Of a DNA stretch of 64,000 nucleotides, positions 1 through 64,000 are shown piece by piece. The notes beneath the pieces were generated by a model. That model worked only from the letters and a program-made list of their open reading frames with translations. It was not told the origin of the DNA and searched no databases. Numbering within the stretch: the first letter of the stretch is position 1; every line of letters starts with the position of its first letter. A program made the position numbers and the translations under genes. The stretch comes from an uncultured Gammaproteobacteria bacterium (GTDB lineage: Bacteria; Patescibacteriota; Patescibacteriia; CAZGFX01). Where the stretch lies: the NCBI GenBank assembly GCA_964524845.1, contig CAZGFX010000002.1, forward strand, positions 157,422 through 221,421. Direction: 5' to 3'.

Positions 1-879
1 AAACAATCTTTCTGGTCTAGCAAGGTCAGTTAAAAGCCAAAATGTCGTAGAATAAGCAACCAAACGACTCATTATAGGAGCTTCCCATGTATTATTACTA
101 TAAACAGCTAATGGTTGATAACTCTTTTTATGAGGTTCTTTTTGACTCAAAAAAACATATGTGAGACGTGAAAAATATTCTTTATGAGCTACTGTATCAA
201 CGTCAAAGGAGCTAACAATAACGTTTTCATAACTTATGGATCGTTCGTCTAAATATGTTTTAAATTGTTTGCCGGCATAATGAACATTTGATCCTTTTCC
301 AACAACTTCGTCTGGTAGATCAGCCGGATGAATTGTTATTATAAAATCAGCGAAGAAGTGCCCAAACTCTTTTTTTGCACGAACAGCGATCTCATTAAAA
401 TGTTCCTTTTTTCTTTCTTCTCCAGCAAGAACAACGTACATTGAGCGAGAAGGATAATTTGCTTCCAAAAGCGCCCTAATCGTAGCCGCAACAATCTCAT
501 ATGGTTCGTGTACCATTGGAAGAAAAACGACATGTTTAATCTCTTTCCATCGCTCAGGATATTCTCTTATAAGTTCTTCGAACCAGTTTTTTTCAACAGT
601 CTTCTTATATTGTATCCATGAATTAATCATGTAAACAGAAAGATATATTATTCGTATGAACCAATACATATCAAAAACGATTATAAAATAGATCGCGAAT
701 AAAGGAGCAAAAAAAGAAACAAGAAGAGCTGTTACGAGAACCGTCCATATAAAAGCCATTGGAATAATTTCCAAAATACGATAAAGTTGGTAATCGGATA
801 AAAACAAAAAGTTTTTTCTATCATTAACAAAAACCACATCACTTGGTGCCGTGCATTTTCTGTTTTTGTCGTATGACAT
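1..879 (-). CDS. glycosyltransferase family 2-like membrane protein (C-terminal part cut by window edge; start codon at 879)
   Basis: Minus-strand frame is open from ATG (complement of 877-879) to base 1 with no stop; it is absent from the ORF track only because it runs off the edge. Translation MSYDKNRKCTAPSDVVFV...IIPMAFIWTVLVTALLVSFFAPLFAIYFIIVF (TM helices) then VVFLPMVHEPYEIVAATIRALLEANYPSRSMYVVLAGEE...SSFDVDTVAHKEYF (GT-A-like, DxD-like DVD). Stop of the upstream gene at 886 gives a 4-nt operon junction. Confidence 0.5.
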   Translation of the reverse strand, partial: MSYDKNRKCTAPSDVVFVNDRKNFLFLSDYQLYRILEIIPMAFIWTVLVTALLVSFFAPLFAIYFIIVFDMYWFIRIIYLSVYMINSWIQYKKTVEKNWFEELIREYPERWKEIKHVVFLPMVHEPYEIVAATIRALLEANYPSRSMYVVLAGEERKKEHFNEIAVRAKKEFGHFFADFIITIHPADLPDEVVGKGSNVHYAGKQFKTYLDERSISYENVIVSSFDVDTVAHKEYFSRLTYVFLSQKEPHKKSYQPLAVYSNNTWEAPIMSRLVAYSTTFWLLTDLARPERLF

Positions 880-885
880 ACAATA

Positions 886-2028
886 TTATTTTTTCTTATA
901 ATAAATAAAGTTATCAAATCTGAGATCTATATATTTTATACTTCCTAGCTGATCCATAAATTTTGGCCAGGCCTCAGTCAAATTCTCAACTTGATCATCC
1001 AAACTAATCATAGGGTCACAAATAATCTCTAAACCATTATCAAGAATAATTCGCACAACAGTATTTTTTTCCGCAATAGAACGAATTATATATTCTTTTA
1101 TTGAGGTGTTCACAGCTACTGGCACGAGATCATTAAGTCTTGTAATTGCTTTCACTGTAGTATCAGCAAACAACGCATCTCCAATCATTATAAGAGGATT
1201 CTTTGGTATAAAAACATAAGTACCATTTCCGTCTTTTACCACATTTGGAAGAGGAACATCTAGAAGATCTGTAGAAACGTTTTTATTATTTGATTTAGTA
1301 TTCTGTATCGCACTTGCTGTTTCAACTGTTTTTATGTCTGCAAAAAACTTAATAAGTTCTTGTTTTTCTATTTCTGTAAGATATGTACTCATAAGTTCCT
1401 GATCTTCTGCGAGTTTTTCAAGCGGTATCGGATCAAACGCTACAACGACTCGAGGCAATCCGTTTTTTTTATCCTTATTCATATCATTGACAGGAATACT
1501 GATTGTCCCGTTCATACTCACAAAATATTCTTCTTTCCCATTTACCAAAACAAGTTTTGTCGTTCCTTCGTCAATTTGAACCTCAATTAAATTCGGGTAG
1601 TGTTTTTTAACTGTAGCACTTGCGAGATTAAACTTTGAAACAAGTTTATTAGAAAGTACATTTGTGTCAGCAAACCAATATTGGCGATGTGAAAAAACAC
1701 GAAAAGCTTTTTCTGATAAAAAACGTTCTACTTCATCTGAAAAATCGGCTTTTGGTATCATGTTATATCCAGATATAACCACCGTGTCTATTTTCAAATG
1801 TGGTGTCGTTACAAAAAATATACACGCATATGCTATAACAAAAGCTATTAGTGTATATATTATCTTATTTTTAGTTATTTTCTGATCTTTTTTTCTTGCT
1901 TCAAAATGCTTCCAACCAGGCATTGATTGGCGCTTATGATTAAACGTCCCACGATACATCATAGAACGAGGACGCACCGACTGTGATCTTTTTCCAAACA
2001 TTAGTGTGATACAATATTTTGAATCCAA
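886..2028 (-). CDS. membrane-anchored FtsQ/DivIB-like (POTRA-type) protein; true start probably near 1962 (MMYRGTF)
   Basis: 380-aa ORF with basic N-terminal tail, one TM helix (IIYTLIAFVIAYACIFFVTT) and an extracytoplasmic domain VVISGYNMIPKADFSDEVERFL...ATVKKHYPNLIEVQIDEGTTKLVL resembling the FtsQ POTRA pattern. The 5' 28 nt overlap the upstream hydrolase gene. Confidence 0.4.
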   Translation of the reverse strand: MDSKYCITLMFGKRSQSVRPRSMMYRGTFNHKRQSMPGWKHFEARKKDQKITKNKIIYTLIAFVIAYACIFFVTTPHLKIDTVVISGYNMIPKADFSDEVERFLSEKAFRVFSHRQYWFADTNVLSNKLVSKFNLASATVKKHYPNLIEVQIDEGTTKLVLVNGKEEYFVSMNGTISIPVNDMNKDKKNGLPRVVVAFDPIPLEKLAEDQELMSTYLTEIEKQELIKFFADIKTVETASAIQNTKSNNKNVSTDLLDVPLPNVVKDGNGTYVFIPKNPLIMIGDALFADTTVKAITRLNDLVPVAVNTSIKEYIIRSIAEKNTVVRIILDNGLEIICDPMISLDDQVENLTEAWPKFMDQLGSIKYIDLRFDNFIYYKKK

Positions 2029-2696
2029 TGAACAAGACTAGGATATGATATGTCCGGCTGTTCAAAAAACGGAAAGTGTCTACAATTAGGAATAATACAC
2101 ACATCTGTTTTTTCTGTGTTGTTTCCAACGTGTCTGATCGCATTTTTTGTCGCATGAGACACTCCGTCCTCTCCAACCATAATCAGTGTTGGTATACAAT
2201 CAAGTTTTTTAAAATCATTAATAGTACAATACGAGCACCACATCATATGGGTCGAAACATCTTTCTTTTTAAAAAACTTTTTACAATGATCGAAGAACAT
2301 TTTGAACATAGGGTACTTCGTTATTATAAATCTAGGAGCCACTAAAACTATGTTTTCAAGCCATTGCACACCCTGCTCAGCAAGCGCCATACCAACAACA
2401 GCTCCCATGCCATGCCCGATAATGGTGACATTTTTTATCCCCAGTGCTTGCGCAGATACATGAACATCGTTTGCTAGTCCTAGAAGTTCTTCTGGTGAAA
2501 GTATTTTTTTATCAATGGAATATCGTATATCTATAGCAACGCCACGATACCCTTCCATCTGATTGATAATGTCTGTCCACAACTCTTTACTATTTCCAAT
2601 ATCATGAAGAAAAAGAAGCACCGGGCCATCCCCACGATAGTCGTTATCAATATATTCGACCAAGTGATCATGCGCGATAATGTCTCCTTGTTTCAT
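2001..2696 (-). CDS. alpha/beta-hydrolase fold protein with the nucleophile-elbow Ser replaced by Gly (G-H-G-M-G)
   Basis: 231 aa; LLFLHDIGNSKELW (oxyanion region) then IIGHGMGAVVGMALAEQG in the canonical GxSxG position. I re-read the DNA at about 2380-2420: GGG CAT GGC ATG GGA gives GHGMG. A C-terminal HF motif is present. Confidence 0.7.
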   Translation of the reverse strand: MKQGDIIAHDHLVEYIDNDYRGDGPVLLFLHDIGNSKELWTDIINQMEGYRGVAIDIRYSIDKKILSPEELLGLANDVHVSAQALGIKNVTIIGHGMGAVVGMALAEQGVQWLENIVLVAPRFIITKYPMFKMFFDHCKKFFKKKDVSTHMMWCSYCTINDFKKLDCIPTLIMVGEDGVSHATKNAIRHVGNNTEKTDVCIIPNCRHFPFFEQPDISYPSLVHWIQNIVSH

Positions 2697-2701
2697 TTGT
2701 A

Positions 2702-3967
2702 TTATTTTGTAATTTTTTTCTTACCCATATAAGGAACTAGCGCTTTCGGAATAGTTATTGACCCATCTTCATTCTGATAATGCTCGATGAGAGAAATGAG
2801 AAATCTTGGGGTTGCAAGAGCTGTATTATTTAATGAATAACACATTACAATAGACCCATCATCATTTCGATATCTTATATTCATGCGTCTACACTGGAAA
2901 TCAAGCATATTAGAAACCGAATGTGTTTCTCCATATCCACCACGAGAATACATCCAACATTCAATATCTTTTGTATCATATTTTCCAAGAGACATGTCAC
3001 CTCCGCATAATTGCAGAACTCTGTGTGGAATCTCAAGTTCACGCACAATTTCAAGTGCGTTCTCAAAAATAAAATTATACATCCGAACAGACTCATCAAG
3101 ATCGGCTGGCATAATTACCACTTGTTCGACCTTATTAAACTGGTGAATACGATATAATCCTTTTATATCCTTACCATATGATCCTGCCTCTCTTCGAAAA
3201 CACGTGGAATATCCCGCATACAGAAGTGGTAATTTGTCTTTATCAATAATTTCATCTTTATGATACGCCATAATAGGAATTTCAGATGTTGCAATAAGAT
3301 ACTTATCATCCTTTTCACAATAAAACGCATCATCTTCTCCTCCTGGAAAATATCCGGTTCCTTTGAAACAATCCGGATTCACAATATAAGGTGTACTCAA
3401 TGGAACAAATCCTTTTTTTACAATATGATCAAGTGCAAACCGAAGTAGCGCCTGTTCTAATAACATTCCATCTCCTTTCAAGAAATATCCGCGCGCGCCC
3501 GCGACTTTAACACCACGATCAACATCCAACATGTCGAGATCTTGCATTATAGAAACATGATCTTTCGGCTCAAAATCAAATTTTCGTACATCTCCCCATT
3601 TCAGAACCTCAACATTATCATTACTATCAACACCATCGGGAATATGCGAAGCAACAATATTAGGAACAGAAAGAAGAAGTTTTGATAACATTTCTTCATT
3701 CTCGCGGGCGCGCGAGTTAAGTTCTTCCTCTTGATCACCAATCTCCTTCATTTTCTTTATAACGTCTTCTCTTTCTTTGCCTGATAAAGAAGGAATTTCC
3801 TTTGACGCGGTGTTTTTCTGGGCACGAATATCATCGAGTTTTTTTTGAAGCTCTTTACGCTCATCATCGAGTTTTATAATTTTATCAATATCAATATCCT
3901 TGCGCTTTTTTTTGGCCGCATTAATAACTTCATCTGTATGTTCTCTGATAAACTTTATATCCAACAT
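2702..3967 (-). CDS. serS: seryl-tRNA synthetase
   Basis: 421 aa; N-terminal coiled-coil arm (MLDIKFIREHTDEVINAAKKKRKDIDIDKIIKLDDERKELQKKLDDIRAQKN) and a class II catalytic core (motif 2/3 regions, GYSTCFRREAGSYGKD). Confidence 0.92.
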   Translation of the reverse strand: MLDIKFIREHTDEVINAAKKKRKDIDIDKIIKLDDERKELQKKLDDIRAQKNTASKEIPSLSGKEREDVIKKMKEIGDQEEELNSRARENEEMLSKLLLSVPNIVASHIPDGVDSNDNVEVLKWGDVRKFDFEPKDHVSIMQDLDMLDVDRGVKVAGARGYFLKGDGMLLEQALLRFALDHIVKKGFVPLSTPYIVNPDCFKGTGYFPGGEDDAFYCEKDDKYLIATSEIPIMAYHKDEIIDKDKLPLLYAGYSTCFRREAGSYGKDIKGLYRIHQFNKVEQVVIMPADLDESVRMYNFIFENALEIVRELEIPHRVLQLCGGDMSLGKYDTKDIECWMYSRGGYGETHSVSNMLDFQCRRMNIRYRNDDGSIVMCYSLNNTALATPRFLISLIEHYQNEDGSITIPKALVPYMGKKKITK

Positions 3968-3990
3968 AAAATTGTTATATGGATTTCGAA

Positions 3991-4635
3991 TTATTTCAGA
4001 TCGGAAATAGTCAAAGATGATATTATATCTCCTTGTGCTATAGCATTAACAACATTCTGTCCTTCAGTAACTCTGCCAAATATAGTGTGTTTTCCATCAA
4101 GCCATGGCGTCGCTACATGTGTGATAAAAAACTGGCTTCCGTTCGTGTCCGGACCAGAATTCGCCATAGCGAGAACACCTGGACCATCAAATTTAAAATC
4201 TGAAACAAACTCATCTTTAAACTGATATCCGGGACCACCTCGTCCCGTACCTTCTGGATCACCGCCTTGAATCATAAAATCCTGTATCACTCGATGGAAC
4301 GTAAGTCCATTATAAAATCCTTTTTGTGCAAGAGTTATAAAATTTGCAACAGTATGAGGAACTTTTTTTGCATATAATTGCACGACGATCTTTCCTTTTG
4401 ATGTTTCAAAAGTAGCTATCATATCATTAGCATATGACGCGGCATCAATTATTCCTCCCATCTCTTTTGCATCAATACTGACCTTGTTTTGTGTATTCAT
4501 ATTTGTGTTTTCGGCAGATGAGGGTGTCTCTGATGTTTTTAATGGGATTGTATTGTTCGAATAATTATTTGAAGCACAACCCGTATTCAATACAAAAACA
4601 AAAGTCAGAAAAAACACCACTATTCTCATTTGCAT
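3991..4635 (-). CDS. ppiB: cyclophilin-type peptidyl-prolyl cis-trans isomerase, probable lipoprotein
   Basis: 214 aa; signal peptide with lipobox-like LNTGC; [30 protein letters not shown] and [12 protein letters not shown] cyclophilin signatures. Confidence 0.9.
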
Positions 4636-4721
4636 ATAAAATAATAAAAATATCTAATTATAGCCAAATAATACCACTTTTTTATAATAAAAACAACAAT
4701 TTTGCACACCTTCTAAATTTA

Positions 4722-4750
4722 TTGACAAAAATAATATATGGTTGTAATAT
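4722..4750 (+). promoter_or_regulatory. sigma70-like promoter: TTGACA (4722-4727), 17-nt spacer, TAATAT (4745-4750), upstream of the Cys-rich ORF
   Basis: Consensus -35 and near-consensus -10 with optimal 17-nt spacing inside the AT-rich divergent spacer between ppiB and the 4806 ORF. GGAGG at 4817-4821 precedes an in-frame ATG at 4827. Confidence 0.5.
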
Positions 4751-4805
4751 CATTTTGGTAAAAATAACTTAAAAAAACAAAGAAACAACTAAAAGCCCTC
4801 TTTAT

Positions 4806-5294
4806 GTGGGGGCATGGAGGTGTGCGATGTGTAAAACGTGCGAAACAAAAGAACATAAAACAACAACAGATTTCGGTTCTAGGTGGGAACTTTTCGGAAC
4901 TTGTATGAAGTGCGGACTAAAAATCAACGTTCTGCAAGAAATATCTAGATATGGAAACAGGGTGTGCAAACAGTGCGGAGGAGCGTGGTATGAAAACAAT
5001 TGTATTATATGCAAAGGACCAATCGACTCCAGATACGAAGACACTCGCAAAAGATGTGTAACATGCAATTGGTTTATTTGCCCTCAGTGCGGAGGATGTT
5101 TTTGTACCGCCCAAGAAAGGCTATATCCCGATAAATTAGCAGAATTGCTTAGAAAATACGGCGATCCTTCTCTTGTAATTATTGATGATGATCCAACAAA
5201 TCCATATGGAAATGGATATTGCGCGTATTGCGGAATGGAAATAGACGGAATCATACACCCAGATGATGACTGTCCAAATTTTCCTGATCCATAA
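4806..5294 (+). CDS. cysteine-rich multi-CxxC (zinc-ribbon-like) hypothetical protein
   Basis: 162 aa with about 9 CxxC pairs (CAMC, CETKEH..., CMKC, CKQC, CIIC, CVTC, CPQC, CFC, CAYC). Only plus-strand gene in this stretch; own promoter and SD. Confidence 0.6.
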   Translation: MGAWRCAMCKTCETKEHKTTTDFGSRWELFGTCMKCGLKINVLQEISRYGNRVCKQCGGAWYENNCIICKGPIDSRYEDTRKRCVTCNWFICPQCGGCFCTAQERLYPDKLAELLRKYGDPSLVIIDDDPTNPYGNGYCAYCGMEIDGIIHPDDDCPNFPDP

Positions 5295-5373
5295 TTATGA
5301 GACGATAATTAACATTTTTAAACACAAATCCTGTTCACAACGAACAGGATTTTTTTTTGTAAGAAATTATTTT

Positions 5374-6918
5374 CTACTTCACCAAAGGAAACCAGACCAC
5401 TTCCTTGATGTTTTCTGTACCAGTTATAAGTGCGATAAATCGCTCAATCCCTATTCCTACTCCTGATATTGGTGGAAATCCGTGTTCCATTGCACGAACA
5501 TACTCATCATCCTTGCAATGAGCATCCTTATCTCCACATTCTTTTGCCTTAGCTTGGGCATTAAATCTTTCTGCTTGATCAATAGGATCAACCAGCTCCG
5601 AATAACCATTTACGACCTCCCACCCATTTACTACCAACTGAAATCGATCAACAATATTTTGATCCTCATCGTTTTTTCGAGCAAGAGGAGAAAGATCAAC
5701 AGGATGTTTAATTAAGAAAACCGGACCAAGCATTTTTGGACGCGAAACCTTCTTATAAAGAGAATCTATGAGATTTCCTCTTCCTAATACATCAATATCA
5801 TCAATATCTATTTTTCTCTTCTTTATCTCAGCTCGAAGATCAGAAGCTGTTTTATATGAATTTATATCAATTCCGCAATCATTTTTTATTAAATCAACAA
5901 ATGTAATTTCCTCCCACCTCTTCCCTCCAAAATCAACGTCTTGTACAACTCCATCATGACCTTTTATTGGAATCACGAGATTCCCTTTTGTTTCTTTCAA
6001 TACATGTTGGATCAGTTCTCTAGTAAACGTCATATTGTCTCTAAAATTCCAATATGCCGCATAATGCTCACACATCATAAACTCTTGCAAATGCGATGGA
6101 TCAATTCCTTCGTTTCGAAACACCTGTCCTATTTCAAATGTTTTTTCAAAACCAGCTCCAATGAGTTCTTTTTGATGTATTTCAAGAGCTATACGAAGAT
6201 AAAAATCGCGATCAAGCGCATTGTGATGCGTTACAAACGGCTGAGCCAAAGCTCCGGACGGAGCGTGTTGAAATACTGGGGTTTGCACCTCGAGAAAACC
6301 ATTTTTGTAATAAAACTCTCTCATTGCACGTATAAAATTCGCACGAGTAAGAAGAATATCCTTCACTTCTGGATTGGAAAGAATATCCAAATATCTTTGC
6401 TGATATCGAGTCTCAACATCTTTCAATCCGTGATATTTCTCAGGCATTGGACGAAGTGTTTTTGAAAGAAGTGTGTATTCACGCACAAAAACAGTCGGCT
6501 CTCCTCTCTTTGTAACAGCAATTTCTCCTTCAACTCCTATAAAATCACCGGCATCAATTAATTTAAGATTTTTGAAAGAATTTTCTCCTAAAGCATTTTT
6601 AGTTAAAGCTATTTGTATCTGTCCTGTCTCATCACGAAGTTGTGCAAATACGAGATTTCCATGCTCTCTCCATAACATAATACGACCACGAATTTTTTCT
6701 TTCTTGGTTTTTTTCTTTCCTTCAAGCTCATCCATATGAGGGAGCTTTTTGATATTTTTATCTCCGTACTCTTTAAGATCTGAAATTGTTATCGTCGCAT
6801 CATACTTGTCAGCATAAGACTGTATTCCGATTTCACGAAGTTGTCTGAGCTTCTCAATACGCATCATATACTCATCTCCCGTATCTATGTCGTTGTTTTG
6901 TGGTTTAAAATCAGTCAT
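5374..6918 (-). CDS. lysS: lysyl-tRNA synthetase, class II
   Basis: 514 aa; N-terminal OB anticodon-binding domain (GRIMLWREHGNLVFAQLRDETGQIQIAL) and class II core (FLEVQTPVF, GIGIERFIALITG). Confidence 0.92.
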   Translation of the reverse strand: MTDFKPQNNDIDTGDEYMMRIEKLRQLREIGIQSYADKYDATITISDLKEYGDKNIKKLPHMDELEGKKKTKKEKIRGRIMLWREHGNLVFAQLRDETGQIQIALTKNALGENSFKNLKLIDAGDFIGVEGEIAVTKRGEPTVFVREYTLLSKTLRPMPEKYHGLKDVETRYQQRYLDILSNPEVKDILLTRANFIRAMREFYYKNGFLEVQTPVFQHAPSGALAQPFVTHHNALDRDFYLRIALEIHQKELIGAGFEKTFEIGQVFRNEGIDPSHLQEFMMCEHYAAYWNFRDNMTFTRELIQHVLKETKGNLVIPIKGHDGVVQDVDFGGKRWEEITFVDLIKNDCGIDINSYKTASDLRAEIKKRKIDIDDIDVLGRGNLIDSLYKKVSRPKMLGPVFLIKHPVDLSPLARKNDEDQNIVDRFQLVVNGWEVVNGYSELVDPIDQAERFNAQAKAKECGDKDAHCKDDEYVRAMEHGFPPISGVGIGIERFIALITGTENIKEVVWFPLVK

Positions 6919-7022
6919 ATATTTAAATCTTGTTTAATTTTAGCGAAAAAACCACACGATGTCAAAAATAAAAAATCAAGAGCGAAAAAACGTCTCTTGA
7001 TATTTATGTGTTGGAAATTAAC

Positions 7023-7631
7023 TTATAACCTCGTTATTTTCCAAACTATAACCGACGTATACACTGTACTGCAAACAGCGAACAAAACAAGAACCCCTAT
7101 TATTGTGTTCGGAATAAACAATGATTGAAAAAACGGATAAAATGGAATGGCAATAAGAGAGAGTGCTATGGTCGTTGCAGTAAAAATAAGAGAGTTTTTG
7201 AGATACTTGTATGAACTTTCTTTATCATTTAACAAGCGAATAAAATAGTCTTCCTTCTCCTTAAGCAGTCTTTTAAAATGTTCTGGATGGTTCATGATTA
7301 AAGAAGGTGAAATATCTATAATATCACTTAGGTGCGCAACGAAATCAATATATTCCGGACTTCCTTCTTTGTATTTTTTGAGATCAAGTTTGTGTAACCA
7401 ACCAGAAAACCAAGCAAGCACCTCTCGATACTTTGTTCCAATAAGATCGTGTGGATTATCATCTTCTTGTAACTCGTATACAAATAACGCCTTAACCTCC
7501 TGTGTAAGTGTGTGTAGCTGATAATTTATACGAGTAAGTTTATATACTACAAATGTCGATGCAAGCGCGATAATTGCGGCAAGTGTCTGAGATATCGTAC
7601 TAAGCGTGAAAAACCAAAAATTCGAGTCCAT
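7023..7631 (-). CDS. hypothetical membrane protein
   Basis: 202 aa; hydrophobic N-terminal segment and two C-terminal TM helices (LIFTATTIALSLIAIPFYPFF, IIGVLVLFAVCSTVYTSVIVW). Confidence 0.5.
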   Translation of the reverse strand: MDSNFWFFTLSTISQTLAAIIALASTFVVYKLTRINYQLHTLTQEVKALFVYELQEDDNPHDLIGTKYREVLAWFSGWLHKLDLKKYKEGSPEYIDFVAHLSDIIDISPSLIMNHPEHFKRLLKEKEDYFIRLLNDKESSYKYLKNSLIFTATTIALSLIAIPFYPFFQSLFIPNTIIGVLVLFAVCSTVYTSVIVWKITRL

Positions 7632-7701
7632 AAAATAATATTTAAACTATCTTTATATAGTATACACGAAAATGTAAAATAATTGAATTTTTGTTAATTT
7701 T

Positions 7702-8127
7702 CTATTCTTTAATTTTTGAAATATTATCAACGGTCATCCATGCAACCCCCGAACCAAATCCTTTTTTATTAATAAAAAATGGTTCCCTTATAATTTGTGG
7801 GTCTCGAAGAAATATTAAAATACAATATTTTGGTAATTTATCCCATTTAGTAACATCCTTCTTAATCAAGCAAATTTTATCACCATATTCTTTTATAATT
7901 GAGTTCGCGTCAATGACGTTATTGATTGTAAATTGAATAACCCTTGATACTATCGCTTTAGCAATAACTGGCCCTCCTGAGTCTTTAAAAAAAACAACAT
8001 CATTTTCTTGTATTCTATTCCATGGTGCACGTTTTGTCTGATACCATCGCGATTCTATGGTTTTTTCTCCTGAAATAATTTTTGGAATAAGTTTCCAAGA
8101 CTTATTCATAATCGCGATATGATACAT
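7702..8127 (-). CDS. ASCH (PUA-like) domain protein
   Basis: 141 aa; MNKSWKLIPKIISGEKTIESRW resembles the ASCH N-terminal beta-barrel signature. Confidence 0.4.
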   Translation of the reverse strand: MYHIAIMNKSWKLIPKIISGEKTIESRWYQTKRAPWNRIQENDVVFFKDSGGPVIAKAIVSRVIQFTINNVIDANSIIKEYGDKICLIKKDVTKWDKLPKYCILIFLRDPQIIREPFFINKKGFGSGVAWMTVDNISKIKE

Positions 8128-8131
8128 GTTA

Positions 8132-8632
8132 TTAAATTATAATCAAAATTTTATTATCTAACCTAGCACTTAGTTTTTCGGCCAATGCCTTGCCTTCTTG
8201 ACTAAACGGCCATGCAAATAATTTAACATCTTTTGTGTGCGGTATATCTTTAATCGCTTCTTTAAACATCTCTACTGCATAACCCTTTCGTCTGTATTCT
8301 GGTATGGTAAACGCGGCACAAAGATATAATGCTTCATATTCATCCTGTGATTTGGTCAAATCAAGTAATTCTCGTTCGTTAATCTCTCTCTTTAAGAATT
8401 TCTCCATCAGTTCTGTTTGTGTCGGCAACACAACCACCCAGCTAATCGGTTCTCCGTTATCCAATCTATATACTACAGTTTTCGGATGCAACTGCTGTAA
8501 TTTGTAAAACGACTCCCGCGTTATTGGCATTTGATTAGGATCACTCGCGGTTCCGAAAAATCGCTCCGCAATATTTAACATTTTATCTAACACTTTTTCA
8601 TCCATATTTTTGTTTCTTACGCACCATAACAT
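8132..8632 (-). CDS. GNAT-family N-acetyltransferase
   Basis: 166 aa; LCAAFTIPEYRRKGYAVEMFKEAIKD matches the GNAT motif A (R-x-x-G-x-A) context. Confidence 0.5.
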   Translation of the reverse strand: MLWCVRNKNMDEKVLDKMLNIAERFFGTASDPNQMPITRESFYKLQQLHPKTVVYRLDNGEPISWVVVLPTQTELMEKFLKREINERELLDLTKSQDEYEALYLCAAFTIPEYRRKGYAVEMFKEAIKDIPHTKDVKLFAWPFSQEGKALAEKLSARLDNKILIII

Positions 8633-8675
8633 CTTTATTCCTCCTTCGCTAAATCCATTGAAGGATTGCTAGATG

Positions 8676-11432
8676 TCACTTCCCGTGACAATGTTTATAT
8701 TTAACAGGTGTTCCATCGGGTTTTTTTGCTCCACATGGACATGGTTCGTTGCGACCTATTTTTTCAACGTGTTCCGGTGTCAAAGAAGTGTTGGATTCGT
8801 TTTTCTTTTCCATTGTTTCAGAGGCTCCTGTGAGAACAAGTTTTTGTTCTTGTGGTTTTTGCACCAAAACAGCCGGATCGTGTGATACTTTCGTAAACTT
8901 GAATATATTATAAACAAACTCATTCTGAATACTATCAAGAAGTCGCATAAACATCTGATATCCTTCTCGTTTATACTCAACAAGCGGATCTTGTTGCGCA
9001 TATCCCTTTAAACGAATACTATCTTTCAGATGGGCCATATATGACAAGTGGTTTGACCAAAGCCTATCAAGAGATTCTAGATAAAGTCCCATTTCAAGAT
9101 TCGTCATCATATCATCGCCATACGAAGCAATGACAGCACTCTCAAGTGTTTTATATTTCTCACGAGCCAAATTCGCAATATATCCAAACAAGGCACTACG
9201 AGCAACCATATCCTGCATAGAATTACCAGCTTGTGCTCTTATTTTTTCAATCTCTGCAACAAAAGTGTTTTTATCTACGTCAAATATAGTATTAACGGTT
9301 TCATATACCTCTTCCGTGTTCCATTGTTTCTCATTGTTTTCAACTGTGTAAAACGAGACAACCTGCTCTATTTCTCCGTCAATAAGATCAATAGCCCAAT
9401 CGCGCGTATTAACAATTGCGCGCTTACCATCAAGCGACGGTGGAGCGATGGCTTCGTTTCTGTTTACAACCTGAGTATCGTGAATATGGAACAGTTCGTT
9501 ACGACGTCCATAAATTGTAGCTCGTTGTTTATTTAGTACATCATCATACTCAACAACGTGTTTACGAGCATCAAAATGATGTCCCTCAACACGTTTTTGA
9601 GATTGTTCAATTGCTTTGGTAATAATTTTGTTTTCAATTGCTTCATCTTCACGAACCCCAAGTCGCTGTACCATATTCTTCATACGGTCAGAACCGAATA
9701 TTCTCATTAAATCATCTTCGAGTGACACAAAAAATGTCGACATACCAGGATCTCCCCATCGTCCAGTACGTCCACGAAGCTGATTATCAATACGCCTTGA
9801 TTCGTGTCTCTCTGTTCCAATAACATATAATCCACCAAGTCCCTTCACTTTTTCAGCTTCTGCAATTTCAGCATTATCACCACCTAGTTTTATATCAACT
9901 CCGCGACCAGCCATATTTGTTGCTATTGTTACCGAACCAACTTTTCCGGCTTGTGCAATAATATCAGCTTCTTTCAAGTGATTTTTTGCGTTAAGAAGTG
10001 CATGTGGTATACCAGCTTTCGAAAGCATTTCGGAAAGCTCTTCGTTTCGCTCAATTGAAATAGTACCAACGAGCACTGGCTGGCCTCTTTTGTGCGATTC
10101 TGCAATTTCACGTACAATTGCTTTCATTTTCCCATTGTGAGTTGAGTATATTCTGTCATTAAAATCTTTTCTTCCAACAGGTTTAAAAGGAGGAATTGGT
10201 ATTACCTCAAGAGAATATATATTAATAAATTCTTCTTCCTCTGTTTTTGCCGTACCCGTCATACCAGCAATCTTTTTATACAAACGGAAATAATTCTGAA
10301 AAGTAATTGTGGCAAGTGTCTTTGATTCTTGTTTTACTTCAACACCTTCTTTTGCCTCAATCGCTTGGTGAATACCATCTGAATAACGACGACCCTCGAG
10401 CATACGACCTGTAAACTCGTCAATAATTTTAATTTCCCCATCTTGTACTATATAATCCTTGTCTTTTGAAAATAAAAACTGTGCTTTAAGAGCCGCTTCA
10501 AGATTGTGTACCATTGCTATTCCAGACTGATACAAATTATCAATTCCAAGTATTTTTTCGACTCTCATTACACCGCTTGTTGTCAAAGTAACCGCGCGCA
10601 TCTTTTCATCAATATTAAAATCTTCATTAACAGTAAGCTGACGAGCAATCGTCGCAAAACGCACATAAAGATCATTACTATCCTCTGCTGGAGCCGAAAT
10701 AATGAGCGGTGTACGAGCTTCATCAATCAAAATACTATCAACCTCATCGATAATCGCATATGCTAATCCGCGCTGACTTTTGTATTTTATTGATTGAGCC
10801 ATGTTATCGCGCAAATAATCAAATCCATATTCATTGTTTGTTCCATATGTAATATCAGCTTCGTATGCCTCGCGGCGCGATGCGGGACGCAAGTGTCTTA
10901 GGCGCTCATCATGCTGTCCTTCATCAACATAAGTTGGATCATATAAAAAAGTCGCGTGTCCAATAATAACACCCGTCGTAAGACCAAGAAAATGATAAAT
11001 CTGCGCCATCCACCCCGCATCGCGCCGCGCCAAGTAATCATTAACCGTCACAACATGCACACCCTCTCCTTTTAATGCATTTAGCACGACAGGAAGAGTA
11101 CAAACAAGTGTTTTTCCTTCTCCAGTAAGCATCTCTGCGATTTGTCCTCTGTGCATAACAATGCCTCCCATAAGCTGTACATTACGATGAGAAAAACCGA
11201 GTGTACGTTGCGCCACTTCTTTTACAATTGCAAAGACTTCATTAAGTACATCGTTCGTATTAGATTCACCAGTACGCACTCGTTCTCGAATAGACGCAAA
11301 CTCATCCTGAAGTTGAGCATCAGGCATTTGTCGATATTTCGATTCTAATGATTCGATTTCAGCAACGTATACAGCCAATTTTTTGACATACTTCACATCC
11401 GGATCACCAAATATTTTTTTCCACAGATTCAT
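8676..11432 (-). CDS. secA: preprotein translocase ATPase SecA (start taken at MNLWKKIFGD, 18 codons inside the longer frame)
   Basis: About 918 aa; DEAD-like motor (MAQIYHFLGLTTGVI, LTGEGKTLV), preprotein cross-linking and helical scaffold regions, and a C-terminal Zn-finger tail CPCGAKKPDGTPVKYKHCHGK. Confidence 0.95.
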   Translation of the reverse strand: MNLWKKIFGDPDVKYVKKLAVYVAEIESLESKYRQMPDAQLQDEFASIRERVRTGESNTNDVLNEVFAIVKEVAQRTLGFSHRNVQLMGGIVMHRGQIAEMLTGEGKTLVCTLPVVLNALKGEGVHVVTVNDYLARRDAGWMAQIYHFLGLTTGVIIGHATFLYDPTYVDEGQHDERLRHLRPASRREAYEADITYGTNNEYGFDYLRDNMAQSIKYKSQRGLAYAIIDEVDSILIDEARTPLIISAPAEDSNDLYVRFATIARQLTVNEDFNIDEKMRAVTLTTSGVMRVEKILGIDNLYQSGIAMVHNLEAALKAQFLFSKDKDYIVQDGEIKIIDEFTGRMLEGRRYSDGIHQAIEAKEGVEVKQESKTLATITFQNYFRLYKKIAGMTGTAKTEEEEFINIYSLEVIPIPPFKPVGRKDFNDRIYSTHNGKMKAIVREIAESHKRGQPVLVGTISIERNEELSEMLSKAGIPHALLNAKNHLKEADIIAQAGKVGSVTIATNMAGRGVDIKLGGDNAEIAEAEKVKGLGGLYVIGTERHESRRIDNQLRGRTGRWGDPGMSTFFVSLEDDLMRIFGSDRMKNMVQRLGVREDEAIENKIITKAIEQSQKRVEGHHFDARKHVVEYDDVLNKQRATIYGRRNELFHIHDTQVVNRNEAIAPPSLDGKRAIVNTRDWAIDLIDGEIEQVVSFYTVENNEKQWNTEEVYETVNTIFDVDKNTFVAEIEKIRAQAGNSMQDMVARSALFGYIANLAREKYKTLESAVIASYGDDMMTNLEMGLYLESLDRLWSNHLSYMAHLKDSIRLKGYAQQDPLVEYKREGYQMFMRLLDSIQNEFVYNIFKFTKVSHDPAVLVQKPQEQKLVLTGASETMEKKNESNTSLTPEHVEKIGRNEPCPCGAKKPDGTPVKYKHCHGK

Positions 11433-11483
11433 AAAACTACTTATACTAAAGCTTATAAAATTCCTTTTGCATTGTAGCACGCA

Positions 11484-11518
11484 CAAAAAATAAATGAAGG
11501 CCGCCTTTCGGCGGCCTT
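11484..11518 (-). terminator. intrinsic terminator after hpf (GGCCGCC-TTTC-GGCGGCC hairpin plus U-tract on minus strand)
   Basis: Perfect 7-bp GC stem at 11499-11516; on the minus strand it is followed by TTCATTTATTTTTT. Confidence 0.7.
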
Positions 11519-11529
11519 TTCTTCTTATC

Positions 11530-11847
11530 TTAGGCTTTTATTTTGTGGTCTGTTTTTCTCTCATGATCTTTTTCAAGTATATTTTTCAATATTTCGTGCA
11601 TTTCGTCAAAGGCTGCATAAAAATCTCCTGCGCTTCTCTCTACCTTATGGCTAATGCCATGTGGTATTTCAACAATAACATCGACAGTAAATACTTCTCC
11701 CTTATTATGATGGTGGTCTCTTTTTACAACAATATGAGCAAGCTCCATCTTATGGTCAAATTTTGTAAGTTTGCCCATTTTTTCATTTATATATTCCTTA
11801 ATTGTAGGTGTAAGCTCAAAATCCTTTGATGTTATGTTAATTTTCAT
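11530..11847 (-). CDS. hpf: ribosome hibernation-promoting factor / RaiA family
   Basis: 105 aa; MKINITSKDFELTPTIKEYINEKMGKL...VDVIVEIPHG is the S30AE/HPF fold signature. Confidence 0.8.
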   Translation of the reverse strand: MKINITSKDFELTPTIKEYINEKMGKLTKFDHKMELAHIVVKRDHHHNKGEVFTVDVIVEIPHGISHKVERSAGDFYAAFDEMHEILKNILEKDHERKTDHKIKA

Positions 11848-11966
11848 ACCGGATTACATATAAAAGGGTTATTCCCCTACCTATATTGTAACCTGATTGA
11901 ATAAAAAAATAAAATGTTTTTCTAAAAAACAAGTTATTCTATTTTTATCTACAATAAAAAGTTTTT

Positions 11967-12944
11967 TCAAAAACCGACATATGAAACCTCTTCTTGAAGC
12001 TGGATTCCGTACTTGTCTCTAATCTGCTGTTTAACAAAACTTATAAGCATCACAACATCATCTGATTTTCCACTTCCATTATTTATAAAAAAATTAGGAT
12101 TCTTTTCGGACACCGTAATTCCTCCTATTGTTTTTCCCTTGAAACCAGCATAATCAATTATAAAACCAGCTGAAACATGCCCTTGGATACGGAGTTTTTC
12201 TATGTCGATCGATTTCTGAATCATATTAGCAATTGTTTTCCCATCAAAAGCACTTTCAAGCTCATTGAAAGTAATGTGTCGAAACACAAAACCGCAACTT
12301 GGTGAATCCGTTGGTTGAATTAAATTTTTTCCTTTTTTATACTGATCCATTCTCGCTTTAATTTCGTCTTTTTTTCCTTTTTCCAATTTAAGTCGCACTT
12401 TTAGTATGGTGTATTTCGAATGTTTAAAAATACTATCGCGATATCCAAACTTACACATTTCACGAGATAGTGTTAATTCATTTCCTTCTTCATCTAGACA
12501 CACGATGTGTTCCACAAAATCTTTTATTTCTTTGTTGTATGCGTGGGCATTAGTACACACAGCACCACCAATCGTACCACAAATCCCAGTCAAATATTCA
12601 AGTCCTGTATATTCATTATTTATTGTGTGTGCGATACAATCACCGAGCAACACTCCTGCGCATATATCAAAAACACCATCGCTACTCGATTCAATTCGTC
12701 CTCCGTTTGTTTTAACAACAAGTCCTTTTACTCCTTGGCTTGACACAAGAATGTTTGATCCTCCACCAAACACAGTAACGGGAATAGATGCTTTTTTTGC
12801 CATACGAACAACCCCCTCTAATTCATCCGCGGTATGCGCAACAAAAAAATACTCAGCCGGACCACCAATTTTATAATATGTGTGTGGAGCCAATAATTCG
12901 TTAACTTGAATCGAATCCGCATACTTTCCAAATATAATATTCAT
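11967..12944 (-). CDS. murB: UDP-N-acetylenolpyruvoylglucosamine reductase
   Basis: 325 aa; FAD-binding N-terminal domain (YYKIGGPAEYF...IPVTVFGGGSNIL) and MurB C-terminal domain. Confidence 0.88.
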   Translation of the reverse strand: MNIIFGKYADSIQVNELLAPHTYYKIGGPAEYFFVAHTADELEGVVRMAKKASIPVTVFGGGSNILVSSQGVKGLVVKTNGGRIESSSDGVFDICAGVLLGDCIAHTINNEYTGLEYLTGICGTIGGAVCTNAHAYNKEIKDFVEHIVCLDEEGNELTLSREMCKFGYRDSIFKHSKYTILKVRLKLEKGKKDEIKARMDQYKKGKNLIQPTDSPSCGFVFRHITFNELESAFDGKTIANMIQKSIDIEKLRIQGHVSAGFIIDYAGFKGKTIGGITVSEKNPNFFINNGSGKSDDVVMLISFVKQQIRDKYGIQLQEEVSYVGF

Positions 12945-12989
12945 GGTCAGATAATATATATAAGAAACTGATATATATAGTGTACCACT

Positions 12990-13032
12990 AATTAAAATGA
13001 AAACGCCATGCTGTTCACTAACAACATGGCGT
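12990..13032 (-). terminator. intrinsic terminator downstream of the OM-barrel gene
   Basis: ACGCCATG...CATGGCGT 8-bp stem (13003-13032); minus-strand U-tract TTTTCATTTTAATT follows. Confidence 0.55.
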
Positions 13033-13046
13033 ATTTTAATAATTTC

Positions 13047-14117
13047 TTAATATCGCACCCCTATGCTGAGTTGCAAGGGATTTGCGGTCATTTCAGTCTT
13101 TGTGAACCCGCCGACATAGTATCCGGCGGAAAAGTCCATCCTTTCGTTGATGGTAAAACCCATCCCGAAAGTTAAGCGTGTTCTACCTCCTGCGGCTTCT
13201 GTCTCCGTATAGAGTCCTATACGAGTGCTAAACACCCTTTCTTCTCCATACAGGGTTTCAAAGCCTATGCTATGTCCGGTATACCGCAATGGCTTTTTCG
13301 TATGAGGCTTGAGTAGTAAAAGCGATACATCGTAATGCATACGAGTCATCGTATTTTCACTCTCAAATATAGGCATAATACCTCCAATATGCGCGGTCAC
13401 AGGAAGCGCATCATGAACACCTTTTTGGTAGGACAATCCTTTACCAAAATACATGTTCATAACACTTGCGCCGACTGCGTACCGGCCCTCATCAAAAACA
13501 CCGATAAGGCCGACATCAAACGCGAATGCGTCAGATGGTCCAACGCCTCGAAACTCATCGCCTCGAGTATCAGAAACTTTTTTAGAGAAAAGCTCAGAAT
13601 ATAGATACTTGGCTCCTAGGCCAAATGACCAATACTCATTAAACTTGATCCCAGCTGTCGTATGAAATATCATTTCATACTGTCGCCAAGTTCCAAGTTC
13701 GTCTCCGGCTTCGTTCAATATGTCGCTCTCACCAAGATCGAGATATTGAAAGCCATATCCAATGGAAATAGGATAAGCCATGTTTTGAGGAGTCCATGTA
13801 CCGTAAACACTCCCCATCCACATATCAAATCCCATTGCAGGATTAATACGCGAATAATTGAGATCGGCAGTGTTAAAAAAATCGCCTCTCTCAGTCGTAC
13901 GAAAAGCGTTTGCACCGAAGTGAGCTGGATTGAAATAAAATCCAGCACTTCTAGCATCGCTGTAAGCAACACCACCCATGCCCATACTTGAAACACGCGG
14001 GTCGGGAATGAGTTGCAGTACGGGCGCCGATGCAACACTTTGCGCAGACAAAACAGACACAAAGGTGCAATTTAAAAAAATTGCAGAAATTGTAAAAAGA
14101 ACAAAAAACATTTTCAT
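13047..14117 (-). CDS. FadL/OmpP1/PorV-family outer-membrane beta-barrel protein
   Basis: 356 aa; signal peptide; mature N-terminus PVLQLIPDPRVSSMGMGGVAYSDARSAGFYFNPAHF parallels the FadL hatch (FQLNE..SGLGRAYSGEGAIADDA..NPAL, NPA motif); alternating amphipathic strands; C-terminal beta-signal ...LQLSIGVRY ending in an aromatic residue. GC is about 45-50% against about 34% in neighbours. Confidence 0.7.
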   Translation of the reverse strand: MKMFFVLFTISAIFLNCTFVSVLSAQSVASAPVLQLIPDPRVSSMGMGGVAYSDARSAGFYFNPAHFGANAFRTTERGDFFNTADLNYSRINPAMGFDMWMGSVYGTWTPQNMAYPISIGYGFQYLDLGESDILNEAGDELGTWRQYEMIFHTTAGIKFNEYWSFGLGAKYLYSELFSKKVSDTRGDEFRGVGPSDAFAFDVGLIGVFDEGRYAVGASVMNMYFGKGLSYQKGVHDALPVTAHIGGIMPIFESENTMTRMHYDVSLLLLKPHTKKPLRYTGHSIGFETLYGEERVFSTRIGLYTETEAAGGRTRLTFGMGFTINERMDFSAGYYVGGFTKTEMTANPLQLSIGVRY

Positions 14118-14240
14118 TTTTTCATCTCCTTGCCATGCAAAATGCAGTGGCTTTTTAATTTGTTTGATTTATTTTTTAATTTGTTTATCATCACATCTTA
14201 AAACAAAATAATGATTTTGTCAACAAACTGTGCATAACCA

Positions 14241-14288
14241 AAAATACAACAAAAAAACCACGTTTTCAAGCCAAAAACATGGTTTTTT
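14241..14288 (-). terminator. hairpin plus U-tract terminator downstream of the acidic-protein gene
   Basis: AAAAAACCACG / CATGGTTTTTT arms (one mismatch), followed on the minus strand by TTTTTTTGTTGTATTTTT. Confidence 0.4.
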
Positions 14289-14305
14289 ATAATTCAAGTT
14301 TAAAT

Positions 14306-14692
14306 TTAAATATCCTCCTCTTCTAAATCTTTTGATTCTTTTGAAATTGATATCTTTTCAACAGATGTGATTCTTTCATCGATATATCCTAACGCTTGTT
14401 CTATCTCTTTTTCCAATCCATGCGGAAAAGCATCGTGCTGATAAAGATGATTCACCGCTTCCCACGCGACAATAGGAGCTGGTTTTTCAGCCACATTCAC
14501 ATTCTCAGTAACCCAATCTAGAAGTTCCTCTGCGTTCGACTCAATGTTTCTGCTCGTATAAAAACTATCCCAATCATAATTTTCTATCACCTGATTTACA
14601 AATTCGGCAATATCCTCTTCTTCGTCATACGGCGGAATGGAGCTAAGATCTTTTATATCAAACTCTTCTTGAACATCTTCGTCTAACATCAT
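14306..14692 (-). CDS. acidic hypothetical protein (128 aa)
   Basis: ORF with strong acidic bias (EEFDIKD...DEEEDIAEF); no recognisable family. Confidence 0.45.
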   Translation of the reverse strand: MMLDEDVQEEFDIKDLSSIPPYDEEEDIAEFVNQVIENYDWDSFYTSRNIESNAEELLDWVTENVNVAEKPAPIVAWEAVNHLYQHDAFPHGLEKEIEQALGYIDERITSVEKISISKESKDLEEEDI

Positions 14693-14806
14693 ATGGGTAA
14701 TATTTATTTTTTATGTATGCGCACATAATAAATAAAAAAGTAACTTATTTCAACAAAAAAATCTTATTTATAAACAATTGACAAAACCCGCTTTTCGTCT
14801 CAAAAA

Positions 14807-16543
14807 TTATTCACTAGCAAGCCCAAGTTCCTTATTTAAAATATTCAAATATTTTTTGTCTTTTTCTTTTTTATCAGCGTGCTCTGCTTCGACGGTGTTC
14901 ATATATTTAAAATCATATTCTGCTCCAACCAAATCTATACGAGTTTTAATATGTGTTCCAACATATTCTGAGAGCATCATATCAATATCTTCTTTCGCTT
15001 TTATTATCGATGCTCTGTCTTTATGAATTTTGCTTTTCGTAACACAAACCAAACAATTTTCTTCAACATGATCCGGATGAATATGAAGTAGTATAATAGC
15101 AAGAGCCGGACTTTTTTCTTTTACCAAATTATTGAAAACAACCCAATCTCGAACAAGTGAACAAATATCAATATTAATAGAATTTTCGGTTTGTTTTGGT
15201 TTTGTATTTTCCAACAATATATCTTCTTCCGCTATTTGTATAACTGGCAATTCAGGTTCTTTTTCTTTTTGTGCATCCGGTTTCTTTCCGTTTACAATAT
15301 TATTTGTTTTTTTCTCCTGCAAGATTTTTCCAGTTTCGTGTGTTTCGTTCTGTTTTTTTACAAAATTACTTGCAGAATAATTATTCTGGGATGTTTTTTG
15401 GTTTGTTTGATTAGAACTTTCACGCGCCACTCCCGATGCGCTTCCAGCACCACCTCCTCCAAATGTATCTGTTTTATCTTCAAGTATTTCAAGCACGAAA
15501 AGTTCCAAAGGAAGCGTCGGGAGTGGCGCGTACGCATACATTTCAGATGTACGAAGCAAAATTGTCAGAATTTTAAAAAATCCACACACCAACGGAAGAC
15601 GCGATGCAAGCACGCTGCTGTTTTCTGAATCAAACAAAACTTCTTTTCCGATAACCTTTTGGGAATATAATGAGAGAAGCCTAATATACTCGATCATATC
15701 AGTATGAAGTCGACGAAGATTAACTCCTTCTCGATGCCACTCGCCAATCATATTAAGTGCTTGTGATATATTTCGATCTGCAATGAAAAAAAGCATGGCG
15801 CTACATTTATCGTAATATACATGTGGAAGAACAGGAGCAACTCGATCAAGTGTTACTCTTTCGCCTCCTGAGAGGGTTATGCATTGTTCTAGGAGCACTA
15901 TCGCATCACGTCCGTATCCATCAGCATGATGAACGATCCTATCAAGAACATCTTCATCATACGAAACACATTCTCCACCACATATATGAATCAAGAGTTG
16001 TTTCATGTCTTTATCGGAAATTCTCCTAAAATCAAATCTTTGGCATCTAGACAAAATCGTAGCTGGTATCTGTTGTATCTCTGTTGTAGCAAGCACGAAC
16101 ACGACGCGCTCTGGTGGCTCCTCAAGTGTCTTAAGAAGCGCGTTAAAAGCAGGTGCTGTAAGCATGTGCACCTCATCTATAATAACGACAAACTGCCCTT
16201 TTGACTGACGTGCGACTCGCACAATATCTCGAAGCTCTCTTATATCATCAATTCCTCTGTTCGAAGCAGCATCAATTTCCAAGAGTTTCATTGATCGCCC
16301 TGATAAAAGCGATGTGCATTCTGTGCACTCATTACAAGGCTCACTTCCTTTTGGTTGTTCGCAATTAAGCAGTTTTGAGATTATTCGTGCTGTTGTTGTC
16401 TTCCCTACGCCACGAGGACCACAAAAAAGATATGCGTGCCCAAAAGTACCCATTTCAAATTGTTTTTGAAGCGTTGCTACAATGTGTGCCTGATCGACCA
16501 GATCAGCAAATGTCTGAGGTCGGTATTTTCTATAAAGACTCAT
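14807..16543 (-). CDS. dnaX: DNA polymerase III subunit gamma/tau (start at MSLYRKYRP)
   Basis: MSLYRKYRPQTFADLVDQAHIVATLQKQ...YLFCGPRGVGKTTTARIISKLLNCE is the clamp-loader AAA+ Walker A with Zn module CEQPKGSEPCNECTEC; also VVIIDEVHML and SRC. Confidence 0.92.
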   Translation of the reverse strand: MSLYRKYRPQTFADLVDQAHIVATLQKQFEMGTFGHAYLFCGPRGVGKTTTARIISKLLNCEQPKGSEPCNECTECTSLLSGRSMKLLEIDAASNRGIDDIRELRDIVRVARQSKGQFVVIIDEVHMLTAPAFNALLKTLEEPPERVVFVLATTEIQQIPATILSRCQRFDFRRISDKDMKQLLIHICGGECVSYDEDVLDRIVHHADGYGRDAIVLLEQCITLSGGERVTLDRVAPVLPHVYYDKCSAMLFFIADRNISQALNMIGEWHREGVNLRRLHTDMIEYIRLLSLYSQKVIGKEVLFDSENSSVLASRLPLVCGFFKILTILLRTSEMYAYAPLPTLPLELFVLEILEDKTDTFGGGGAGSASGVARESSNQTNQKTSQNNYSASNFVKKQNETHETGKILQEKKTNNIVNGKKPDAQKEKEPELPVIQIAEEDILLENTKPKQTENSINIDICSLVRDWVVFNNLVKEKSPALAIILLHIHPDHVEENCLVCVTKSKIHKDRASIIKAKEDIDMMLSEYVGTHIKTRIDLVGAEYDFKYMNTVEAEHADKKEKDKKYLNILNKELGLASE

Positions 16544-16666
16544 GGGCCAATTATACAAAAAAAATAACAAAAACACACTGTGTACAAAAAACCCGCCAAG
16601 GAAAGAATCTGTGACGAGTTTTTGTTTTAGTTCAAGGAAAGCTCTTCTAAATTATATGGGAAATAA

Positions 16667-17290
16667 TTACGAATTATCTCCATCTTCAGCAAAATCAGGA
16701 GGAGTAATTTTATCTACTGAACCCATCGGGGAACGTGGTCCAAGCTCGCTCATGATATTTTCAACCGCTCCGTGCATGCTCTGACCGTCTTTTGGAATAG
16801 ATACTGTAATTTTATCACCTTCTTCTCCTCTGAAATACGTTACAGAGGCTGTAATAAGCTTATAAATATGTCCATCTGGTGTGACAGCCTGCCACTCATT
16901 CGTTTCAGGAACGCGCGTAAGAATACCCTCGATAACCGACCTTTCAACAGGACCAATTTGTTTGTAAATAAACGTCCCATCAGGTTTTATATTAAGTTTG
17001 AGTATATCTCCTTCAACAAGTTTAGATTTTGACGCATAGTTTGCGGGCACCGAATACTTCTTTCCATCAGCACCGATCATCGTCGTGCCATCAAATACGC
17101 CCTCAACGATACGCCCTTCCGGGCTCTCTATACTTGTCAGATTCATAGCCTTCATCATGTGTGGAGATGATGTTTGCGTAACATCTCCTGTTAACTGTCC
17201 GACAAGCACTTGCAGTGTTTCAAGGTCCGCCGAGAGCTTTTTTATAACTTTCTGAAGCTGTTCAGCGACTTTTTTTACTTCGTTTTCCAT
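16667..17290 (-). CDS. hypothetical protein (207 aa), N-terminal coiled coil; GC-elevated (about 44%)
   Basis: ORF only; no recognised motif. Confidence 0.4.
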   Translation of the reverse strand: MENEVKKVAEQLQKVIKKLSADLETLQVLVGQLTGDVTQTSSPHMMKAMNLTSIESPEGRIVEGVFDGTTMIGADGKKYSVPANYASKSKLVEGDILKLNIKPDGTFIYKQIGPVERSVIEGILTRVPETNEWQAVTPDGHIYKLITASVTYFRGEEGDKITVSIPKDGQSMHGAVENIMSELGPRSPMGSVDKITPPDFAEDGDNS

Positions 17291-17439
17291 ATTTTTATTT
17301 TTACTTAAGATAGGCCCGGTTTATTCCGGTTGCGTAGATTATGACACGAAACCAAAATAAAATAAAGTATTTACCCACAGATAACCCACACTGCAAAAAC
17401 GTTATTTATAGTCAATTATCTTTGTTTTGAGAGTTTTGA

Positions 17440-17469
17440 AATAAAAAAATCCCAGAGACTTGCTCTGGG
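17440..17469 (-). terminator. intrinsic terminator (CCCAGAG-ACTTG-CTCTGGG) after the 17513-17827 gene
   Basis: 7-bp perfect stem at 17451-17469; minus-strand tail ATTTTTTTATTTC. Confidence 0.6.
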
Positions 17470-17512
17470 AAAAATTTAGATATTACTTTATTTAACGAAC
17501 AAATTAGAAACC

Positions 17513-17827
17513 TTAATCTGTTATGGTGCTAATTTGAGTTACGGTTCCGAAATCTTTTCTATCCGTTACCATTTTTCTAATTTTTCCAGCCAATTTAATT
17601 TTTATGAGACCGGTATCAAATCTGATACTTTTTTCCTTCATCCAATTATGAAGCCGCGGGTCTTCAACTGGAAGATTGCAAAAAAATTTACTTTCTTCTT
17701 CTGTAATTTTTATAACATTATTATCTTCTTTTTCATTTTTTTCACGAAGATCTATCACATTCCCCGCCAACATTTGTTTTTCCAAAAAGAGCCAAGCCGA
17801 TTTCAGAAATTTCAACATTTTTAACAT
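17513..17827 (-). CDS. small hypothetical protein (104 aa)
   Basis: ORF followed by a terminator; no recognisable family. Confidence 0.35.
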   Translation of the reverse strand: MLKMLKFLKSAWLFLEKQMLAGNVIDLREKNEKEDNNVIKITEEESKFFCNLPVEDPRLHNWMKEKSIRFDTGLIKIKLAGKIRKMVTDRKDFGTVTQISTITD

Positions 17828-18019
17828 AAGTCACTCCTCTTTTTTTGTTGTTTTCGGCCAAAGACCGATCAGCTTCGTCCCGTTCGCGGAATTTTAGCTG
17901 ATTGTTTATATTGTTTATCGTTAAATCATATCAAATATTAAACAATACATCAATGTGCTTTTTCGCAAACACAAAAAAGACTAAAAAGTCTTTTTTAAAC
18001 ACATAATTCACTTAAATTA

Positions 18020-20590
18020 CTATATCGAAAAACCTAATCTATCAGCCACCTCATGATCAACAATTTCTTTCGGCCTACCATATTTGAAACGAGAAAGTTC
18101 TCGGAGAGCTTTTACAAGTTCAGGATTACCACTTTGTGGAGGATAAATTATCATATTAAAAGGATTTGTTGGAACACTATTTATAAGTGTTTTTATATTA
18201 ATTGTATAAGCATCAGGATTCATCAGGTCATATGCAGTAAATATAGGATCGAATTCTTTTGCAATTTCTTCAGCATCCTCGACTCCAATACGATACACAC
18301 CCATCGTACCAACGTTTCCGAAAACAGCATCTTTTATCTTCGTGTCATTGCCTTTTATAAGCTGGGCTAAATATTGATGCGCAATAATTAATCCTAGCTT
18401 GTATTTTCTAGCTTCTGACAAAATAACACCTATACTATCTGTAACGAAATTTTGAAATTCATCCATATAAAGATAAAAATCTTTTCGCTCGCTTTCAGAC
18501 ATACTCGCACGAGATAGTGCAACCATTTGCAACTTACTTACCAATATCAAACCAAGAAGTGCCATATTAGCATCTCCTATCTTTCCTTTTGAAAGAGATA
18601 CGAGAAGAATTTTCTTTTCATTCATTATTTGTTCAAAATTAAAAGAACTTTTGCGCTGGCCAATTACATTGCGCATAATTTTGTTTGTAACGAAAGGCCC
18701 AAACTTCGAACTGAAGTATGGAATCATTTCTTGTTTTTCTCTATCTCCTGTCTGTGCATACTCGTTCTCCCAAAAATCCCTTACAGCAGGATTTTTAACA
18801 TTTTTTGTGTGTTCTTCCGTAAATTTTGGATCAGTGAAAAGACGCGGAATATCAATAAGCGTAGCTCCATATTCAGGATTTTCCATAAGAGTCAAGCATC
18901 CGTTTCGAAAATAATGTTGTAAACGAGGTGAGAATATTTCTTCTCCAAAAATTTTAATGAATATCTGTGTTGCTTCAAGCGCCGCCATATCAGCTTCGGC
19001 AGGAGAATTAATATCAAGCAAATTCAAAGACATCGGTCTATCTAGATCAGCTGGATCGAATACTATTACATCATCTGCTCTTTCTTTTGGAATATTTGCC
19101 AGAATACCATCAATAAGATCTCCGTGCGGGTCAACAACACAAACACCATTTCCGTTTCTTATATCTTGTATGACAAGGTTCTGCAAAAGAACAGACTTTC
19201 CTGTGCCTGATTTTCCTATAAAATACATGTGTCGCATTCTATCTTTATTATCTATGCGTATTGGAATGTCTTTACCCTGATATTCAACATGCCCCAACAA
19301 AATACCTTCGTTTGGAATATTTGAAGGTGGTGGTGGTTTTTTACCTTGCATCCACTCTATTGCAGGAACATCGTTGTTTGGAAGAGGAAAATGAAACAAT
19401 GTTGCCATCTCTTCAACATTTACAATTAATTTAAAATGTTCATCAAATCTGCGATGAATAAAATCAGACACGAACTGTCTTGACGACCCCATTGTAATCG
19501 CCTGAAACATATTTCCATACTGATAAATCGCATATTGGGAAAACGCATTAATAATATTCTGAAGATGAGCATCAACACTTCCCTCCGCAGTACCCGAAAC
19601 GACCACGCGAACATTGAGATCAAGTCCTGCTTTTGATGATTTTTCTTGTATATTTTTCGCCATCTCTTGTTCTTGTTGCGACAGGCTTATGGATTTCTGT
19701 CCTTCAAGTTGTGGAGAAAGAGACGAAGGAGTAAGAACATCCCCGAGTTTTCCGGTAATTTTTACGAACGAATCAACTCCCGTCTTACCGATTCCCGCAT
19801 CACGCATCGCCTGATCAATTCTTTTCCCCTGACTCATCTCACGTGCTACCTTATCACCTGAATTATGCCAAGATTTATGAGCAGAACGCATTATAAACTG
19901 AATTGCAGCTCCTTCGTTTTTTGGATTAAGTCTCGCAATTCCACTAACAATCGTCGTAAGAGGATCAGCCTCCATCTTCTTGTAAGACTTTATTGGAAAT
20001 ATATATGACTGTGAAAGTTTAAGATAAGCGCCTTTCACGATTGAGTCCGGACGAAATATATTATAATCAGTTACATCTTCAACGCGCGCATCAGGATATG
20101 TCGCATGAATATTTTCTTCTATATATGACTTCAAATTTGCCGGAACTACAAAATAAAAATTAATTCGCCCGTGATTCATAACAATTTCACACGCAACCGT
20201 ATCCTCACGACCAAAAAACCTTGATTTCCAACTGATCTTTGGTTTAAGTCCTCCTATACTTAAAAACAACATTTCTGCATAAGCGATGGAATCCTGCATA
20301 AATTGAGCACTATCCTGATTTTGCGCTTCAGAATATTTTTGCAGAGTTATTTTCATCACAATATTCGTCATGCCATATTTCTTTTTGTATTTACGACGAA
20401 CAATTATTTGAACAATGATTATCAAAATCATGATGACAATCAATAATCCAATTCCTATAAGTACCCACATAATCATTGGGTTATTTGCCCAATACCAAAA
20501 CAATCCTGACTCATCAGCATAAACACCGCTTGATAAAGATGGTGTCGTTGGTTTACCTAATGGAGTAATTGCAAAAATAGTCCAAAACAT
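18020..20590 (-). CDS. membrane-anchored VirD4/TraG/TraD-like (type IV coupling protein / HerA-FtsK-like) P-loop ATPase
   Basis: 856 aa; N-terminal TM (MIMWVLIGIGLLIVIMILIIIVQIIV), Walker A YFIGKSGTGKSVLLQNLVIQD, Walker B-like FYLYMDEFQNF, arginine-finger-like region toward the C-terminus. Confidence 0.55.
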   Translation of the reverse strand: MFWTIFAITPLGKPTTPSLSSGVYADESGLFWYWANNPMIMWVLIGIGLLIVIMILIIIVQIIVRRKYKKKYGMTNIVMKITLQKYSEAQNQDSAQFMQDSIAYAEMLFLSIGGLKPKISWKSRFFGREDTVACEIVMNHGRINFYFVVPANLKSYIEENIHATYPDARVEDVTDYNIFRPDSIVKGAYLKLSQSYIFPIKSYKKMEADPLTTIVSGIARLNPKNEGAAIQFIMRSAHKSWHNSGDKVAREMSQGKRIDQAMRDAGIGKTGVDSFVKITGKLGDVLTPSSLSPQLEGQKSISLSQQEQEMAKNIQEKSSKAGLDLNVRVVVSGTAEGSVDAHLQNIINAFSQYAIYQYGNMFQAITMGSSRQFVSDFIHRRFDEHFKLIVNVEEMATLFHFPLPNNDVPAIEWMQGKKPPPPSNIPNEGILLGHVEYQGKDIPIRIDNKDRMRHMYFIGKSGTGKSVLLQNLVIQDIRNGNGVCVVDPHGDLIDGILANIPKERADDVIVFDPADLDRPMSLNLLDINSPAEADMAALEATQIFIKIFGEEIFSPRLQHYFRNGCLTLMENPEYGATLIDIPRLFTDPKFTEEHTKNVKNPAVRDFWENEYAQTGDREKQEMIPYFSSKFGPFVTNKIMRNVIGQRKSSFNFEQIMNEKKILLVSLSKGKIGDANMALLGLILVSKLQMVALSRASMSESERKDFYLYMDEFQNFVTDSIGVILSEARKYKLGLIIAHQYLAQLIKGNDTKIKDAVFGNVGTMGVYRIGVEDAEEIAKEFDPIFTAYDLMNPDAYTINIKTLINSVPTNPFNMIIYPPQSGNPELVKALRELSRFKYGRPKEIVDHEVADRLGFSI

Positions 20591-20595
20591 AAATA

Positions 20596-20901
20596 TTACT
20601 TATTGTTTTTTAATCGCATAATTTTATCCGCTTTTATTTTTGCTTCTTGTTCCAAATAAAAAGGACTTGCATGAGGAATAATATCAAGCCATTCTTTAAT
20701 ATGTTGCGCAATCTGTATAATTTTGTTTTTCTTTGACAAAAAAAGCTTTTCAATAACTCGAGTTGTTTTTGTACCATACTCAACAAAACGTCTTTGGAGC
20801 TTCGGTGGCATGGTGGCATAATATTCGCCGATGCCATCTTCAAGAATTTTCTCTATAGAGAGAAATAATTCTGATTTTTCAATCTGTTTTTTTGATGACA
20901 T
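20596..20901 (-). CDS. small hypothetical protein (101 aa) immediately upstream of, and co-oriented with, the ATPase (5-nt gap)
   Basis: ORF; tight coupling to 18020-20590. Confidence 0.4.
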   Translation of the reverse strand: MSSKKQIEKSELFLSIEKILEDGIGEYYATMPPKLQRRFVEYGTKTTRVIEKLFLSKKNKIIQIAQHIKEWLDIIPHASPFYLEQEAKIKADKIMRLKNNK

Positions 20902-20996
20902 GGAAGTATTTTGACAGAGTTTTATAATTTCGGAGTAATTGTATCATATATTGGGTATAAGTGCCACATAATGCTACAATGCTTATATATTATAAT

Positions 20997-21344
20997 ATGA
21001 TAAAAGGATATAAGAAAAAACACTCCGTAATTGGAGAAGGGTCTCGAAAAAATAGTCTTGTATCTACGATTATTGAGATTCTGCTTAAACAATGTCCTAG
21101 TATAAACAAGGTTATATCTGGTCCGATTGACGCGACATTTGGAAATAATTTTCGTGGAATACGCATACGTCCTCATGTCCGCGAACAATTGCGTATGGTA
21201 TACTACAGCAACTCCGGAAAACAGACTTTTTTTATCTTTTTAAAAGGTGGTCATGATACCGCCATAAAAGAGATGGAAATTGCTAGGGTTTTAGTTGAAA
21301 AACATCTTGGTGAAAACGAGCATTTTATTATTGATACCAAATAA
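20997..21344 (+). CDS. RelE/ParE-fold toxin-like protein (orphan; start at MIKGYKK)
   Basis: FRGIRIRPHVREQLRMVYYSNSGKQTFFIFLKGGHD matches the RelE/ParE core pattern (R-I-R, R-[IV]-[IV]-Y, hydrophobic strand, GH). Stop at 21342-21344 sits 2 nt before the cysS ATG. Confidence 0.35.
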   Translation: MIKGYKKKHSVIGEGSRKNSLVSTIIEILLKQCPSINKVISGPIDATFGNNFRGIRIRPHVREQLRMVYYSNSGKQTFFIFLKGGHDTAIKEMEIARVLVEKHLGENEHFIIDTK

Positions 21345-21345
21345 T

Positions 21346-22776
21346 ATGAAATCTTTATATCTATTCAATACACTTTCTAGAACAAAAGAAGAATTTAAAT
21401 CGATAGAACCAGGAAAGATTAGAATGTATTCGTGCGGTCCTACGGTGTATAGTCGAGCACATATCGGAAATATGCGCGCGTATATTTTTGTCGATCTATT
21501 AAAGCGTATTCTTATGACACATGGATACGAGATATTTCATGTTATGAACATCACTGATGTTGGGCACCTTACAAGTGATTCTGACGAAGGAGCTGACAAG
21601 ATGGAGAAGGCGGCGCGCGAAACGAAAGAAACTGTTTGGGATATCGCTAAAAAATATACTGATCTATTCATTGCTGATACGAACAAGCTTCATATTCTTC
21701 CACCAACAAAAACAACAAAGGCAACTGAGTATATTCAAGAACAAATCGAACTCGTACAAACACTTGAGAAAAAAGGATTTACTTATCGAACATCAGACGG
21801 TATTTATTTTGATACTAGCAAATTCCCTTCTTACCCTGATTTCGCGCGCCTCAATATAAAAGGACTCGAACAAGGAGCTCGTGTTGAAACAAATCCTGAG
21901 AAGAAAAACCCAACAGATTTCGCCTTGTGGAAATTTTCAAAAACAGAAGAAAAAAGACAAATGGAGTGGGAAAGTCCTTGGGGAGTTGGATTTCCTGGAT
22001 GGCACATAGAGTGTTCGGCCATGAGTATGAAACTACTTGGAGACCACTTCGATATTCACACAGGAGGAGTTGATCATATACCAGTACATCATACGAATGA
22101 AATTGCTCAATCAGAATGTGCGACTGGACACAAAACTGTAAATTACTGGCTTCATAATGAGTTTATTCTTTTCAATAATGAGAAGATAGCAAAATCGGTC
22201 GGAAACGTTTATACACTCGATGATCTTGAAAATATGGGAATTGAGCCAATTATATACAAGTTTTTTGTACTTCAAACTCATTATAGAAAAAAAGTTAATT
22301 TCATCACCGAAGCTGTATTAGCAAGCAAAGAAGGATATAATAAAATTATAGAATGTATTAATCGTGTTTATTCTTTACCTGAATTATCAAAAACACATTC
22401 TGATAACACAATAATAAATACTTATAAAGAAAATGCTCTGTCAGCAGCAGCAGATGATTTAAACAGTCCTGAAATTATCGCATCTCTGTTTGATCTTATA
22501 AAAGAAATAAACTCAAATATCGATAAGGATGTTTCTGTTGATAAAAAAGAGATTTTATCATTATTTGATTTCTATGATGCGCTTCTCGGACTTGATTTCA
22601 AAGGACATGCGACAATCGATATTCCAAACGATATACGTAAACTTATAGAAAATAGAAAAAAAGCAAAAGAAGATAAAAGATGGGAAGACGCTGATAAAAT
22701 ACGCTTGGAAATAGAATTAAAAGGTTTTTCCATAAAAGACGGAAGAGATGGAATACAAACAATTCAAAAGAAATAA
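21346..22776 (+). CDS. cysS: cysteinyl-tRNA synthetase (start MKSLYLFNTLSR)
   Basis: HIGN (AHIGNMRAY) and KMSKS-like KIAKSVGN class I motifs; Zn-binding CGPT...C; about 476 aa. Confidence 0.92.
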   Translation: MKSLYLFNTLSRTKEEFKSIEPGKIRMYSCGPTVYSRAHIGNMRAYIFVDLLKRILMTHGYEIFHVMNITDVGHLTSDSDEGADKMEKAARETKETVWDIAKKYTDLFIADTNKLHILPPTKTTKATEYIQEQIELVQTLEKKGFTYRTSDGIYFDTSKFPSYPDFARLNIKGLEQGARVETNPEKKNPTDFALWKFSKTEEKRQMEWESPWGVGFPGWHIECSAMSMKLLGDHFDIHTGGVDHIPVHHTNEIAQSECATGHKTVNYWLHNEFILFNNEKIAKSVGNVYTLDDLENMGIEPIIYKFFVLQTHYRKKVNFITEAVLASKEGYNKIIECINRVYSLPELSKTHSDNTIINTYKENALSAAADDLNSPEIIASLFDLIKEINSNIDKDVSVDKKEILSLFDFYDALLGLDFKGHATIDIPNDIRKLIENRKKAKEDKRWEDADKIRLEIELKGFSIKDGRDGIQTIQKK

Positions 22777-22836
22777 GAATAAATTATCATTTTTTTTAAA
22801 AAAGCCACTGGTTTTTAGCCAATGACTTTTTTGATT

Positions 22837-23283
22837 TTAGTTTTGTAATGCTTTTAATCTTTCGTGCTCATCATAAGAGTATTGCCGCAAAAAAGACGAA
22901 AGACGCTTACACACCGATTGGAACTGGTTGAGATCAAACTTATTTTGTTTCCATCCAAGCCCTGATACGAATATTGTTTTTTCAAATCCGTTGATTATGA
23001 CAGAAACAATAACATTCGATATTGAAATCGTTTTTGATTTCTTGTCACATAATCCAATTGCAATCCCATATTCACCGGAAACCAAAAATGGCTCTGCACA
23101 AAGAATTTTTGTTGGTTTGCTTTCTGTTCCGACACATTGTGTTTTTAAATACTTATTTGACCGTGTTGCTTTCTTTATTTTCCGGAGAATCTGTGGTCCA
23201 AGTCTTTTTTGTATTTCCACGCCTTCTTTTAAACGATTTTGTGTCGTATCATATGCATGCGAAGGAGATTGAGAACAATTCAT
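22837..23283 (-). CDS. hypothetical protein (148 aa)
   Basis: ORF convergent with cysS; no recognised motif. Confidence 0.35.
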   Translation of the reverse strand: MNCSQSPSHAYDTTQNRLKEGVEIQKRLGPQILRKIKKATRSNKYLKTQCVGTESKPTKILCAEPFLVSGEYGIAIGLCDKKSKTISISNVIVSVIINGFEKTIFVSGLGWKQNKFDLNQFQSVCKRLSSFLRQYSYDEHERLKALQN

Positions 23284-23425
23284 AAAACATCCTTTTTTAA
23301 ATAAATTTTATATATAATTTTATTATTACTATTATTATATTAATCATTTTAAAAGTCAATGACCAAAAACGGAGTAATTATTGAGGCGTTTTTTTATTTA
23401 TGATAGGATCTGTATCGCTATACAT

Positions 23426-24523
23426 ATGAGTAATTTTTGGAAAGATCTTAAAAAAGCCGGCAAACCAATAATGGCGCTCGCGCCAATGGCGGGCGTAACC
23501 GACATGTCATTTCGCGGTATATGCAAAGAATACGGTGCAGATGTTATATATACCGAGTTCGCATCAGTTAACGCGCTTTTTTATGATAGCAAAAAAACAC
23601 TCGCTACGCTTAAGTTTCAGGAGCGCGAGCGCCCCATTGTTGTACAAATATTCGGAAAAGATCCAACATTGTTTGCTGATGCCGCAAAAAAACTTGAGAA
23701 GATAGGTTTTGACGGAATTGATATAAATTTCGGATGTCCGGCAAAAAAAGTATTCTCATCAGGTGGCGGAGTATCACTTATGAGAAACCTACCTTTGTGC
23801 AGAGACATTGTAATGGCAACACTTGAAGCAACTCGCCTTCCTGTTTCCATAAAAATAAGGTCATCTATAAAAAGAATACCAACAAAAGAAGAGATAATAT
23901 TTGACCCATCGTGTGAAAAAAACTCCTGTAATAAAAATATTTCAAATAAAACAAATAAAGAAAAAATTACCGCCGAAGACCTTGTTGTCACTCTTATTGA
24001 TCTTCCTTTATCGGCTATTATGATTCATGCAAGAAGTTATGAAACTCCTTTCGATGGAGAACCAGATTTACCTATGGTCAAAACAATTCGTGGATTGTAC
24101 GAAGGAGTTCTTCTGGCAAACGGAGGAGTCCGAGCTCCGGAAGACGCTAAGAAAATGATTAGTGAGACAGGTGCCGATGGTATCGGTATCGCTCGTGGTG
24201 CTTATGGAAATCCATGGATATTCAAACAATGTGAAGAATATATTAATAATGGGACATATCATGAATATACTTTTGATGAAAAAATAAACATTATTATTCG
24301 ACATGCCACGCTCGCAGAAGAAGCAAAAGGCCCTCATGGCCTTATAGAAATGAGAAAACATCTCGCATGGTATGTAAAAGGACTCCCAGGAGCATCTGTT
24401 CTTCGATCAAAACTTGTAAGAACATCAACAATTCAAGAAATAAAAGATATTTTAACACAATATACATTTGAACGACAAAACCTTCCTGATATAAACGAAA
24501 AACAATTAAGCGATATCAATTGA
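23426..24523 (+). CDS. dus: tRNA-dihydrouridine synthase
   Basis: MALAPMAGVTDMSFRGICKEYGADVIYTEF...VQIFGKDP...IDINFGCPAKKV is the Dus TIM-barrel FMN signature; start chosen at the ATG at 23426 (MSNFWKD). Confidence 0.85.
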   Translation: MSNFWKDLKKAGKPIMALAPMAGVTDMSFRGICKEYGADVIYTEFASVNALFYDSKKTLATLKFQERERPIVVQIFGKDPTLFADAAKKLEKIGFDGIDINFGCPAKKVFSSGGGVSLMRNLPLCRDIVMATLEATRLPVSIKIRSSIKRIPTKEEIIFDPSCEKNSCNKNISNKTNKEKITAEDLVVTLIDLPLSAIMIHARSYETPFDGEPDLPMVKTIRGLYEGVLLANGGVRAPEDAKKMISETGADGIGIARGAYGNPWIFKQCEEYINNGTYHEYTFDEKINIIIRHATLAEEAKGPHGLIEMRKHLAWYVKGLPGASVLRSKLVRTSTIQEIKDILTQYTFERQNLPDINEKQLSDIN

Positions 24524-24618
24524 CAAACATATCTACTATGGTATTTTATAAATAAGAAAAATAAAATAAATAACATATTTTAAATTAAACCAAAAATATA
24601 TCATGCAAGGAGGTTTTC

Positions 24619-25167
24619 ATGGCTTTGAATACCGCTTGTCTATCACAAACAACTTCTGAAAGTCCTGTAAAAATCGAGATTACAGACAAATGGATATATC
24701 AATGGAGAGAGTTGTTTGGAACATTAACTCCAATAGAAGCTATTATTCTAACTTGGCACATAATGGTGCCTGACAAGGTGTGGACACATGATAAATTAAA
24801 AGAAATTGTGTTCAAAATTAAAATAAACAGAAGACTTCCGACAGGATTTTCAAATGATTTTCTACATCAAAAAGAACATTATAAAATAACGGAACATCAT
24901 ATTATTCCACGTTCACGCGGAGGAAGTAATTATCATAGTAATATAGTTGGCCTTGATAAGCTTTTTCATCATTTATGGCACATTGTATTTATTAATATGA
25001 CACCGGAAGAAGCAATGCGATATATTAGAGCAAACAGAACAATAATAGCTAATTACACTTTTAAAAAACATTGTGAAGAAACGACAGAGGAGTTTCCTGA
25101 AAAATATCTAAAAAAATCTCATTTACAAATCATTCATACTGGGAAACATGGTCATTCTGAAAAATAA
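24619..25167 (+). CDS. HNH endonuclease-domain protein
   Basis: AAGGAGG SD 6 nt upstream; HHIIPRSRGGSNYHSNIVGLDKLFHHLWH matches HNH (H-H...N...H...H). Confidence 0.55.
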   Translation: MALNTACLSQTTSESPVKIEITDKWIYQWRELFGTLTPIEAIILTWHIMVPDKVWTHDKLKEIVFKIKINRRLPTGFSNDFLHQKEHYKITEHHIIPRSRGGSNYHSNIVGLDKLFHHLWHIVFINMTPEEAMRYIRANRTIIANYTFKKHCEETTEEFPEKYLKKSHLQIIHTGKHGHSEK

Positions 25168-25180
25168 GCACATACAAAAA

Positions 25181-25216
25181 AGCCGTTGGCAAAAACCAAT
25201 GGCTTTTATTTTTATT
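25181..25216 (+). terminator. intrinsic terminator after the HNH gene
   Basis: AGCCGTTGG-caaaaa-CCAATGGCT hairpin (one G-U) followed by TTTATTTTTATT. Confidence 0.65.
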
Positions 25217-25227
25217 AAGTACAAATA

Positions 25228-25872
25228 TTATTGCTCTTCTCCACCAGACTTTTTCTTAGTAAAAACCATGGCCAATATAGGACCCATAATCCACCAAAAA
25301 AGCGCTGTATCACCTGTAAAAACTTGTTTTGTGAACGGAGCCAAAGAATTGATCGATTCTTTCGGTAAAAATGAAAGTACGATGGCGATAAGCAATCCGA
25401 CATGTAATATAGAAAATATCATCACCTGCCACCACGATCCTTTTTGTTCGTTGTTTCCAACAATCGTATTAAGCAATGCCGAACGAGAAATTATGAAAAA
25501 TAGAATAACAAATATCCCTATAAATGAAGATATTTTTATAACAAAAAGATTTTCTATTCCGAAGTTTGTCTCGATTGGATTTTTTATAAACGGCGCGTAA
25601 TTCATAACAGCCAAAGACATATAAATACTCACGAGAATTGTCACTATGCGATCACGCCCGAGCGACATACCATAAAGAAGTGCCGCGACCACGAAAAATA
25701 ATATAATAAACAAATCCCATGATGGATTAGACCAATCAATAGATGTCATTGCATTCTGTGTGTGCACAATCGCTTGATTTGCTGTATCAGTAACAACCGG
25801 CGGAACTTGTATTGTTTGAACGACTTCTTCTACTCCTTGTGCATATGCACTCTGAATCAGAGAAAAAAACAT
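25228..25872 (-). CDS. hypothetical polytopic membrane protein (214 aa)
   Basis: Five or six predicted TM helices; no named motif. Confidence 0.5.
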   Translation of the reverse strand: MFFSLIQSAYAQGVEEVVQTIQVPPVVTDTANQAIVHTQNAMTSIDWSNPSWDLFIILFFVVAALLYGMSLGRDRIVTILVSIYMSLAVMNYAPFIKNPIETNFGIENLFVIKISSFIGIFVILFFIISRSALLNTIVGNNEQKGSWWQVMIFSILHVGLLIAIVLSFLPKESINSLAPFTKQVFTGDTALFWWIMGPILAMVFTKKKSGGEEQ

Positions 25873-25953
25873 GTTTATAAAACTAAAAATAAGCGCTTAT
25901 ATTATACCATATACACCACACAATGTTAAAGAACGTATCAACAGATCAAAAAA

Positions 25954-26775
25954 CTACTCGTTCGATATTCCAAATAGTCTTAATGTGTTTTTGTATGTCA
26001 GCTCTGATATTTCGGACACTGATAATCCTTTTATTTCCGCTATTTTTTCTATGATGCTTGTTATATACAAAGGATTATTTCTGCTACCCCTATAAGGAAC
26101 GGGCGCCAAAAAAGGCGCGTCAGTTTCAACAAGAATATTATCTTTTGATATATTTTTTACAATCTCGGAAAGCATACCAGTTTTATCAAATGTTATAATT
26201 CCGGTAATACCAATACCGAAACCCAGATCTTCAAAAGCTTTGGCTTGCAGAGCAGTACCACCAAAACAATGCATTGACCCTCCGCACAGGTCTTTTTTAT
26301 ACTCTTTAAGAATTGTATAAACATCATCATAAGCATCCCGCAAACAATTTTCTTTTTTCCCTGATCTAGCGTGTATTACTAAGGCTTTTTTGTGTGAAAT
26401 TGCAAACTCAATATGCGAACGAAATAATTGTTTTTGTTTTCCAATCAAATTATCATCTTCTATACCCTCTCCTTCTTGTATCCAATAATAATCGAGTCCG
26501 GTTTCTCCTACTGCGACTACACGAGAAGATGATTTAATTAATTTTTCAAACATTGTTTGATCAAAAAATTTCTTTCCTGCAAATTCTGGATGAATACCAA
26601 TCGATGCGTAAGAATTATTGTATTTTTCAGCAAGTGATACGGCTAATTCACTATCAACAAAATCGGTTCCTATATTAATAACAAGAACCCCTTCTGTAAG
26701 AAGTTTCGAATATATTTCATCGCGATCAACATCAAATTGCGACGCATTAAGATGTGTATGAGAATCAAAAAGCAT
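25954..26775 (-). CDS. tatD: TatD-family metal-dependent hydrolase / DNase
   Basis: MLFDSHTHLN...GIHPE...GETGLDYY...HIEFA..HKKALVIHAR TatD signatures. Confidence 0.85.
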   Translation of the reverse strand: MLFDSHTHLNASQFDVDRDEIYSKLLTEGVLVINIGTDFVDSELAVSLAEKYNNSYASIGIHPEFAGKKFFDQTMFEKLIKSSSRVVAVGETGLDYYWIQEGEGIEDDNLIGKQKQLFRSHIEFAISHKKALVIHARSGKKENCLRDAYDDVYTILKEYKKDLCGGSMHCFGGTALQAKAFEDLGFGIGITGIITFDKTGMLSEIVKNISKDNILVETDAPFLAPVPYRGSRNNPLYITSIIEKIAEIKGLSVSEISELTYKNTLRLFGISNE

Positions 26776-26777
26776 GT

Positions 26778-27347
26778 TTACTCAATATAGCTCTGTAAAT
26801 CCGTAAAATTACTTGGGAGAAGAATGTGAAATATTCCAGAAAGTTCGTTTACAATACCAATAAGATACGAATTATTTAACATAGAAATGACACTTGGAGG
26901 AAGATTTAAGCGCGATATAAAAAAGAAAAATGCGGCAATAAAAAATATACTATATACAGCCCCTAGAAAAGCTCCTAAAATTTTATTTAAAAGCGAAATA
27001 CCTGGAATAACACTAATAATATTAAGTGCCTTAAGAACAATTGAAAAAAGAAAAGAAAATATTCCATTAACAATGGCAAAAATCACTATAAAGGCAACAA
27101 CATATCCTGTTACTCCACTAAGATATGGAATTGACGAAAAAAGTCCGGCAACACCCAAAAAGAAGTGTCCGGCTACAATAATACCGATAATGGCCCCGAT
27201 AATGTTTCCAATCATGGCTACCAAACCTGTTTTGAGCCCACGTATAGCTCCAATAAGCACCACAAAAACAATTACGAAATCAATAATGCTCGTCGTAAAG
27301 AAGCCCTGTATAACACCTGTTATTGCGTCTTGATTCATATGCATCAA
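26778..27347 (-). CDS. CvpA-family membrane protein
   Basis: 189 aa, four TM helices with the small-residue-rich pattern typical of CvpA; family assignment is tentative. Confidence 0.4.
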   Translation of the reverse strand: MMHMNQDAITGVIQGFFTTSIIDFVIVFVVLIGAIRGLKTGLVAMIGNIIGAIIGIIVAGHFFLGVAGLFSSIPYLSGVTGYVVAFIVIFAIVNGIFSFLFSIVLKALNIISVIPGISLLNKILGAFLGAVYSIFFIAAFFFFISRLNLPPSVISMLNNSYLIGIVNELSGIFHILLPSNFTDLQSYIE

Positions 27348-27371
27348 TTATAACATTTTATATAAAAAAAC

Positions 27372-28853
27372 TCAAGCTAATTTTGGGAACAAAATATCTC
27401 CTGTTTCTAATGTGTTTCCTGTAAACAGTTTTTTAATCTTAATAGCAGAATCGGGAACAACTGGTTCTATATATTTAGTAATGATCTCGAGAGTATAAAC
27501 CAAATTACTTAATACCTGATCGAGTTTTTCAGTATCGTTTTTCTTCGCCAATTCCCACGGTTTTTCCATTTCAATATACTTATTTGCTTCCTCAACCATG
27601 TTCCATACCTCATCTATGTATTCTCGAATAACAAAGCGATCGAGTTTCGCATTAAGCGAAGTAATTAGTTCTTGTTCATTTTTTGCACCAATTAAAACAA
27701 TCTTACCTTCCGTATACTTTTTCGGAAGTGCTTCCGGATAGTATTTTTGAACCATAACCGTAATGCGCGAAACCAAATTACCAAGCTTGTTCGCAAGTTC
27801 GTTGTATCTGTAATCCATTCTATCATAAGAAAAATCACCATCTTGAAATTCTGGTATCTCACGAAGAAAGAAATATCTTGTGGCATCAGATCCATACTTT
27901 TTCACAACCTCTCTTGGATCAATAACATTTCCTATGCTTTTCGACATTTTTTCTCCATTAATTGTAACGTAATCGTGTACAAAAATCGTATTAGGAAGGG
28001 GGACTCCTGCCGACAAAAGCATTGCTGGCCAATATACTGCATGAAAACGAATAATTCCTTTTCCAATGACATGGGTCTTCTCTCCTTCTCCACACCAGAA
28101 TTTTTTATATTGGTCACTATCATCAGCAAATCCAAGTGCGTTGATATAATTTGACAGAGCATCATACCATACATACATGACATGATTTGGATCATCTGGA
28201 ACTTGTATGCCCCACCCATGAGCGCGTTTCATTGAACGAGATATCGAAAAATCTTCAAGACCACTACGCACGAAACTAAGTACTTCGTTCTTTCTATGAT
28301 CAGGAACTATACGAATAATATCTCTTGAAATAAGATCGTCTAATTGTTGCTGATATTTAGATAATCTGAAAAAATAATTTTCTTCTTCTACTTCTTCTGG
28401 AGCAATCTTGTGATCTGGACACTTCCCATCGATAAGATCTGATTCTTTATAAAACTGTTCGCACTCAACACAATAAAGTCCTTTGTATGTTTTTTTGTAT
28501 ATATCTTCCTTTTTTGTCATGGACCAAAGTTTTTGAGCACCAAGAACATGTCTCTCATCTCTTGTTCTTATAAAATCAGACAGCTCTATATTTAAAACTT
28601 CGCACGTGTCTCTAAAATATTTTGCATTTATAGCAACATATTCTTCAACCGGTATCTGTGCCCTCTCGGCCGCAAGTACATTCTTTAAAGAGTTATCATC
28701 TGTACCTGACAAAAAAAACACATCCGCGCCTCGTAAACGCCAGCATCTAGAAAAAAAATCAGCCTCGACAAACTCCAGAGCGTGTCCTACATGAGGCAAA
28801 CTATTAACATAAGGAATAGCCGTACTTATAAAAATTGGTTTTTTGTAATCCAT
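27372..28853 (-). CDS. metG: methionyl-tRNA synthetase (short form, no C-terminal EMAP domain)
   Basis: PYVNSLPHVGHALEFV (HIGH-type), KMSKSIGN, and Zn knuckles CVECEQF...CPDH. Confidence 0.92.
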   Translation of the reverse strand: MDYKKPIFISTAIPYVNSLPHVGHALEFVEADFFSRCWRLRGADVFFLSGTDDNSLKNVLAAERAQIPVEEYVAINAKYFRDTCEVLNIELSDFIRTRDERHVLGAQKLWSMTKKEDIYKKTYKGLYCVECEQFYKESDLIDGKCPDHKIAPEEVEEENYFFRLSKYQQQLDDLISRDIIRIVPDHRKNEVLSFVRSGLEDFSISRSMKRAHGWGIQVPDDPNHVMYVWYDALSNYINALGFADDSDQYKKFWCGEGEKTHVIGKGIIRFHAVYWPAMLLSAGVPLPNTIFVHDYVTINGEKMSKSIGNVIDPREVVKKYGSDATRYFFLREIPEFQDGDFSYDRMDYRYNELANKLGNLVSRITVMVQKYYPEALPKKYTEGKIVLIGAKNEQELITSLNAKLDRFVIREYIDEVWNMVEEANKYIEMEKPWELAKKNDTEKLDQVLSNLVYTLEIITKYIEPVVPDSAIKIKKLFTGNTLETGDILFPKLA

Positions 28854-28906
28854 AAATTACTTCACTGATATATACTACTAGTATTAAATAAAAAAATCCA
28901 TCATAT

Positions 28907-29599
28907 TTATCTTCCAATAACAATAACATACTCTCCTTTAATCGGATCGTCATAAACCTGTTTTCGAACACCTCCAACAGATCCTCTGTATATATTTTCA
29001 AACTTTTTCGTAAGTTCTCTTCCAACAACAATATAAGAATTTGTTCCTTTTGTTTCCATCAAAATCTTCTCATACTCATCAAGAAGTTTCGTGATTCGGT
29101 GACATGATTCAAAAAAAACAATCGGAACATGAGCTACCGCGACCTCTTTCAAAAACGTCTGTCGTCCTTTCTTATGAGGAATAAATCCTTTAAAAACGAA
29201 CTCCTGCACATTCATCCCGGCAACCGATAAAAGAGCTGTAAGCGCTGACGGGCCCGGAATCGGAACAATTGAAATTGACTTGGCATGATCCGCAATATAT
29301 CTTACAAACATACCACCCGGATCAGATATATTTGGAGTGCCCGCATCAGTTATAAGTATTGCGTTTCCGACAGTTTCAATTTCTTTAACAAATTTCTCAA
29401 ATTTATTAACGTCAGTATGGTGATGAAGTGAAACAAATTTCTTGTTTTTTGTATCAATAGTAAGTAAATTAAAAAGTTTTTTACTTATTCTCGTATCCTC
29501 CGCGAACACAATTTTTGCATCTTTCAAAACAGAAAGCGCACGAAGTGTAATATCATCTAGATTTCCTATTGGTGTTGCAACAACATACAAAATACCCAT
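28907..29599 (-). CDS. rsmI: 16S rRNA (cytidine1402-2'-O)-methyltransferase
   Basis: MGILYVVATPIGNLDDITLRALSVLKDAKIVFAEDTR tetrapyrrole-methylase-fold RsmI N-terminus. Confidence 0.85.
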   Translation of the reverse strand: MGILYVVATPIGNLDDITLRALSVLKDAKIVFAEDTRISKKLFNLLTIDTKNKKFVSLHHHTDVNKFEKFVKEIETVGNAILITDAGTPNISDPGGMFVRYIADHAKSISIVPIPGPSALTALLSVAGMNVQEFVFKGFIPHKKGRQTFLKEVAVAHVPIVFFESCHRITKLLDEYEKILMETKGTNSYIVVGRELTKKFENIYRGSVGGVRKQVYDDPIKGEYVIVIGR

Positions 29600-29637
29600 G
29601 ATTTTTGTATTAGATGACGACTAAATAATTATCCTTG

Positions 29638-31041
29638 TTAAAAACCCAACTTATTTTTTAGATATTCTGGAATTTCCTTTATAGCGATACGCTCTTGTGC
29701 CATCGTATCACGATCTCTTATGGTTACAGCGGAATCTGTAAGTGAATCAAAGTCAAATGTTATACAATATGGCGTTCCGATTTCATCTTGTCTGCGATAT
29801 CTCTTTCCAATGCTTCCTGTTTCATCGTACGCCGATGAATATGTTTTTTGGAGCGACATGAAAAGATCATACGCAGGTCCAGAAAGCTCTTCTTTTTTTG
29901 AAAGAGGAAGTACCGCCACCTTATACGGAGCAATTCTAGGATGAAATCGAAGAACAACTTCAACTTCTTTCACCGCTTCAGTAGTTGTACTTCTACCTCC
30001 TTCTATTTCTGTATAAGCATCACATAAAAACGCCAACATCGCTCTATCAGCACCGGCAGATGTTTCTACAATCCACGGAGTAAAACGCTCTCCGGTTGTT
30101 TGCTCAAAATATTGCAAGTCCTTACCTGAAAACTTCATGTGTTGAGAAAGATCCCAATCACCTCTATTATGAATACCTTCAAGCTCTTTCCATCCTATTG
30201 GAAAATAAAACTCTATATCATGTGCGGCACGCGCGTAATGAGCCAACTCATGTTCTCCATGCGCTCTATATCGCAAATGATCTGGATTAATACCATGATC
30301 GATATACCACTGACGACGAATCTCTTTCCACTCCCCGAAATATCTATCCGCCTCATCAGGACGAACGAAATATTGTTGTTCCATTTGTTCAAACTCTCTC
30401 GTACGAAATATGAAATTACCCGGAGTAATCTCGTTTCTAAACGCCTTACCAACCTGTGCGATTCCAAAAGGAATTTTCATGCGCGAGCTTTCTCTTACAT
30501 TTTCATAGTTTACATAAATACCCTGAGCCGTCTCCGGACGAAGATACACATTCGATGTATCTGTTTCAACGGCTCCCATTTGGGTTTTGAACATAAGATT
30601 AAACTGACGAACTTCAGAAAGCTCTCCTCCGCAATCAGGACACACTATCTCGCTCGCCATTCGAACTCCTGGTGTAAAATTTGGCTTAAGTCCCTTCGCT
30701 TCTAGCAAGTGATCGGCGCGCCATCTTTTTTTGCACTCTTTACAATCAACTAATGGATCATGAAATCCATCAATATGTCCGGATGCCTTCCATATCATCG
30801 GATGCATAAATATAGAAGAATCAAGAGGAACAACATCGTCACGAAGTTGTGTCATAGATCTCATCCACGCTTGTTTAATATTGTTTTTCATTAGTGTTCC
30901 AAGCGGACCATAATCATAACAAGAATTAAGACCACCATATATTTCTGATGATTGAAATATAAAGCCACGGCGCTTCGCGAGACTTACTATCTTGTCCATC
31001 GTCATATTTGGCTTTTCGTCTTCTATTTTATTTTCTTTCAT
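29638..31041 (-). CDS. glyQS: glycyl-tRNA synthetase, alpha2 (eukaryote/archaeal-like) type
   Basis: 467 aa; class II motifs, characteristic GlyRS insertion and C-terminal anticodon-binding domain ([14 protein letters not shown]..., [13 protein letters not shown]). Confidence 0.9.
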
Positions 31042-31230
31042 ATTAAAATATATTACTTATTCACGTACTGGATTATGGCTTATTTTACAATAAAAGTGAA
31101 GTCCTGATTCTTTTTTTTCCATATATTTATACACTTTAAATTAATATGAAAAACAAAACAATCAAAAAAAGCGAATAAAAGCCAAAAAGATGAGGATTTT
31201 TAAGTTTTCCACACATAATAAACAATAGAC

Positions 31231-31259
31231 TTGACTTTTTAGGAAGGATGATGTATGCT
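31231..31259 (+). promoter_or_regulatory. near-consensus sigma70-type promoter TTGACT-17-TATGCT
   Basis: TTGACT at 31231-31236, exact 17-nt spacer, TATGCT at 31254-31259; predicted TSS about 31266. No protein gene lies downstream on this strand. Confidence 0.5.
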
Positions 31260-31341
31260 GTTAACACTTGCTTAATGCGAGATTAAATAACTGAAACAAG
31301 AACAATTAGAAATCCGTTGTAAACGGAGAAGGAGCACGCAA

Positions 31342-31398
31342 ATGGCAAGAGCATCCCCGCTCAATAAAATGAGCAGAACGTCCTTTGAAGAGAAGTAA
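31342..31398 (+). CDS. micro-ORF MARASPLNKMSRTSFEEK (18 aa) with GAAGGAG SD, 7-nt spacer
   Basis: gaGAAGGAGcacgcaaATG; codons verified to TAA at 31396-31398. Confidence 0.25.
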   Translation: MARASPLNKMSRTSFEEK

Positions 31399-31823
31399 CC
31401 CGGCCCGCGACCGCACGCCAGCCATAACCCGAAAAACTCGGTCGGCTGTCTGAGCAGCGGTCAAATCGGGAACGCGCCCGCAATCCAATTTGTATAATGA
31501 AAAAATTGGGCGCACTCCCGGCTCGAAAAAAAATCCGCAAAACAATGATCGCGGAACAAAAAGTCCGGAAAAACTCCGGCACGATGAAAAACAACAAGAA
31601 AAACGGGGATTCAGAAATGAAATTAGATCACGGCTAGATTTAGGGGCAAAAGAAAAGCCCCGAAAAAAGCTTCGAAAAGAGGCATAAACCGGAGATTATT
31701 TTAAAAAAACAACACAAACCTCTCCGGGAAAAAAATCCGGCAAACCGGCAATCATATGCGGCACCAAAAACCATGGAGGCTACAGTGAAAATGAGATACG
31801 GTTGAATGCAATAAATTACATAT

Positions 31824-31862
31824 AAGTCCTTGTTATAATGACAAGGACTTTTCCGTTTTTTT
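31824..31862 (+). terminator. strong intrinsic terminator (AAGTCCTTGT-tataatg-ACAAGGACTT plus TTCCGTTTTTTT)
   Basis: 10-bp perfect stem at 31824-31850, U-rich tail 31851-31862. Confidence 0.8.
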
Positions 31863-31982
31863 AATAACAAACATTGATATTTTTATATTTTTATATACAA
31901 TTAACACAGCCTGCTTGACAGGTACAAATAACCTAAATAACCGAACAAGAGCAGTCTTTGATGACTGTAAGGAGCGTGTATC

Positions 31983-32033
31983 ATGGTTAAGATCAGAGGT
32001 CAGACGTCTTATCTTAAGATGTCGAAAGCGTGA
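31983..32033 (+). CDS. micro-ORF MVKIRGQTSYLKMSKA (16 aa), TAAGGAG SD, 8-nt spacer
   Basis: gtAAGGAGcgtgtatcATG; stop TGA at 32031-32033. Confidence 0.25.
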   Translation: MVKIRGQTSYLKMSKA

Positions 32034-32122
32034 AAGCGAAAAGAAAAAGGCCGCTGTTTCTCCTCGTTTATCAGCATGATTTTGCTGAAACCACGGAAAA
32101 AAAACATGGAAGGAGGTTCATT

Positions 32123-32170
32123 ATGAACCGCATCCGTGCCCAAAACAACCTGCATCAAAAAATGATGTAA
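32123..32170 (+). CDS. micro-ORF MNRIRAQNNLHQKMM (15 aa), GGAAGGAGGT SD, 5-nt spacer
   Basis: catgGAAGGAGGttcattATG; stop TAA at 32168-32170. N-terminus M-x-[KR]-I-R-[GA]-Q is shared with the previous micro-ORF. Confidence 0.25.
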   Translation: MNRIRAQNNLHQKMM

Positions 32171-32293
32171 GCGCCAAAAAAGCAAGGTCTCACCCAAGAA
32201 GTACTGGTCACTCCATTTATCGCAACAAATTAAGCGCGGTATAGAAGCGTGCCAAGAAAAACTTGGAAATAAAAACATGAAAGGAGTTTCAAA

Positions 32294-32314
32294 ATGAAAC
32301 GAAATTATGGCTAA
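32294..32314 (+). CDS. micro-ORF MKRNYG (6 aa), AAAGGAG SD, 7-nt spacer
   Basis: catgAAAGGAGtttcaaaATG; the upstream context aaaaacatgRAAGGAG repeats that of the previous micro-ORF. Confidence 0.15.
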   Translation: MKRNYG

Positions 32315-32380
32315 CCCTTCTCACAAAGACAAAAGGTTTTGTCAAAACTCGAGAGCGAGAACGATATAATAATTATAAGA

Positions 32381-32411
32381 CCCCACCCGAAGAGGTGGGG
32401 CATTTTTTATT
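32381..32411 (+). terminator. intrinsic terminator (CCCCACC-cgaaga-GGTGGGG plus CATTTTTTATT)
   Basis: 7-bp all-GC stem at 32381-32400 with U-tract. Confidence 0.75.
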
Positions 32412-32565
32412 GAAAAATAAACAATATTAAAAAATAATTTAAAATAGCATTTTTAAATCGATAAATATTGCACCAAACCCATATTGACAAATACATCATC
32501 AAGTCGAAACAAATTAACAATACTCACACAAACATAAATATTATTCATTCGTTTCTCATTTCAAT

Positions 32566-32592
32566 AAAAAATGCCCCGGTTTTTAACCGAGG
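32566..32592 (-). terminator. terminator downstream of the subtilisin gene
   Basis: Minus strand GCCTCGGTT-aaaa-AACCGGGGC (8/9 bp) followed by ATTTTTTATT. Confidence 0.5.
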
Positions 32593-32611
32593 CAATAATA
32601 GTCTACGCATT

Positions 32612-34096
32612 TCATTTTACGATTGTGAGTTTTTTTGAGACAGGTTTCATGTGTTCAGACTGAAGTCTATATATATATATTCCTGAACTGACCGCATGAC
32701 CATCATCGTTTCTACCATCCCATGTGATGAAGTGTCTTCCCGGATACTGATATGCATCAAAAAAAGTTCTGACCTTCTGTCCGAGTGTATTATATAGAAT
32801 TACAGTGGTACGACCAGGTCGACTGATTACATACTCGATCGTAGTTGATACATTGAACGGATTAGGATAGTTCTGATTGAGTTCCACAGATGGTTTTTGA
32901 AATGATCCCCTCTCTGGAAATATCGCTTCAAAAATTTTTGGCAATGACACAGCATTCTGGCTACCACCATCTTTATCAAGCGCAATGTTTCCGTTTTCTC
33001 TTATAATGTTTTTTATATCAATATTCTTTCCTGTCATAATCATAAGAGCAACGATTCCTGCAACTTGCGGGGCGGCATAACTCGTACCATCAACCCTGTG
33101 ATATCTAGAACCACACCATGTGGTCAGTACCTTGTTTCCAGGAGCAAACGCATCAACACTACCGAAATTAGACCAGTAAGAAACAGTTCCTACGGAATCG
33201 AGACTTCCTACTGATATGACGGATTTGTATCCGTTCGTTGAAATACGACCAAAATTCGTATAATGAGCTGGAAATACGGACATGTTCCATCCTTCGTTTC
33301 CGGAAGAGCACACGAAATAAATCTGAATTCCTGCAGAATCCGCTTTTTGTTCAGCGGTACGAATTAATTCTTCCCACGCCATAAGATCAAATTTTAAACC
33401 AAGACTCCAATTGATAACAAGATTTTTCTTGTTTTGAACAGCCCACAGAATTCGATCGTTTGCGGCAATAAGGATTGTACTTACATATCCATATCCATTG
33501 TCTTCGAGCACTCGCACCGCATACACATCTCCACAAGAAATACCGAATACTCCTTTTTTATTGTTCGCAGTAGCGCCGACAATGCCGGCTATTTCCGTAC
33601 CATGAACAAAAACCTCTTTCGGAACATACTCCATGGAATCTCCGTGTAGAACAGTATAGTTTTTCCCAAGTTTTATATTCTGAAGATCTTGATGTTCAAT
33701 TACCCACTTATCAGATCGTCGAACAAGTTCAATTCCGGAGTCATGAATATCAATCACAGTGTTTGACGGATCCAAAAGGTCGCCGTACTTTTGAAATACT
33801 GAAAAGAGTTCCATGTATTCAATAGCCCAGCTTCGCAATGGATCATTCGGATCAAACCGATATTGAGTTTTGTTTGACCCATATGCGGTCACCAAAGCAT
33901 CTTCTTCAATAACCTCAACTGAAGTGGTTTTTAAAAAAGATTTTGTCTCAACCTTGTACCAACTTCCAAACACATGCACCGCATTATTTGGAATATCTTT
34001 TTCGTTTTTCATCTTTATCAGATATCCTTGAGAATATCCTGAAAAAGAAATCAAAAAAGAAAAAGCAATCGTAATAATTACTTGAAATGTTCTCAT
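32612..34096 (-). CDS. secreted subtilisin-like (S8) serine protease with type IX secretion system C-terminal sorting domain
   Basis: Signal peptide; HGTEIAGIVGA (His box), GTSYAAPQVAGIVALM (Ser box); C-terminal 85 aa LNQNYPNPFNVSTTIEYVISRPGRTTVILYNTLGQKVRTFFDAY...ITWDGRNDDGHAVSSGIYIYRLQSEHMKPVSKKLTIVK is the Por_Secre_tail/T9SS type-A CTD pattern (NYPNPFN...G-Y-Y-L...KK-L-K). Confidence 0.85.
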   Translation of the reverse strand: MRTFQVIITIAFSFLISFSGYSQGYLIKMKNEKDIPNNAVHVFGSWYKVETKSFLKTTSVEVIEEDALVTAYGSNKTQYRFDPNDPLRSWAIEYMELFSVFQKYGDLLDPSNTVIDIHDSGIELVRRSDKWVIEHQDLQNIKLGKNYTVLHGDSMEYVPKEVFVHGTEIAGIVGATANNKKGVFGISCGDVYAVRVLEDNGYGYVSTILIAANDRILWAVQNKKNLVINWSLGLKFDLMAWEELIRTAEQKADSAGIQIYFVCSSGNEGWNMSVFPAHYTNFGRISTNGYKSVISVGSLDSVGTVSYWSNFGSVDAFAPGNKVLTTWCGSRYHRVDGTSYAAPQVAGIVALMIMTGKNIDIKNIIRENGNIALDKDGGSQNAVSLPKIFEAIFPERGSFQKPSVELNQNYPNPFNVSTTIEYVISRPGRTTVILYNTLGQKVRTFFDAYQYPGRHFITWDGRNDDGHAVSSGIYIYRLQSEHMKPVSKKLTIVK

Positions 34097-34285
34097 TTTT
34101 TCCTCCTTTTTTTCAGTCAGATTCGTCTATTTTCTTTTTAGAGAAAATGGCTCTTGGCTGAATTTTTTAATATTTTGTTTATTAATTCTATATTAACACA
34201 CAAATATCAAAATGTCAAACAAAATTGCTTGAATTCTACCATGAAATACAGTATAGGAGTTCTAAAAAAAACCATTTTAAAAACC

Positions 34286-35449
34286 TTATAATATACCGCT
34301 TTTAATACCGTTTCGTATTTGTTCCATTAATTTCAAATAAAACTCAATATTATTAAGTGTTGCGAGAGTAAGTGCCAACGGATCTCCGATTTTAAATAAG
34401 TGATGCAAATATGCTTTCGAGTATTTTTTCAACAAATTAACGTTTGATGTCTTCGAAATAGGAGAAAAATCTTGTGAAAATTTTTCGTTCGTTATTGTTT
34501 CTTCAATATAAAAATCTCTAGACAAGAATGAGTCCACTGCTTCAACAAATGAGTATAGTCTCGCATGGCGCGCCTCTCTACTTGGTATTACACAATCAAA
34601 CATGTCGACACCGCGCCTGACCGCCTCTACAATATTTTCTGGTTTTCCAACGCCCATAAGATATCTAGGTTTGTTTTTCGGCAACAAAGGACACACAACA
34701 TCAAGCATCTCATACATCTCTTCATGTGTCTCCCCAACGGCGAGTCCACCGATCGCAAATCCATCAAAATCAATCGCTGTTAATTCTTTCGCTGATCGTG
34801 CACGCAAATCTTCATATATCGATCCTTGCACTATAGCGAACAACTTTTGATCGTGCTTATATAATTTATTTGTGTTTTTATAATGAGCATATGATCTCTC
34901 TGCCCACTGTGTGGTCCTATCAACTGCGCTCTGCGCTATTTCATATGATGCTGGATTTTCAACACATTCATCAAGCACCATCATAATATCGCTTCCAATT
35001 ACTCGTTGAATATCAACGACTTTTTCCGGAGTAAACTTATGTGCGCTCCCGTCATATACGGATTGAAACTCGACTCCATCGGCGGTCAGGCGCGGTTTTT
35101 TTATTTTTGATAAAGATTCTGCTTGTTCATCACCAATCTGTTGTCTTCTTCCAAGCGAAAACGCTTGAAATCCTCCGCTGTCGGTAAGTATTGGGCCTGT
35201 CCACCTCATAAACGAGTGAAGTCCTCCTGCTTTTTGTAATATATCAAGCCCTGGTTTCAAATATAAATGATAAGTGTTTGAGAGTAAAATATTTGAATTT
35301 AGAGACGCAAAACGTTCAATATCAACAGATTTAATAACGCCTTTTGTCGCTATTGGCATGAAAAAAGGTGTTTCAATATCGCCATGATCAGTATGAAGCA
35401 AACCAAGACGTCCCGAATTATTTTTTGATGTCTGTTTTAATGTAAACAT
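34286..35449 (-). CDS. tgt: queuine tRNA-ribosyltransferase
   Basis: LLHTDHGDIETPFFMPIATKG...SGGFQ...Zn site CVCPLL..., about 387 aa. Confidence 0.9.
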   Translation of the reverse strand: MFTLKQTSKNNSGRLGLLHTDHGDIETPFFMPIATKGVIKSVDIERFASLNSNILLSNTYHLYLKPGLDILQKAGGLHSFMRWTGPILTDSGGFQAFSLGRRQQIGDEQAESLSKIKKPRLTADGVEFQSVYDGSAHKFTPEKVVDIQRVIGSDIMMVLDECVENPASYEIAQSAVDRTTQWAERSYAHYKNTNKLYKHDQKLFAIVQGSIYEDLRARSAKELTAIDFDGFAIGGLAVGETHEEMYEMLDVVCPLLPKNKPRYLMGVGKPENIVEAVRRGVDMFDCVIPSREARHARLYSFVEAVDSFLSRDFYIEETITNEKFSQDFSPISKTSNVNLLKKYSKAYLHHLFKIGDPLALTLATLNNIEFYLKLMEQIRNGIKSGIL

Positions 35450-35502
35450 GCTTTATATATAACAAAAAAACATAATCTCTGCAAACATTTTTATAAAAAA
35501 AC

Positions 35503-35530
35503 TCCTCGAACTTACGCTCGAGGTGACAAT
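35503..35530 (-). terminator. hairpin CCTCGA-acttacgc-TCGAGG with minus-strand U7 tail
   Basis: Minus-strand sequence after the hairpin is GAGTTTTTTTATAAAAATG. About 260 nt downstream of the 680-aa gene and overlapping the tgt 5' region, so attribution is unclear. Confidence 0.35.
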
Positions 35531-35573
35531 GTTCAGTCAAATTTACAATATTAGCCAAGTTGGCAATCCGTTC

Positions 35574-35754
35574 ACCCTGTGAAATAAGATTTGAGCCTTC
35601 TTTTAATAAACATCTTACCATAAAAAGTCTTTAAATACTTTTCTCTTCGTGTGGCATCCTGTTGATTAAGACAAGCCTCAAAATAAATAAGTTTTAAAGG
35701 TCTTCTCTTTTTTGTTGATGATATTAACCCTTTATTATGTCGCTCAAATCTTAT
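35574..35754. repeat. 23-bp perfect inverted repeat (ACCCTGTGAAATAAGATTTGAGC / GCTCAAATCTTATTTCACAGGGT) enclosing 135 nt; MITE-like or long-stem RNA element
   Basis: Arms at 35574-35596 and 35732-35754 are exact reverse complements (checked base by base); AATCCG occurs just outside both arms. Confidence 0.6.
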
Positions 35755-35789
35755 TTCACAGGGTAAATCCGCAATTCGTAATTATATTA

Positions 35790-37832
35790 TTATTCCTTCA
35801 CAATACCCTGCCCTATTATCTTTGGATCTTTTATAAGATTTGTTGAGAGAAGAGCACTTGTTATTGATACCGCCTTTTTCTCTATCATGTCTTCTGCATT
35901 AAGACGTGTAGTTTGCACAAGTGCGAGGCTTTTTCCTACCTCTGTCTCCGCTGGAATAACAGCCACATTAAAACGAGCTTCGTATATTTTTCCATCACCG
36001 GATACTGATCCGACCGCCCAACGAACCTCATGGGTCTGGTCATTATAACTCAAAGAATCTCCAGAAATTACAGAACCCTTCCATAATACATAAGCTGGTA
36101 ATTCAGCATAGACTACCGTTTTTTCAAGTTGATTTGGTTGAGATGATAATTTCCAAACTATCTGATAACCAGTTTCTTGCCCAACAGTAGGTGGAAGCGG
36201 TCCTCCTAATATTGGTTTCTTTTCCGCATTATTATATAACACGTACGAATCAAGAAGTATTTGATTTCCGATTCTGTGCGTAATCATATCACTCGACCGA
36301 ATTGTTATCTCCTCTGGTGTCTCTGTGGTTTTGTTTTCTTCTGTTTCTTTTTGTTGTTTTGATATAGTTGAAATCATTATTGGAAACTTAAGATCCTCAG
36401 ACTTAAAAGAAGACATATCCGATGGTTTTGGTATTATTTTTAATGACCATTGTACCTGAATAACATCATCTGTTTTCATTTCAGCAAGCGCTGGAATTTC
36501 TTTTTGTGACCAGGAAACAGTGCGTTTTTCCTTATCAATAGAGGGCAAAATATCTGATTTAAAAGAAGAAATATCAAATGATTTAGAAATCACCGGTATC
36601 GTTACCAAAACATCCTTTAGAACATTTTGACTCGTGTTTTTTATCACGGCCTTGTATTCTATTATGTCTTCCCAGTCTGTTGTTTGAATATCATCTTCTG
36701 ATCCATTACCTGACAACGTAATCTCAATTGGTGGTTTCACTACAAACAATGTCTTTTTTACTCTTGTGACAATTCTTTCTGTATCTTCTTCCGGTATTGA
36801 TACTAGAATGACAAAATCAACGGCATTAACATTTGTTTGACTTAATGCTCCATTGTAATCTATTTTCATCTCCTCTTCTTGAACAAGTTCGTTAATAATC
36901 CACGAGGAAAGTGCTTCATCATACGAAATACGAGGGTTTTTCGGATCTTTTGAATTTGGTTTCGCAATGGTAAAACCAAATGGTTTTTCGAGTATTACTT
37001 TAACATTTGAAAGCTTTGAGTTTGATGTATTACGAAGTGTAAATGAATAATTGTTTTCTTGTTGAATTACTATTTTGTTGTCCATAACCACATCTACTTT
37101 AACGAGCGCATCTGAAACCTTGATTGTTTTTTCGTTTTTTATTTGAAATTCCGTATTGAAAGCAACTGGTTTATATCCTGTTTGCACACCGAAAACAACA
37201 TCATCACCAACATCTCCGAGAACGATTCCGGACACGATTATTTCTTTTGACGAGCCAACATTAATCTGATCATCCTTAAACGCGAGACGTTTTTTTGTAA
37301 CATCATCAACCGAAGGATCTGTATTTTTTACAATGAAATTATCCGGAACAAACAACTCAGTAAGAACATTGCCTATCTCAACCGATTCTTGGTTTCGAAC
37401 TTTTATTGTAATGGTTACCTCTTTTCCACTAATAACTTCGTCTGGACCGGAAATCGAAAGTTCGACTTTGTTGCCATGCTTAACCTCTGGTGTAAATATA
37501 AAAAATCCTGCCGCAGCTACAATCAAAAGCAAAAAAAGCGCTGTAATCGCAATTGTAAGAAAATCATTAAGTTTGTTTTTCCGACGCGTCATAAGTGTCG
37601 TATAGTCACGAGAAGCACTCCCGTTTTTTTCTTTATATTCATCAATGAACTCGCTCATAAACTCTCCGTTTTGTAACTGAGTGTCTTTTGTTTTTTTCTT
37701 AAATTGTTCGTTTTGTTTCTTTTCTGTGTGTTCTGTTTGTTGCTGTACTGTTTTTTCAGCCGAGGTCCCGCGAACGGGATAAGACTGATTATTTTTTTGT
37801 TGATGTGAAGCTTTTTTTATTATGTCTGACAT
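35790..37832 (-). CDS. large membrane-anchored extracytoplasmic hypothetical protein (680 aa)
   Basis: Basic N-terminal tail, single TM (FLTIAITALFLLLIVAAAGFFIF), long beta-rich ectodomain; 13-nt overlap with recO. Confidence 0.5.
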   Translation of the reverse strand: MSDIIKKASHQQKNNQSYPVRGTSAEKTVQQQTEHTEKKQNEQFKKKTKDTQLQNGEFMSEFIDEYKEKNGSASRDYTTLMTRRKNKLNDFLTIAITALFLLLIVAAAGFFIFTPEVKHGNKVELSISGPDEVISGKEVTITIKVRNQESVEIGNVLTELFVPDNFIVKNTDPSVDDVTKKRLAFKDDQINVGSSKEIIVSGIVLGDVGDDVVFGVQTGYKPVAFNTEFQIKNEKTIKVSDALVKVDVVMDNKIVIQQENNYSFTLRNTSNSKLSNVKVILEKPFGFTIAKPNSKDPKNPRISYDEALSSWIINELVQEEEMKIDYNGALSQTNVNAVDFVILVSIPEEDTERIVTRVKKTLFVVKPPIEITLSGNGSEDDIQTTDWEDIIEYKAVIKNTSQNVLKDVLVTIPVISKSFDISSFKSDILPSIDKEKRTVSWSQKEIPALAEMKTDDVIQVQWSLKIIPKPSDMSSFKSEDLKFPIMISTISKQQKETEENKTTETPEEITIRSSDMITHRIGNQILLDSYVLYNNAEKKPILGGPLPPTVGQETGYQIVWKLSSQPNQLEKTVVYAELPAYVLWKGSVISGDSLSYNDQTHEVRWAVGSVSGDGKIYEARFNVAVIPAETEVGKSLALVQTTRLNAEDMIEKKAVSITSALLSTNLIKDPKIIGQGIVKE

Positions 37833-38596
37833 ACTAATTGAATCATTTCTCTTGTACGCACAGGCCTCTCAAGCCTAAATTGCCAGTATTCTGACAAAAT
37901 ATGATATAAACTCTCCTGCTCTTTATTAGTATACACTAAATTAGCAAAATCCGATAGGTTGGAGTTTTCAGCGATCTTACGTAAATTTTGTATTTCAATT
38001 AGAAGATTTTCTTCCAATATGTATCTCGTATGATGCGATAAACGAATACATTCTGCATGAACGACTCCGCCGTGTGAAGGATGAAACTCGCACATCGATA
38101 CAATCGGTTCGTGACAAACACAACAAAACTCCGTTTCTGGTCGTATACCAAGTATATGAAGTGTCTTAAGATAACACATATTCAGAATTATAAATCCGTC
38201 TCTTATGGGATCAAAAGATGGATTGTCTAATGCTAAAAAAGCATCCTTCATTATATTATATATTTGTTTAGAATGAGTATTATCCTCGTGCATATGAAGA
38301 ACGTTTTCCATAATGTGATATGCCAAATATGTACGCGCAACGCTTGAAACAATATTTTTATACAAACACTTCGTTGATACAGAAACGAGTCTTTCCGATC
38401 CTTTTCCACGAGCAATCATAATATCAACCTCTCGAAATGGTTCGAGAAATGGTCGAAGTTTACTCTTGATGTTTCGAGTTGATTTACTAATAAGCGATTG
38501 AAGTCCTTTTGTTGGACCATATATATGAACAATCGCGTCTTTTTCTCCTACATCGAATCTTCTCAAAACAAATGCATGTGTTCTGTATGTGGACAT
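37820..38596 (-). CDS. recO: DNA repair protein RecO (ATG start at MSTYRTHAF)
   Basis: N-terminal OB fold MSTYRTHAFVLRRFDVGEKDAIVHIYGPTKGL; C-terminal Zn-finger CCVCHEPIV...HAEC. Confidence 0.65.
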   Translation of the reverse strand: MSTYRTHAFVLRRFDVGEKDAIVHIYGPTKGLQSLISKSTRNIKSKLRPFLEPFREVDIMIARGKGSERLVSVSTKCLYKNIVSSVARTYLAYHIMENVLHMHEDNTHSKQIYNIMKDAFLALDNPSFDPIRDGFIILNMCYLKTLHILGIRPETEFCCVCHEPIVSMCEFHPSHGGVVHAECIRLSHHTRYILEENLLIEIQNLRKIAENSNLSDFANLVYTNKEQESLYHILSEYWQFRLERPVRTREMIQLVCQT

Positions 38597-38602
38597 GGGA
38601 AT

Positions 38603-38708
38603 AAAAGTCAAAAGTTAAAAGTCAAAAGTCAAAAGCTTGTACTGAGCGAAGCGAACGTATTAAAGGTTAGAAGTCAAAAGGCAAAAGTCAGAAGTCATAA
38701 GTCAAAAA
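38603..38708. repeat. two blocks of tandem heptanucleotide [A/G][A/T]AAGTC repeats (about 10 units) filling the ileS-recO spacer and abutting the recO ATG
   Basis: AAAAGTCAAAAGTTAAAAGTCAAAAGTCAAAAGC (38603-38636), 32-nt spacer, AGAAGTCAAAAGGCAAAAGTCAGAAGTCATAAGTCAAAAA (38669-38708). On the recO coding strand this reads as iterated TTGACTT (-35-like hexamers). Confidence 0.7.
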
Positions 38709-38724
38709 CAAGAATAACAAAAGA

Positions 38725-41655
38725 TTATGTTTTTTTCACTCTGACAGTACAAACCTCTCCGTTTATATCAAGATCCGATGGATTATCCCCTTCTTCGCCA
38801 AACACAAGAGTTCTCGAACGCGTATCAACCGATAACTCTTTGTTATAAGTTTCTAGTGCTTTCTTTATGTCTTCAGATTTTGTCGAATAATAAATATCAA
38901 CAACATCATGAATTGTAAGGCCTAGTTGTTTTCTATAATCGTTTATTTTGCGTGTTATTTCTCTTGAAATTCCTTTTATTTTAAGCTCTTGTGTAATTTC
39001 AATATCAAGACCAACAATTGTGTTTCCTTCTTGTTTTACGACAACTCCATCTTTCTCTTTAATTGATTCGGCAAAAACAACCCCTTCTACATTAAGTTCA
39101 TCTGCTATTATGTTTCTATACTCATCTGATATTTCTTTTTGCACAAACAATTTAGACAGCGGTTGTCTGATCTTAATTCCGGCATCATTGCGCAAAGCAA
39201 GACCGAGCTCAATTATTCTACGAGCTTCATCCATTGTTTTCTCAACATCTTTTGTTCCTGAAACAACAATTTGAGTTGGCCAAGATTGCATATGAACCGA
39301 CTCAGTATATCCGAGTCTTCGATACATATATTCAGAAACAAAAGGAACGAAAGGTGCCGCGACTTTCGCGAGTTCCGTTAAAATATGTCGAAGTGTTGCA
39401 GAAAATGCTTTCTGATCATCATCCATTATCTTATTACGATCACGTGATCGTCTTATATACCAAGTAGACAAACCGTCCACAAAATCCATTAATGCACGCG
39501 ACGCCTTAAAAATATCATAGGATTCCATATTTACACGAACATCTTCTATCAGGTTGTTTAGTTTAGCAACTATCCATATATCAAGTGGATTTTTCGTACC
39601 GGCAACAACTCCTCCATCTGATTTGTATGTTTCGTAATACACTATTACGTTGAGCCAAAGTAGAAACATTTTCTTTACTATCAAATCAACTCCTTTCTCG
39701 TCAAAATTTTTTGCATCTCCAGGCTGATTCATCGTAAACATATAAAGACGCGTAGCATCAGCTCCGTATTTTTCAAATATTGTCTCCGGATCAATGATAT
39801 TTCCTTTTGATTTTGACATCTTCTTACCGTGTTTATCATTGATGTGTCCGAGACAAATTACATTTTTATATGGACTAGGAAGCCCTAGGAGTGTCGAGAT
39901 GGCTAGAAGAGTATAAAACCAACCACGAGTCTGATCTATGGCCTCACATATATATTCAGCTGGGTATTCTTTTATTTCTTTGCTTTCACCAAATACGTGA
40001 TGATGTTGGGCATATGGCATACCTCCGGAATCAAACCAACAATCCATGACCTCGGGCACACGATGAGCTTCTTTTCCACACGTGTCACATTTAATAATAA
40101 CATCATCAACAAATGGTTTATGAAGATCAAGCGAATCAGAAACAGAAGTCAGTGATTTTTCTTTCAGTGTTTTAACTGAACCCATAACATTAATATGCTT
40201 ATCTTCGCATTCCCACACAGGCAATGGTGTTCCCCAATATCGTTCTCTAGATATTGCCCAATCCTTTACACCCTCTAACCACTCGCCGAATCGACCTTCT
40301 TTTATGTGTTCAGGAATCCAGTTTATTTTTGTGTTTTGTTTAACAAGTTCTCCTGATAACTCGCTCATACGAATAAACCACGATGGTTTCGCATAATAAA
40401 TGAGTGGCGTACCACATCTCCAACAATAAGGATATGTGTGTTTATATGCTTCGTGTTTTAAAAGAAGTCCTCGTGATTCCAAATTGGTTATAAATTCTTT
40501 TTCCAAACCGTCTTCTTTCACAAACCTCTTGTTTATTTGATTAATAAAATCCTTCTGATCATCAGAATCAAATAATTTCAAATCAAAATTTCCTGCTGTA
40601 TCAACAGTGTGATATTCGGGAAGCCCAAACTGTTTTCCAAGTTGATAATCATCTTCTCCATAAACAACAGCCGTATGAACGATGCCTGTTCCATCTGTCG
40701 TAGTAACAAAAGACGCAGGAAGAACAACATAAGACTGTTCGGATCCTTTACAATCAACCGTCTTATACAAAGGATCGTACTTTATTCCGAGTAGATCTTT
40801 TCCACTAAATTCCGACAACACTTCGTATTCCTCGTCTTTTAAAATTGTTTCTATTAAATTTTTTGCAAAAATTAAATTATCGCCATTTTTTAACTGGATT
40901 TTTACATATGTAACATCCTCTCCGACAGCAAGTGCAACATTTCCAGGAAGTGTCCACGGAGTTGTCGTCCATGCGAGTAAAAAGTCTCCCTGTTTAACTT
41001 CGGGTGACAAGCTTGAAAGCACCTTAAACTTCACATAAACTGCCTCATCAAAAACATCTTTATATCCTTGTGCGACCTCATGTGATGAAAGCGTTACCTG
41101 ATCCTTAGGACAATAAGGAACGACTTTGAATCCTTTGTATAAATATCCTTTTTTATTAATTTCAGAAACAATGCTCCACAATGATTCTATATATTCATTC
41201 TCATATGTAATATATGGATGTTCCATATCCACCCAGTATCCCATTCGTTCAGTCATCACTTCCCAATCAGATTTGAACTTCCATACAGATTCTTTACAAA
41301 GTTGATTGAACTTCGCAATGCTTGCACTTTTGTCTCCGAGAACTAGGTTTTCAATATCTTTCTTTCCTGAGATACCAAGTTCTTTCTCAACTGCTATTTC
41401 AACCGGGAGTCCGTGCGTATCCCATCCGGCTTTGCGAATAACTCTATATCCTTGCATCGTCTTGAAACGAAGCATCACATCTTTAAATGCACGAGCAAGC
41501 ACATGATGAATACCAGGTTTACCATTCGCGGTCGGTGGTCCGTCATAAAAAACAAACTCTCCTCGTGGAGAATCTTTCTGATCTGTTTTCTCCAAAGTTT
41601 TCTCTTCCTTCCATATTTTGAGAATGTCTTTTTCTACATCTGAAAATCGTATCAT
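38725..41655 (-). CDS. ileS: isoleucyl-tRNA synthetase
   Basis: 976 aa; HIGH-type PTANGKPGIHHVLARAFKD, KMSKS (GKKMSKSKGN), CP1 editing domain; no C-terminal Zn finger. Confidence 0.93.
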   Translation of the reverse strand: MIRFSDVEKDILKIWKEEKTLEKTDQKDSPRGEFVFYDGPPTANGKPGIHHVLARAFKDVMLRFKTMQGYRVIRKAGWDTHGLPVEIAVEKELGISGKKDIENLVLGDKSASIAKFNQLCKESVWKFKSDWEVMTERMGYWVDMEHPYITYENEYIESLWSIVSEINKKGYLYKGFKVVPYCPKDQVTLSSHEVAQGYKDVFDEAVYVKFKVLSSLSPEVKQGDFLLAWTTTPWTLPGNVALAVGEDVTYVKIQLKNGDNLIFAKNLIETILKDEEYEVLSEFSGKDLLGIKYDPLYKTVDCKGSEQSYVVLPASFVTTTDGTGIVHTAVVYGEDDYQLGKQFGLPEYHTVDTAGNFDLKLFDSDDQKDFINQINKRFVKEDGLEKEFITNLESRGLLLKHEAYKHTYPYCWRCGTPLIYYAKPSWFIRMSELSGELVKQNTKINWIPEHIKEGRFGEWLEGVKDWAISRERYWGTPLPVWECEDKHINVMGSVKTLKEKSLTSVSDSLDLHKPFVDDVIIKCDTCGKEAHRVPEVMDCWFDSGGMPYAQHHHVFGESKEIKEYPAEYICEAIDQTRGWFYTLLAISTLLGLPSPYKNVICLGHINDKHGKKMSKSKGNIIDPETIFEKYGADATRLYMFTMNQPGDAKNFDEKGVDLIVKKMFLLWLNVIVYYETYKSDGGVVAGTKNPLDIWIVAKLNNLIEDVRVNMESYDIFKASRALMDFVDGLSTWYIRRSRDRNKIMDDDQKAFSATLRHILTELAKVAAPFVPFVSEYMYRRLGYTESVHMQSWPTQIVVSGTKDVEKTMDEARRIIELGLALRNDAGIKIRQPLSKLFVQKEISDEYRNIIADELNVEGVVFAESIKEKDGVVVKQEGNTIVGLDIEITQELKIKGISREITRKINDYRKQLGLTIHDVVDIYYSTKSEDIKKALETYNKELSVDTRSRTLVFGEEGDNPSDLDINGEVCTVRVKKT

Positions 41656-41750
41656 AGTGGTTTCAATAACTTTTGTTACGGTAATTATATTACATAAAAA
41701 AAATCATACTGTCACCTCTCTGAACACTTAAAATGACTTATTTTAGCGTT

Positions 41751-44700
41751 TTATTGGTTTTCTACCATACTTACATCTGTTCCCGTTTCGCTCGTAGGAG
41801 TTGTTTCGCCTGATGATGTTGTGGTCACAGGAGTTGAAACAGGTTGATCAACAATAACTGGAGAAGCTGGGGTTTCCGGAATAGGCTCACTTGTTTCTAT
41901 TATCTCCGCAAGCGAATCTGTTGGTGGTGTTGGATTGTTTATATATATTGGTACGTTTGGATTTATCGTATCGCGATTAATCTGATCTGTACCCACTTCG
42001 AATGCGAGCCATGTCACATCAACAAACTTCGCACAACCAGGTTCAGTCGCGACATCACACACGGGCTCTGACATCTCTATATCAAAACCTTCTTCGGTTT
42101 GATTACTTACCCATACGCGTCCTTTCCACGATCTAGCAGTATCAGGATCTTCAAACTTCGGCGTCAATGAAACAAGAACCTCATTTTTTTTCGGTGCGAC
42201 AAATGCAATATGTTGTGTTATTTGATTATATGAAAATCTAACAGACCCTGCCACATCTTTTGAAACAACCGAGAGACCACCTTTCAATTCAAGATTCTTT
42301 TCAAGTGTTACTGCATCCCGTACGACAAGTGTTCCTTGTATTTCAACATTTCCTTTCACGACAAGATCTTTTTCAAATACCGCTTTTTCTTTCACAACAA
42401 GAGCACCCGTCAAAGACATTATTGCAACATCAATTTGTAAACCATCTCCCAAAGACCATTTATTGTATTGAGGATTAATGTCTTCAACAATATTTTGTAC
42501 GTTAGGATCTGGTGTTTGCTGAACATCGCTTGGATCAATATAGACTCCTTGTATATCTCCTGCGCTAGGCTGTACCTGAACATCATCATCGCCTTCGACT
42601 ACTTCTTCGTCATCAAAAACAAGACTTAAACCATATAATTCATCAGTCGTGGCCATTCCAATCCAATATTGCGGTTGAACAAAAACAATAACTGAATTAG
42701 TACTTGGTTCAATACCCGAACTCCATCCGCTCATCGCCTGTCCGACAACGAATCCAGGACCGGTTGCTTTGATAGCATATCCTGGCATATCAGGAGATGA
42801 AGATAGATAATCACCAGTCACAATATCAGCAGAATGATTTATATCAATCTTCACAGGTACTCGACCGACAAGCACGACAAGTTTTGAAGACTGATCGTCA
42901 GAAGTTGTTTCAAGTGTTGTGTTTGGATGTTCCGTAACAACTCCGATAACACTCTTACCAGATGTACGAGTTGCTTTAACAACCGACTCCGAATCAGACG
43001 GATCAATTGAAACCAAATCTCCTTGTTCTATTGATAAATCACCAACTTGATAATACTTAGCGAGATCAAATACTTGTCTATTAAGTTCATTTAAAGCACC
43101 GACAATTGATGTTGATGTGAATGTCCCATCAAGTTTCGTATTTGTATCATCCGCAAGCGCGATTGGTGATTCTGTGTGTGAATCAGCAAGTCCGTTTCCT
43201 ACATTTACGGTATCAGTCACTACTATATTTTTCGCAGTGAGTGTTCCTGCTCCGTTTGTTGAAATCAGCCCTCCGTCTGATGAGAATGATCCGATGGTAA
43301 GCGTACCACCAGAAATTCCGCTAGTTACAGCTAAATTATTGACCGATAGTGTTCCTAGTCCGTTTGATGTAATAAGACCATTATCAGATGAAAATGAGTT
43401 TGTTTTTATTGTGCCTGTTGTAATATTTCCCAAACCATCTGATTGTATTACTCCTCCGTCAGACGAAATTTTTGGCAATGAAAGCGCAAGCGTTCCGTTC
43501 ATAAGAGGATCGAGAATATTTGTTTTTGTTTTTTGCATCTCTTTGAGAAGCAACACGGATAGAATTTCATAATGAACGGAATCTGGGCGACCCTGATTAT
43601 CGAAAAACACAAGCTGAGGAAGAACTTCCGCTGCTTCTTCCGCAATCAAACCAAATGTCCTATTCTCTGGTAGATCAGGAAGCTCGTTTGGCGTATAACT
43701 TACTGGTCTCAAATCAAATATTTTCGATGTATCAGTTTCTATATCTGTAATACTCTTTTTATATCGTCGTGATGATGTATATTTAAATAATTGATTACTA
43801 CCATTTATATGAATAGCAGTACCTGCCGTACCACTCGAAGGAAGTCCATCAAAAGCAACTGTACTACTAGCATAAAAAGATCCTTCTATTTCTGTATAAC
43901 CCAAAAACGAATCTCCATTAACAAAAAAATCATTATCAGCTTCCAATCTTCCACCATAAAAATAGGCATCCCCATCTGAGGTAATAGAAAATCTGTTCAC
44001 ACTGTTTGTTTCTATATTAAAATCATTTGGGCCTGAGTTGGAATAAACTAAAACATTAGTATCGGAAAAAGCTATCTGTGGATCCTCGCTAGTAAGAAAA
44101 AGACTTCTATTCATATCTATGGAAGATCCGATTGTTATATTACTATCATCCGGGTCACCTAATATTAATTCGCGACCACTATATGAGACTGTAAGTGCCG
44201 TACCAGTCCAAGCACCACCATCACCTGACATAGACATTTTAAACTTACTAATATTAGGTGCAGAAGTATCAATACCCATAGAAACAGTATCATCGCCTGA
44301 TTTAAACATTAAAGTAGCATCCCCGGTACCCATTTGTTCTATTTTCAACATTGGTGTTGTTTCGGTACTGTTTTCATATATATGAAAATTTGCACTTGGT
44401 GCATTTGTGCCTAATCCAAATCTAATACTCGTTCCATTATAACCAGTATATCTAATATAAGAGTCTTCAAAATATCCTAATTTCATCTCTAAAGAATCAT
44501 CGTAAATTCCAGATAAATTTACCGATCCATCGCTAGGCATTACTCTAAAAAAACCATAAGAATTATCAAAAGTTGGCGGGTAAGATCCATCATTAAAACC
44601 TATAACAAAATCGTCATAAGATGTCGAACTATCAATACCCATTACATAATGTCCTGATGAAGACGATGTGTCAGAAACAAATCCAATTGCCGGATCTCCT

Positions 44701-47700
44701 GTACCAGCTTGTTGCAACATAAGCATAGGAGTTGTCTGTGTAGAGTTTTCATACAAGTGAAGATTCGTACTTGGAGTAGCAAAACCAAGTCCTATATTTC
44801 CACTCGAATCAATAACAAACCTATCACTTGTTCCAAGTCCTGTCGTGCTTATTTTAAACTTATCACTATCAGAATCATCTACGCCCATGGTAAATGAATT
44901 CGTTCCTTCAGCAAGTTGAAACCCAATCGCAGTATCATAATCACCTGCATTTGTGTTTACAACAAAAACATTTGTGTTTATAGCAGATGAAGATGCTACA
45001 TCAAGCATTGCATCTGGCGACGTATCACCTATACCCATATATCCATTACTGTTTATACGCATTCTTTCATAAAGATCACCATTAAGTGATGTTTGCAATG
45101 AAAAATAACTGTCTCGTGTCGAAGCGGTATCGTTCCACGCACCCTCAGTCCCAACGATAATTCGCGCCGACCCATCAACTCCTGGATCATCCACGGATCC
45201 TGAAAACCACTGATTAAACAAAACTCCTGTCTGTGTATTAGAAGAAGCTTGTCTTGTGTTCGTTATCTCAATAAAATCTGTAAGACCTCCATCAGTTCCC
45301 GTTTGTTCTATATCAAGAAGTGACGATGGTGGATATAATGGATTAGAAAAAGCTCCTACTCCAACAAGTCCGCCACTTGTTACAGATAAACGACGTGTTC
45401 CTGCTGTCGTGAGATCAATGGTATCTGCTCCAGATGAGTATACACCAGTATTTGTATCTCCAACAAAAGATATTGAAGGATTTCCTACTGCACCCAGAGG
45501 ATGATAAGCGTATCCACTTGAATTAACTTGAAACAAATCCCCACTACCGACTGTGAAGAGTGACGCAGGAGACGAATCTCCTATACCAACATATCCTGCA
45601 TTATCAACACGCATAGCTTCAATCATGCTTCCTGTATTTCTTACATTAAAACGCATCGACGAGACACCAGAATTAACACCCGCACTCTCCCAAACAGTAT
45701 CTATACTTCCGGCTTCAAGTCCCATACCATCATTATCCTCAAGATATGTGACAATTCCAGACCCAAGTCCTGTATTATCCATTGATGGACGAGTTACGTT
45801 CATAGTCAGTGTATCAATCACAGTGGCTGTGGTATTTGCTTTTGACAAATGAAGAATACTAGAAGGAGTATTCGTTCCTATTCCTATATTTCCACTCGAA
45901 TCAATTACAAACCTATCGTTTGTACCAAGCGCTGTTGTAGATATTTTAAACTTATCAGAATCAGAATCATCAATACCCATAGTAAAAGTATTTGTTCCAT
46001 CAGCGAGTTCAAAACCTATTTGAGAATCGTAATTTCCTGCATTCGTATTTGAAATTGTAAACTGAGTATTTGCTGCACCTGATGACATAATTTCAAGAAG
46101 TTGATCTGGTGTTATGTCTCCTACACCAACGTTTCCTCCATAAAGAAGTGTCATAACAGTGTTTGAAAGCGTCTGCCCATTAGTTGTGCCAGAAGAAAAA
46201 GCCAGATCGTTTGTATTCTGTTTGTGTATTGTCCAATCACCATATCCTCCTCCTTGATTATCAAATGTCAACCAGTTATATACACTTGAGTTTGCTTGAT
46301 TACTAGAAATAGTAAACTTACTATAAGATGTTGCCGTAGTACCAACACTTATGTTTCCAGAAGAATTAATCGTCATACGATTTGTTCCTCCTGTAGCAAA
46401 ATCTAGGGCATCTGCTCCTGATGAGTATATACCAGTGTTCGGATCACTGACAAAAGACACCGACGGTGTTCCTACTGCTCCGAGAGGATAAAGCGCATAT
46501 CCACTTGAATTAACCTGAAACAAATCTCCATTTCCGACTGTGAGAAGTGATGCTGGTGTCGCATCACCAATACCAACATTTGCGCTTAATATGTTCACAT
46601 AATCTGTCGCTTGATCATCGAATGCTATTCGTCCGGCAATTGATCCAAGACCCAACCAATCATCGTCTGCATTCGCATCAGAAAAAGCATCACCAGAAGT
46701 CATAGAACCAACAGATGTTACATCACCTGTTCCAGCAGATACCCATGTTAAATTTCCACTTCCATCGTTTCGAAGAACTGTATTTGATGAACCCTGAGAA
46801 CCAGGCCACGAGTATGTTACATTATTAACTTTTACGATGTTTCCGGATGAGTTGACTTGAAACAAATCACCATCTCCAACAGTAAATAAAGACGCTGGCG
46901 TTGCGTCACCAACACCAAGGTTTGCGCTCATTATATTTACATAATCGGTGGCCTGATCATCAAACGCAACTCGTCCAGCACTTGCTCCAAGTCCGAGCCA
47001 ATCATCATCAGCATTCGCATCCATAAAAACATCCCCTCCTGTCATAGAACCGACTGTTGTAATATCTCCTGTTCCTGAACCCGTAACCCATGTGAGTGTT
47101 CCGCTTCCATTATTGCTTAATACAGTACCTGCACCTCCTTGTGCTGACGGCCACGAGTATGTAACATTATTAACTTTTACGAGGTTTCCTGATGAGTTTA
47201 CTTGAAATGTATCTCCGCTACCTACTGTAAGAAGAGATGCTGGTGTCGTCTCTCCAATACCGACGTTCGCACTCAAAATATTTACATAATCGGTAGCCTG
47301 ATCATCAAAAGTAATACGTCCAGCAGCTGCTCCAAGTCCAAGCCAATCATCATCAGCATTCGCATCCATAAAAACATCTCCCGATGTCATAGAACCAACC
47401 GTAGTTATATCACCAGTTCCTGAAACGGTAACCCAGGTAAGATTACCACTTCCATCGTTTCTTAAGTATGTGTTTGATGCTCCCTGAGAAGCTGGCCACG
47501 AATATGAAACATTATTTACTTTTACAAGATTACCGTATGAGTTAACTTGAAATAAGTCTCCGTTTCCAACTGTGAAAAGAGATGTCGGTGAAGAATCTCC
47601 TATACCAATATATCCTTCATAACTAATTCTAAAAGCCTCTGACATTGAGCTGTTATTCATGTGATTAAATATTACAGAGGCTTTTTCTCTTGTTTCACGA

Positions 47701-50700
47701 GGATCCTCCCACACGACATCAATTCCAGCCGCCTGAGACAAACCATCTTGATCGTTTTCCAAATAAAATCCAATGCTGGCACCGAGTCCTTGAGCACCAG
47801 AACTATCATAATTTATTCTCTCTATACGTAACGCCTCCATAATATCAGACGCATCATTCTGAGAAAGAACCGAGAGTGTAGAAGCCGGAGTACTTGTACC
47901 AACACCAAGCCTATTATTTGTATCATCCCAGAATAGATTTGAATTATCTTGAGTGTACACACCACTTCCCCCAGCAAATACAAGTGAGCCCGATGTAAAT
48001 TGAGTACCGGTTCCTGTACCGCCTCTTGTAACATTTAAATATTGTTCTGATGTTAATGAGTTTGTTCCATTCCAATACGCTATATATCCGTTTGTTCCTG
48101 TTCCTGTTGCAACAGTTCCTGATGTTGGAAGCGTAATACTTGTAGCTCCTGATGTTGTAAAAAATAGCGTGTTCCCTGCAGTACCAAGAGGAACAACACC
48201 GGTATTATCTTGAAAAGTTATCGTCTTATCAGATACTGTTGGATCTGTTATAGCAAATGTTGTTTCGTATGTGTTGTCTGTTGCTCCTTCAAAAACCAGA
48301 GGAGAGGCACCTTGAATAACACCTCCGAGAGTCAGTGCATTAGAAGCGTTTCCGATCGATACAGCACCAGTTGATGTCCCTGTGTTTATATTTGTAGTAA
48401 AGTTTGAACTTGCATTTATAGAAGACGTTGCTCCTGACACAGTAAGTCCTCCTGTTCCTTGTATAACTCCTGTTGTTGAGTTAACACCAACAAAAGATGC
48501 TGCACCAGCACCTGAAACAGACCATTGTCCATCTGTAATAACAACATTTGCTGATGCATTTCCTATTGTAACCGTCCCCGTTGATGTACCGGTGTTTATG
48601 TTTGTAGCAAAATTTGAACCATGATTAATATATACAGTGTTTCCTGAAGTTACAAAAGAACCAGTGTTTGTAATACCCCGAACAGAAACTATTGCACCAG
48701 ATGAATTTACTTGAAACAAGTCTCCATTTCCTACAGTAAACAAAGAATCCGGAGATGAATCACCCACACCAACGTTTCCTCCATTAAAAACAGCAGAATA
48801 TGTGTTGTCACGACTATTTGCAGTATCAGTATCAACATATAAACCTGTAATTGTGTTTCTATATCCTCCAAAATCATCGTCTATGTTTATATGCATACCA
48901 TACACGGTGTCCACATAATCCTCGTTTTGTGGATTGTTTGAAATATTTAATTTATATCCATATAGTGTAGCAATATCACTTGGATTCATTGTTACATTAT
49001 GAGAAATACTTGAGGAAGCATCGGTTTGTAGATCTAAAGAGGTCAAACTAAGAACGGGATTTGTTACATCGCTTGACGAAATAGATATTGTATCATCTGT
49101 AATAGATGGCGAAAGGTTTGTTCCTGATCTGGTCCAATATCCCAGCGTTCCTGTTGATGGTGGTGTTGTAGTAAGATACCCTGAAGAATCAGTATATACA
49201 CCACTTTCCGTACCGAGCGAATTAAATAAAATATTTCCTGATGATGCTAAACCAGTGAGACCTGATGCGACACCGGCTGACGACACGTCCCACGATGATG
49301 TGTTTATAGCGAGCGTGTTTGATCCACCACCGATTGATACGGCGCCGGTTGATGTTCCTGTATTTATGTTTGTCGCGAAATTAGAACTTGCGTTCAATGA
49401 TACTGCTCCACCCGAGCTTGTCACTGCTCCAGTGTTTGTAATTCCTTGAACAGATGCTATTGCGCCAGATGAGTTGACTTGAAAAAGATCTCCGTTCCCT
49501 ACTGTGAAAAGAGATGCAGGAGTTGTATCTCCGATACCAATATTTCCTGCAGGAGTGATATTTAAAAATTCGTTCGTTCCTTCTAGAATACGCAAATTAC
49601 CTTCGCTTGACCCATCTGTTTCTTGTATACCGATTTTCCAATCGCGAGCAGTCGTTGTTTCGGCTGCGGTTGAATATACATGAAGCGATGATGGTCCTAA
49701 ATATAAATCTCTCCAACGCAAAGAAGACGATCCGAGATCATAAGAATCATCACTGTTTGGTCCAACTGATCCGGCAACTTGTAATTTAAATGTCGATGGT
49801 GCACTTGTGCCAACACCAACGTTTCCACTACTATTAACATATAAACTATTTACAGATGCGCCATCCTCAATTACAAAAACATTGATACTACCTCCTGTCG
49901 TATCTTGAATTCTAAAATCATCGTTTGCATTCACACCCATTTTCCATTGCCTAGCATCATTAATAAAATCAAAATCAGCAGCTCCATTAAGACCTGTATT
50001 TTCTATTCTTCCTGCAATATAACTTCCGGCCGCTGATCCAGAAACATGCAATCTTTGTTGAGGACTAGCAGTCCCGATCCCAAGCCTATTATTCGTATCA
50101 TCCCAAAAAAGGTTTGTATTATCTTGTGAGTACACTCCGCTTCCTCCAGCAAACACTAGTGATCCTGAAGTAAACTCAGTACCTGTACCGGTACCACCAC
50201 GTCCAACAGAAAGGTATTGTTCTGATGTTAATGAGTTTGTTCCATTCCAATACGCGACGTATCCATTTGTACCAGTTCCTGTTGCCATGGTTCCTGATGT
50301 TGGAAGAGTTATGCTTGTTGCTCCTGATGTTGTAAAAAATAGTGTGTTCCCTGCAGTGCCAAGAGGAACAACACCGGTATTATCTTGAAATGTTATTGTC
50401 TTATCAGATGCAGTGGTATCAGTGATTGAAAATGTAGTCTCATAAGTATCGTCTGTAGCTCCTTCAAACACAAGAGGAGAAGCACCCTGAATAATACCTC
50501 CTAGAGTTAATGCATTAGAAGAGTTTCCAATTGATACAGCTCCTGTTGATGTGCCTGTGTTTATATTTGTCGCAAAATTAGAATTTTCGTTGATAGATGA
50601 CGAGGCACCAGACACAGTAAGTCCTCCTGTTCCTTGTATAAGTCCTGTGGTTGAATTAACACCGACAAACGAAGCTGCACCAGCACCTGAAACAGACCAT

Positions 50701-52025
50701 TGTCCATCTGTAATAGCAACATTTGCTGATGCGTTTCCTATTGTAACGGTACCGGTTGATGTTCCTGTGTTTATATTCGTTGCAAAGTTTGAATTTGCAT
50801 TTAAAGAGATGACCGCACCACTTGCTGTGGTTGTTCCTGTAACAGTAAGGCCGGTTAAGCCTGATGCGACACCGGCTGATGACACATCCCACGATGATGT
50901 ATTTATTGCTAGTGTATTTGAATTTCCACCTATTGATACAGCACCCGTTGATGTTCCTGTATTGATGTTTGTCGCGAAATTAGAACTTGCATTCAGAGAT
51001 GCTATTCCGCCACTGGTTGTAGTTGCTCCCGTAACAGTAAGGCCGGTAAGACCTGATGCGACACCGGCTGACGACACGTCCCACGATGATGTATTTATTG
51101 CTAGTGTATTTGAATTTCCACCGATTGATACGGCGCCGGTTGATGTTCCTGTGTTTATGTTTGTAGCAAAATTAGAACTTGCGTTCAAAGATATTGCTGC
51201 GCCCGAGCTTGTGACTGCTCCAGTGTTTGTAATTCCTGTCATGTATGATGTTCCGTCCACTTCGAGATCATTCTGAATATATAAATCACCAAGTCCATCG
51301 GCGTTGTTTGCTGTACCAGCTGAACCAGTACGGATAAGTCCTCCATCTAGAACCCGAAGAGCGGATGTGCCATTGTCCTGTACATCGAGAATACCTCCTG
51401 TTCCTTGTTGATTGATGACGATCGCTGATCCACTTGATGTATTTACGGTCACAGATGTATTTGCTTGAAATGTGTATGATCCTGTTATTGTTTCGTTTTC
51501 TGATGTGTCTGCAAATTCTTCTTCTGATTTACCATCAAGAGCGTCTGTGTTAAATGCATAAGGAGATGCGGTCATTCTTTTTCTTGGCAAAAAAACTTCT
51601 TCGTACGATCCATTGTTATCAGCATCAAGACGAACCTCGAGATATAAGTTATCAGTATTGAAATCAAGAGAACCAGGAAGAGATGTATGAGTTCCTATAT
51701 CAACTGAGAATATTCCATCAGTAAGTGAAACTTGAGATGTTCCTGAATTCCACGTCTCTGTATAAGCGGCCGATCCTCCTGTGCTAACTGTAAAAAATGC
51801 AAACTGCATATTGTAACTGCTGTTTGCAATATTAATACCATTTGATGCTGTGATCTTGGCTTGATAAGAAAGTTTTTTGTTTATACCTGCGGCACCATAA
51901 ACAATCGGCACCCACGTAAAAAACAAACACGCTAAAACAAGCGCGGTAAGAAGCTTCCTTAAGACTGAAAATCGTATTAAAACAAGCATGGTAATTTTTA
52001 CGAAAACCTTTTCAGTTAGCGCCAA
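41751..52025 (-). CDS. giant (3424 aa) membrane-anchored, repeat-rich fibre-like surface protein with an internal phage tail-fibre S74-type intramolecular-chaperone-like module
   Basis: N-terminal TM/signal; Gly/Ser/Thr/Asn-rich beta-repeats; recurring motif [IV]G[IV]GDxxPxSL[FL]TVGxGDxFQVNSSG (tail-fibre-like NVGIGT..P class); about 64-aa and about 113-aa tandem repeat families; a large block duplicated 2160 nt apart. About 679 aa from the C-terminus lies SSRRYKKSITDIETDTSKIFDLRPVSYTPNEL...GLIAEEAAEVLPQLVFFDNQG...YEILSVLLLKEMQ (pattern of the peptidase-S74 chaperone domain), then a Pro/Thr-rich C-terminus. Confidence 0.85.
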   Translation of the reverse strand: MALTEKVFVKITMLVLIRFSVLRKLLTALVLACLFFTWVPIVYGAAGINKKLSYQAKITASNGINIANSSYNMQFAFFTVSTGGSAAYTETWNSGTSQVSLTDGIFSVDIGTHTSLPGSLDFNTDNLYLEVRLDADNNGSYEEVFLPRKRMTASPYAFNTDALDGKSEEEFADTSENETITGSYTFQANTSVTVNTSSGSAIVINQQGTGGILDVQDNGTSALRVLDGGLIRTGSAGTANNADGLGDLYIQNDLEVDGTSYMTGITNTGAVTSSGAAISLNASSNFATNINTGTSTGAVSIGGNSNTLAINTSSWDVSSAGVASGLTGLTVTGATTTSGGIASLNASSNFATNINTGTSTGAVSIGGNSNTLAINTSSWDVSSAGVASGLTGLTVTGTTTASGAVISLNANSNFATNINTGTSTGTVTIGNASANVAITDGQWSVSGAGAASFVGVNSTTGLIQGTGGLTVSGASSSINENSNFATNINTGTSTGAVSIGNSSNALTLGGIIQGASPLVFEGATDDTYETTFSITDTTASDKTITFQDNTGVVPLGTAGNTLFFTTSGATSITLPTSGTMATGTGTNGYVAYWNGTNSLTSEQYLSVGRGGTGTGTEFTSGSLVFAGGSGVYSQDNTNLFWDDTNNRLGIGTASPQQRLHVSGSAAGSYIAGRIENTGLNGAADFDFINDARQWKMGVNANDDFRIQDTTGGSINVFVIEDGASVNSLYVNSSGNVGVGTSAPSTFKLQVAGSVGPNSDDSYDLGSSSLRWRDLYLGPSSLHVYSTAAETTTARDWKIGIQETDGSSEGNLRILEGTNEFLNITPAGNIGIGDTTPASLFTVGNGDLFQVNSSGAIASVQGITNTGAVTSSGGAVSLNASSNFATNINTGTSTGAVSIGGGSNTLAINTSSWDVSSAGVASGLTGLASSGNILFNSLGTESGVYTDSSGYLTTTPPSTGTLGYWTRSGTNLSPSITDDTISISSSDVTNPVLSLTSLDLQTDASSSISHNVTMNPSDIATLYGYKLNISNNPQNEDYVDTVYGMHINIDDDFGGYRNTITGLYVDTDTANSRDNTYSAVFNGGNVGVGDSSPDSLFTVGNGDLFQVNSSGAIVSVRGITNTGSFVTSGNTVYINHGSNFATNINTGTSTGTVTIGNASANVVITDGQWSVSGAGAASFVGVNSTTGVIQGTGGLTVSGATSSINASSNFTTNINTGTSTGAVSIGNASNALTLGGVIQGASPLVFEGATDNTYETTFAITDPTVSDKTITFQDNTGVVPLGTAGNTLFFTTSGATSITLPTSGTVATGTGTNGYIAYWNGTNSLTSEQYLNVTRGGTGTGTQFTSGSLVFAGGSGVYTQDNSNLFWDDTNNRLGVGTSTPASTLSVLSQNDASDIMEALRIERINYDSSGAQGLGASIGFYLENDQDGLSQAAGIDVVWEDPRETREKASVIFNHMNNSSMSEAFRISYEGYIGIGDSSPTSLFTVGNGDLFQVNSYGNLVKVNNVSYSWPASQGASNTYLRNDGSGNLTWVTVSGTGDITTVGSMTSGDVFMDANADDDWLGLGAAAGRITFDDQATDYVNILSANVGIGETTPASLLTVGSGDTFQVNSSGNLVKVNNVTYSWPSAQGGAGTVLSNNGSGTLTWVTGSGTGDITTVGSMTGGDVFMDANADDDWLGLGASAGRVAFDDQATDYVNIMSANLGVGDATPASLFTVGDGDLFQVNSSGNIVKVNNVTYSWPGSQGSSNTVLRNDGSGNLTWVSAGTGDVTSVGSMTSGDAFSDANADDDWLGLGSIAGRIAFDDQATDYVNILSANVGIGDATPASLLTVGNGDLFQVNSSGYALYPLGAVGTPSVSFVSDPNTGIYSSGADALDFATGGTNRMTINSSGNISVGTTATSYSKFTISSNQANSSVYNWLTFDNQGGGYGDWTIHKQNTNDLAFSSGTTNGQTLSNTVMTLLYGGNVGVGDITPDQLLEIMSSGAANTQFTISNTNAGNYDSQIGFELADGTNTFTMGIDDSDSDKFKISTTALGTNDRFVIDSSGNIGIGTNTPSSILHLSKANTTATVIDTLTMNVTRPSMDNTGLGSGIVTYLEDNDGMGLEAGSIDTVWESAGVNSGVSSMRFNVRNTGSMIEAMRVDNAGYVGIGDSSPASLFTVGSGDLFQVNSSGYAYHPLGAVGNPSISFVGDTNTGVYSSGADTIDLTTAGTRRLSVTSGGLVGVGAFSNPLYPPSSLLDIEQTGTDGGLTDFIEITNTRQASSNTQTGVLFNQWFSGSVDDPGVDGSARIIVGTEGAWNDTASTRDSYFSLQTSLNGDLYERMRINSNGYMGIGDTSPDAMLDVASSSAINTNVFVVNTNAGDYDTAIGFQLAEGTNSFTMGVDDSDSDKFKISTTGLGTSDRFVIDSSGNIGLGFATPSTNLHLYENSTQTTPMLMLQQAGTGDPAIGFVSDTSSSSGHYVMGIDSSTSYDDFVIGFNDGSYPPTFDNSYGFFRVMPSDGSVNLSGIYDDSLEMKLGYFEDSYIRYTGYNGTSIRFGLGTNAPSANFHIYENSTETTPMLKIEQMGTGDATLMFKSGDDTVSMGIDTSAPNISKFKMSMSGDGGAWTGTALTVSYSGRELILGDPDDSNITIGSSIDMNRSLFLTSEDPQIAFSDTNVLVYSNSGPNDFNIETNSVNRFSITSDGDAYFYGGRLEADNDFFVNGDSFLGYTEIEGSFYASSTVAFDGLPSSGTAGTAIHINGSNQLFKYTSSRRYKKSITDIETDTSKIFDLRPVSYTPNELPDLPENRTFGLIAEEAAEVLPQLVFFDNQGRPDSVHYEILSVLLLKEMQKTKTNILDPLMNGTLALSLPKISSDGGVIQSDGLGNITTGTIKTNSFSSDNGLITSNGLGTLSVNNLAVTSGISGGTLTIGSFSSDGGLISTNGAGTLTAKNIVVTDTVNVGNGLADSHTESPIALADDTNTKLDGTFTSTSIVGALNELNRQVFDLAKYYQVGDLSIEQGDLVSIDPSDSESVVKATRTSGKSVIGVVTEHPNTTLETTSDDQSSKLVVLVGRVPVKIDINHSADIVTGDYLSSSPDMPGYAIKATGPGFVVGQAMSGWSSGIEPSTNSVIVFVQPQYWIGMATTDELYGLSLVFDDEEVVEGDDDVQVQPSAGDIQGVYIDPSDVQQTPDPNVQNIVEDINPQYNKWSLGDGLQIDVAIMSLTGALVVKEKAVFEKDLVVKGNVEIQGTLVVRDAVTLEKNLELKGGLSVVSKDVAGSVRFSYNQITQHIAFVAPKKNEVLVSLTPKFEDPDTARSWKGRVWVSNQTEEGFDIEMSEPVCDVATEPGCAKFVDVTWLAFEVGTDQINRDTINPNVPIYINNPTPPTDSLAEIIETSEPIPETPASPVIVDQPVSTPVTTTSSGETTPTSETGTDVSMVENQ
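46480..47560. repeat. three tandem copies of an about 339-nt (113-aa) unit inside the giant gene (VNNVTYSWP..QG...DANADDDWLGLG..AGRIAFDDQATDYVNILSANVGIGDATPASLLTVG)
   Basis: Near-identical DNA blocks starting near 46520, 46861 and 47200. Confidence 0.7.
50540..51290. repeat. intragenic tandem repeats of about 192 nt (64 aa: ASSNFATNINTGTSTGAVSIGGNSNTLAINTSSWDVSSAGVASGLTGLTVTG...) inside the giant gene; further copies near 48380-48620 and 49255-49450
   Basis: Repeated peptide strings visible on both the coding strand and antisense ORFs (50551-51276, 48382-48624, 49255-49449). Confidence 0.7.
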
Positions 52026-52103
52026 TTACTACTTAAAGTATAGCATAATTCACTTGTTCTTAACAGGTTTTACACAGATTATTAAACTGATTGTAATAAA
52101 ATA

Positions 52104-52138
52104 TAATAATAAAATAAAAATGGCTCTAATAAGCCATT
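52104..52138 (-). terminator. AATGGCT-ctaata-AGCCATT hairpin with minus-strand U-tract, downstream of the 52240 gene
   Basis: 7-bp stem; minus strand continues TTTTATTTTATTATTATAT. Confidence 0.45.
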
Positions 52139-52239
52139 ATTTTCACATTCTTTCTTCTGTTGACCATCTTGTTTGATTCGTTTTGTGTATAAGTTATATT
52201 AAAAATTGAATTATTGATTAATTATGATTATTCCGACTA

Positions 52240-53628
52240 TTATTTTATATATTCTTTATTAAGGATTTCTCGTGTTTTCGGACCGACATAGCCTGTCACT
52301 GAAATTCCTCTTGCACGCTGGAAATCTGCCACGGCATCTACTGTGACTTTTCCATAAATTGCACTTGGATTTGTGTTTGCTGGAAAAAATCCGATTTTTT
52401 GCAAGAATGTTTGAAGTAAACGAACCTCTTCATCGATAGATCCTTCTGTAAGAAACTTAGTAAACACAATTTTTGAATCAGTAGGAACCGGTTTTTGTTC
52501 AAAATTATCTGAAACAGAAGAACTTGTTGGCATTGAATTCTCGACTAGAATTGTATTTAAATCTGATGTAGTTATTCCTAAACTCAAAAACCTCATTATA
52601 GAATAAGCCGCGCTTCCGTCTTTCATGTAATACCTTTTTTGATCAGCTGGATTTATATACCACGCCTCTCCTCTAGATTCTACTTGAAGCAAAATTCTTC
52701 CGCTCAAACGATTAATTAATTTCGTATCATAAATTAAAGATCCACTTCCTATTGGATTTGTGTTTTTTATCAACGCCTCGTCTCCATCACTTATGCCATC
52801 TCCGTCCGTATCTTTCTGAGTAGGCGATGTTTTCAAAGCCTCCTCTAATTTATCAGATAAGCCATCATTATCCGTGTCAGCGTCTTTAAAACGATTTTCT
52901 GTTCCAATAGGTATCTTTGATAAATCAGAATTTGTAATTCCTAATCCGAAATTACGAAGCGCTTCATAAGCCACTGGACCATCTTTTAAATAAAAACGTT
53001 TTTTTGTAACAGGATACACATACCAAGCCTCACCCTTTGATTCTACTTGAAGAAGTATTTTTCCTGATACTCTATCCAACAAACTCCCACTGGTTATATT
53101 TTTATTAACCGAATTCGTGTCAGAAGAACCACCAACAACTAGCGACGGAAGTCCTTTAATAATGTTTGTTCCTTTTCCGTCGTTTGCTAGAATCGCCCCT
53201 GATATAAACTTCCATTCCGCAAATCCCTTCTTTTTTACAGTAAAATTAACAGTCATCACAAGACCCTTGTCTCCTTTAAATCCGGGATTGAATAAAACAC
53301 CTTCAAATTGAATCGCGTTCGTATTTTTTACAACGGGGGTTGTAAGCCAGAGCTGAACGATTGAATCGTTCGTAATAATCGAATCAACAGTAATATAATC
53401 CGATGAAAAAGACATCTCTCCAGAAACCGCGTTAATTGATTCTGAGTCGGAAGACGTTGTTATTTGTAAGGATCCTTTTTCCCCAATTGAATAATCTGAT
53501 TTGTTTGTTGTAATCGAAAAACTAGCAATTCCAATGGCATGTGTTTCCTTTTCGCACTGAAAAAAAAGTGCGCCTACAATAATTGCGACGAGGATGAAAA
53601 AATTAATTGTATAAAAAAATGTTTTCAT
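52240..53628 (-). CDS. secreted/anchored protein: cohesin-like beta domain, duplicated about 55-aa module, thrombospondin-type-3-like Ca-binding repeats, C-terminal peptidoglycan-binding (PG_binding_1-like) domain
   Basis: Start at MKTFFYTINFFILVAIIVGALF (4-nt ATGA overlap with the upstream gene); DADTDNDGLSDKLEEAL / DTDGDGISDGDEAL; duplicated SG[KR]ILLQVES[KR]GEAWY..P...KR[FY]Y[LM]KDG..AY; C-terminal EEVRLLQTFLQKIGFF...GKVTVDAVADFQRARGISVTGYVGPKTREIL. Confidence 0.6.
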   Translation of the reverse strand: MKTFFYTINFFILVAIIVGALFFQCEKETHAIGIASFSITTNKSDYSIGEKGSLQITTSSDSESINAVSGEMSFSSDYITVDSIITNDSIVQLWLTTPVVKNTNAIQFEGVLFNPGFKGDKGLVMTVNFTVKKKGFAEWKFISGAILANDGKGTNIIKGLPSLVVGGSSDTNSVNKNITSGSLLDRVSGKILLQVESKGEAWYVYPVTKKRFYLKDGPVAYEALRNFGLGITNSDLSKIPIGTENRFKDADTDNDGLSDKLEEALKTSPTQKDTDGDGISDGDEALIKNTNPIGSGSLIYDTKLINRLSGRILLQVESRGEAWYINPADQKRYYMKDGSAAYSIMRFLSLGITTSDLNTILVENSMPTSSSVSDNFEQKPVPTDSKIVFTKFLTEGSIDEEVRLLQTFLQKIGFFPANTNPSAIYGKVTVDAVADFQRARGISVTGYVGPKTREILNKEYIK

Positions 53629-54554
53629 GATGTTTTTTTGAGCTTGTATTTTAGAATCAGTTTTATAAGCAGACCAAGAAGCAGGATTCCACCAACCAAA
53701 TACCATACGTAATATATTATACTTATAGACTCAAATATGTTTCTTGGAGGAATTGTTATAATTCGCGCATTTCCATAATTATCAACTGCTTTTATTAATA
53801 TGGTGCTTCTTAACCGCTGGTCTGATAGAATAAAAGGACTTTCTGCTTTTTTCCAAACAACAGAATTGTAATCTCCATTAAAATTTTGAATCTCTGCTAT
53901 AAAATATTCTTTTATCCCGCTTTCTTTGTCTTGTGTATGAAAAATCAAAGAATTTTTTCCATCAAAAAGATTTTTATCTTGCCCGATTATAGGAGAAAAT
54001 ATTTCTGGTGGCATCTCGTCTTTTTCTAAATTTTTTGTTTTTATGCCATCATTAGAAACAGGTGCGTCAGTTTTTTTTATGCTTATTTGTATTACTGGTT
54101 TTGAAACAGATAATAAACTTCCAAGACCATCGTTTTTGAGAACAACAACATCTTGAAACAGAGCATTCCACACGCCATTATCAACTGCTTTGCATTTCAA
54201 TTTAAAAATATTTCCATTTGATGATGAATAACCTCCCGGAATAACTCCTGAAAAATCAATTATTCCCTTCTCGTCTATGATTGGTTTTTTTATCCACAAA
54301 GAAACAAAAGAGGTTCCTGTGTTTATACTATTACACGATAAAACCGAAGATTGAATTGATAACCTTCCTTCAATGGCGTTTAATGATTCTTTTTCAGTAT
54401 CTATTAAAACATCAATATCTAATACATCCCCTACTTTTTTATCATTATATATTGGCTCTATAAAAATACGTGCAGCATTTGAAAAAGAAGGAAATAAAAA
54501 AATAGAAAGGACTGCAACAAAAAATAATAATTTATATCTATTTATGATACTCAT
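53625..54554 (-). CDS. signal-peptide protein with cohesin-like domain and C-terminal TM anchor
   Basis: 309 aa; MSIINRYKLLFFVAVLSIFLFPSFSNA signal; beta-sandwich-like region VGDVLDIDVLIDTEKESLNAIEGRLSIQSSVL...GNIFKLKCKAVDNG; C-terminal YYVWYLVGGILLLGLLIKLILKYKLKK anchor. Cohesin call is tentative. Confidence 0.45.
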   Translation of the reverse strand: MSIINRYKLLFFVAVLSIFLFPSFSNAARIFIEPIYNDKKVGDVLDIDVLIDTEKESLNAIEGRLSIQSSVLSCNSINTGTSFVSLWIKKPIIDEKGIIDFSGVIPGGYSSSNGNIFKLKCKAVDNGVWNALFQDVVVLKNDGLGSLLSVSKPVIQISIKKTDAPVSNDGIKTKNLEKDEMPPEIFSPIIGQDKNLFDGKNSLIFHTQDKESGIKEYFIAEIQNFNGDYNSVVWKKAESPFILSDQRLRSTILIKAVDNYGNARIITIPPRNIFESISIIYYVWYLVGGILLLGLLIKLILKYKLKKTS

Positions 54555-54557
54555 ATA

Positions 54558-55634
54558 TTATCCTGTCCAATGATAAATCAATATACTAAAATCAACCAAG
54601 GTTATCTTTCCGTCCTTATTTAAATCCATATTATTCGGATATCCGCTTCTACCATACCAATACATCATTATGGAAAAATCAACCAAGTTGATTTTTCCAT
54701 CAGTATTAAAATCAACTCCTTTTACAACCAAAAGAGGCTCTGATTTGATTGTTTTATCACTTACATCAAAAACACTCAAAACACTCTCGTTGCTTTTTCT
54801 ACTATTTTTCATCGCCTGAACAAGAAATGAATATTCTCCCTTTTTTAGGTTTTCGGTACTAATATTGATTACATACGCACCACTCCTACCACTTTTGCTA
54901 TTTATATTTATTTGTTTCTCGCCACCGTTAAGACTTGTTGTTATATCACTATAAGGCATAGTATATCCAGAAACAATTAACGAATCTCCTTGTTTCACTT
55001 CCTTAGAATCTGTATATACTGTTGGGGAAATAAAAATATCATTAAACGAAACCGTTGTTCCTTTTTCTACTTTTACGGGAATTGACACGAATCCTGATCG
55101 AAGCCCAGAAGGATCTGTAACAAATATTGTAAAAGTATATTGACCCGGATTAACATCGTTGATACTAAAATTAAAAACTCCATCACTTCCTATATTAATA
55201 GTTTTGACGGAAACGGAATCTCTCAGTACTGACAAAATGCTATTAGGATATGCGTATCCTGAAAAAAACACATCCGTGGTTGTGATCTGTGAAATAATAG
55301 ATCCTCCTCCACCACCACCGCCTCCTCCACTTCCTCCGCTAGGACAAGAACCACAATCAACGGCACAATTACTACATGTTTCCGTTGGTGTTGTGCATAT
55401 TCCATTACCACAAATAACAGGGTCTGTTTCATCATTATCAAGCGCATCTATACATCCCGGATCTGTTGGAAAATCAATTTTTGTATCACTGTCATTATCA
55501 ATTCCATCACTACACTGTGATGTCGCTGTAATTTCAAGCGTGAATTGAGAAGTTCCTGCACTATATAAAATCATAGGCAGAATAATAAATCCACCGAGAA
55601 TCATTGAGTATATTACTGTTTTTAAAATTTTCAT
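54558..55634 (-). CDS. dockerin (type I)-containing secreted protein with Cys/Asp-rich Ca-binding-like N-terminal module and poly-Gly linker
   Basis: C-terminus DFNTDGKINLVDFSIMMYWY...DLNKDGKITLVDFSILIYHW is two canonical dockerin Ca-binding repeats (D-x-N-x-D-G-K-I-N/T-x-x-D); GGSGGGGGGGGGS linker; N-terminal TM/signal. Confidence 0.7.
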   Translation of the reverse strand: MKILKTVIYSMILGGFIILPMILYSAGTSQFTLEITATSQCSDGIDNDSDTKIDFPTDPGCIDALDNDETDPVICGNGICTTPTETCSNCAVDCGSCPSGGSGGGGGGGGGSIISQITTTDVFFSGYAYPNSILSVLRDSVSVKTINIGSDGVFNFSINDVNPGQYTFTIFVTDPSGLRSGFVSIPVKVEKGTTVSFNDIFISPTVYTDSKEVKQGDSLIVSGYTMPYSDITTSLNGGEKQININSKSGRSGAYVINISTENLKKGEYSFLVQAMKNSRKSNESVLSVFDVSDKTIKSEPLLVVKGVDFNTDGKINLVDFSIMMYWYGRSGYPNNMDLNKDGKITLVDFSILIYHWTG

Positions 55635-55651
55635 GATCTATATATATAATA

Positions 55652-58600
55652 TCAATTTGCGATAACGCTGACCACCATCGGGAGAGAATAACTACCAGCA
55701 CCCTGACTACTTGGGACTGTTTGTGATAATGTTGCTCCGGTTATATCCCAATAACATTCTGTTTGCGATAATGTGTTTGTTGAAAGAAGAGTAATAGAAT
55801 CAGTTACACCTTGATTAAATGCGGATGAGCCACCAACAGAAAGACCTATGCGTGTACATCCTGATTCAGGCGTAATTGTTATTACCGATGGATTGATTGT
55901 TAATTGTCCTCCAACACTATCTACATCTCCTCCGTCTGCGCACCCAACAGGAATACCGTTTGGATCATTAAAATCATATGCACTTCCTCCGGCCTGCCAC
56001 GTTGCTACCGCACCACCTGAAGGAGCTATCGAAAGTGTCCACCGATTGTTTCTGGTTGCATTCGATACACGTATCTTCTCAGCACTTACACCAAGTGTAC
56101 CTGTGGTTGTTTGACATTGAAATTGAGTAGTAAGCGCTGAAAAACCGACTGACGGTGATCCCACGCTTACACCTCCTGCATCAACTATATCAACTGACAA
56201 TATTCCAGCATCTTTTTTTGCCCACCTCACACTCATCATAGCAAAATCCCAATCCCTTGTTCCAGGATTTACAGCAGTACCAGCAGAAGTACGCATGCGC
56301 ATGTTCATATTGTTTGTGGATGTATTCACATTATCATCTGGCGATGTCTGATACTCCGAGTAAACCCAACTATCGCTCCACGAATATGTTGTTGCAGCGT
56401 TAGTGTCTGTACTTGGTGTATTCACCCATCCACTAGTTCCTGCAACTCCACTATAATCACGAATCTGCGGATCCATGGTTTGAGCGGCATTATTTGATCT
56501 ATATTTTGCCGCATAATGAACTCCTGTAATAGACGTATTTGCTCCAACCGACACAGGAAATGACATGTTTTGAGATGCTGCATATTCAGCTCCGGTTCCA
56601 TCTGCATCGTTATCCTGAGGATACCACGTTGTAGGAGTATATTCTGTTACAGCCGTTGCTTGCCAAGTACTTGTTGCTGGCGTTGCTGTTTTTCCTTCCC
56701 TTGTGTCACGAGTATTCACACAATTTGTCGCTGTTCCTGTTCCCCAAGATATTTCACATTGTGATGAGTCTGTATTAACAGATCCGAGCATCATATAAAT
56801 TCGATCAAACTGCATATTATAAACTGTTCCGGGAGAATTGGTTAAAAAACGAATCCAAATCTCACCTGTTCCGGATATATAATCGGAAAGAGTAAATCCC
56901 GGTATGGTAGTGCTATTAAACGCATATCCATACTCAGTATCAGTCGCGCACGCGGATCCAGTTACACTTCCTCCGAGTTGAGTCCATGTTCCGTTTGAAA
57001 ATCTTCTCGCATATACACCGAATGTAAGTGCTGTATTTGAAACACAAATTTCAGGCGAGACCAGAATTGTGTTCATTGTTGAATACGAATTTATATTTTT
57101 AAATATATAATAAAAATCAACAGCTTGTGATATGGCCGGCATAGGAATTGTAATCTTGTTGCCATCACTTGCTGTTAAATTCGTTGAAACAGCTCCAACA
57201 AGATCGGATATGTAATTTGTTGTTGTTCCAGCGCTTGTAATTGTCATGTTTGCCGGTTCATAAACAGGATCGACAGCAACTTCGACTCTTGCAACATCTA
57301 GTCTGTGCTGAACTGTGGATGCGACAGTCGAGTATGTACGAATAAGAACTCTGTTATTACTTCCGGTATTAATAAAATTTGTAAGTAGTGTACTTATTGG
57401 ACTTCCGGGGGTTGTGACGCGTGTTGAAAAATATCCATCATATATTTCATAGTTTCTTGATGTGTCTGCTGTGTTCGTATATGTTGTTTTTCTTGGATGA
57501 AGTGTTCTCCATCCTCCTCCTGTACACTGAGCATCAGCTGCATTATCAACACTTGTTGTTGATGTCCAGTCACATATCTGATGAATATATGCGTTTCCTG
57601 TTGTTATGTTCGTGTCCTCTATTGTTATAATCATCTTGTTCGCACCATATAACTCTACATTATCAAAATAAACCTGTTTATTCAGTCCTCCTGGATTTGC
57701 ACGAGCAGTAGTCCAATATATATCATCCGATCCGAAAGAACCTCTATATGAACGAACATTTGAAACGCTAGATGCGACCTCAGATCCTGTAACAAGCTGG
57801 CCACCTGTAACTGGATACTGAGCGATCAAAGTACGACGATTAGTCTCTTCTATCCATCTCACGCTCATCATTGCAAAATCCCAATCTCTTGTTCCAGGAT
57901 TTGTCGTGGTGCCAGCAGAAGTACGCATACGCATATTCATATTGTTTGTGGATGTATTCACATTATCATCAGGAGATGTCTGATATTCGGCATTCACCCA
58001 ACTATCACTCCAAGAGTATGTTGTTGCGGCGTTAGTGTCGGTACTTGGTGTATTTATCCATCCGCTGGTTCCTGCAATTCCGCTATAATCACGAATCTGT
58101 GGATCCATGGTTTGAGTAGCATTATTTGATCTATATTTTGCCGCATAATGTATTGCCGTCACAGACGTAAGTGGACTTACTGTTATTGGAAATGACTCGT
58201 TTTGAGATGTTGCATATTCAGCTCCAATTCCATCTGCATCGTTATCCTGAGGATACCATGCTGTAGGAGTATATTCTGTTACTGCTGTTGCTTGCCATGT
58301 TGTTGTTGCCGGCGTTGCTGTTTTCCCTTCTCTTGTATCACGAGTATTCACACAATTTGTCGCCGTACCTGTTCCCCAAGATATTTCACATTGTGATGAG
58401 TCTGTATTAACAGATCCGAGCATCATATAAACACGATCAAACTGCATATTGTAAACTGTTCCAGGGGTGTTGGTAGCGAATCTTATCCGTGCTTCTCCAC
58501 TGTTTGATATATGATCAGCAAAATTAAAACTAGGGATCGTAGTACTATTAAAAGCATATCCGTATTCGGTGTCAGTCGCACACACTGATCCGGTTACGCT

Positions 58601-59629
58601 TCCTCCGAGTTGAGTCCATGAACTGGAATTAAAATTATATGCATATATTCCAAAGGTCAGAGCTGCATTTGAAACACAAACCTCCGGAGAAACTAGGATT
58701 GTATTCATTCCTTTGTATGCTTTTATATTTGAAAATGAAAAATATATGTCCGCCGCCTGTGATATAGCCGGCATAGGCACGGTCATCTTCGTATCATCAC
58801 TTGCCGTAAGGTTTGTCGACACGGCCCCAACAAGATCGGATATGTAATTTGTTGTTGTTCCAGCGCTTGTAATTGTCATGTTTGCTGGTTCATATACAGG
58901 ATCGACAGCAACCTCTACTCTTGCTACATCTAAATGATGTTGATAATTAGATGTTATTGTAGAATATACACGAATAAGAATTCTATTATTATTACTTGTG
59001 TTTATGAAGTTTGTTAAGGGTGTACTTATAGGACTTCCGGGAGTTGTGACGCGAGTTGAAAAATATCCGTCATATATTTCATAATTTCTTGATGTATCCG
59101 CTGTATTCGTATATGTGGTTTTTCTTGGATGAAGTGTTCTCCACCCTCCTCCTGTACACTGTGTGTCGGCTATATTATCAACTCCTGTAGTAGAAACCCA
59201 ATCACACACTTGATGTGTATATGAAGCAGCTGATATCCTGTCTTCTATTGTTATAATCATCTTGTTCGCACCATATAGCTCTACATTATCAAAATAAACT
59301 TGTTTATCTGTTCCTCCTGGATTTGTTCGTGTGGTTGACCATAATATATCATCCGAACCAAAAGCACCACGATACGAACGAACATTTGTCGCACTTGATG
59401 CATTCTCTGTTCCAACAACAAGCTGGCCACCTGTAGGAGTAAACTCATATATCGCCTTTGCACTAGGAACTCCGTCATTATTTAAAATATTAGAATAAGT
59501 ATTATTATAAAAATTATTATCAAAAGACTTTGGAATAATATTACTTCCATTCAATAAAAATACTCCCGCAAGCACGAATATTGCGATAATGCGTCTAAAA
59601 AACAAAATATATTTTGTGTTTATTTTCAT
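55652..59629 (-). CDS. large (about 1325 aa) secreted Thr/Asn/Ser-rich surface protein with an about 1.63-kb tandem intragenic duplication and a C-terminal WxL-like domain
   Basis: Start at MKINTKYILFF (signal); two about 544-aa near-identical halves (antisense ORFs 56570-56764 and 58202-58396 are near copies, offset 1632 nt); C-terminal about 200 aa ...NNRWTLSIAPSGG...SQTVPSSQGAGSYSLPMVVSVIAN homologous to the whole 62525-63229 protein. Confidence 0.7.
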   Translation of the reverse strand: MKINTKYILFFRRIIAIFVLAGVFLLNGSNIIPKSFDNNFYNNTYSNILNNDGVPSAKAIYEFTPTGGQLVVGTENASSATNVRSYRGAFGSDDILWSTTRTNPGGTDKQVYFDNVELYGANKMIITIEDRISAASYTHQVCDWVSTTGVDNIADTQCTGGGWRTLHPRKTTYTNTADTSRNYEIYDGYFSTRVTTPGSPISTPLTNFINTSNNNRILIRVYSTITSNYQHHLDVARVEVAVDPVYEPANMTITSAGTTTNYISDLVGAVSTNLTASDDTKMTVPMPAISQAADIYFSFSNIKAYKGMNTILVSPEVCVSNAALTFGIYAYNFNSSSWTQLGGSVTGSVCATDTEYGYAFNSTTIPSFNFADHISNSGEARIRFATNTPGTVYNMQFDRVYMMLGSVNTDSSQCEISWGTGTATNCVNTRDTREGKTATPATTTWQATAVTEYTPTAWYPQDNDADGIGAEYATSQNESFPITVSPLTSVTAIHYAAKYRSNNATQTMDPQIRDYSGIAGTSGWINTPSTDTNAATTYSWSDSWVNAEYQTSPDDNVNTSTNNMNMRMRTSAGTTTNPGTRDWDFAMMSVRWIEETNRRTLIAQYPVTGGQLVTGSEVASSVSNVRSYRGSFGSDDIYWTTARANPGGLNKQVYFDNVELYGANKMIITIEDTNITTGNAYIHQICDWTSTTSVDNAADAQCTGGGWRTLHPRKTTYTNTADTSRNYEIYDGYFSTRVTTPGSPISTLLTNFINTGSNNRVLIRTYSTVASTVQHRLDVARVEVAVDPVYEPANMTITSAGTTTNYISDLVGAVSTNLTASDGNKITIPMPAISQAVDFYYIFKNINSYSTMNTILVSPEICVSNTALTFGVYARRFSNGTWTQLGGSVTGSACATDTEYGYAFNSTTIPGFTLSDYISGTGEIWIRFLTNSPGTVYNMQFDRIYMMLGSVNTDSSQCEISWGTGTATNCVNTRDTREGKTATPATSTWQATAVTEYTPTTWYPQDNDADGTGAEYAASQNMSFPVSVGANTSITGVHYAAKYRSNNAAQTMDPQIRDYSGVAGTSGWVNTPSTDTNAATTYSWSDSWVYSEYQTSPDDNVNTSTNNMNMRMRTSAGTAVNPGTRDWDFAMMSVRWAKKDAGILSVDIVDAGGVSVGSPSVGFSALTTQFQCQTTTGTLGVSAEKIRVSNATRNNRWTLSIAPSGGAVATWQAGGSAYDFNDPNGIPVGCADGGDVDSVGGQLTINPSVITITPESGCTRIGLSVGGSSAFNQGVTDSITLLSTNTLSQTECYWDITGATLSQTVPSSQGAGSYSLPMVVSVIAN

Positions 59630-59657
59630 CTTTTCAGTATGTAAAAAAGTGCAATTT

Positions 59658-61247
59658 TTATTCAATTATCATTTCTTTCTCTATGGTTGGAATTGTTTCA
59701 ATTCTTAATGATTTCTCATCTGTAAAAAACCGATAATCTGTTTCATTGATTGTGAAATTATTTCGTTCGATATCAGATTCGATGGTCTGTGAAATAATTG
59801 TGTTTGTAAGAAAATTAAATACGACAATTGATCCTTTATCGGGGCCTACCCAAAAAAGCATGTCATCAATATTCTGATAAGGTATATCGAAATTCATTGT
59901 TTCTTCATCTGCGACTTTTTGCCATTGTGTCTCATCGGTTTGTGTGTCAGCGCGCCACATCTCTTTTTTTCCTTCTGCAGTTTCAAGTGTGTAAATTTCT
60001 CGTCCATCATCAGTATTTTTTATATCAACAACATTATAAAAAGACATATCTATTCCAGGTGTGATGTCTCCGTCAAATTCTTCATATTCCACATCAATCT
60101 GTATTCCATCAACAACTAGCTCCATCCCGCGCTCAAGTGCTTTATCTGAAATAACAAATGAAACACTTAGTCTTTTCATATCCCAAAATGTTTTCAACGG
60201 AAGAATGAAATCGCTATCAAGAACACCGCCTTTTTCATATACTGGACCAAGCTCTATATCTGTTTTACCATCAAAAGAATAATACAAGAATGCCATTTCC
60301 ATATTTTCTTTTTCCAAAACATCTTCTTCTTTTTTATCTTGATTAAGTTCTAATAATTGATCCGATTCGTTTGGCACAATAATTGACTGTTCTTGATTTT
60401 CTTTATTTACATCAATATTCGGTGTATCAATTATTTCTTCATTCATTACTTGAGATTCGTCTGATTTTGTATTTGGTGTTTCATCGGTTTGTACATCTGA
60501 TTCCACTGCTGGAGCAATGTTTTCTTTTGGTTGTTCATCAAATAAAAGTGGTGTTGCGTTTATATCAGAATCGGCCTGAGTCGGCTCTTCCAAAATAAGT
60601 GTTTCCGATTCTTTGTTTTGGTCATCCACAACAAAAACACCACCATATGATGATTTACCAGCGATCATTTGTTCGCCTTGTTGAGAAATTGGTTCGTTTG
60701 ACTCAGAAACAGGCGGTGTATCTGCCGGTTTTTCAGTCTGATCGACTGATGTGGGTGTTTCTTTCTCATCAACGGTTGGTGCTAACTCTGTTGCTGTAGG
60801 AATATCCGATATTATTTCTGTTTCTTGAACAGGTTCTATTGCGCCTTGTTTTTCTTTTTCAGCTTCTTGTTCTGTTGCATCTGAATTATAAGATTGGTCA
60901 GTGACGTCTTGAATTGTTTTTTCTTCTGTTTCAGAAATTGTTTCAGAGGCGCGAGTTTTCCAATTAATATGCAGAGATGCTTTTTTAATAATTCCTCTTG
61001 GGACAATCCCTGTAAAAGAAGTGCACACTACACGAGATGATGGCACTTCTTTTTTAATTGTAGTATCTTCATCATTGTTATTTTCCTGTCTCAAAACATC
61101 AACATTTTCTTTAATAATATTAACTGTGGAACAAACAAGTGGACGGAACGACGACGTTGTCACATTTTCAGGAACAATATCAAGAGACCCCCACACAGCC
61201 CCACCTATACAAACAAGTAGCACAACAACAATACCGATGAGTTTCAT
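59658..61247 (-). CDS. membrane-anchored highly acidic low-complexity protein (start at MKLIGIVVV)
   Basis: N-terminal TM, then E/D/T/Q-rich disordered region and a C-terminal globular part; no named motif. Confidence 0.45.
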   Translation of the reverse strand: MKLIGIVVVLLVCIGGAVWGSLDIVPENVTTSSFRPLVCSTVNIIKENVDVLRQENNNDEDTTIKKEVPSSRVVCTSFTGIVPRGIIKKASLHINWKTRASETISETEEKTIQDVTDQSYNSDATEQEAEKEKQGAIEPVQETEIISDIPTATELAPTVDEKETPTSVDQTEKPADTPPVSESNEPISQQGEQMIAGKSSYGGVFVVDDQNKESETLILEEPTQADSDINATPLLFDEQPKENIAPAVESDVQTDETPNTKSDESQVMNEEIIDTPNIDVNKENQEQSIIVPNESDQLLELNQDKKEEDVLEKENMEMAFLYYSFDGKTDIELGPVYEKGGVLDSDFILPLKTFWDMKRLSVSFVISDKALERGMELVVDGIQIDVEYEEFDGDITPGIDMSFYNVVDIKNTDDGREIYTLETAEGKKEMWRADTQTDETQWQKVADEETMNFDIPYQNIDDMLFWVGPDKGSIVVFNFLTNTIISQTIESDIERNNFTINETDYRFFTDEKSLRIETIPTIEKEMIIE

Positions 61248-61339
61248 CGTATGAAGAGTAAAAAAATGATAAGCTGAATAATTTCGAGATTTGTAATCTC
61301 TTTTTTGCATTTGTTTTAGATATAATGCTCCATGTCAAC

Positions 61340-62488
61340 TTATGAATGAGGGGGAACTTTAATTTTTGTACCTGACAAAACAGTAAACGGTGGTCTTATA
61401 GAATTAACTTTAGCCAGAAGCCTCCACGAAACATTGTGTTTTTCTGCTATTTTCATGATGTCCTCATTTTCACAAACAATATAATCAACCCATGTTGTGT
61501 TTATCCATTTCTTGCGTTTAAAATACAATACGATAAGCGCAACAAGTACAATAATTAGAACTAGAATAATTAATTCAATAATAAGCGCCGGAAATGTAGG
61601 AAAACTAAAAAACCACTTGGAATCACCATCGATTATCTTCGATGGATTATCTGTTTTTACTCCTATACCAGCCGAATTACTTGAATCATATGCGATTGCG
61701 ACTGAGGTTTTGAAAAGACCTCCCCAAAAAGGCTTTTTGAGTTCAAAATTCCATTCTGATGTTTCTCCTCGAAGTACAGGATAATCTCCGCCGTGTGTCA
61801 TTAATAATGGACCAAAAAAATAACTGGTTGATAAATTTACTGTCGTATCAATTGAAACATTTCCATTGTTTTTTACTTGTGGTTTAAGCAAAAAGCTTCC
61901 ATCATCACGTTTCGTAATTGCAAAACCAACAATCTCAAGAGAACGTTTTATTTCTCCGGGTATTGTAATGGCGACACGAAGTCCTGTTCTAAGAGACAAG
62001 TTCATACCTGGAGTATCGGTGGTATCTTTCTTCTCTTGCATTAAAATACAACCATTATGTTCTCCTACGCTTGCGTTTCCTGGTACTGAGATAACAAATG
62101 GTATAATTTCGTTTGTTTTTGGTTCGAGTGTGACTTCTGTTTTTGAAAGACTGATCCATGCTCCAACGTCTTTCTTTTCTTCAACAAACTGTTTACAAGC
62201 GAACCCTCCTCCGGATGACGGAGTAGAATCAGCCGAGTATACGAGAATGGTTTTCTTTTCAGAGCTATTATTTACTACGACCACGCCTTCGTCTTTAGTT
62301 GAACCTGGCTCCAGTGTATGAATAAAAATATCCTCTGTACGAGAATTGTCTTGGCGCGGATACGCTGGCCGTCCTCCTATTCCGCCGTATTCAACTGCGG
62401 ATACTGGGATAGCCATAAACAGAGCAAGTGCGCACACGATTGTTGCGCACAAGCCCCGTTGTTTCTTAACCGAATTATATATCGACAC
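61340..62488 (-). CDS. cell-surface protein with signal peptide, DUF916/DUF3324-like (CscA-like) ectodomain, C-terminal TM anchor followed by a LysM motif
   Basis: 382 aa; signal MSIYNSVKKQRGLCATIVCALALFMAIPVSA; TM ALIIELIILVLIIVLVALIVLYF then KRKKW; C-terminal YIVCENEDIMKIAEKHNVSWRLLAKVNSI...GTKIKVP LysM-like. Confidence 0.45.
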   Translation of the reverse strand: MSIYNSVKKQRGLCATIVCALALFMAIPVSAVEYGGIGGRPAYPRQDNSRTEDIFIHTLEPGSTKDEGVVVVNNSSEKKTILVYSADSTPSSGGGFACKQFVEEKKDVGAWISLSKTEVTLEPKTNEIIPFVISVPGNASVGEHNGCILMQEKKDTTDTPGMNLSLRTGLRVAITIPGEIKRSLEIVGFAITKRDDGSFLLKPQVKNNGNVSIDTTVNLSTSYFFGPLLMTHGGDYPVLRGETSEWNFELKKPFWGGLFKTSVAIAYDSSNSAGIGVKTDNPSKIIDGDSKWFFSFPTFPALIIELIILVLIIVLVALIVLYFKRKKWINTTWVDYIVCENEDIMKIAEKHNVSWRLLAKVNSIRPPFTVLSGTKIKVPPHS

Positions 62489-62524
62489 AAGAATCTAAAT
62501 TAGAAACCAATTAGAAAATACTGT

Positions 62525-63229
62525 TTATGATGCAACGACGGAGAGTGTCATATTGATATCATAATCAGCAGCCGCTGGCTGTGAACCAGGAATTGTTTGT
62601 GAAACGGCAACTCCTTGAATTGTATAATCAGCAACATCGCTTGCGCTGGCAGCAGCAGTAGCGATTGTAATGCTATCAGTTGAATCTTCAACATAAGCAG
62701 CAGAACTTCCGAGAGTTACATTTGATGTGTTACATCCACCTACACATTGTCCGTTTGCTAGAGTCGCACCAGCTGGATTAACCGTCATTTGTCCACGAAT
62801 AGTGTCAGTATCTACTCCATCAGTACATCCTGATCCAGAAGAGTCATTGAAATCTAAATCGGTACCTGCGCTATCCCACATTGCTGTAGGAGCTGATGCC
62901 GCAAGAGACAATGTCCAACCAGAATCAGCAGCATCAGGATTCGCAACATATATTTGTTGTGTTCCTGTACCGAACGTACCTGTTGAACCAGGTGTCTGAC
63001 ACGCAAATGTAGCACTTACCGCAGAGAAGGCCACAGAAGGACTTCCAACACTTACATAAGATCCATTAACAATATCAGTAGATAATGTTCCTGGATTGAT
63101 CGTAAGTGTAAAATTGGACGTCGCAGAAGCGTATACATATGCTACTGTTCCAAAAGAAAGTGCAATAGCCACAAACATAGCGACACCAATGTTTGTTTTT
63201 TTCAAAATTGAATAAAAAATCTTTGACAT
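62525..63229 (-). CDS. small secreted WxL-like domain protein (CscB-like)
   Basis: 234 aa; signal peptide; SGWTLSLAAS motif; homologous over its whole length to the C-terminus of the 1337-aa protein (SVGSPSV[AG]FSA..., DSIT[IL], SQT[IV]P.SQ...[LM].[LV]SV[VI]A[SN]). Confidence 0.5.
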   Translation of the reverse strand: MSKIFYSILKKTNIGVAMFVAIALSFGTVAYVYASATSNFTLTINPGTLSTDIVNGSYVSVGSPSVAFSAVSATFACQTPGSTGTFGTGTQQIYVANPDAADSGWTLSLAASAPTAMWDSAGTDLDFNDSSGSGCTDGVDTDTIRGQMTVNPAGATLANGQCVGGCNTSNVTLGSSAAYVEDSTDSITIATAAASASDVADYTIQGVAVSQTIPGSQPAAADYDINMTLSVVAS

Positions 63230-63553
63230 ATTTTTATATTATATAACTATATAAACCTCAATATTCTTAAACCTTTTTTATAAACGAGGCTCCTTAATTA
63301 TAAACAATTTTGAAGAAAAGATAAAGAGAAAATAAAAAAAATAAGCCATAAAAATGGCTTATATAGAGGGTTGTTATAATATTTATAAATTTTATCTTCT
63401 TTTCATCGGGATATCTATTGAAATAAGGGATTTTTCATCTATTTGTATTATAATAGATTACCAGGTTTTATAACCGTTTTTTTCAGCTCTTATCGTATAT
63501 TTTCCTTGTTCTGAAGATAAAAAATATATTTTTATCCATCCAAAAACTTTTTT

Positions 63554-63588
63554 ATCAAAAAACCACTATACTTTAGTGGTTTTTTGAT
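63554..63588. terminator. 15-bp perfect-stem bidirectional terminator (ATCAAAAAACCACTA-tactt-TAGTGGTTTTTTGAT)
   Basis: Immediately downstream of the 63598 gene stop; T-runs on both sides. Confidence 0.7.
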
Positions 63589-63597
63589 AATTTTTTT

Positions 63598-64000
63598 CTA
63601 TTTTTGTGATAAAATATTGTTTGCCACCTCTCTCGTTTTTGGTCCAAAAAAACCAGTGCCTTTTTTTAATCCTGATGGAGATAATATTTGCTCAGCATAA
63701 GCCTCTTGGAAACGAATAACAGCGGCTTTAGTCAATATACCGAAAAGATCCGTTTCTAGACCTGGTGACCCAAGACCGCTATCAGCCAATTTGAATCCGT
63801 TTTCATTCAAGAATTTTTGCAATAAAATTATATCCGAATTTCTTTGACTATAACGCAAACTTTTCGTAAACAGAATCTTTTTACTTGAAACTTGTTTTAT
63901 ATCAGTTACTGGTATACTAATCTTCTTTTCTAAATCCAAAACCTGTGGAATATCTTTTATAATCTCTGGTTCGTAATAAATACTATCGCTAACAGTCTTC
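63598..64000 (-). CDS. peptidoglycan-binding-domain protein, N-terminal part beyond window edge
   Basis: Frame stays open upstream of the TTG the ORF track calls the start, through to base 64000 (...KTVSDSIYYEPEIIKDIPQVLDLEKK...); C-terminus LQKFLNENGF...AAVIRFQEAYAEQILSPSGLKKGTGFFGPKTREV resembles the PG-binding module of the 52240 gene. Confidence 0.55.
   Translation of the reverse strand, partial: KTVSDSIYYEPEIIKDIPQVLDLEKKISIPVTDIKQVSSKKILFTKSLRYSQRNSDIILLQKFLNENGFKLADSGLGSPGLETDLFGILTKAAVIRFQEAYAEQILSPSGLKKGTGFFGPKTREVANNILSQK

Follow-up and report, generated by a model that had tools for sequence, protein, structure and literature searches.

On the minus strand of the window, which is the whole 64-kb stretch of DNA analyzed here, an open reading frame (ORF) at positions 13,047–14,117 encodes a 356-aa protein with a signal peptide, a plug motif, 14 predicted transmembrane strands and a terminal β-signal. 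The initial annotation placed this gene at exactly these coordinates and proposed a FadL/PorV-family barrel; profile searches and structure prediction agree with it, and we assign the protein to the PorV/PorQ family as a predicted 14-stranded, plugged barrel of the FadL fold. The NCBIfam PorV/PorQ model NF033709 matches at 114.5 bits (cutoff 90), aligning residues 30–354 with positions 3–324 of its 326, and the Pfam PorV family PF19572 passes marginally (28.7 bits against a gathering score of 27); PF19572 is also given for the identical protein in precomputed annotation. The annotation had suggested HMM searches against the PorV and Toluene_X families; the PorV families are matched, and for Toluene_X (PF03349) no match is listed at E values up to 10. 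Scores against the two equivalog models are below cutoff, with 75.2 bits for PorV (NF033710, cutoff 250) and 29.2 bits, from a partial match, for PorQ (NF033711, cutoff 220). By profile score (75 vs 29 bits), the protein is nearer to PorV than to PorQ.

The AlphaFold2 (AF2) model of the protein (pLDDT 88.1, pTM 0.85) contains 14 long strands and one short loop hairpin; it was computed without Met1, and its numbering runs one residue behind that of the protein, with no effect on the conclusions. Its top Foldseek matches in the PDB are the PorV chains 8gl6_F and 6h3i_F (TM 0.73–0.75), whereas FadL/TodX structures align with a TM of ~0.5, an rmsd of 9–11 Å and a Foldseek E of ~1e-10; sequence and predicted structure both group the protein with PorV and not with FadL. 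Across 78 homologues, 28 alignment columns are at least 80% conserved, and the family residue is kept in 27 of these, the exception being a Phe-to-Val change; the retained barrel positions include Gly, Asn, Pro, Glu and Arg. In one long loop, beyond approximately residue 270, the protein lacks 25 columns that most homologues have.

The individual parts of the protein can be followed from end to end. Residues 1–25 (MKMFFVLFTISAIFLNCTFVSVLSA; 14,043–14,117, minus strand) form a predicted Sec signal peptide with Gln at +1 of the predicted cut, and the homologues share this ...AQ... junction. An N-terminal plug, or hatch, segment follows at residues 31–65 (APVLQLIPDPRVSSMGMGGVA ... FNPA; 13,923–14,027, minus strand), which fits the family consensus PFLxIxPDARxxGMGxxGVA...NPA and retains the conserved residues L34, P38, R41, G46, N63, P64 and A65. 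The FadL-like hatch with an NPA motif, as originally described, is therefore recognizable here as N63-P64-A65, which sits in conserved family columns (100%, 83% and 82% among the 78 homologues). The last predicted strand, PLQLSIGVRY (13,050–13,076, minus strand), is amphipathic, with alternate-position hydropathies of −1.6 and 4.1, and ends in Tyr, in keeping with the outer-membrane-protein β-signal that had been read in the terminal ...SIGVRY. The signal peptide and β-signal were judged by sequence inspection and strand hydropathy.

The gene lies between dnaX and an acidic 128-aa ORF (o128; 14,306–14,692, minus strand) on one side and a conserved murB-hpf-secA block on the other; o128, which marks the insertion site, has no family match in profile searches. 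An intrinsic-terminator-like hairpin that ends o128 (14,252–14,288, minus strand) has a 17-pair stem followed by a T run (−15.7 kcal/mol, z −4.0 relative to shuffled sequences). Between it and the PorV-like gene, a consensus scan found a candidate promoter (14,195–14,223, minus strand; TTGACA, a 17-nt spacer and TAAGAT, 10/12 matches), and inspection found a Shine-Dalgarno-like AGGAG (14,126–14,130, minus strand) 8 nt 5′ of the ATG. Fifteen nucleotides past the stop codon is a second terminator-like hairpin (13,003–13,032, minus strand), with a 13-pair stem and a T run (−22.3 kcal/mol, z −6.7 relative to shuffles). These features suggest a single-gene transcription unit with a promoter-like site and a terminator of its own, and the description of a stand-alone gene between two intrinsic terminators holds, with hairpin and T-tract sites on both sides. 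Its further reading as a signature of acquisition is not supported, since terminators also lie 3′ of hpf, o104 and other nearby genes.

The organism itself is, judging from its SecA and its gene order, a member of the Patescibacteria (CPR) or similar to them, a possibility that the initial annotation had raised. The top ~50 SecA matches are Patescibacteria MAGs (48–54% identity; Bacilli reach 43–45%), many of which share the murB-hpf-secA synteny, and scans of genomes and metagenomes with SecA gave no relative above ~54% identity at full length, or 60% over a partial length. One explanation for a PorV-like gene in such a setting would be an artefact of assembly or binning in which a CPR contig was wrongly extended with an FCB-group fragment. 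The unusual composition of the gene, described below, would fit this, and nothing else does. The gene lies inside its contig and is flanked at either end by housekeeping genes of CPR type; the gene order is identical on the Logan assembly contig of SRR12133403; the identical protein and all the housekeeping neighbors that were looked up are on the same 309,728-bp NCBI contig; the adjacent intergenic regions share the AT-rich composition of the window at large; and a diverged allele from a different JGI metagenome sample is directly preceded by a gene equal in length to o128. These observations give no sign of a chimeric breakpoint at the flanks, which had been named as an observation that would overturn the finding, and we regard an artefact as extremely unlikely.

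Composition sets the gene apart from its surroundings. The initial annotation put its GC content 10–15 points above that of its neighbors, which is not true of the whole gene (44.1%, compared with 36.2% for murB, 37.9% for dnaX and 36.7% for the window, i.e. only 6–8 points above the neighbors) but does describe third codon positions, where GC3 is 39.2% compared with 27.2 ± 3.5% (z 3.5). Synonymous codon use is also the most atypical among 42 genes (z 5.9), so that by both measures the gene is the top outlier of the window; the codon-usage comparison that had been proposed shows a composition that is not uniform, and the description of the gene as compositionally foreign stands. The shift is from A-ending to C-ending codons. 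A CpG or mutational signature of a GC-rich donor was considered as an argument for recent transfer and rejected, as the observed/expected CpG ratio of the gene (1.15) equals that of the other genes (1.13).

Atypical codon use could, however, reflect expression level and not foreign origin. This is the basis of an explanation in which the gene is native or long resident, its oddity is a product of high expression, and PorV-like barrels are a component, so far under-sampled, of the envelope in a subgroup of Patescibacteria. The specific replacement of A-ending by C-ending codons at a normal CpG ratio is consistent with this, as are the lack of a close donor sequence and of mobile-element scars: we found no flanking direct repeats at the gene, no integrase or transposase among the Pfam matches and, across the window, neither tRNA genes nor Rfam families. 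Its relatives point elsewhere. Apart from the protein itself, a HMMER scan of 1.84 billion representative proteins gave nothing closer than 32% identity, and the nearest sequence relatives (24–32% identity, ~350–375 aa) that carry names are from KSB1, Marinimicrobia and Bacteroidetes, all of the FCB group. The closest homologue (P0003) is known from 2-kb contigs, which are uninformative, another (P0005) is encoded in a porU(C25)-porV-CTD-cargo operon, and the readable contexts of the closest homologues are non-CPR, either beside accA or in the porU-porV operon. Among Patescibacteria, we searched secA-centered neighborhoods only, a comparison set of 158 loci (2.2 Mb) that is mostly Patescibacteria with some Bacilli. 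The family HMM found no other PorV-family gene in the six-frame ORFs of these 158 loci, apart from two P0003 loci, and tblastn of the secA-centered loci found no PorV-like gene either. We therefore consider a native origin quite unlikely, and the gene was almost certainly acquired from unrelated two-membrane bacteria.

It is an old, retained foreign gene, in disagreement with the initial annotation, which took it to be recently acquired. A recent transfer is not supported where the best relative is only 32% identical and two alleles, each with an upstream neighbor of the same length, are already 9% apart. The protein scores 252 bits against the family HMM where a typical member scores ~380; a word-indexed search with it matched only itself, and neither the GTDB genomes nor the JGI metagenomes gave a relative in peptide-pattern scans. 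The second allele, from the different JGI sample, is 91% identical at the protein level and indel-free; the likeness of the 128-aa gene called immediately upstream of it to o128 is one of length and position. The changes between the alleles are mostly conservative and affect 9 of 25 signal-peptide residues compared with 24 of 331 mature residues (Fisher p = 1.2e-4). One of them, V354E in the second allele, falls in the β-signal strand.

The gene could nonetheless be a neutral passenger, picked up from a two-membrane neighbor or host, without a role and not yet deleted. Several observations lean that way: no outer-membrane or type IX secretion system (T9SS) machinery was seen in the ~85 kb surveyed below, the gene stands alone and has no counterpart in the related loci examined, its branch is very long (≤32% identity), its loop is shortened, and the second allele carries a charged residue in its β-signal. 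The lack of premature stops alone is weak evidence for constraint, because, when 33 amino-acid changes were simulated under neutrality, 17% of the runs were also free of them. Set against a passenger are the 27 of 28 family-conserved residues kept despite extreme divergence, the confident AF2 model, the intact and indel-free state of both alleles with mostly conservative changes clustered in the signal peptide, and the survival of the AGGAG, the promoter-like site and the terminator. Useless DNA is also quickly lost from small, streamlined genomes. A passenger is accordingly possible but doubtful. The same retention of conserved residues, with allelic change concentrated in the signal peptide and not in the barrel, speaks against the earlier suggestion of a foreign gene awaiting loss; the gene is apparently intact and conserved.

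The ~85 kb surveyed (the 64-kb window with ~9 kb beyond one end and ~12 kb beyond the other) contain no outer-membrane biogenesis genes (BamA, LptD, Skp, SurA, Lol or LPS) and no T9SS core genes (C25/PorU, SprA/Sov or PorK/L/M/N), and within this range the host therefore has no known route to fold or house a β-barrel. The window does encode the monoderm-type surface domains WxLIP_PGBD, LysM and PG_binding_1. A CPR lineage with an outer membrane or an equivalent lipid layer, in which the barrel would be an ordinary resident outer-membrane protein, would account for the complete feature set of signal peptide, barrel and β-signal and for the presence of a T9SS-type cargo protein, and the architecture of the envelope has so far been worked out in only a few CPR organisms. 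The missing biogenesis and T9SS core genes, the Gram-positive-type wall-binding surface proteins, the treatment of CPR as monoderm in published surveys and the lack of a PorV-like gene in the related loci examined all argue against this, and we hold it to be very unlikely. Full-text literature searches that paired PorV or T9SS with Patescibacteria or CPR gave no relevant result.

The cargo-type protein is a secreted S8 (subtilisin-family) protease encoded at 32,612–34,096 on the minus strand, which has profile matches to PF00082 (E = 2.5e-26) and FlgD_ig (33.9 bits) and carries a C-terminal type A T9SS sorting domain (CTD). The annotation's T9SS-CTD protease, said to lie ~19 kb from the barrel gene, is confirmed by TIGR04183 (32.7 bits, cutoff 23) at a distance of 18.5 kb; the two genes are on the same NCBI contig and are not co-transcribed. 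The CTD (residues 410–494, ...LNQNYPNPFNVSTTIEY...SGIYIYRLQSEHMKPVSKKLTIVK; 32,615–32,869, minus strand) is 45–58% identical to CTDs whose source labels are Calditrichota, KSB1, Zixibacteria and Fidelibacterota. The window and the 2.2 Mb of secA-centered loci (mostly Patescibacteria, some Bacilli) yielded no further type A CTD, and the ORF-poor 1.5 kb beside the protease gene, searched for remnants of a co-acquired T9SS island, gave no Pfam or Rfam signal. In T9SS, PorV binds type A CTDs via its extracellular loops, through plastic hydrophobic contacts that are not conserved in sequence (PMC10994853). The protease is the sole candidate ligand for the PorV-like barrel seen in the window.

Taken as a whole, we favor with moderate confidence a PorV-family barrel that is FCB-derived, old and retained in a CPR organism, where it would bind a CTD. 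The donor would belong to the PorV lineage of T9SS-bearing, two-membrane bacteria of the FCB group, and acquisition would predate the divergence of the two sampled strains. The gene would then have diverged strongly (≤32% identity to all else) while staying intact and constrained. The Sec-exported barrel may insert into a lipid layer external to the cytoplasmic membrane, either of the cell's own envelope or as part of the outer membrane of a two-membrane host, and may act there as PorV does, with surface loops that bind the type A T9SS CTD. Since the S8 CTD-protease is the one candidate ligand in view, the barrel and the protease would form a minimal receptor-cargo pair that works without a T9SS translocon.

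We count several observations against this proposal: the ~85 kb without outer-membrane or T9SS genes, the missed equivalog cutoffs, the shortened loop, the V354E change in the second allele, and the 18.5-kb gap to the protease without co-transcription.

A related possibility, which we consider unlikely, is that the barrel and the CTD-protease are a host-derived toolkit of a CPR epibiont that lives on a T9SS-bearing, two-membrane host. This toolkit could work in either of two modes. In one, the Sec-exported barrel could insert into the outer membrane of the host where the two cells touch and serve there as a plugged portal of FadL type or as a receptor for CTDs; in the other, the CTD-protease of the epibiont could dock on the host's own surface PorV. 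If true, this would be the first monoderm symbiont to use outer-membrane-protein or T9SS parts in trans.

CPR/Patescibacteria, which are treated as single-membrane organisms, figure in debates on the gain and loss of the outer membrane, and here an outer-membrane barrel gene lies within core chromosomal synteny with a T9SS-type cargo domain in the same genome. The locus thus offers a testable case of an unrecognized outer lipid layer, a β-barrel that is independent of BAM, or a symbiont protein directed at the outer membrane of a two-membrane host. Should the gene prove to be no more than a long-lived passenger, it would nevertheless record gene flow from the FCB group to CPR and may hint at the identity of the host.

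Among known systems, the protein most resembles PorV of T9SS, with which it shares the 14-stranded FadL-fold barrel and N-terminal plug (TM 0.73–0.75), the N-terminal motif and conserved positions for Gly, Asn, Pro and Arg; a family profile built with the protein included matches PorV at E = 5e-107, and a type A CTD protein is likewise encoded in its genome. It differs in sharing only 17–19% identity with Flavobacterium johnsoniae PorV, in scoring below the equivalog cutoff (75 vs 250), in giving no sequence-level PorV match when searched alone, and in being shorter through the 25-column loop deletion. The gene also lacks a porU neighbor, the ~85 kb contain neither SprA/Sov nor PorKLMN, and its host is apparently a monoderm CPR organism. 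The nearest sequence relatives are the PorV/PorQ proteins of FCB-group phyla other than Bacteroidota (KSB1, Marinimicrobia/Fidelibacterota and Calditrichota) and the UPF0164 family (PF03687), which have the same length class and the same ...AQ... junction; their organisms, however, are two-membraned, and at least one relative is part of a porU-porV-cargo operon, whereas the gene described here stands alone on a much longer branch. The FadL/TodX/TbuX channels share the fold class, the 14 strands, the N-terminal hatch and NPA, but their TM is only ~0.5 and the protein has no Toluene_X (PF03349) match. Finally, sporadic transmembrane β-barrel genes have been described in categories that include monoderms, such as Actinomycetia and Firmicutes (PMC10629564). 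Those categories also hold members with two membranes or a mycomembrane, and the likeness to the present locus is that of an outer-membrane-type barrel gene where none is expected to be needed.

The open reading frame at 13047-14117 on the minus strand, which encodes a 356-residue protein (the barrel protein), agrees exactly with the coordinates in the initial annotation, and its assignment there to the FadL/PorV-type beta-barrels is borne out. The protein scores 114.5 bits against the NCBIfam PorV/PorQ family model NF033709 (cutoff 90), with nearly the whole model matched; it stays below the PorV and PorQ equivalog cutoffs (75 versus 250 and 29 versus 220, respectively), barely exceeds Pfam PorV (28.7 versus a threshold of 27), and the Pfam search reported no match to Toluene_X (FadL). 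Compared with 1.84 billion representative proteins by HMMER in filter-only mode (E ≤ 1e-3), the protein has 220 matches, which share the N-terminal motif PFLxIxPDARxxGMG...NPAGL; the best non-self match has 32% identity (E = 1e-16). As a lone query the protein finds nothing among PDB sequences; a profile from 79 family sequences finds Flavobacterium johnsoniae PorV (6H3I chain F) at E = 5e-107. The AlphaFold2 model, built on the homologue alignment without Met1 (model numbering is protein numbering minus one), is confident (pLDDT 88.1, pTM 0.85) and begins with an N-terminal plug, after which come 14 long strands. Foldseek ranks the PorV chains 8gl6_F and 6h3i_F first in the PDB (TM 0.73-0.75), whereas FadL, TodX and TbuX follow at TM ~0.5. 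Twenty-seven of the 28 family columns with at least 80% conservation are kept, including N63-P64-A65, the NPA motif noticed initially, and the final strand (PLQLSIGV, then RY) is amphipathic with an aromatic end, as expected of the proposed beta-signal (...SIGVRY). Relative to most homologues, one loop past approximately residue 270 lacks 25 columns. Profiles and model together place the protein on the PorV branch of the PorV/PorQ family, with predicted export signal, plug, barrel and beta-signal all present.

An AGGAG resembling a ribosome site lies 8 nt 5' of the ATG, and a consensus scan places a promoter-like site (TTGACA-17-TAAGAT) at 14223-14195 on the minus strand. Two terminator-like hairpins with T-tracts occupy the same strand: one (14288-14252; -15.7 kcal/mol, z = -4.0 for folding energy against shuffled sequence) closes the upstream 128-residue ORF, and the other (13032-13003; -22.3 kcal/mol, z = -6.7) lies 15 nt past the stop codon. 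Bracketed by its own promoter-like site and two terminators, the barrel gene is, by these sequence signals, a single-gene unit. Both intrinsic terminators had been predicted and taken as a signature of acquisition, but hpf, o104 and further genes within the window's first 20 kb are followed by terminators as well, so terminator flanking alone is no mark of acquisition. A perfect GC-rich palindromic hairpin, AAGGCCGCCGAAAGGCGGCCTT, with a terminator score on both strands, is located between hpf and secA (11497-11519), and with it transcription of the murB-hpf-secA block seems to be interrupted immediately ahead of secA.

The suspected CPR-like host finds support in SecA (8676-11432), whose best matches are Patescibacteria MAGs at 48-54% identity (named matches are Uhrbacteria, Magasanikbacteria, Kerfeldbacteria and others), followed by Bacilli SecA at 43-45%, a picture unchanged by JGI and ENA metagenome contigs. 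The murB-hpf-secA order beside the barrel gene likewise recurs in many Patescibacteria loci with matching SecA. Aminoacyl-tRNA synthetases are numerous in the window, which also encodes a VirD4-like coupling protein, giant proteins of the cell surface and domains that bind the wall (WxLIP_PGBD, LysM, PG_binding_1), and Pfam searches found no accompanying biosynthetic or outer-membrane genes among its genes; this content fits a small CPR-type genome. The flanking sequence, ~9 kb beyond one window end and 12 kb beyond the other, adds fmt, def, priA, clpB and further surface proteins. CPR are treated as monoderm in published work, and few CPR envelopes have been described, as the literature itself notes; set beside the wall-binding domains, a two-membraned CPR lineage appears highly improbable. 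SecA, MurB, IleRS, LysRS, TGT and MetRS are each the sole member of their 90%-identity cluster among ~15 billion proteins, the best relative of this SecA is ~54% identical, and the host lineage is very sparsely sampled and absent among the GTDB r232 species representatives searched.

A 3,424-residue protein with a Peptidase_S74 (endosialidase chaperone) domain occupies 41751-52025(-); after it comes a series of large secreted proteins (52240-63939) with PG_binding_1, TSP3, dockerin, Ig-like, WxL-interacting and LysM domains, and similar surface proteins, including Calx-beta and DUF4215 domains, continue beyond the window end; 41751-63939 and its continuation look like a surface/adhesion gene island of a monoderm-type envelope. 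The 309-residue secreted or membrane-anchored ORF at 53625-54554(-), without a family match, overlaps the next gene's annotated start by 82 nt, and translation of 52240-53706(-) probably begins at the internal Met of MKTFFYTINFF instead. The gene at 18020-20590(-), at a distance of 4 kb from the barrel gene, encodes an 856-residue VirD4/TraG-like coupling ATPase (T4SS-DNA_transf, TrwB_AAD_bind, DUF8128); many Patescibacteria loci have homologues with 31-41% identity close to secA, though on its opposite side.

With 44.1% GC, against 36.2% in murB, 37.9% in dnaX and 36.7% in the window, the whole barrel gene exceeds its surroundings by 6-8 points; the initially claimed 10-15 points hold for third positions (12 points, z = 3.5) and not for the whole gene. 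Its synonymous codon use, whose comparison had also been suggested, is the most deviant among 42 genes (z = 5.9), with C-ending in place of A-ending codons and normal CpG content, a shift that would fit foreign origin or expression-linked bias alike. When a family HMM was applied to every ORF in the six frames of 158 fetched loci, which total 2.2 Mb and are mainly secA neighbourhoods of Patescibacteria, it found no PorV-family gene besides the window copy and two loci fetched for P0003, a database homologue. The codon shift would suit a native, highly expressed CPR envelope protein, a reading that we consider improbable beside the absence from these loci. Named relatives belong to KSB1, Marinimicrobia and Bacteroidetes; the homologue P0005 lies within a canonical porU(C25)-porV-CTD-cargo operon, and the homologue P0004 adjoins accA, a fatty-acid synthesis gene that is not expected in CPR. 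No repeats or mobile-element genes were found flanking the barrel gene. At the sequence level, the gene has an atypical composition, is missing from the related loci examined and is known in two diverged, intact alleles.

The second allele, P0002, is indel-free, 91% identical and from a different metagenome (JGI 3300075153), where a 128-residue gene is likewise called directly upstream. Gene order around the barrel gene is identical in the Logan assembly of SRR12133403, and a single 309,728-bp NCBI contig carries an identical protein together with every housekeeping neighbour that was looked up. A chimeric breakpoint, raised at the outset, is unlikely because of these three observations, and an assembly artefact is scarcely credible. 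The description 'recently acquired' is not supported, as no donor-like sequence in the HMMER scan exceeds 32% identity and the gene is older than the allele split. The alleles differ at 9 of 25 signal-peptide residues versus 24 of 331 mature residues (Fisher p = 1.2e-4), and most changes are conservative. A neutral passenger gene would carry no stop codons in 17% of simulations, making stop-free alleles alone weak evidence; this reading is nevertheless rather unlikely, since the clustering of changes in the signal peptide, the retained family residues and the confident fold suggest purifying selection on the barrel. A point that weakens the case for such selection is the P0002 beta-signal, which reads ...SIGERY, with a charged residue (V354E) at a position that faces lipid in the classical BAM-recognised signal; the change may hint that BAM recognition is not the constraint on the barrel C-terminus.

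The T9SS-CTD protease expected nearby is indeed present: an S8 protease at 32612-34096 on the minus strand passes the type A sorting domain model TIGR04183 (32.7 versus a cutoff of 23), with FlgD_ig also over threshold, and shares one NCBI contig with the barrel protein. Its final ~85 residues have 45-58% identity to CTDs from proteins labelled Calditrichota, KSB1, Zixibacteria and Fidelibacterota; the protease domain itself is without a close relative, and no further type A CTDs occur in the window or the 2.2 Mb of fetched loci. Gln directly follows the predicted signal-peptide cut in the barrel protein (14043-14117; …VLSA|QSV), the protease (34015-34096; …GYS|QGY) and PorV homologues, resembling the Bacteroidota 'Q-rule'; a third window protein (25228-25872; AYA|QG) makes the pattern non-exclusive. 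The 1.57-kb stretch between a ProRS-like gene and the protease gene (31042-32611) has no ORF >89 residues, strong hairpins and positive AT skew, with no Rfam family at threshold and no Pfam signal in its short ORFs; it could represent decayed genes, small ORFs or an unknown RNA.

The likeliest explanation is that the barrel gene derives from an FCB-group bacterium with a T9SS, which may be the host organism of the CPR cell, and has been kept because it is functional. The barrel would sit in a lipid layer external to the cytoplasmic membrane and act from there, its likeliest predicted activity being PorV-like binding of the co-resident S8 protease CTD or FadL-like handling of hydrophobic ligands. 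The extracellular loops of Flavobacterium PorV bind type A CTDs by plastic hydrophobic contacts (PMC10994853), so binding cannot be judged from conserved residues. Curated thresholds place the protein in a known family, and its kind is therefore already known; what is unusual is the setting, a lone, apparently constrained outer-membrane barrel together with a T9SS-type cargo domain within a lineage that is regarded as outer-membrane-free. Full-text literature searches pairing PorV or T9SS with Patescibacteria or CPR returned nothing relevant, and a partial precedent is the sporadic occurrence of barrel genes in organism categories with monoderms among their members (PMC10629564).

Follow-up and report, generated by a model that had tools for sequence, protein, structure and literature searches.

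Two Tandem Candidate Structured RNAs with Micro-ORFs in a Long Gene-Free Spacer of a CPR Bacterium

Introduction

Genomes of CPR bacteria (Patescibacteria) are about 1 Mb in size and tightly packed, and, to our knowledge, almost nothing has been reported on their regulatory RNAs. What, then, fills a spacer of 1570 nt in such a genome? The spacer (31042–32611) belongs to a lone Magasanikbacteria-like lineage of the CPR and lies within a window of 64 kb, which is the whole stretch of DNA analyzed. It is flanked by glyQS on the left (29638–31041) and by a gene for an S8 peptidase on the right (32612–34096), both on the minus strand. A preliminary description of the sequence had presented it as one G+C-enriched island with a single promoter and two terminators, and as a candidate for an undescribed RNA or micropeptide locus.

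Results

Genomic Setting and Composition

The spacer is the longest gene-free stretch of the window and, in line with the unusual length first ascribed to it, the sole long one. A second candidate gap (53707–54557) was rejected, as it actually holds a gene of 309 aa, and spacers elsewhere in the genome are shorter than about 370 nt. The longest ORF within the spacer, in any frame, has 89 aa and no protein homology, which bears out the earlier view that it contains no plus-strand protein gene. The neighboring genes encode GlyRS, the S8 peptidase, Tgt, RsmI, MetRS and others, a cluster in which genes for tRNA synthetases and for tRNA modification come together. The gene tgt is one gene away from the spacer, and the predicted RNAs sit between glyQS and tgt.

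The G+C content of the core had been overstated as 45–50%. It was measured as 45.8% at 31290–31800 and 41.3% at 31960–32400, with a peak of 52% reached solely at 31300–31600. The value of about 34% given for the flanking genes was wrong, the measured values being 40.1% and 38.8% (36.7% for the whole window), and it is against the spacer edges, with 25–26% G+C, that the two units described below (U1 and U2) stand out. A feature overlooked before is a strong A>T skew of the plus strand, between 0.35 and 0.55. The units contain 38–39% A and 18–22% T, compared with 28% T in the coding strands of the same genome. Neither a switch of gene orientation nor a turn of the skew, which would be the sign of a replication origin, was found at the spacer, and such an origin was rejected.

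Two Predicted Plus-Strand Units

Promoter and terminator signals divide the spacer into two tandem plus-strand units, U1 (about 31266–31862) and U2 (about 31908–32411), with bounds deduced from these signals. A consensus scan confirmed the near-consensus promoter TTGACT-17-TATGCT at 31231–31259 on the plus strand. From it, a U1 transcript of about 600 nt (39% A, 18% T, 43% G+C) is predicted, ending at an intrinsic terminator at 31824–31862. The position of this terminator was as described, while its stem, taken for 10 bp, has 12 pairs including one G-U, with a 3-nt loop and a U-rich tail. The stem is followed by UUUUCCGUUUUUUU, and the opposite strand has no U tail.

A second plus-strand promoter, TTGATA-16-TACAAT (31874–31901, 10 of 12 matches in the consensus scan), had escaped notice, and with it the spacer holds two units. 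The predicted U2 transcript of about 500 nt (38% A, 40.5% G+C) would end at an intrinsic terminator at 32381–32411, whose existence and position were correctly given before, although six of its seven pairs, and not all of them, are G-C. Both terminators of the presumed single island stand, but the island itself gives way to two paralogous units. All four signals lie on the plus strand, as had been claimed for the three seen before. Compared with shuffled sequence, the region is rich in both kinds of site, with 12 promoter-like sites versus 4.6 ± 2.1 and 10 terminator-like sites versus 1.9 ± 1.6.

Signals of the flanking genes were also located, both on the minus strand and outside the predicted RNAs. 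The promoter of glyQS (TTCACT-17-CATAAT, 31072–31100, in a block at 31066–31104) is divergent from U1. The terminator of the peptidase gene (32572–32594) is convergent with U2, lacks a plus-strand U tail and marks the true right end of the orphan region.

Elements of U1 and U2

All elements described here are on the plus strand. U1 begins with a 5′-terminal hairpin read from the sequence, CUUGC-UUAAU-GCGAG (31267–31281), which can alternatively pair with GGCAAG at 31344–31349, just past the start codon of the first micro-ORF. This long-range pairing appears in the minimum free energy (MFE) fold of the full U1 and of the U1 leader alone. A second hairpin, UCCGUU-GUA-AACGGA (31313–31327), stands directly 5′ of the Shine-Dalgarno sequence of sORF1 (31329–31398), which consists of AAGGAG, 7 nt, ATG and 18 codons (MARASPLNKMSRTSFEEK) with a TAA stop. 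Next comes a multi-helix core (31399–31600) with about 52% G+C in the GC profile and with helices present in both the MFE and the centroid folds. On its 3′ side, these helices give way to a series of short hairpins built on CCGG, whose loops and linkers are A-rich; CCGG occurs 8 times versus 1.4 expected, and A5 runs 20 times versus 5 expected. Module c3 (31606–31637, repeat D4) has GGGGA, 8 nt and ATG AAA TTA GAT CAC GGC TAG (MKLDHG-stop), and is followed by the hairpin GGGGC-A9-GCCCC. Module c4 (31775–31805) has GGAGG, 5 nt and GTG AAA ATG AGA TAC GGT TGA (MKMRYG-stop), ending 18 nt before the U1 terminator.

In U2, the 5′ hairpin CCUG-CUUGA-CAGG (31910–31922) occupies the place equivalent to that of U1, and the hairpin CAGUC-UUUGAU-GACUG (31952–31967) has the same position as the one preceding the Shine-Dalgarno sequence in U1, with an unrelated sequence. 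The sORF1 of U2 (31969–32033) comprises AAGGAG, 8 nt, ATG and 16 codons (MVKIRGQTSYLKMSKA) with a TGA stop, and contains a hairpin with 15-nt arms (inverted repeat I12, 31987–32017). Module c1 (32104–32170) forms, in the MFE fold, a two-tier stem-loop around AAGGAGG and ATG, and opens a 15-codon sORF (MNRIRAQNNLHQKMM); the minigene module is copied here with loss of the stop at codon 7. Module c2 (32275–32314) has the same two-tier stem-loop, with AAGGAG, 8 nt and ATG AAA CGA AAT TAT GGC TAA (MKRNYG-stop), and ends 66 nt before the U2 terminator.

The two U2 modules form a direct repeat of 43 nt, 171 nt apart. They show 12 differences in 40 nt, four of which make two compensatory pairs while two preserve pairing. 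In the joint structure, 23 of 24 pair cells are standard, with two compensatory double changes and two pair-preserving single changes, counts that carry no statistical weight on their own, as the observed values were reached by 120 of 500 shuffles.

Micro-ORFs

Each unit thus has three micro-ORFs of 6–18 codons, each behind a Shine-Dalgarno sequence, and these are kept apart by G+C-rich hairpins and A-rich linkers. The predicted peptides have 18, 6 and 6 aa in U1 and 16, 15 and 6 aa in U2. The spacer holds four perfect AAGGAG-N(7–8)-ATG sites, which the preliminary description had missed, and of the six AAGGAG-N4–9-ATG sites that the 64-kb window has on its plus strand, four fall within it. 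All the peptides are short, basic and hydrophilic, and those of the two sORF1 are barely similar; in A-rich, T-poor DNA, long open frames and peptides rich in Lys and Arg arise by chance.

The three six-codon ORFs (c2, c3 and c4) share the pattern M-K-x-x-(Y/H)-G-stop. Since this pattern is kept with three different stops (TAA, TAG and TGA), with both GGC/GGT and TAT/TAC, and between flanks that no longer align, it points to constraint on the reading frame. A covariance model built from c1 and c2 fails to find c3 or c4, so a family of four modules rests on a post hoc 21-nt pattern. A scan of 880 kb of related CPR loci gave no match to the minigene pattern, and its one other occurrence in the window is a chance match that is not an ORF. 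In a metagenome scan, the strict module pattern gave no matches; the more than 120 matches to a loose pattern, among them a conserved FTMKLVHGY protein motif and a tandem-repeat protein, were all rejected as chance or coding.

Paralogy and Comparison with Relatives

Local alignment of U1 and U2 scored 80, versus 49.8 ± 7.2 for shuffled sequences (maximum of 71 among 200 shuffles), and their 5′ parts can be aligned. Common to both is an order of elements: −10 box, TTAACAC, 5′ hairpin, AAATAAC, GAACAA, a hairpin of unrelated sequence, AAGGAGC and ATGG. On this sequence evidence, U1 and U2 look like old paralogues. No further copies of the units or modules were found in the window or in the adjoining DNA on its two sides (about 16.5 kb).

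The GlyRS of one related species (L082) is the sole cluster mate of the GlyRS encoded here. Its contig ends at 31244, in the U1 promoter, and the comparison covers the 203 nt upstream of U1. These 203 nt, between the glyQS start and the U1 −35 box, are 87% identical, against only 47% identity at the fourfold-degenerate sites of glyQS, where neutral change is near saturation; this speaks for constraint next to the units. The U1 −35 box and 45 nt upstream of it are kept, and the 39 nt of the glyQS promoter block are identical. Among 80 GlyRS loci from genome collections, with identities of 66% or less, no similarity to the spacer was found by blastn or nhmmer. One of these loci (L001) has one long spacer upstream of glyQS, occupied by unrelated small genes. 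The clusters of tgt, rsmI, MetRS and a 680-aa protein are singletons.

Searches of phages and plasmids by blastn gave only short chance matches, and a viral scan for the leader pattern gave 24 matches, about the chance expectation. In a viral pattern scan, a c1-like initiation region recurred at the start of a phage Dam methylase, with 27 of 28 nt identical. Reading the spacer as a Dam pseudogene was rejected by Pfam and BLASTP.

Folding

Whole-unit folding on the plus strand gave z values of −4.7 (U1) and −4.3 (U2). On the minus strand they were −4.9 and −2.7, U1 folding well on this strand too. In 150-nt windows, the mean plus-strand z was −2.28, versus −0.24 and −0.50 in the flanking genes (Mann–Whitney p about 7·10−6), with values of −3.5 to −4.0 across 31450–31750 of U1. 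Of 15 windows, 12 had the lower z on the plus strand. The two leaders take different MFE folds, giving no shared leader fold, and a common long-range helix (CUUGCU/GGCAAG in U1, CUUGAC/GUUAAG in U2) was rejected, as the MFE supports it in U1 only.

Known RNA, Protein and System Classes

Against Rfam 15, whose models include RNase P, tmRNA, 6S, SRP, T-box, riboswitches and group I/II introns, the whole window gave no match at the gathering score. At E ≤ 10 with permissive filters, the spacer gave only noise, the best being mir-59 (21 bits versus a threshold of 80), and neither a T-box nor any other leader. ARAGORN found no tRNA or tmRNA. The covariance-model search suggested for the locus thus matched no family, and its lack of resemblance to tmRNA, RNase P, SRP/4.5S and 6S RNA, first judged by eye, holds. 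At the protein level, concatenated six-frame pieces of at least 35 aa had no match at E ≤ 10 among 5.8 billion proteins, and Pfam gave three weak matches on the spacer frames (E 0.012–0.14), all far under the curated cut-offs.

Several systems were rejected. TIGR-Tas guide-RNA arrays have been reported from CPR bacteria and phages, and consist of 5–15 regular units, either two alternating 8–12-nt repeats with 9-nt spacers or stem-loop units (PMC12045711). In the spacer, TRF found only four trivial two-copy repeats, a separate repeat search showed no periodic family, and no Nop-domain Tas gene was present among the window proteins scanned. A CsrA sponge of the CsrB/RsmZ type, which would display an excess of GGA motifs in hairpin loops, is not indicated by the GGA counts (10 versus 10.8 expected in U1, 6 versus 8.3 in U2). 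A type I toxin–antitoxin system would call for a hydrophobic peptide of about 20–60 aa, whereas those of the sORFs are basic and hydrophilic. No reverse transcriptase gene of a DGR or retron was found among the proteins scanned, and no cas genes were found among the window proteins scanned (a few were skipped, including one of 3424 aa) or the genes of the extra flanks.

Discussion

The best explanation, put forward tentatively and with a little less than even confidence, is that the spacer consists of two anciently duplicated plus-strand units giving lineage-specific, ribosome-engaging structured RNAs with a regulatory output. Shown directly are the signals in the sequence, the colinearity of the paralogues, the stronger folding of the plus strand and, in the searches described, the lack of any known homologue. 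The original proposal of an undescribed RNA or micropeptide locus is upheld to the extent of these plus-strand signals, the excess folding, the micro-ORFs and the absence of a known family. Transcription of each unit would start at a sigma-70-type promoter and stop at an intrinsic terminator, neither shared with the other unit, and the products would be folded, A-rich, U-poor RNAs that engage ribosomes. Each RNA would present a first micro-ORF of 16–18 codons, with copies of the six-codon minigene M-K-x-x-(Y/H)-G-stop further on. The RNA may act in part by loading ribosomes and having them translate very briefly, and not by way of a conventional protein product; translation at the micro-ORFs could protect it, remodel its fold or engage translation components, and the functional output would be regulatory. 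Transcription, translation and this regulatory role are what we infer from sequence features.

Among known RNAs, RNAIII/hld, SgrS/SgrT and SR1/SR1P are dual-function RNAs with one sORF of 26–43 codons and a defined peptide. U1 and U2 resemble them as strongly folded, stand-alone promoter-to-terminator units of several hundred nt with an RBS and a short ORF, but have three sORFs each, down to 6 codons, and are tandem paralogues. The class is a functional one, defined by experiments that show both a translated sORF and a base-pairing or structural activity of the RNA, and what U1 and U2 have of it are the sequence prerequisites only (RBS, sORFs and excess folding). OLE, ROOL, GOLLD and raiA RNAs are widely conserved G+C-rich islands in A+T-rich genomes and, as far as we know, have no canonical RBS with micro-ORFs. 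The likeness lies in the size of 0.5–0.6 kb, the own promoter and terminator, and the G+C-rich helices with A-rich joins in a compact A+T-rich genome, while U1 and U2 differ in having no Rfam 15 match, in carrying micro-ORFs and in being so far confined to one lineage. The 5′ stabilizers of Gram-positive mRNAs (STAB-SD) need neither a start codon nor an ORF. The perfect SD-like sequences of U1 and U2 recall them, and a bound small ribosomal subunit could protect the downstream RNA from 5′-exonuclease; in U1 and U2, however, every strong Shine-Dalgarno sequence is followed at the right distance by a start codon that opens a short frame.

If the peptides were the products, as signals or enzyme substrates, the units would be small mRNAs whose hairpins merely stabilize them. 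This is rather unlikely. The Shine-Dalgarno sequences and starts are canonical, the second codon is AAA in all three hexapeptide ORFs, and M-K-x-x-(Y/H)-G survives synonymous and stop-codon changes. Yet more than 80% of each transcript is non-coding while being folded and G+C-rich, the sORF1 peptides are unlike between the paralogues, c1 has lost its stop, and no maturation, export or modification genes are nearby.

It is likewise improbable that the spacer holds decaying remnants of a small lineage-specific cluster of plus-strand genes, with broken frames and no present function. Intact starts followed by early stops do have the look of pseudogenes. Orphan genes are common here, the neighboring peptidase itself having no homologue at E < 1·10−30 among 5.8 billion proteins, so a decayed orphan gene would escape homology searches. 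However, the low T content and strong A skew are unlike those of coding strands, folding is stronger than in real genes, and the promoters, terminators and colinear elements are intact in both units though their sequences have diverged almost to noise. Since the other spacers of the genome are so short, dead DNA appears to be removed, which also argues against decay.

A further rival reading, and quite an unlikely one, compares the units to CreT toxins and to the bar minigenes of phage lambda, as minigene RNAs whose target is the translation machinery. For CreT RNA to act, its six-codon mini-ORF, which contains rare codons, must start efficiently behind a strong Shine-Dalgarno sequence and be followed by a stem-loop, and its toxicity depends on two consecutive identical rare codons (PMC8501985). 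CreT is a small RNA in which the act of translation matters and not the peptide. Its layout is matched by c2, c3 and c4, each of them a six-codon ORF with a strong Shine-Dalgarno sequence, an AUG or GUG start and a hairpin downstream. Such ORFs, if efficiently initiated, would tie up Gly-GCC and queuosine-family (NAY) tRNAs as peptidyl-tRNA: each ORF has Gly GGY as its last sense codon (GGC being only 7% of Gly codons), codons 4–5 are NAY in five of six cases versus 17% expected, and the locus adjoins glyQS with tgt one gene off. GGC, CGA, CAC and TAC are individually uncommon codons. These codon patterns were, however, picked out post hoc, in homologous copies that are not independent of one another, and none of the three ORFs repeats a codon. 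In CreTA modules, a divergent creA antitoxin with CRISPR-repeat-like sequence lies next to cas genes. Here, neither cas genes nor a creA-like antitoxin were seen among the window proteins scanned (the 3424-aa protein being among the few skipped), and the repeat searches gave no CRISPR-repeat-like element. Two seemingly constitutive promoters would require a repressor, and none was seen. The units are also five to ten times longer than CreT, have three sORFs per RNA and belong to a CPR host instead of a haloarchaeon.

On the same codons, a further, speculative proposal can be formulated, to which only a small probability is assigned: U1 and U2 may be CPR-specific translation-sensing RNAs, with minigenes that report on or buffer the charging or modification of queuosine-family tRNAs and tRNA-Gly(GCC). 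The NAY codons would be read by queuosine-family tRNAs, and the minigenes (fMet-Lys-x-x-Tyr/His-Gly-stop) end on a tRNA-Gly(GCC) codon. The signal could be conveyed by the time that ribosomes dwell, by drop-off of peptidyl-tRNA or by a refolding of the RNA.

Hexapeptide leaders such as MsrDL are leader-peptide attenuators, and U1 and U2 share with them a very short ORF with a strong Shine-Dalgarno sequence just upstream of an intrinsic terminator. Translation of the mini-ORFs could then set read-through from U1 into U2 and from U2 into the antisense of the peptidase gene. Both mini-ORFs end close to their terminators (18 and 66 nt), and read-through would go on antisense since the peptidase terminator has no plus-strand U tail. 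The chance of this is slim, however: the defining context, a co-oriented downstream gene, is absent, with the next gene being convergent; the folds of U1, U2 and the leaders contain no anti-terminator alternative pairing, and U2 has its own promoter.

It is highly improbable that the minus strand is the functional one, with the region acting as an array of terminators or as one long structured leader in between the two flanking genes: hairpin-plus-T-run sites do occur on it (31579–31565, 31555–31534 and 31327–31313) and U1 folds well there, but the T runs are the mere complement of A-rich linkers, both flanking genes have a signal of their own (a terminator for the peptidase gene, a conserved promoter for glyQS), no T-box or leader matched, and the plus strand folds better in most windows. 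RNAs of CPR bacteria are often divergent, and AAAGUCCGG at 31559–31567 might hint at a known RNA (RNase P, tmRNA, 6S, SRP or an intron fragment) diverged past model detection, but this is just as improbable, given that no such family appeared even at E ≤ 10 with permissive filters or with ARAGORN, and that two paralogous copies with RBS and sizes of 500–600 nt do not fit.

The locus, with 1.5 kb free of protein genes and two predicted folded RNAs with micro-ORFs, is a testable candidate for lineage-specific RNA regulation in uncultured episymbionts. If the region is instead decaying DNA, it would be informative on how quickly dead sequence is lost from such genomes. Should the six-codon minigenes prove functional, they would extend minigene-type RNAs past the CRISPR-linked CreT of haloarchaea and the phage lambda bar, and would tie them to a tRNA-related gene neighborhood.

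Two predicted transcription units in the spacer upstream of glyQS

The spacer between glyQS and the S8 peptidase gene (31042-32611, 1570 nt) is a real and unusual feature. It is the sole long gene-free spacer in the window, as the preliminary description held: the other gaps do not exceed 368 nt, an apparent 851-nt gap is a 309-aa gene, and the longest ORF of the spacer in any frame is 89 aa. The reported GC enrichment holds for 31300-31600, with 52%, but the core is poorer and the flanking genes richer in GC than claimed (45.8% at 31290-31800 and 41.3% at 31960-32400, against 40.1% and 38.8% in the flanking genes, 36.7% in the whole window and 25-26% at the spacer edges).

The promoter and both terminators named earlier were found in place on the plus strand. 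Since the first terminator is followed by a second promoter (TTGATA-16-TACAAT, 31874-31901, plus), ahead of the second half of the spacer, the single island with one promoter gives way to two predicted plus-strand units, U1 (about 31266-31862) and U2 (about 31908-32411), each with a promoter and a terminator. Promoter-like sites in the region number 12 and terminator-like sites 10, with 4.6 and 1.9, respectively, expected from shuffled sequence. The plus strand of both units is A-rich and T-poor (A 38-39%, T 18-22%, AT skew up to 0.55) compared with the coding strands of this genome (A 32%, T 28%).

Local alignment of U1 with U2 gave a score of 80, while shuffles gave 49.8 ± 7.2 with a maximum of 71 (n = 200). 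From the 5' end the units are colinear: the -10 box is followed by TTAACAC, a 5'-terminal hairpin (CUUGC/GCGAG in U1, CCUG/CAGG in U2), AAAUAAC and GAACAA, then by a hairpin at the equivalent position with an entirely different sequence (UCCGUU/AACGGA in U1 vs. CAGUC/GACUG in U2), and finally by AAGGAGC with AUGG 6-7 nt on. The leader motif AAAUAACC, conserved between the units, is single in U1 and a tandem duplicate in U2 (AAATAACCTAAATAACC, 31926-31941); in the minimum free energy fold of the U2 leader, its pairing partner is the region around the start codon, AUGGUUA.

Downstream, each unit contains three micro-ORFs preceded by Shine-Dalgarno sequences (18, 6 and 6 codons in U1; 16, 15 and 6 in U2), hairpin-rich segments between them and the terminator last. 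Only six AAGGAG-N4-9-ATG sites occur on the plus strand of the 64-kb window, four of them in U1 and U2. Micropeptide operons are a rival explanation of these frames. A type I toxin was rejected, since the peptides are hydrophilic. A protein gene or recognizable pseudogene was also rejected, since no called protein matches any frame of the spacer; decaying orphan genes are a further rival.

The units diverge from glyQS and converge with the peptidase gene. Since the latter has its own terminator (32594-32572, minus) and glyQS its own predicted promoter (TTCACT-17-CATAAT, 31100-31072, minus), U1 and U2 are free-standing; the rival explanation here is that of read-through attenuators, with antisense transcription fed into the peptidase gene. 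The convergent terminators of U2 and the peptidase gene share a perfect 19-nt inverted repeat (32397-32415, GGGGCATTTTTTATTGAAA; 32559-32577, TTTCAATAAAAAATGCCCC), which forms the 3' half of each stem with its tail and brackets 143 nt of about 24% GC. A duplicated terminator could account for the repeat, as could the two ends of a small inserted element.

Predicted folding and excluded identities

Against dinucleotide shuffles, the fold z-scores of the whole units were -4.7 (U1) and -4.3 (U2) on the plus strand and -4.9 and -2.7 on the minus strand, where a function is another rival explanation. In 150-nt windows of the plus strand, the units had a mean z of -2.28, vs. -0.24 (antisense) and -0.50 (sense) in flanking genes (Mann-Whitney p ~7e-6, with overlapping windows), and in 12 of 15 windows the plus strand folded better than the minus strand. 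The signal peaks in U1 at 31450-31750, where short hairpins, CCGG-based and G+C, follow one another with loops and linkers rich in A; there are 8 CCGG sites (1.4 expected) and 20 runs of A5 (5 expected).

In agreement with the preliminary description, which had matched none of tmRNA, RNase P, SRP/4.5S and 6S, the Rfam search gave nothing at threshold across the window and only noise at E<=10, so any Rfam family was rejected; tRNA and tmRNA were not found. A known RNA diverged past recognition is the last rival. In addition, a TIGR array was rejected for lack of a periodic array and, among the proteins scanned, of a Tas gene, a CsrA-type sponge because GGA is not enriched, and a replication origin because neither gene orientation nor cumulative skew turns; a phage or plasmid fragment was likewise rejected for the spacer.

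Six-codon minigenes

Three six-codon ORFs have one pattern in common: c3 in U1 (start 31617, ATG AAA TTA GAT CAC GGC TAG, MKLDHG), c4 in U1 (start 31785, GTG AAA ATG AGA TAC GGT TGA, MKMRYG) and c2 in U2 (start 32294, ATG AAA CGA AAT TAT GGC TAA, MKRNYG). A fourth copy, c1 (start 32123), duplicates c2 at a spacing of 171 nt (43 nt at 77% identity) but has lost its stop, so that its frame now has 15 codons. Elsewhere in the window the pattern matches once, outside any ORF, and it is absent from 880 kb of related DNA of the candidate phyla radiation (CPR).

Together, c2-c4 use all three stop codons, both GGC and GGT, and both TAT and TAC, while the flanks have diverged to the point that neither c3 nor c4 is detected by a covariance model of c1 and c2. 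Such variation looks like constraint on the reading frame, but the pattern was defined post hoc and the copies share descent. The youngest pair of copies, c1 and c2, are predicted to fold alike, into a two-tier stem-loop that encloses both the Shine-Dalgarno sequence and the start codon. They show 12 differences over 40 nt: four make up two compensatory pairs, two leave pairing intact and one disrupts a terminal pair, which, as a comparison of two sequences, is only suggestive.

The c1 initiation region (32104-32131, ACATGGAAGGAGGTTCATTATGAACCG) is identical at 27 of 28 nt to the sequence with which a phage Dam-type methylase gene begins (MNRPALKWLGSK...) on the IMG/VR contigs L206 and L208. 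Farther downstream there is no protein similarity, and the match was judged a coincidence between hairpin-containing ribosome-binding sites.

The last sense codon of every minigene is Gly GGY, GGC being just 7% of Gly codons, and codons 4-5 are NAY in five of six cases vs. 17% expected. NAY codons are those read by queuosine-modified tRNAs; glyQS adjoins the spacer and tgt is one gene away. From these observations, which are post hoc and not independent, U1 and U2 might be translation-sensing RNAs tied to Gly and queuosine-family tRNA codons, which we regard as very unlikely.

Conservation upstream of U1

The GlyRS cluster has one other member, a 1959-nt locus of a related species (L082, ENA assembly ERZ27247864). 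For its glyQS, identity is 92.7% in the protein but only 61% over third codon positions and 47% over fourfold-degenerate sites, so neutral sites are near saturation. Despite this, identity reaches 87% over the 203 nt that separate the glyQS start from the U1 -35 box, and the upstream control region is therefore constrained in a second species; the L082 contig ends at window position 31244, and the comparison covers sequence upstream of the U1 body. The predicted glyQS promoter lies in a block of 39 nt (31066-31104, minus) that is 100% identical. Since this is more than a promoter requires, the block probably also serves glyQS as an operator or a leader element; no T-box was found in the spacer by the Rfam search. 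The conserved sequence also takes in the U1 -35 box. The region upstream of that box (31185-31244) is about 92% conserved and may be a regulator-binding site common to both divergent promoters. A DnaA-box-like TTTTCCACA lies within it at 31204-31212.

The neighboring proteins are singletons in their clusters, and scanning metagenomes and viral contigs for sequence patterns gave chance or coding matches only.

Host and gene neighborhood

The best non-identical relatives of GlyRS (29638-31041, minus), from Candidatus Magasanikbacteria and other Patescibacteria, are only 66-68% identical, and the identical sequence occurs in a 309,728-bp NCBI contig and two Logan assemblies (SRR12133403, SRR12133404), so the host is a lone CPR lineage.

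The neighborhood is of housekeeping type with many translation genes: SerRS, a class II synthetase (tRNA-synt_2), SecA, a hibernation factor, CysRS, Dus, TatD, CvpA, MetRS, RsmI, GlyRS, the S8 peptidase, Tgt, RecO and IleRS. Genes related to tRNA (SerRS, the tRNA-synt_2 enzyme, CysRS, Dus, MetRS, RsmI, GlyRS, Tgt and IleRS) are unusually dense over about 40 kb (window 1-42000 plus L204), and despite this cluster the 64 kb contain no tRNA gene. The proteins scanned included none of the Cas, reverse transcriptase, Nop-domain, transposase, CsrA or Hfq type.

The S8 (subtilisin-like) peptidase (32612-34096, minus) has a FlgD_ig-type C-terminal domain and no homologue besides itself at E<1e-30 among 5.8 billion proteins; by its sequence, it is a predicted orphan secreted protease. 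In the public annotation the gene begins 28 codons into the longest ORF (466 aa vs. 494 aa). Farther on lies a 3424-aa ORF (41751-52025, minus), followed downstream by a 1337-aa ORF without Pfam match and several surface proteins of Ig-like, dockerin and TSP3-repeat type; the group resembles the cell-surface or attachment clusters that are typical of CPR bacteria living as episymbionts. The 309-aa ORF (53625-54554, minus) overlaps the start of a 488-aa peptidoglycan-binding protein gene (52240-53706, minus) by 82 nt, and the start codon of one or the other is probably wrongly assigned.

Interpretation

Among described elements, the CreT RNA comes closest to the minigene modules; for its activity it depends on strong initiation, a mini-ORF of six codons and a stem-loop downstream (PMC8501985). 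Unlike CreT, the U1 and U2 minigenes lack the defining pair of identical rare codons and the CRISPR context, so membership was rejected and the analogy alone stands. The preliminary interpretation as an undescribed RNA or micropeptide locus survives, although it is not proven. Given the promoter/terminator pairs, the colinear paralogy, the ribosome-binding sites with frames of 6-18 codons, the G+C-rich hairpins, the unusual composition and the excess plus-strand folding, we tentatively read the spacer, with a little less than even confidence, as two lineage-specific structured RNAs that would also engage ribosomes, a variant of sORF-bearing (dual-function) regulatory RNA.

Follow-up and report, generated by a model that had tools for sequence, protein, structure and literature searches.

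What is encoded in the largest gap without open reading frames (ORFs) of this genomic region? In the window, that is, the whole 64-kb stretch of DNA analysed, this gap covers 1570 nt (31042-32611) and is bordered by the genes of glycyl-tRNA synthetase (GlyRS) and of an S8 peptidase with a FlgD_ig/T9SS-type tail (table 1). The window is chromosomal, since it encodes several aminoacyl-tRNA synthetases, DnaX, Dus, TGT and a PorV-like protein, and its host, with 37% G+C and a type IX secretion system (T9SS), has hardly any sampled relatives. An initial annotation had described in this gap a promoter-to-terminator unit of about 600 nt, with modular CCGG hairpins separated by A-runs and one short ORF preceded by a Shine-Dalgarno (SD) site. 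We find that the gap probably holds two neighbouring RNA genes, U1 and U2, which would be transcribed separately and are homologous in part; both are predicted from sequence to be mostly non-coding and to lie on the plus strand. The second unit and several additional mini-ORFs were absent from that annotation. We consider it likely that both units are real structured RNA genes. GlyRS and the S8 peptidase are both encoded on the minus strand, so that U1 would run against the direction in which its neighbours are transcribed.

Two other places in the window deserve mention. The second largest stretch without a long ORF (17291-18019, 729 nt) seems to contain a small SD-led ORF of 104 codons on the minus strand (AGGAG at 17838) rather than a U1/U2-like RNA. 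About 10 kb away from U1, an ORF of 3424 codons for a giant protein occupies positions 41751-52025 of the minus strand.

Table 1. Features of the gap between the GlyRS and S8 peptidase genes (positions in the window)
Feature	Position	Strand	Remarks
GlyRS gene	29638-31041	-	Borders gap
GlyRS promoter-like site	31100-31072	-	Inside block 100% identical in relative L087
U1 promoter-like site TTGACT-17-TATGCT	31231-31259	+	Sigma-70-like; transcription start inferred near 31266
U1, predicted transcript, 597 nt	31266-31862	+	From promoter/terminator signals and fold z-score
5' hairpin UCCGU-UGUAA-ACGGA	31313-31327	+	Directly 5' of SD; U2 counterpart 31952-31967
SD AAGGAG (31329-31334) and sORF1 MARASPLNKMSRTSFEEK (31342-31398)	31329-31398	+	18 codons
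G+C-rich branched domain	31401-31525	+	Predicted three-way junction; begins right 3' of sORF1 stop
Hairpin A, UCCGC, A-rich 12-nt loop, GCGGA	31534-31555	+
Hairpin B, CCGGA-AAAAC-UCCGG	31563-31582	+
A-tract AAAAACGGGGA	31597-31609	+	Predicted partner: terminator tail UUUUCCGUUUUU, 31849-31861
Hairpin UUCA-GAAA-UGAA, then hairpin UAGAUC/GAUUUA	31610-31642	+	First hairpin carries AUG of MKLDHG
Mini-ORF MKLDHG	31617-31637	+	Weaker
A-loop hairpin GGGGC-A4GA4-GCCCC	31643-31661	+	First of chain 31643-31748
A-loop hairpin GCUUC-GAAAA-GAGGC	31669-31683	+
Hairpin CCGGAGA/UCUCCGG	31689-31727	+	A-rich 25-nt loop
Hairpin CCGG-CAAA-CCGG	31737-31748	+	End of A-loop chain
GGAGG, then mini-ORF MRYG (31791-31805)	31775-31805	+	Mini-ORF weaker; motif common to U2
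U1 intrinsic terminator	31824-31862	+	12-bp stem and U-run
U2 promoter-like site TTGATA-16-TACAAT	31874-31901	+	10/12 matches
U2, second predicted transcript, ~505 nt	31908-32412 (approx.)	+	Partial U1 paralogue
SD AAGGAG and sORF2a MVKIRGQTSYLKMSKA (31983-32033)	31969-32033	+	16 codons
SD AAGGAGG and sORF2b MNRIRAQNNLHQKMM (32123-32170)	32110-32170	+	15 codons
U2 module homologous to U1 31526-31645	32211-32322	+	Hairpins A' and B', SD, mini-ORF
SD AAGGAG (32281-32286) and mini-ORF MKRNYG (32294-32314)	32281-32314	+	6 codons; inside U2 module
U2 intrinsic terminator CCCCACC-CGAAGA-GGUGGGG and U-run	32381-32412	+
S8 peptidase terminator	32594-32572	-
S8 peptidase gene	32612-34096	-	FlgD_ig/T9SS-type tail; borders gap

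The unit first described is borne out by the sequence signals at both of its ends, with a promoter-like site matching 9 of 12 consensus positions upstream and an intrinsic terminator at the 3' end, and the segments quoted for it, its GAAGGAG-N7-ATG and its 18-codon ORF were all found in place. RNA folding, which the initial annotation had pointed to as a check, gave for U1 a z-score against shuffles of -5.6 on the plus strand and -3.4 on the minus strand, and for its 3' two-thirds (31526-31862) of -6.5 and -3.4. CCGG occurs eight times in U1 against 2.7 ± 1.4 expected, a count that none of 500 dinucleotide shuffles reached, and the eight copies make up four self-complementary helices. Likewise, stems of at least 4 bp with a loop of at least 75% A (A-loop stems) number seven, compared with 0.63 ± 0.78 in the shuffles (0/500 reach seven). 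These excesses of A-loop stems, CCGG and folding stability over shuffled sequences indicate that the modular arrangement of hairpins is genuine and not a product of chance. The A-runs said to separate the modules are indeed there, but runs of five or more A are not more frequent than dinucleotide composition predicts (11 against 8.6 ± 1.9) and reflect the general A-richness of the single strands. G+C content (0.49-0.52 against 0.37 overall) and A-over-T skew both reach their maximum for the 64-kb window at 31300-31600. The longer plus-strand ORFs of the gap (46-65 codons) owe their Lys-rich translations to A-runs in T-poor sequence, and no Pfam domain was found in any gap ORF in any frame. Thus, strand-specific promoter and terminator signals, fold z-scores, composition, the lack of Pfam or Rfam matches and a paralogous module with compensatory changes (below) agree with the earlier description of this DNA as a unit that is not coding-like and has an SD-led short ORF.

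Both units open with a hairpin, a strong SD site and an ORF of 16-18 codons, and more SD-led mini-ORFs follow in the 3' direction; as a whole, short stems rich in G+C alternate with A-rich single strands, which form their loops and link one stem to the next. For the branched domain of U1, the minimum free energy (MFE) fold is the same as the centroid (-46.4 kcal/mol, z -2.2). Further 3', a helix between the A-tract and the terminator tail, AAAAACGGGGA:UUUUCCGUUUUU, is present in both the MFE and the centroid fold of U1 and, if formed, would close the 3' domain. A similar pairing is predicted in U2, between the A-tract AAUAAAAA and the interrupted terminator U-tail UUUUUAUU, and in both units the A-tract predicted to pair with the U-tail sits just 5' of the hexapeptide module. 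We also noticed by eye that AGCCAUAA in the G+C-rich domain of U1 (31420-31427) is perfectly complementary to UUAUGGCU in U2 (32305-32312), at the end of the MKRNYG mini-ORF, so an 8-bp contact between the two RNAs is possible.

Folded as 31905-32412, U2 reaches z-scores of -4.3 on the plus and -2.7 on the minus strand, and it has three A-loop hairpins against 0.38 expected. Aligned over their full length the two units are not significantly similar (z 1.7), their kinship being confined to modules. A local alignment of U1 31535-31636 with U2 32220-32313 was equalled by 2 of 500 shuffles, and an alignment of the 5'-terminal 110-125 nt of U1 and U2 by 13 of 1000. Moreover, a covariance model built from U1 31526-31645 alone recovered U2 32211-32322 with 22.1 bits (E ~0.01) as its sole other match on both strands of the window (128 kb); no further copy was found with it in the window, in 35 loci and in about 20 kb of extra flanks. 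In an alignment fitted to the structure model and comprising only two sequences, three hairpins show complete (100%) pairing in U1 as well as in U2, including four double compensatory changes. In U2, hairpin A is preserved despite one compensatory change and one wobble change, and hairpin B reads CCAAG-AAAAA-CUUGG, with three compensatory pairs. The module alignment has 92.9% of its cells paired, a value that falls to 45% or less when the partners are slid; this measure of structure conservation refers to one paralogous module of 110 nt. U2 also has an internal repeat of 43 nt (32088-32130 and 32259-32301).

Next to U2, a perfect 19-nt inverted repeat, GGGGCATTTTTTATTGAAA, is found at 32397-32415 on the plus strand and at 32559-32577 on the minus strand. 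Its copies form the tails of the U2 and S8 peptidase terminators, which stand face to face with an AT-rich spacer of 143 nt between them, and no third copy occurs in the window. This 19-mer may represent a tail common to both terminators or, alternatively, the two ends of a small MITE-like insertion.

The short ORFs raise the question of whether the units are made for their RNA or for their peptides. The initial annotation had seen a single SD-preceded ORF; its 18 codons are confirmed, but U1 has further SD-like mini-ORFs (MKLDHG and MRYG) and, taken together, the two units contain four AAGGAG-N7-8-ATG sites (table 1). In the window, AAGGAG-N5-9-ATG occurs 13 times against 2.65 ± 1.83 expected; of the 13, four coincide with true gene starts and another four fall within the 1-kb stretch of U1 and U2. 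The translation regime is SD-poor and of the type of the Fibrobacterota-Chlorobiota-Bacteroidota (FCB), with a small SD-led subset: an SD site precedes only about 4 of the 36 genes of the window, the others having AT-rich leaders without one. The SD-led genes (starts at 8632, 14117, 24619 and 34096) encode a GNAT acetyltransferase, the PorV-like protein, a hypothetical protein of 182 aa and the S8 peptidase, all with AAGGAG(G) at 6-9 nt. With so few SD-led genes and four sites in 1 kb, the SDs of U1 and U2 therefore equal the best of the genome and are unusually concentrated. Pattern scans of viral and metagenome contigs with the 5' modules returned only ordinary gene starts, such as those of Dam, DegV and FlhA, which indicates that these modules resemble genuine initiation regions and carry no family-specific signal.

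U1 and U2 might accordingly be regarded as mRNAs for tiny basic peptides of 18, 16, 15 and 6 residues, the structured remainder being UTR or intercistronic sequence that controls stability or translation, a possibility that we consider unlikely. Besides the quality of the SDs and of the initiation regions, it can call on the common N-terminus M-x-K/R-I-R-G/A-Q of sORF2a and sORF2b, written with different Arg (AGA and CGU) and Gln (CAG and CAA) codons; the anchored score of this pair has p ~0.004, or ~0.012 over all three pairs. The hexapeptides MKLDHG and MKRNYG are also similar (p ~0.006), but this is explained equally well at the RNA level, 15 of their 21 nt being identical inside the conserved hairpin module. 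Furthermore, sORF1 and sORF2a are dissimilar (score -4), the peptides are too short for a homologue search, and the sORFs cover only ~9% of U1 and ~22% of U2, while the rest is the most structured and compositionally most deviant DNA of the window. Selection on the mini-ORFs at the peptide level is thus possible from their sequences, but not established.

A motif common to the mini-ORFs, AAAUGARA-(N0-9)-AYGGYU-RA, has two exact matches in the window against 0.03 expected. It accompanies MRYG (31789-31805) and MKRNYG (32292-32314), and a related site is that of MKLDHG (31615-31637); all three end in Tyr/His-Gly-stop. The presence of this Gly codon beside the GlyRS gene may be a coincidence. As for the leader peptide suggested in the initial annotation, a role in attenuation is unlikely because no plus-strand gene precedes the terminator; a leader-peptide attenuator was rejected for both units, each of which ends in a terminator and is followed by genes on the minus strand.

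The units were also compared with known RNA families and elements. At gathering thresholds, no Rfam 15 family matched anywhere in the window, and a search of 31000-32700 at E ≤ 10 gave only chance-level matches of at most 21 bits, far below threshold; the families covered include OLE, ROOL, GOLLD, HEARO, RNAIII, CsrB/Rsm, CrcZ, 6S, RNase P, SRP and T-box. No tRNA or tmRNA was found in the window by ARAGORN. A cluster of DnaA boxes, as expected of an origin, was rejected: the window has 15 boxes (10.8 expected), of which one lies in the gap. We also rejected a sponge of the CsrA type: GGA occurs 10 times in U1 (11.7 ± 2.5 expected) and six times in U2 (7.1), ANGGA four times in U1 (4.2) and five in U2 (2.6), with no motif enrichment, and the loops are A-only. 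The ARN-type motif AAnAAnAA is present nine times in U1 against 5.6 ± 3.0, a number reached by 78 of 500 shuffles, and four times in U2 against 3.0. No gene for Hfq, CsrA or bS21 was seen in the ~100 kb examined, a part of the genome that is uninformative for the whole.

In their length (0.5-0.6 kb), beads-on-a-string hairpins, 5'-proximal sORF and stand-alone promoter and terminator, U1 and U2 would fit base-pairing riboregulators of the RNAIII type, that is, long multi-hairpin RNAs that pair with mRNAs in trans and whose small ORF is a second function. Nevertheless, seed loops that are C-rich or otherwise distinctive are lacking, no target was found and Rfam holds no relative; the loops of both units are almost pure A and would therefore confer little pairing specificity. 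We judge this explanation rather improbable.

A more sceptical explanation is that the gap holds a non-functional relic, decayed genes or a decayed mobile element folding by chance. Among 5.8 billion proteins, the best non-self match of the GlyRS is 68% identical, except for one relative with 93% identity, L087, a 1.96-kb contig (ENA ERZ27247864) that ends inside the U1 promoter, at the -35 box (...TTGACTTTTTAGGA). The 205 nt between GlyRS and this point (31042-31246, L087 1-205) are 86.5% identical, compared with 47% at the 4-fold degenerate sites of GlyRS, so the divergent promoter region of GlyRS and U1 is under clear constraint. The -35 box of U1 and the 70 nt upstream of it are 90-93% identical in L087, and this constraint, seen in the sequence, lends indirect support to a functional U1 promoter. 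Directly upstream of GlyRS, a block of 42 nt (31064-31105) is 100% identical in L087, a possible conserved element of the GlyRS promoter or 5'-UTR.

Beyond L087, neither U1 nor U2 was recovered. No match came from nhmmer searches of L082 and of 80 GlyRS loci from GTDB species, nor from the covariance model on loci of the next-nearest lineages. The contigs of the nearest lineages (P0002-P0005 and P0007; GlyRS 65-68% identical) lack a large gap upstream of GlyRS and differ in the order of the genes around it. The S8 peptidase search returned only the query itself, and the four longest minus-strand ORFs, concatenated, matched no spurious gene call on the contigs of relatives. By these sequence searches, U1 and U2 are to date found in one poorly sampled lineage. 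A relic would fit such an orphan sequence in a gene order of its own, with a 19-nt inverted repeat adjoining U2. Against it, a pseudogene was rejected on the lack of any Pfam signal in the gap ORFs and a phage or plasmid origin by blastn against phages and plasmids, which gave no match. Promoters, terminators and SDs are intact, the fold excess is strong and strand-specific, U1 and U2 differ by compensatory changes, and the promoter region is conserved well above neutral. We therefore regard a relic as very unlikely.

Hardly credible, finally, is a functional minus strand, with a long leader or terminator array between the peptidase and GlyRS genes such as a T-box-like GlyRS leader or a read-through insulator: the flanking genes do lie on that strand, which folds above shuffles (z -3.4) and whose hairpins and U-runs score as terminators (31579-31565 and 31555-31534), but the peptidase has its own terminator and GlyRS its own promoter-like site, no T-box or other Rfam family matches either strand, the units being antisense to GlyRS, and z-scores, promoter/terminator pairs and the four SD-ATG sites favour the plus strand.

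With regard to function, we tentatively propose that these structured RNAs are lineage-restricted regulators of the dual-function or sponge type, although the odds are somewhat against so specific an assignment. The SD signals are observed, and ribosomes would presumably load on the mini-ORFs and translate them; such loading could, as in RNAIII-like dual-function RNAs, yield tiny peptides or stabilise and remodel the RNA. Since the A-rich loops and linkers recur, one partner may be bound at many sites, following the logic of CsrB/RsmZ and CrcZ. The A-loop hairpins and A-rich linkers might then form a multivalent platform that titrates a partner binding A-rich RNA, by a sponge mechanism of the CsrB/CrcZ type; candidates are a protein of the Hfq or S1 type and the 30S subunit.

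SD sites and A-rich single strands are the two initiation signals available in SD-poor FCB organisms. Clusters of SD minigenes and A-rich single strands that capture 30S subunits or an A-rich-RNA-binding factor would constitute a class of ribosome-engaging decoys, a speculative reading to which we give little credence. If true, global translation or a small subset of SD-led genes would be tuned by an undescribed class of RNA in an SD-poor FCB member.

How do U1 and U2 compare with known systems? Staphylococcus aureus RNAIII, SgrS/SgrT and SR1/SR1P are, like U1 and U2, stand-alone promoter-to-terminator RNAs of about 0.5 kb, and dual-function sRNAs of the RNAIII type share with them many hairpins, A-rich linkers, an SD-led short ORF at the 5' end and a non-coding bulk. 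U1 and U2, however, have no sequence or Rfam relationship to these RNAs. The loops of RNAIII are C-rich and directed against SD sites, whereas those of U1 and U2 are A-rich, and instead of the single ORF of RNAIII-type RNAs there are several mini-ORFs in a tandem paralogous pair.

The sponge RNAs are similar in another way. CsrB, RsmY and RsmZ, which bind CsrA, and CrcZ/CrcY, the Hfq/Crc sponges (PMC4063720, PMC5113210), carry many copies of a short single-stranded motif on or between hairpins, as U1 and U2 do. Paralogous pairs such as CrcZ/CrcY and RsmY/RsmZ are common among sponges, and U1 and U2 also form such a pair. In CrcZ, the A-rich motifs that titrate Hfq are the Hfq-binding element (PMC4063720). 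On the other hand, GGA and ANGGA are not enriched in U1 and U2, AAnAAnAA is not significantly so, and there is no Rfam match; SD-led mini-ORFs are not a feature of CsrB/CrcZ-type sponges. Promoters of the CrcZ/CrcY type are RpoN/CbrB-dependent; that of U1 looks sigma-70-like. OLE, ROOL, GOLLD and HEARO resemble the two units in being 500-600 nt long and highly structured by prediction, in having A-rich unpaired regions and in lacking a long ORF. Nevertheless, no covariance model of these families matches them, and those RNAs are widely conserved and have long-range helices, whereas U1 and U2 consist mostly of local hairpins and are found in one lineage.

In SD-poor Bacteroidia, SD-dependent specialised translation is exemplified by the autoregulation of rpsU/bS21 (PMC9976891, PMC7797042). 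U1 and U2 share with this system strong SDs in a setting where most genes have none. Their SD-led ORFs of 4-6 codons may also recall the bar minigenes of phage lambda. About 4 of 36 ordinary genes here do use AAGGAG, and nothing ties U1 and U2 to bS21 or peptidyl-tRNA drop-off. What is most unusual about them is that strong SD minigenes are so concentrated in a genome poor in SDs.

U1 and U2 matter less than a widely conserved RNA would, since they are so far confined to one lineage and have as yet no associated phenotype, partner or target. If real, they are an unclassified pair of structured RNAs of 0.5-0.6 kb from a deep, almost unsampled T9SS lineage, a candidate family that joins the short list of long bacterial non-coding RNAs, and they offer a concrete test case for the role of strong SDs in a largely SD-free genome. 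Compared with the systems above, these candidates are best filed as long structured or dual-function bacterial regulatory RNAs, outside every named family.

Follow-up and report, generated by a model that had tools for sequence, protein, structure and literature searches.

The gene-free gap of 1.57 kb that separates glyS from an S8 peptidase gene, within the 64-kb stretch of DNA analysed here (the window), contains two tandem units on the plus strand, U1 (~31266-31862) and U2 (~31908-32412), with the neighbouring genes all on the opposite strand. The element is clearly non-random and unclassified, and is known from a single genome. We tentatively favour the explanation, to which we assign a probability of about 0.4, that U1 and U2 are lineage-specific, stand-alone, mRNA-like small RNAs of 0.5-0.6 kb that would be under selection for the loading of ribosomes onto minimal ORFs more than for the encoded peptides. 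Each unit appears to have a sigma-70-like promoter of its own and two 5' hairpins, one of which reaches a strong and exposed Shine-Dalgarno (SD) sequence. This SD would lead an ORF of 16-18 codons; A-rich sequence interspersed with G+C stems follows, along with one or two further SD/mini-ORF modules, and a predicted intrinsic terminator closes the unit. Ribosomes would load at the SD sites and translate the minimal ORFs, and selection may act mainly on whether the RNA is occupied by a ribosome, and at which site, and less on peptide sequence, which is poorly conserved between the copies. A bound ribosome may in turn shield the RNA from degradation or determine how it folds; protection of RNA by ribosomes at strong SDs is known from hbs of Bacillus subtilis (PMC5737220) and from STAB-SD (PMC4113751). 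The units are paralogous and structured, and some of the strongest ribosome-binding sites (RBSs) of the 64 kb lead in them to ORFs of just 4-18 codons. In the Candidate Phyla Radiation (CPR), the biology of non-coding RNAs and small ORFs is almost unexplored; U1 and U2 provide a testable candidate for ribosome-loading regulation, RNA stabilisation or micro-peptides in a streamlined symbiont.

Organization of the two units

The predicted U1 promoter (31231-31259) matches the consensus, with a -35 box TTGACT, a 17-nt spacer and a -10 box TATGCT, and TTAACAC lies at the predicted start. The 5' leader (31267-31327) opens with hairpin 1 (31267-31281, CUUGC-UUAAU-GCGAG), which is followed by AAATAAC, and closes with hairpin 2 (31313-31327, UCCGU-UGUAA-ACGGA), which abuts the SD. 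The SD and ORF together span 31329-31398; the ORF (31342-31398, AAGGAG-7 nt-ATG) has 18 codons, encodes MARASPLNKMSRTSFEEK and ends at the TAA at 31396. A G+C-rich core (31401-31590) with a G+C content of 0.52, compared with 0.367 for the window, contains the long hairpins GACCGC...GCGGUC and CGGGA-GCGCCC...GGGCGC-UCCCG as well as UCCGC...GCGGA, and displays AT skew of up to +0.54 and local fold z-scores of -2.3 to -2.9. Two modules follow the core. U1a (31595-31637), the counterpart of module C in U2, contains a degenerate SD (GGGGA) and a 6-codon ORF, MKLDHG-stop (31617-31637), while U1b (31765-31805), 174 nt after U1a and only weakly alignable, comprises AAAAACCATGGAGG and the mini-ORF MRYG-stop (31791-31805). 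The SDs of both modules are degenerate and the hairpin shared by modules B and C (see below) is not formed in either. U1 ends at a predicted intrinsic terminator (31824-31862) that matches the consensus, with a 12-bp stem and a T-run.

The three micro-ORFs in which the original prediction recognized textbook SDs, at 31983, 32123 and 32294, are all present, together with their SDs, and belong to U2, the second of the two tandem units. The candidate U2 promoter (31874-31901), TTGATA-16-TACAAT, matches the consensus at 10 of 12 positions and is followed by TTAACAC. The weak TTGACA noted earlier exists as an exact hexamer (31915-31920) but lacks a -10 box, and TTGATA-16-TACAAT is the better candidate; the hexamer is contained in hairpin 1 of the U2 5' leader. 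This leader (31909-31967) consists of hairpin 1 (CCUG-CUUGA-CAGG), two copies of AAATAAC and hairpin 2 (31952-31967, CAGUC-UUUGAU-GACUG), which again abuts the SD. The SD and ORF1 occupy 31968-32033; ORF1 (31983-32033, TAAGGAG-8 nt-ATG) has 16 codons and encodes MVKIRGQTSYLKMSKA, and its codons 2-12 fall in an imperfect hairpin (31987-32017) with 15-nt arms. Between ORF1 and module B the sequence reads CUCCUC (32060-32065), an anti-SD-like string. Module B (32088-32170) comprises an A-tract, a nested ORF, a two-helix hairpin (32105-32138) and ORF2 (32123-32170, AAGGAGGT-5 nt-ATG), the 15 codons of which encode MNRIRAQNNLHQKMM. The nested 6-codon ORF, ATGGAAGGAGGTTCATTATGA (32106-32126), contains the SD, and its ATGA end overlaps the next start. 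Module C (32259-32314) repeats this layout 171 nt on, with a nested ORF at 32277-32297, a hairpin at 32276-32309 and ORF3 (32294-32314, AAGGAG-7 nt-ATG), which has 6 codons, MKRNYG-stop. The strong terminator said to end the array is confirmed as a predicted intrinsic terminator (32381-32410) matching the consensus, in which the stem-loop CCCCACC-CGAAGA-GGUGGGG (32381-32400) precedes a T-run. Recoding of TGA was considered for U2, as frame 0 contains only TGA stops over 129 codons, and was rejected: 8 of the 33 ORFs of at least 200 codons end in TGA, and the TGA-only frame arises because the region is T-poor.

The arrangement of short SD-led ORFs upstream of an intrinsic terminator is that of an attenuator, a role the original prediction raised. 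Here the units would be an orphan drug- or stress-responsive arrest-peptide attenuator, in which stalling at +X+ motifs in ORF1 (K3-I4-R5) and ORF2 (R3-I4-R5) remodels the RNA. Of the three longer ORFs, two carry the motif at the same codons, and +X+ (Arg/Lys-X-Arg/Lys) is the main ketolide/macrolide stalling motif (PMC8298421, PMC12583479); the combination of a short leader ORF, hairpins and a second SD also recalls erm and cat leaders. Lys and Arg codons are, however, common in A-rich sequence, so that the motif is cheap. Beyond 31862 lies U2, and beyond 32410 a 200-nt AT-rich spacer and then the convergent S8 gene, leaving no plus-strand gene after either terminator, and by eye U2 contains no antiterminator string complementary to the terminator 5' arm CCCCACC. 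These observations do not bear out the attenuator role, which we regard as very improbable.

Strength and frequency of the SD-ATG pairs

The three micro-ORFs are real and far from chance. Between 31266 and 32412 (1.15 kb) there are four AAGGAG-N3-9-ATG sites, compared with a mean of 0.048 and a maximum of 2 in 5000 dinucleotide-preserving shuffles, none of which reached three sites; this agrees with the earlier estimate that well under one pair would be expected by chance. The remaining 126 kb (both strands) contains 10 such sites, six of which start long ORFs, and related CPR loci totalling 1.6 Mb contain just one other non-genic SD-ATG cluster, of two sites. While A-rich, G-containing DNA raises the background of AGGAG-type strings, so that SD-like strings and ATGs might cluster by chance in non-coding DNA rich in purines, the shuffles and the related loci effectively refute a chance origin, which is left with negligible probability.

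The SDs in the gap are as strong as those of the top four to five among the 36 long ORFs in the window, the majority of which have a weak SD or none. No long ORF of the window has an SD as strong as that of the 32123 ORF (-12.4 kcal/mol); the duplex at the 31342 ORF of U1 has a value of -8.0 kcal/mol. The first SD of each unit is predicted to be accessible, with unpaired probabilities of 0.62 (U1) and 0.73 (ORF1 of U2).

Duplication of modules B and C

The duplicated upstream context described in the original prediction holds: AAAACATGRAAGGAGKTTCA is found at just two places in the 64 kb, 32101 and 32272, where 0.08 occurrences would be expected, and belongs to a 43-nt repeat whose copies are 77% identical and 171 nt apart. 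The suggestion of duplicated modules extends beyond this B/C repeat, as a diverged paralogue of the whole promoter-to-terminator unit lies immediately upstream. The module B hairpin has a predicted stability of -14.9 kcal/mol (z -3.1). Across the B/C pair 23 of 24 cells are paired, with two compensatory and two one-sided compatible changes, although this covariation is not significant at n = 2, the observed value being matched or exceeded in 128 of 500 shuffles. In the predicted structure the SD occupies an internal loop flanked by the two helices, and the apical hairpin contains the AUG. Pairing of the SD-like strings inside a conserved RNA structure, the outcome against which the micro-ORFs were to be judged, applies only in part and to modules B and C only, and there the SD itself is in a loop. 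The local two-helix hairpin holding the AUG may gate the second and third ORFs, possibly with coupling to the nested 6-codon ORF through the ATGA stop-start overlap. The Gln7 codon of ORF2 (CAA) aligns with the ORF3 stop TAA, making ORF2 look like a 6-codon ORF that has lost its stop.

Paralogy of the units and similarity of the peptides

The two units appear to be paralogues that have diverged. A 3' block of ~100 nt aligns with a score of 50, compared with 30.7 +/- 4.4 in shuffles, and the 5' features (hairpin 1, AAATAAC, hairpin 2 and SD) are collinear; TTAACAC-N-AAATAAC is found in U1 and U2 alone in the window. Sequence similarity of the 5' block is weak (z = 2.8), with other window segments scoring higher. 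Between U1a and module C the start, frame and stop of the 6-codon ORF are kept and the pattern M-K-x-[DN]-[HY]-G-stop is retained, with three of the four codons between Lys2 and Gly6 differing.

The peptides, of 4-18 residues, are basic and hydrophilic. A type I toxin-antitoxin system, which requires a hydrophobic toxin of ~20-60 residues, was rejected. The shared N-termini noted previously are only weakly upheld, with P ~0.03 for ORF1 against ORF2 and a joint P = 0.013 for three peptides, both post hoc; the three-ORF pattern, M-x-[KR]-[AI]-[SR]...L-x-K-M-[SM], is itself weak and uses unrelated codons for Arg (AGA vs CGT) and Ser (AGC vs TCG). It could be argued that the peptides of 18, 16, 15 and 6 residues are the functional products of a micro-peptide cassette: the RBSs are strong and predicted to be exposed, unrelated codons specify similar residues, and the 6-codon pattern is kept between U1a and C. 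The similarity is, however, marginal, lengths vary (6 codons against 15 after the apparent stop loss), there is little precedent for six-residue primary products, and the bulk of each transcript would be untranslated yet is highly structured. A peptide-based function is therefore unlikely in our judgement, whereas the marginal similarity and the apparent stop loss in ORF2 both fit the preferred ribosome-loading explanation, in which position matters and sequence does not.

Folding and composition

Both units fold well beyond shuffled sequences (MFE z = -5.6 for U1 and -4.7 for U2), and local z-scores fall to -4.8 outside the terminators. A residues are mostly unpaired in the predicted folds, and the A/T skew of +0.3 to +0.54 is the most extreme in the window, coding regions elsewhere peaking at ~0.40. 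A DNA-level role for the palindromes GGTTCA-TTA-TGAACC and GTTTCA-AAA-TGAAAC was rejected: their half-sites resemble parS (GTTTCAC/GTGAAAC) but the spacing is wrong, and apart from one chance match the window contains only two copies. A search for a TIGR or CRISPR-like array detected no regular repeats.

The motif counts bear on the proposal that the units are sponge or decoy RNAs, in which purine motifs or A-tracts titrate a CsrA-like (GGA) or Hfq/Crc-like (AANAANAA) protein, 30S subunits, or tRNAs in the manner of lambda bar minigenes. U1 contains nine copies of AANAANAA against 2.0 expected (P = 0.0035), an enrichment that may reflect composition. The size, tandem paralogy and repeated motifs recall CsrB/C, RsmY/Z and CrcZ/Y, and the SDs are exceptionally strong for a genome that rarely uses SDs. 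By contrast, neither GGA (10 observed vs 10.6 expected, and likewise 6 vs 8.5) nor ANGGA is enriched, and the predicted fold of U1 pairs 7 of its 10 GGA. A CsrA-type sponge is rejected on these counts. No csrA appears among the annotated neighbours in the ~84 kb of genome covered. We consider a sponge in general distinctly unlikely. A slightly longer shot is that the units represent a novel type of regulatory RNA that engages ribosomes: in an ultra-small symbiont whose genome rarely relies on SDs elsewhere, arrays of very strong SD/minigene modules would capture 30S/70S ribosomes or, through drop-off on short ORFs, specific tRNAs; were this so, the RNAs might tune global translation capacity or sense the availability of ribosomes or aminoacyl-tRNA.

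Locus, distribution and database searches

The host is an uncultured member of the Patescibacteria (Magasanikbacteria-like), in which the gap forms a lineage-specific island. The gap contains no long ORF, the longest on the plus strand having 65 codons, a TTG start and no SD, and no genes are called in it in two independent Logan assemblies. Genes for aminoacyl-tRNA synthetases and tRNA modification are densely packed around the gap. A T-box or other glyS leader was rejected, as the units lie on the opposite strand and a conserved promoter belonging to glyS itself is located ~25 nt before its start. In the nearest relatives (GlyRS 66-68% identical) the gap is absent, and co-directional genes precede glyS with gaps of <100 nt. 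GlyRS-anchored scans of genome and metagenome contigs returned 160 loci with a top identity of 67%, while protein searches with GlyRS, the S8 peptidase and Tgt recovered only the source population (two loci, L162 and L163, identical in DNA) and one relative with 93% GlyRS identity (L161). The 1959-nt contig of this sole close relative stops at the U1 -35 box, and the box and its flank, CTTGACTTTTTAGGA, are identical there. No S8 peptidase orthologue was found anywhere searched, and blastn and nhmmer with U1 and U2 gave zero matches in all retrieved loci. As no orthologue was recovered, the evidence for conservation consists of two to four diverged paralogous copies in one genome.

Every large public resource searched came back empty for the 1.1-kb element. 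Rfam 15 gave no match at the gathering threshold across the 64 kb, the best match by E-value in 31000-32700 being an animal miRNA model at 21 bits against an 80-bit threshold; no tRNA or tmRNA was detected. Six-frame Pfam searches (E <= 1) identified nothing credible and no trace of a decayed protein gene on either strand. An 89-aa minus-strand ORF had one marginal, repeat-like match (E = 3.8e-4) among 1.84 billion representatives, and exact look-up of ten spurious ORFs of the region in a collection of 15 billion proteins found none of them. blastn against phage and plasmid collections gave no match. A pattern search of viral contigs returned a string identical to module B at 25 of 26 nt; it is the RBS of a Dam methylase gene carried by a high-GC phage, and we judge the match to be due to chance. 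Within the window, a weak match at 43549 lies inside a giant ORF and was likewise discarded as chance. When base-pairing targets were sought among the 37 translation-initiation regions in the window, predicted duplexes gave no signal beyond shuffled controls.

These data are relevant to the view that the units are decaying relics, that is, a duplicated small-gene cassette or gene starts (promoter, RBS and first codons) that arrived with the S8 peptidase island and are now functionless. Absence of the island from the nearest relatives and the lack of an orthologue for the S8 peptidase are consistent with this view, as are the degenerate modules U1a and U1b, an ORF2 that is apparently a mini-ORF minus its stop, and peptides that are barely alike. 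The phage Dam methylase gene also shows that a module B-like RBS can open a real gene, and such strings are thus ordinary gene starts. Conversely, the four perfect SDs with the right spacing, the two promoters and the two strong terminators are intact, both units fold far beyond shuffles, compensatory changes preserve the B/C hairpin, and the A/T skew surpasses that of the rest of the window. Decayed copies of gene starts, as the original prediction had allowed, found no counterpart: the 64 kb and ~20 kb of flanks contain no similar sequence or gene start, and Pfam is blank in six frames. Decay is a serious but doubtful alternative; if correct, it would indicate recent gain and decay of an island beside glyS, in a genome commonly assumed to leave little slack.

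Comparison with known systems

The predicted promoter and terminator sites, with no long ORF between them, would make each unit independent in the manner of dual-function sRNAs such as Staphylococcus aureus RNAIII/hld, B. subtilis SR1/SR1P and Escherichia coli SgrS/SgrT, which carry ORFs of 26-43 codons. Like these RNAs, U1 and U2 are predicted to be stand-alone structured transcripts of a few hundred nucleotides with their own promoter and terminator and an RBS-led short ORF. They differ in having three SD/mini-ORF modules per RNA rather than one and ORFs of 6-18 codons, and show no sequence or Rfam relationship. Tandem sRNA pairs are exemplified by PrrF1/PrrF2, OmrA/OmrB and AbcR1/2, which resemble U1 and U2 as two diverged head-to-tail copies, each with its own promoter and terminator; U1 and U2 are, in contrast, 3-5 times longer and mRNA-like, and Rfam excludes homology. 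The protein-sequestering RNAs CsrB/RsmZ and CrcZ are similar in size (0.4-0.6 kb), in occurring as paralogous pairs and in repeating purine- or A-rich motifs between hairpins, although, unlike CsrB/RsmZ, the GGA of U1 and U2 is unenriched and mostly paired.

The proximity of a very strong SD to a 5' stem-loop is shared with STAB-SD of the B. thuringiensis cry genes and with hbs of B. subtilis, where the bound ribosome blocks 5'-to-3' decay (PMC4113751, PMC5737220). There the SD protects a downstream protein-coding mRNA, whereas in U1 and U2 nothing longer than 18 codons follows. erm, cat and msr leaders (PMC8298421) also combine SD-led short ORFs containing +X+, hairpins in which a second RBS is occluded, and a terminator; they differ from U1 and U2 in having a regulated gene downstream and an antiterminator alternative. 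Minigenes of 3-8 codons with a strong SD sequester tRNA in the form of peptidyl-tRNA (PMC2490762), and in axe-txe a minigene serves as a regulator (PMC8708949). A strong SD with 2-8 codons likewise describes the 6-codon ORFs at 31617, 32106, 32277 and 32294 and the 4-codon ORF at 31791. The combination of a strong SD and an ORF of a few codons thus unites U1 and U2 with the lambda bar, synthetic 3-8-codon and axe-txe minigenes (PMC2490762, PMC8708949), while, unlike those of lambda bar and axe-txe, the minigenes of U1 and U2 would be arrayed in long structured RNAs with their own promoters.

Two predicted transcription units between glyS and an S8 peptidase gene

The 1.57-kb gene-free gap (31042–32611) between glyS (29638–31041, minus strand) and the gene for an S8 peptidase with a putative T9SS-like sorting domain (32612–34096, minus strand), in which two independent Logan assemblies yielded no ORF prediction, holds two units rather than one, a wider scope than the original prediction described. 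Consensus scanning located, all on the plus strand, a promoter (TTGACT-17-TATGCT, 31231–31259) and terminator (31824–31862) for the upstream unit, U1, and a promoter (TTGATA-16-TACAAT, 31874–31901) and terminator (32381–32410) for the downstream unit, U2; the strong terminator proposed originally was recovered at 32381–32400. The absence of any gene beyond either terminator excludes a classical attenuator. The TTGACA hexamer previously noted as weak is present at 31915–31920 but is not accompanied by a −10 box; the model places it in the first 5′ hairpin of U2, where it makes up the loop and 3′ arm. A perfect 19-nt inverted repeat, GGGGCATTTTTTATTGAAA (32397–32415 and 32559–32577, 143 nt apart), is common to the convergent terminators of U2 (plus) and the peptidase gene (minus), with no further occurrence in the window.

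The plus strand of both units is strongly A-rich and T-poor, the AT skew of +0.3 to +0.54 being the window maximum (window s.d. 0.12), and the G+C content, 36.7% for the window, reaches 52% in U1. Both units fold far better than shuffled sequences (z = −5.6 and −4.7), with local z falling to −4.8 within U1 and −3.2 within U2, and the signal extends beyond the terminators. G+C dominates the predicted stems, and most A residues are left unpaired (0.79 in U1). The GGA motif shows no enrichment and is for the most part paired, and a CsrA-type sponge therefore lacks support.

Micro-ORFs with strong Shine-Dalgarno sites

Every Shine-Dalgarno (SD) and micro-ORF element described in the original prediction is present. 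U2 contains ORF1 (31983–32033; SD TAAGGAG, 8-nt spacing; peptide MVKIRGQTSYLKMSKA), ORF2 (32123–32170; SD AAGGAGGT, 5-nt spacing; MNRIRAQNNLHQKMM) and ORF3 (32294–32314; SD AAGGAG, 7-nt spacing; MKRNYG), and U1 a fourth, of 18 codons (31342–31398; SD AAGGAG, 7-nt spacing). The proposal that such clustering exceeds chance was borne out: AAGGAG-N3-9-ATG occurs four times in 31266–32412 against a mean of 0.048 in 5,000 dinucleotide-preserving shuffles, none of which reached three, and a chance origin is excluded. The duplicated upstream context, AAAACATGRAAGGAGKTTCA, has two copies against 0.08 expected, and sits within a 43-nt repeat (77% identity, 171-nt spacing). Related CPR loci totalling 1.6 Mb contain only one other non-genic cluster of strong-SD micro-ORFs, with two members. 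At −8 to −12.4 kcal/mol, the micro-ORF SDs are on a par with the top four or five among the 36 long ORFs of the window, whose SDs are mostly weak or lacking (glyS has none), with a median duplex energy of about −1 kcal/mol that is approximate because starts were those of the longest ORFs. A few long ORFs are preceded by very strong SDs, the S8 peptidase gene among them (AAGGAGG at 34108). As TGA is a normal stop in this genome, a recoded gene is excluded.

Relationship between U1 and U2

U1 and U2 appear to be diverged paralogues. Their 5′ regions display a common order of −10 box, TTAACAC, a 4–5-bp hairpin, AAATAAC, a 5–6-bp hairpin and SD. The second hairpin, unrelated in sequence between the units, ends 0–1 nt before the SD and is followed by [G/T]AAGGAGC, an ATG 7–8 nt on and a 16–18-codon ORF; as plain sequence, similarity across this 5′ block is weak (z = 2.8). 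Towards the 3′ ends, ~100 nt align significantly (U1 31535–31636 with U2 32220–32313; score 50 vs 30.7 ± 4.4). The last element of this block is a 6-codon ORF with matching start, frame and stop in U1 (ATGAAATTAGATCACGGCTAG, MKLDHG) and U2 (ATGAAACGAAATTATGGCTAA, MKRNYG), the SD being weakened to GGGGA in the U1 copy. Another, degenerate copy, AAAAACCATGGAGG...ATGAGATACGGTTGA (MRYG, then a stop), follows in U1 at a distance of 174 nt, matching the 171-nt spacing of the two SD/mini-ORF repeats of U2, modules B (32088–32170) and C (32259–32314). In the alignment, the TAA stop of ORF3 falls opposite codon 7 (CAA) of ORF2, and the 15-codon ORF2 is therefore the 6-codon ORF minus its stop.

Modules B and C are each predicted to fold into a two-helix hairpin (−14.9 kcal/mol, z = −3.1, for B; −7.0 kcal/mol for C), comprising an outer stem (CAUGGA/UCCGUG in B, CAUGA/UUAUG in C), AGGA in an internal loop and a 6-bp inner stem (GGUUCA-UUA-UGAACC and GUUUCA-AAA-UGAAAC, respectively) that contains the last SD bases and the AUG. 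When the two hairpins are compared, pairing is retained at 23 of 24 cells; two changes are double (compensatory) and two are one-sided but compatible. With two sequences this falls short of being statistically conclusive, 128 of 500 shuffles doing at least as well. The corresponding U1 copies lack this hairpin. Each module also contains a nested 6-codon ORF (32106–32126 and 32277–32297) that opens at CATG and reads across the SD, its stop overlapping the following start codon as ATGA. In a phage Dam methylase gene (ACATGAAAGGAGGTTCATTATGAACCG; IMG/VR loci L164:9325–9347 and L165:2716–2738) the ribosome-binding site and initial codons agree with module B at 25 of 26 positions. The phage is unrelated and of high G+C, and the agreement was judged a coincidental resemblance of textbook initiation regions.

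A lineage-specific island

The source is an uncultured Patescibacteria (CPR) bacterium near Magasanikbacteria. Across GTDB genomes, JGI metagenomes and a library of 5.8 billion protein clusters, no other species has a GlyRS more than 66–68% identical to its own. The neighbourhood consists of housekeeping genes, nearly all on the minus strand: serS, a class II Lys/Asn/Asp-type aaRS gene, cysS, dus, tatD, cvpA, metG, rsmI and glyS on one side, and tgt, recO and ileS on the peptidase side. Translation genes are unusually dense in 2702–41655 (serS, the Lys/Asn/Asp-type gene, cysS, metG, glyS, ileS, tgt, dus and rsmI), a stretch that also encodes a hibernation factor (Ribosomal_S30AE, 11530–11847). 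A giant ORF of 3,424 codons (41751–52025, minus) is flanked by large ORFs with TSP3, dockerin and Ig-like repeats, a surface-protein cluster. The glyS promoter (TTCACT-17-CATAAT, 31072–31100, minus) leaves a 5′ UTR of only ~25 nt, and glyS therefore lacks a T-box leader here.

Two Logan runs contain the exact source population, their DNA being identical. The single relative with a 93% identical GlyRS (ENA ERZ27247864) is represented by a 1,959-nt contig whose end coincides with the U1 −35 box; over the 205 shared nt the identity is ~86% (manual count from the alignment), and the −35 box and a 40-nt stretch with the glyS promoter are perfectly conserved. In the next relatives (66–68%) co-directional genes directly precede glyS, one retaining the glyS...rsmI-metG-cvpA order, and the gap and orphan peptidase are therefore lineage-specific. 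The peptidase carries FlgD_ig; its match to Por_Secre_tail, the T9SS-type sorting domain, is weak and below the cutoff (21.8 vs 27 bits). It has no orthologue among 5.8 billion protein clusters; its best foreign matches cover only the C-terminal 16–18%, and one weaker match (31% identity) spans 53%. The peptidase gene, U1 and U2 constitute a lineage-specific island adjoining glyS.

Rfam, six-frame Pfam, blastn against phage and plasmid DNA, exact spurious-ORF look-ups and 1.84 billion protein representatives returned nothing meaningful for the U1/U2 region, and ~20 kb of extra flanking genome held no further copies. The feature is real, statistically solid and unclassified, and is known from a single genome. 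In a CPR genome with 58% GlyRS identity, a predicted gene-free transcript of ~300 nt (L114:3000–3350, plus; FLOH01000167.1) combines a promoter (TTGACA-17-TATGAT) with a terminator (CCGCTAAAAGCGG and a T-run) and five GGAGG-type motifs, and folds well (z = −5.6); it has no Rfam match and no sequence similarity to U1 or U2.

Possible function of U1 and U2

Of the two readings left for U1 and U2, decaying relics of a recently acquired cassette are the less probable; we favour, with a probability of roughly 0.4, functional mRNA-like small RNAs. This preference reflects the intact state of all four perfect SDs, both promoters and both terminators, the strong structure signal spread along both units, the retention of a hairpin abutting the first SD despite its different sequence in U1 and U2, and the compensatory change that keeps the B/C hairpin. 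If the units are functional, the poor conservation of the peptides and the varying ORF length among copies, together with conserved start and stop positions, point to ribosome loading, rather than the peptide products, as the target of selection. The +X+ motifs at codons 3–5 of ORF1 (K-I-R) and ORF2 (R-I-R) are a low-probability lead (PMC8298421, PMC12583479).

Ribosomes bound at a strong SD beside a 5′ stem-loop protect RNA from 5′-to-3′ decay (PMC5737220, PMC4113751), and minigenes of 3–8 codons can act via the translation machinery itself (PMC2490762, PMC8708949). For U1 and U2 both serve as analogies.
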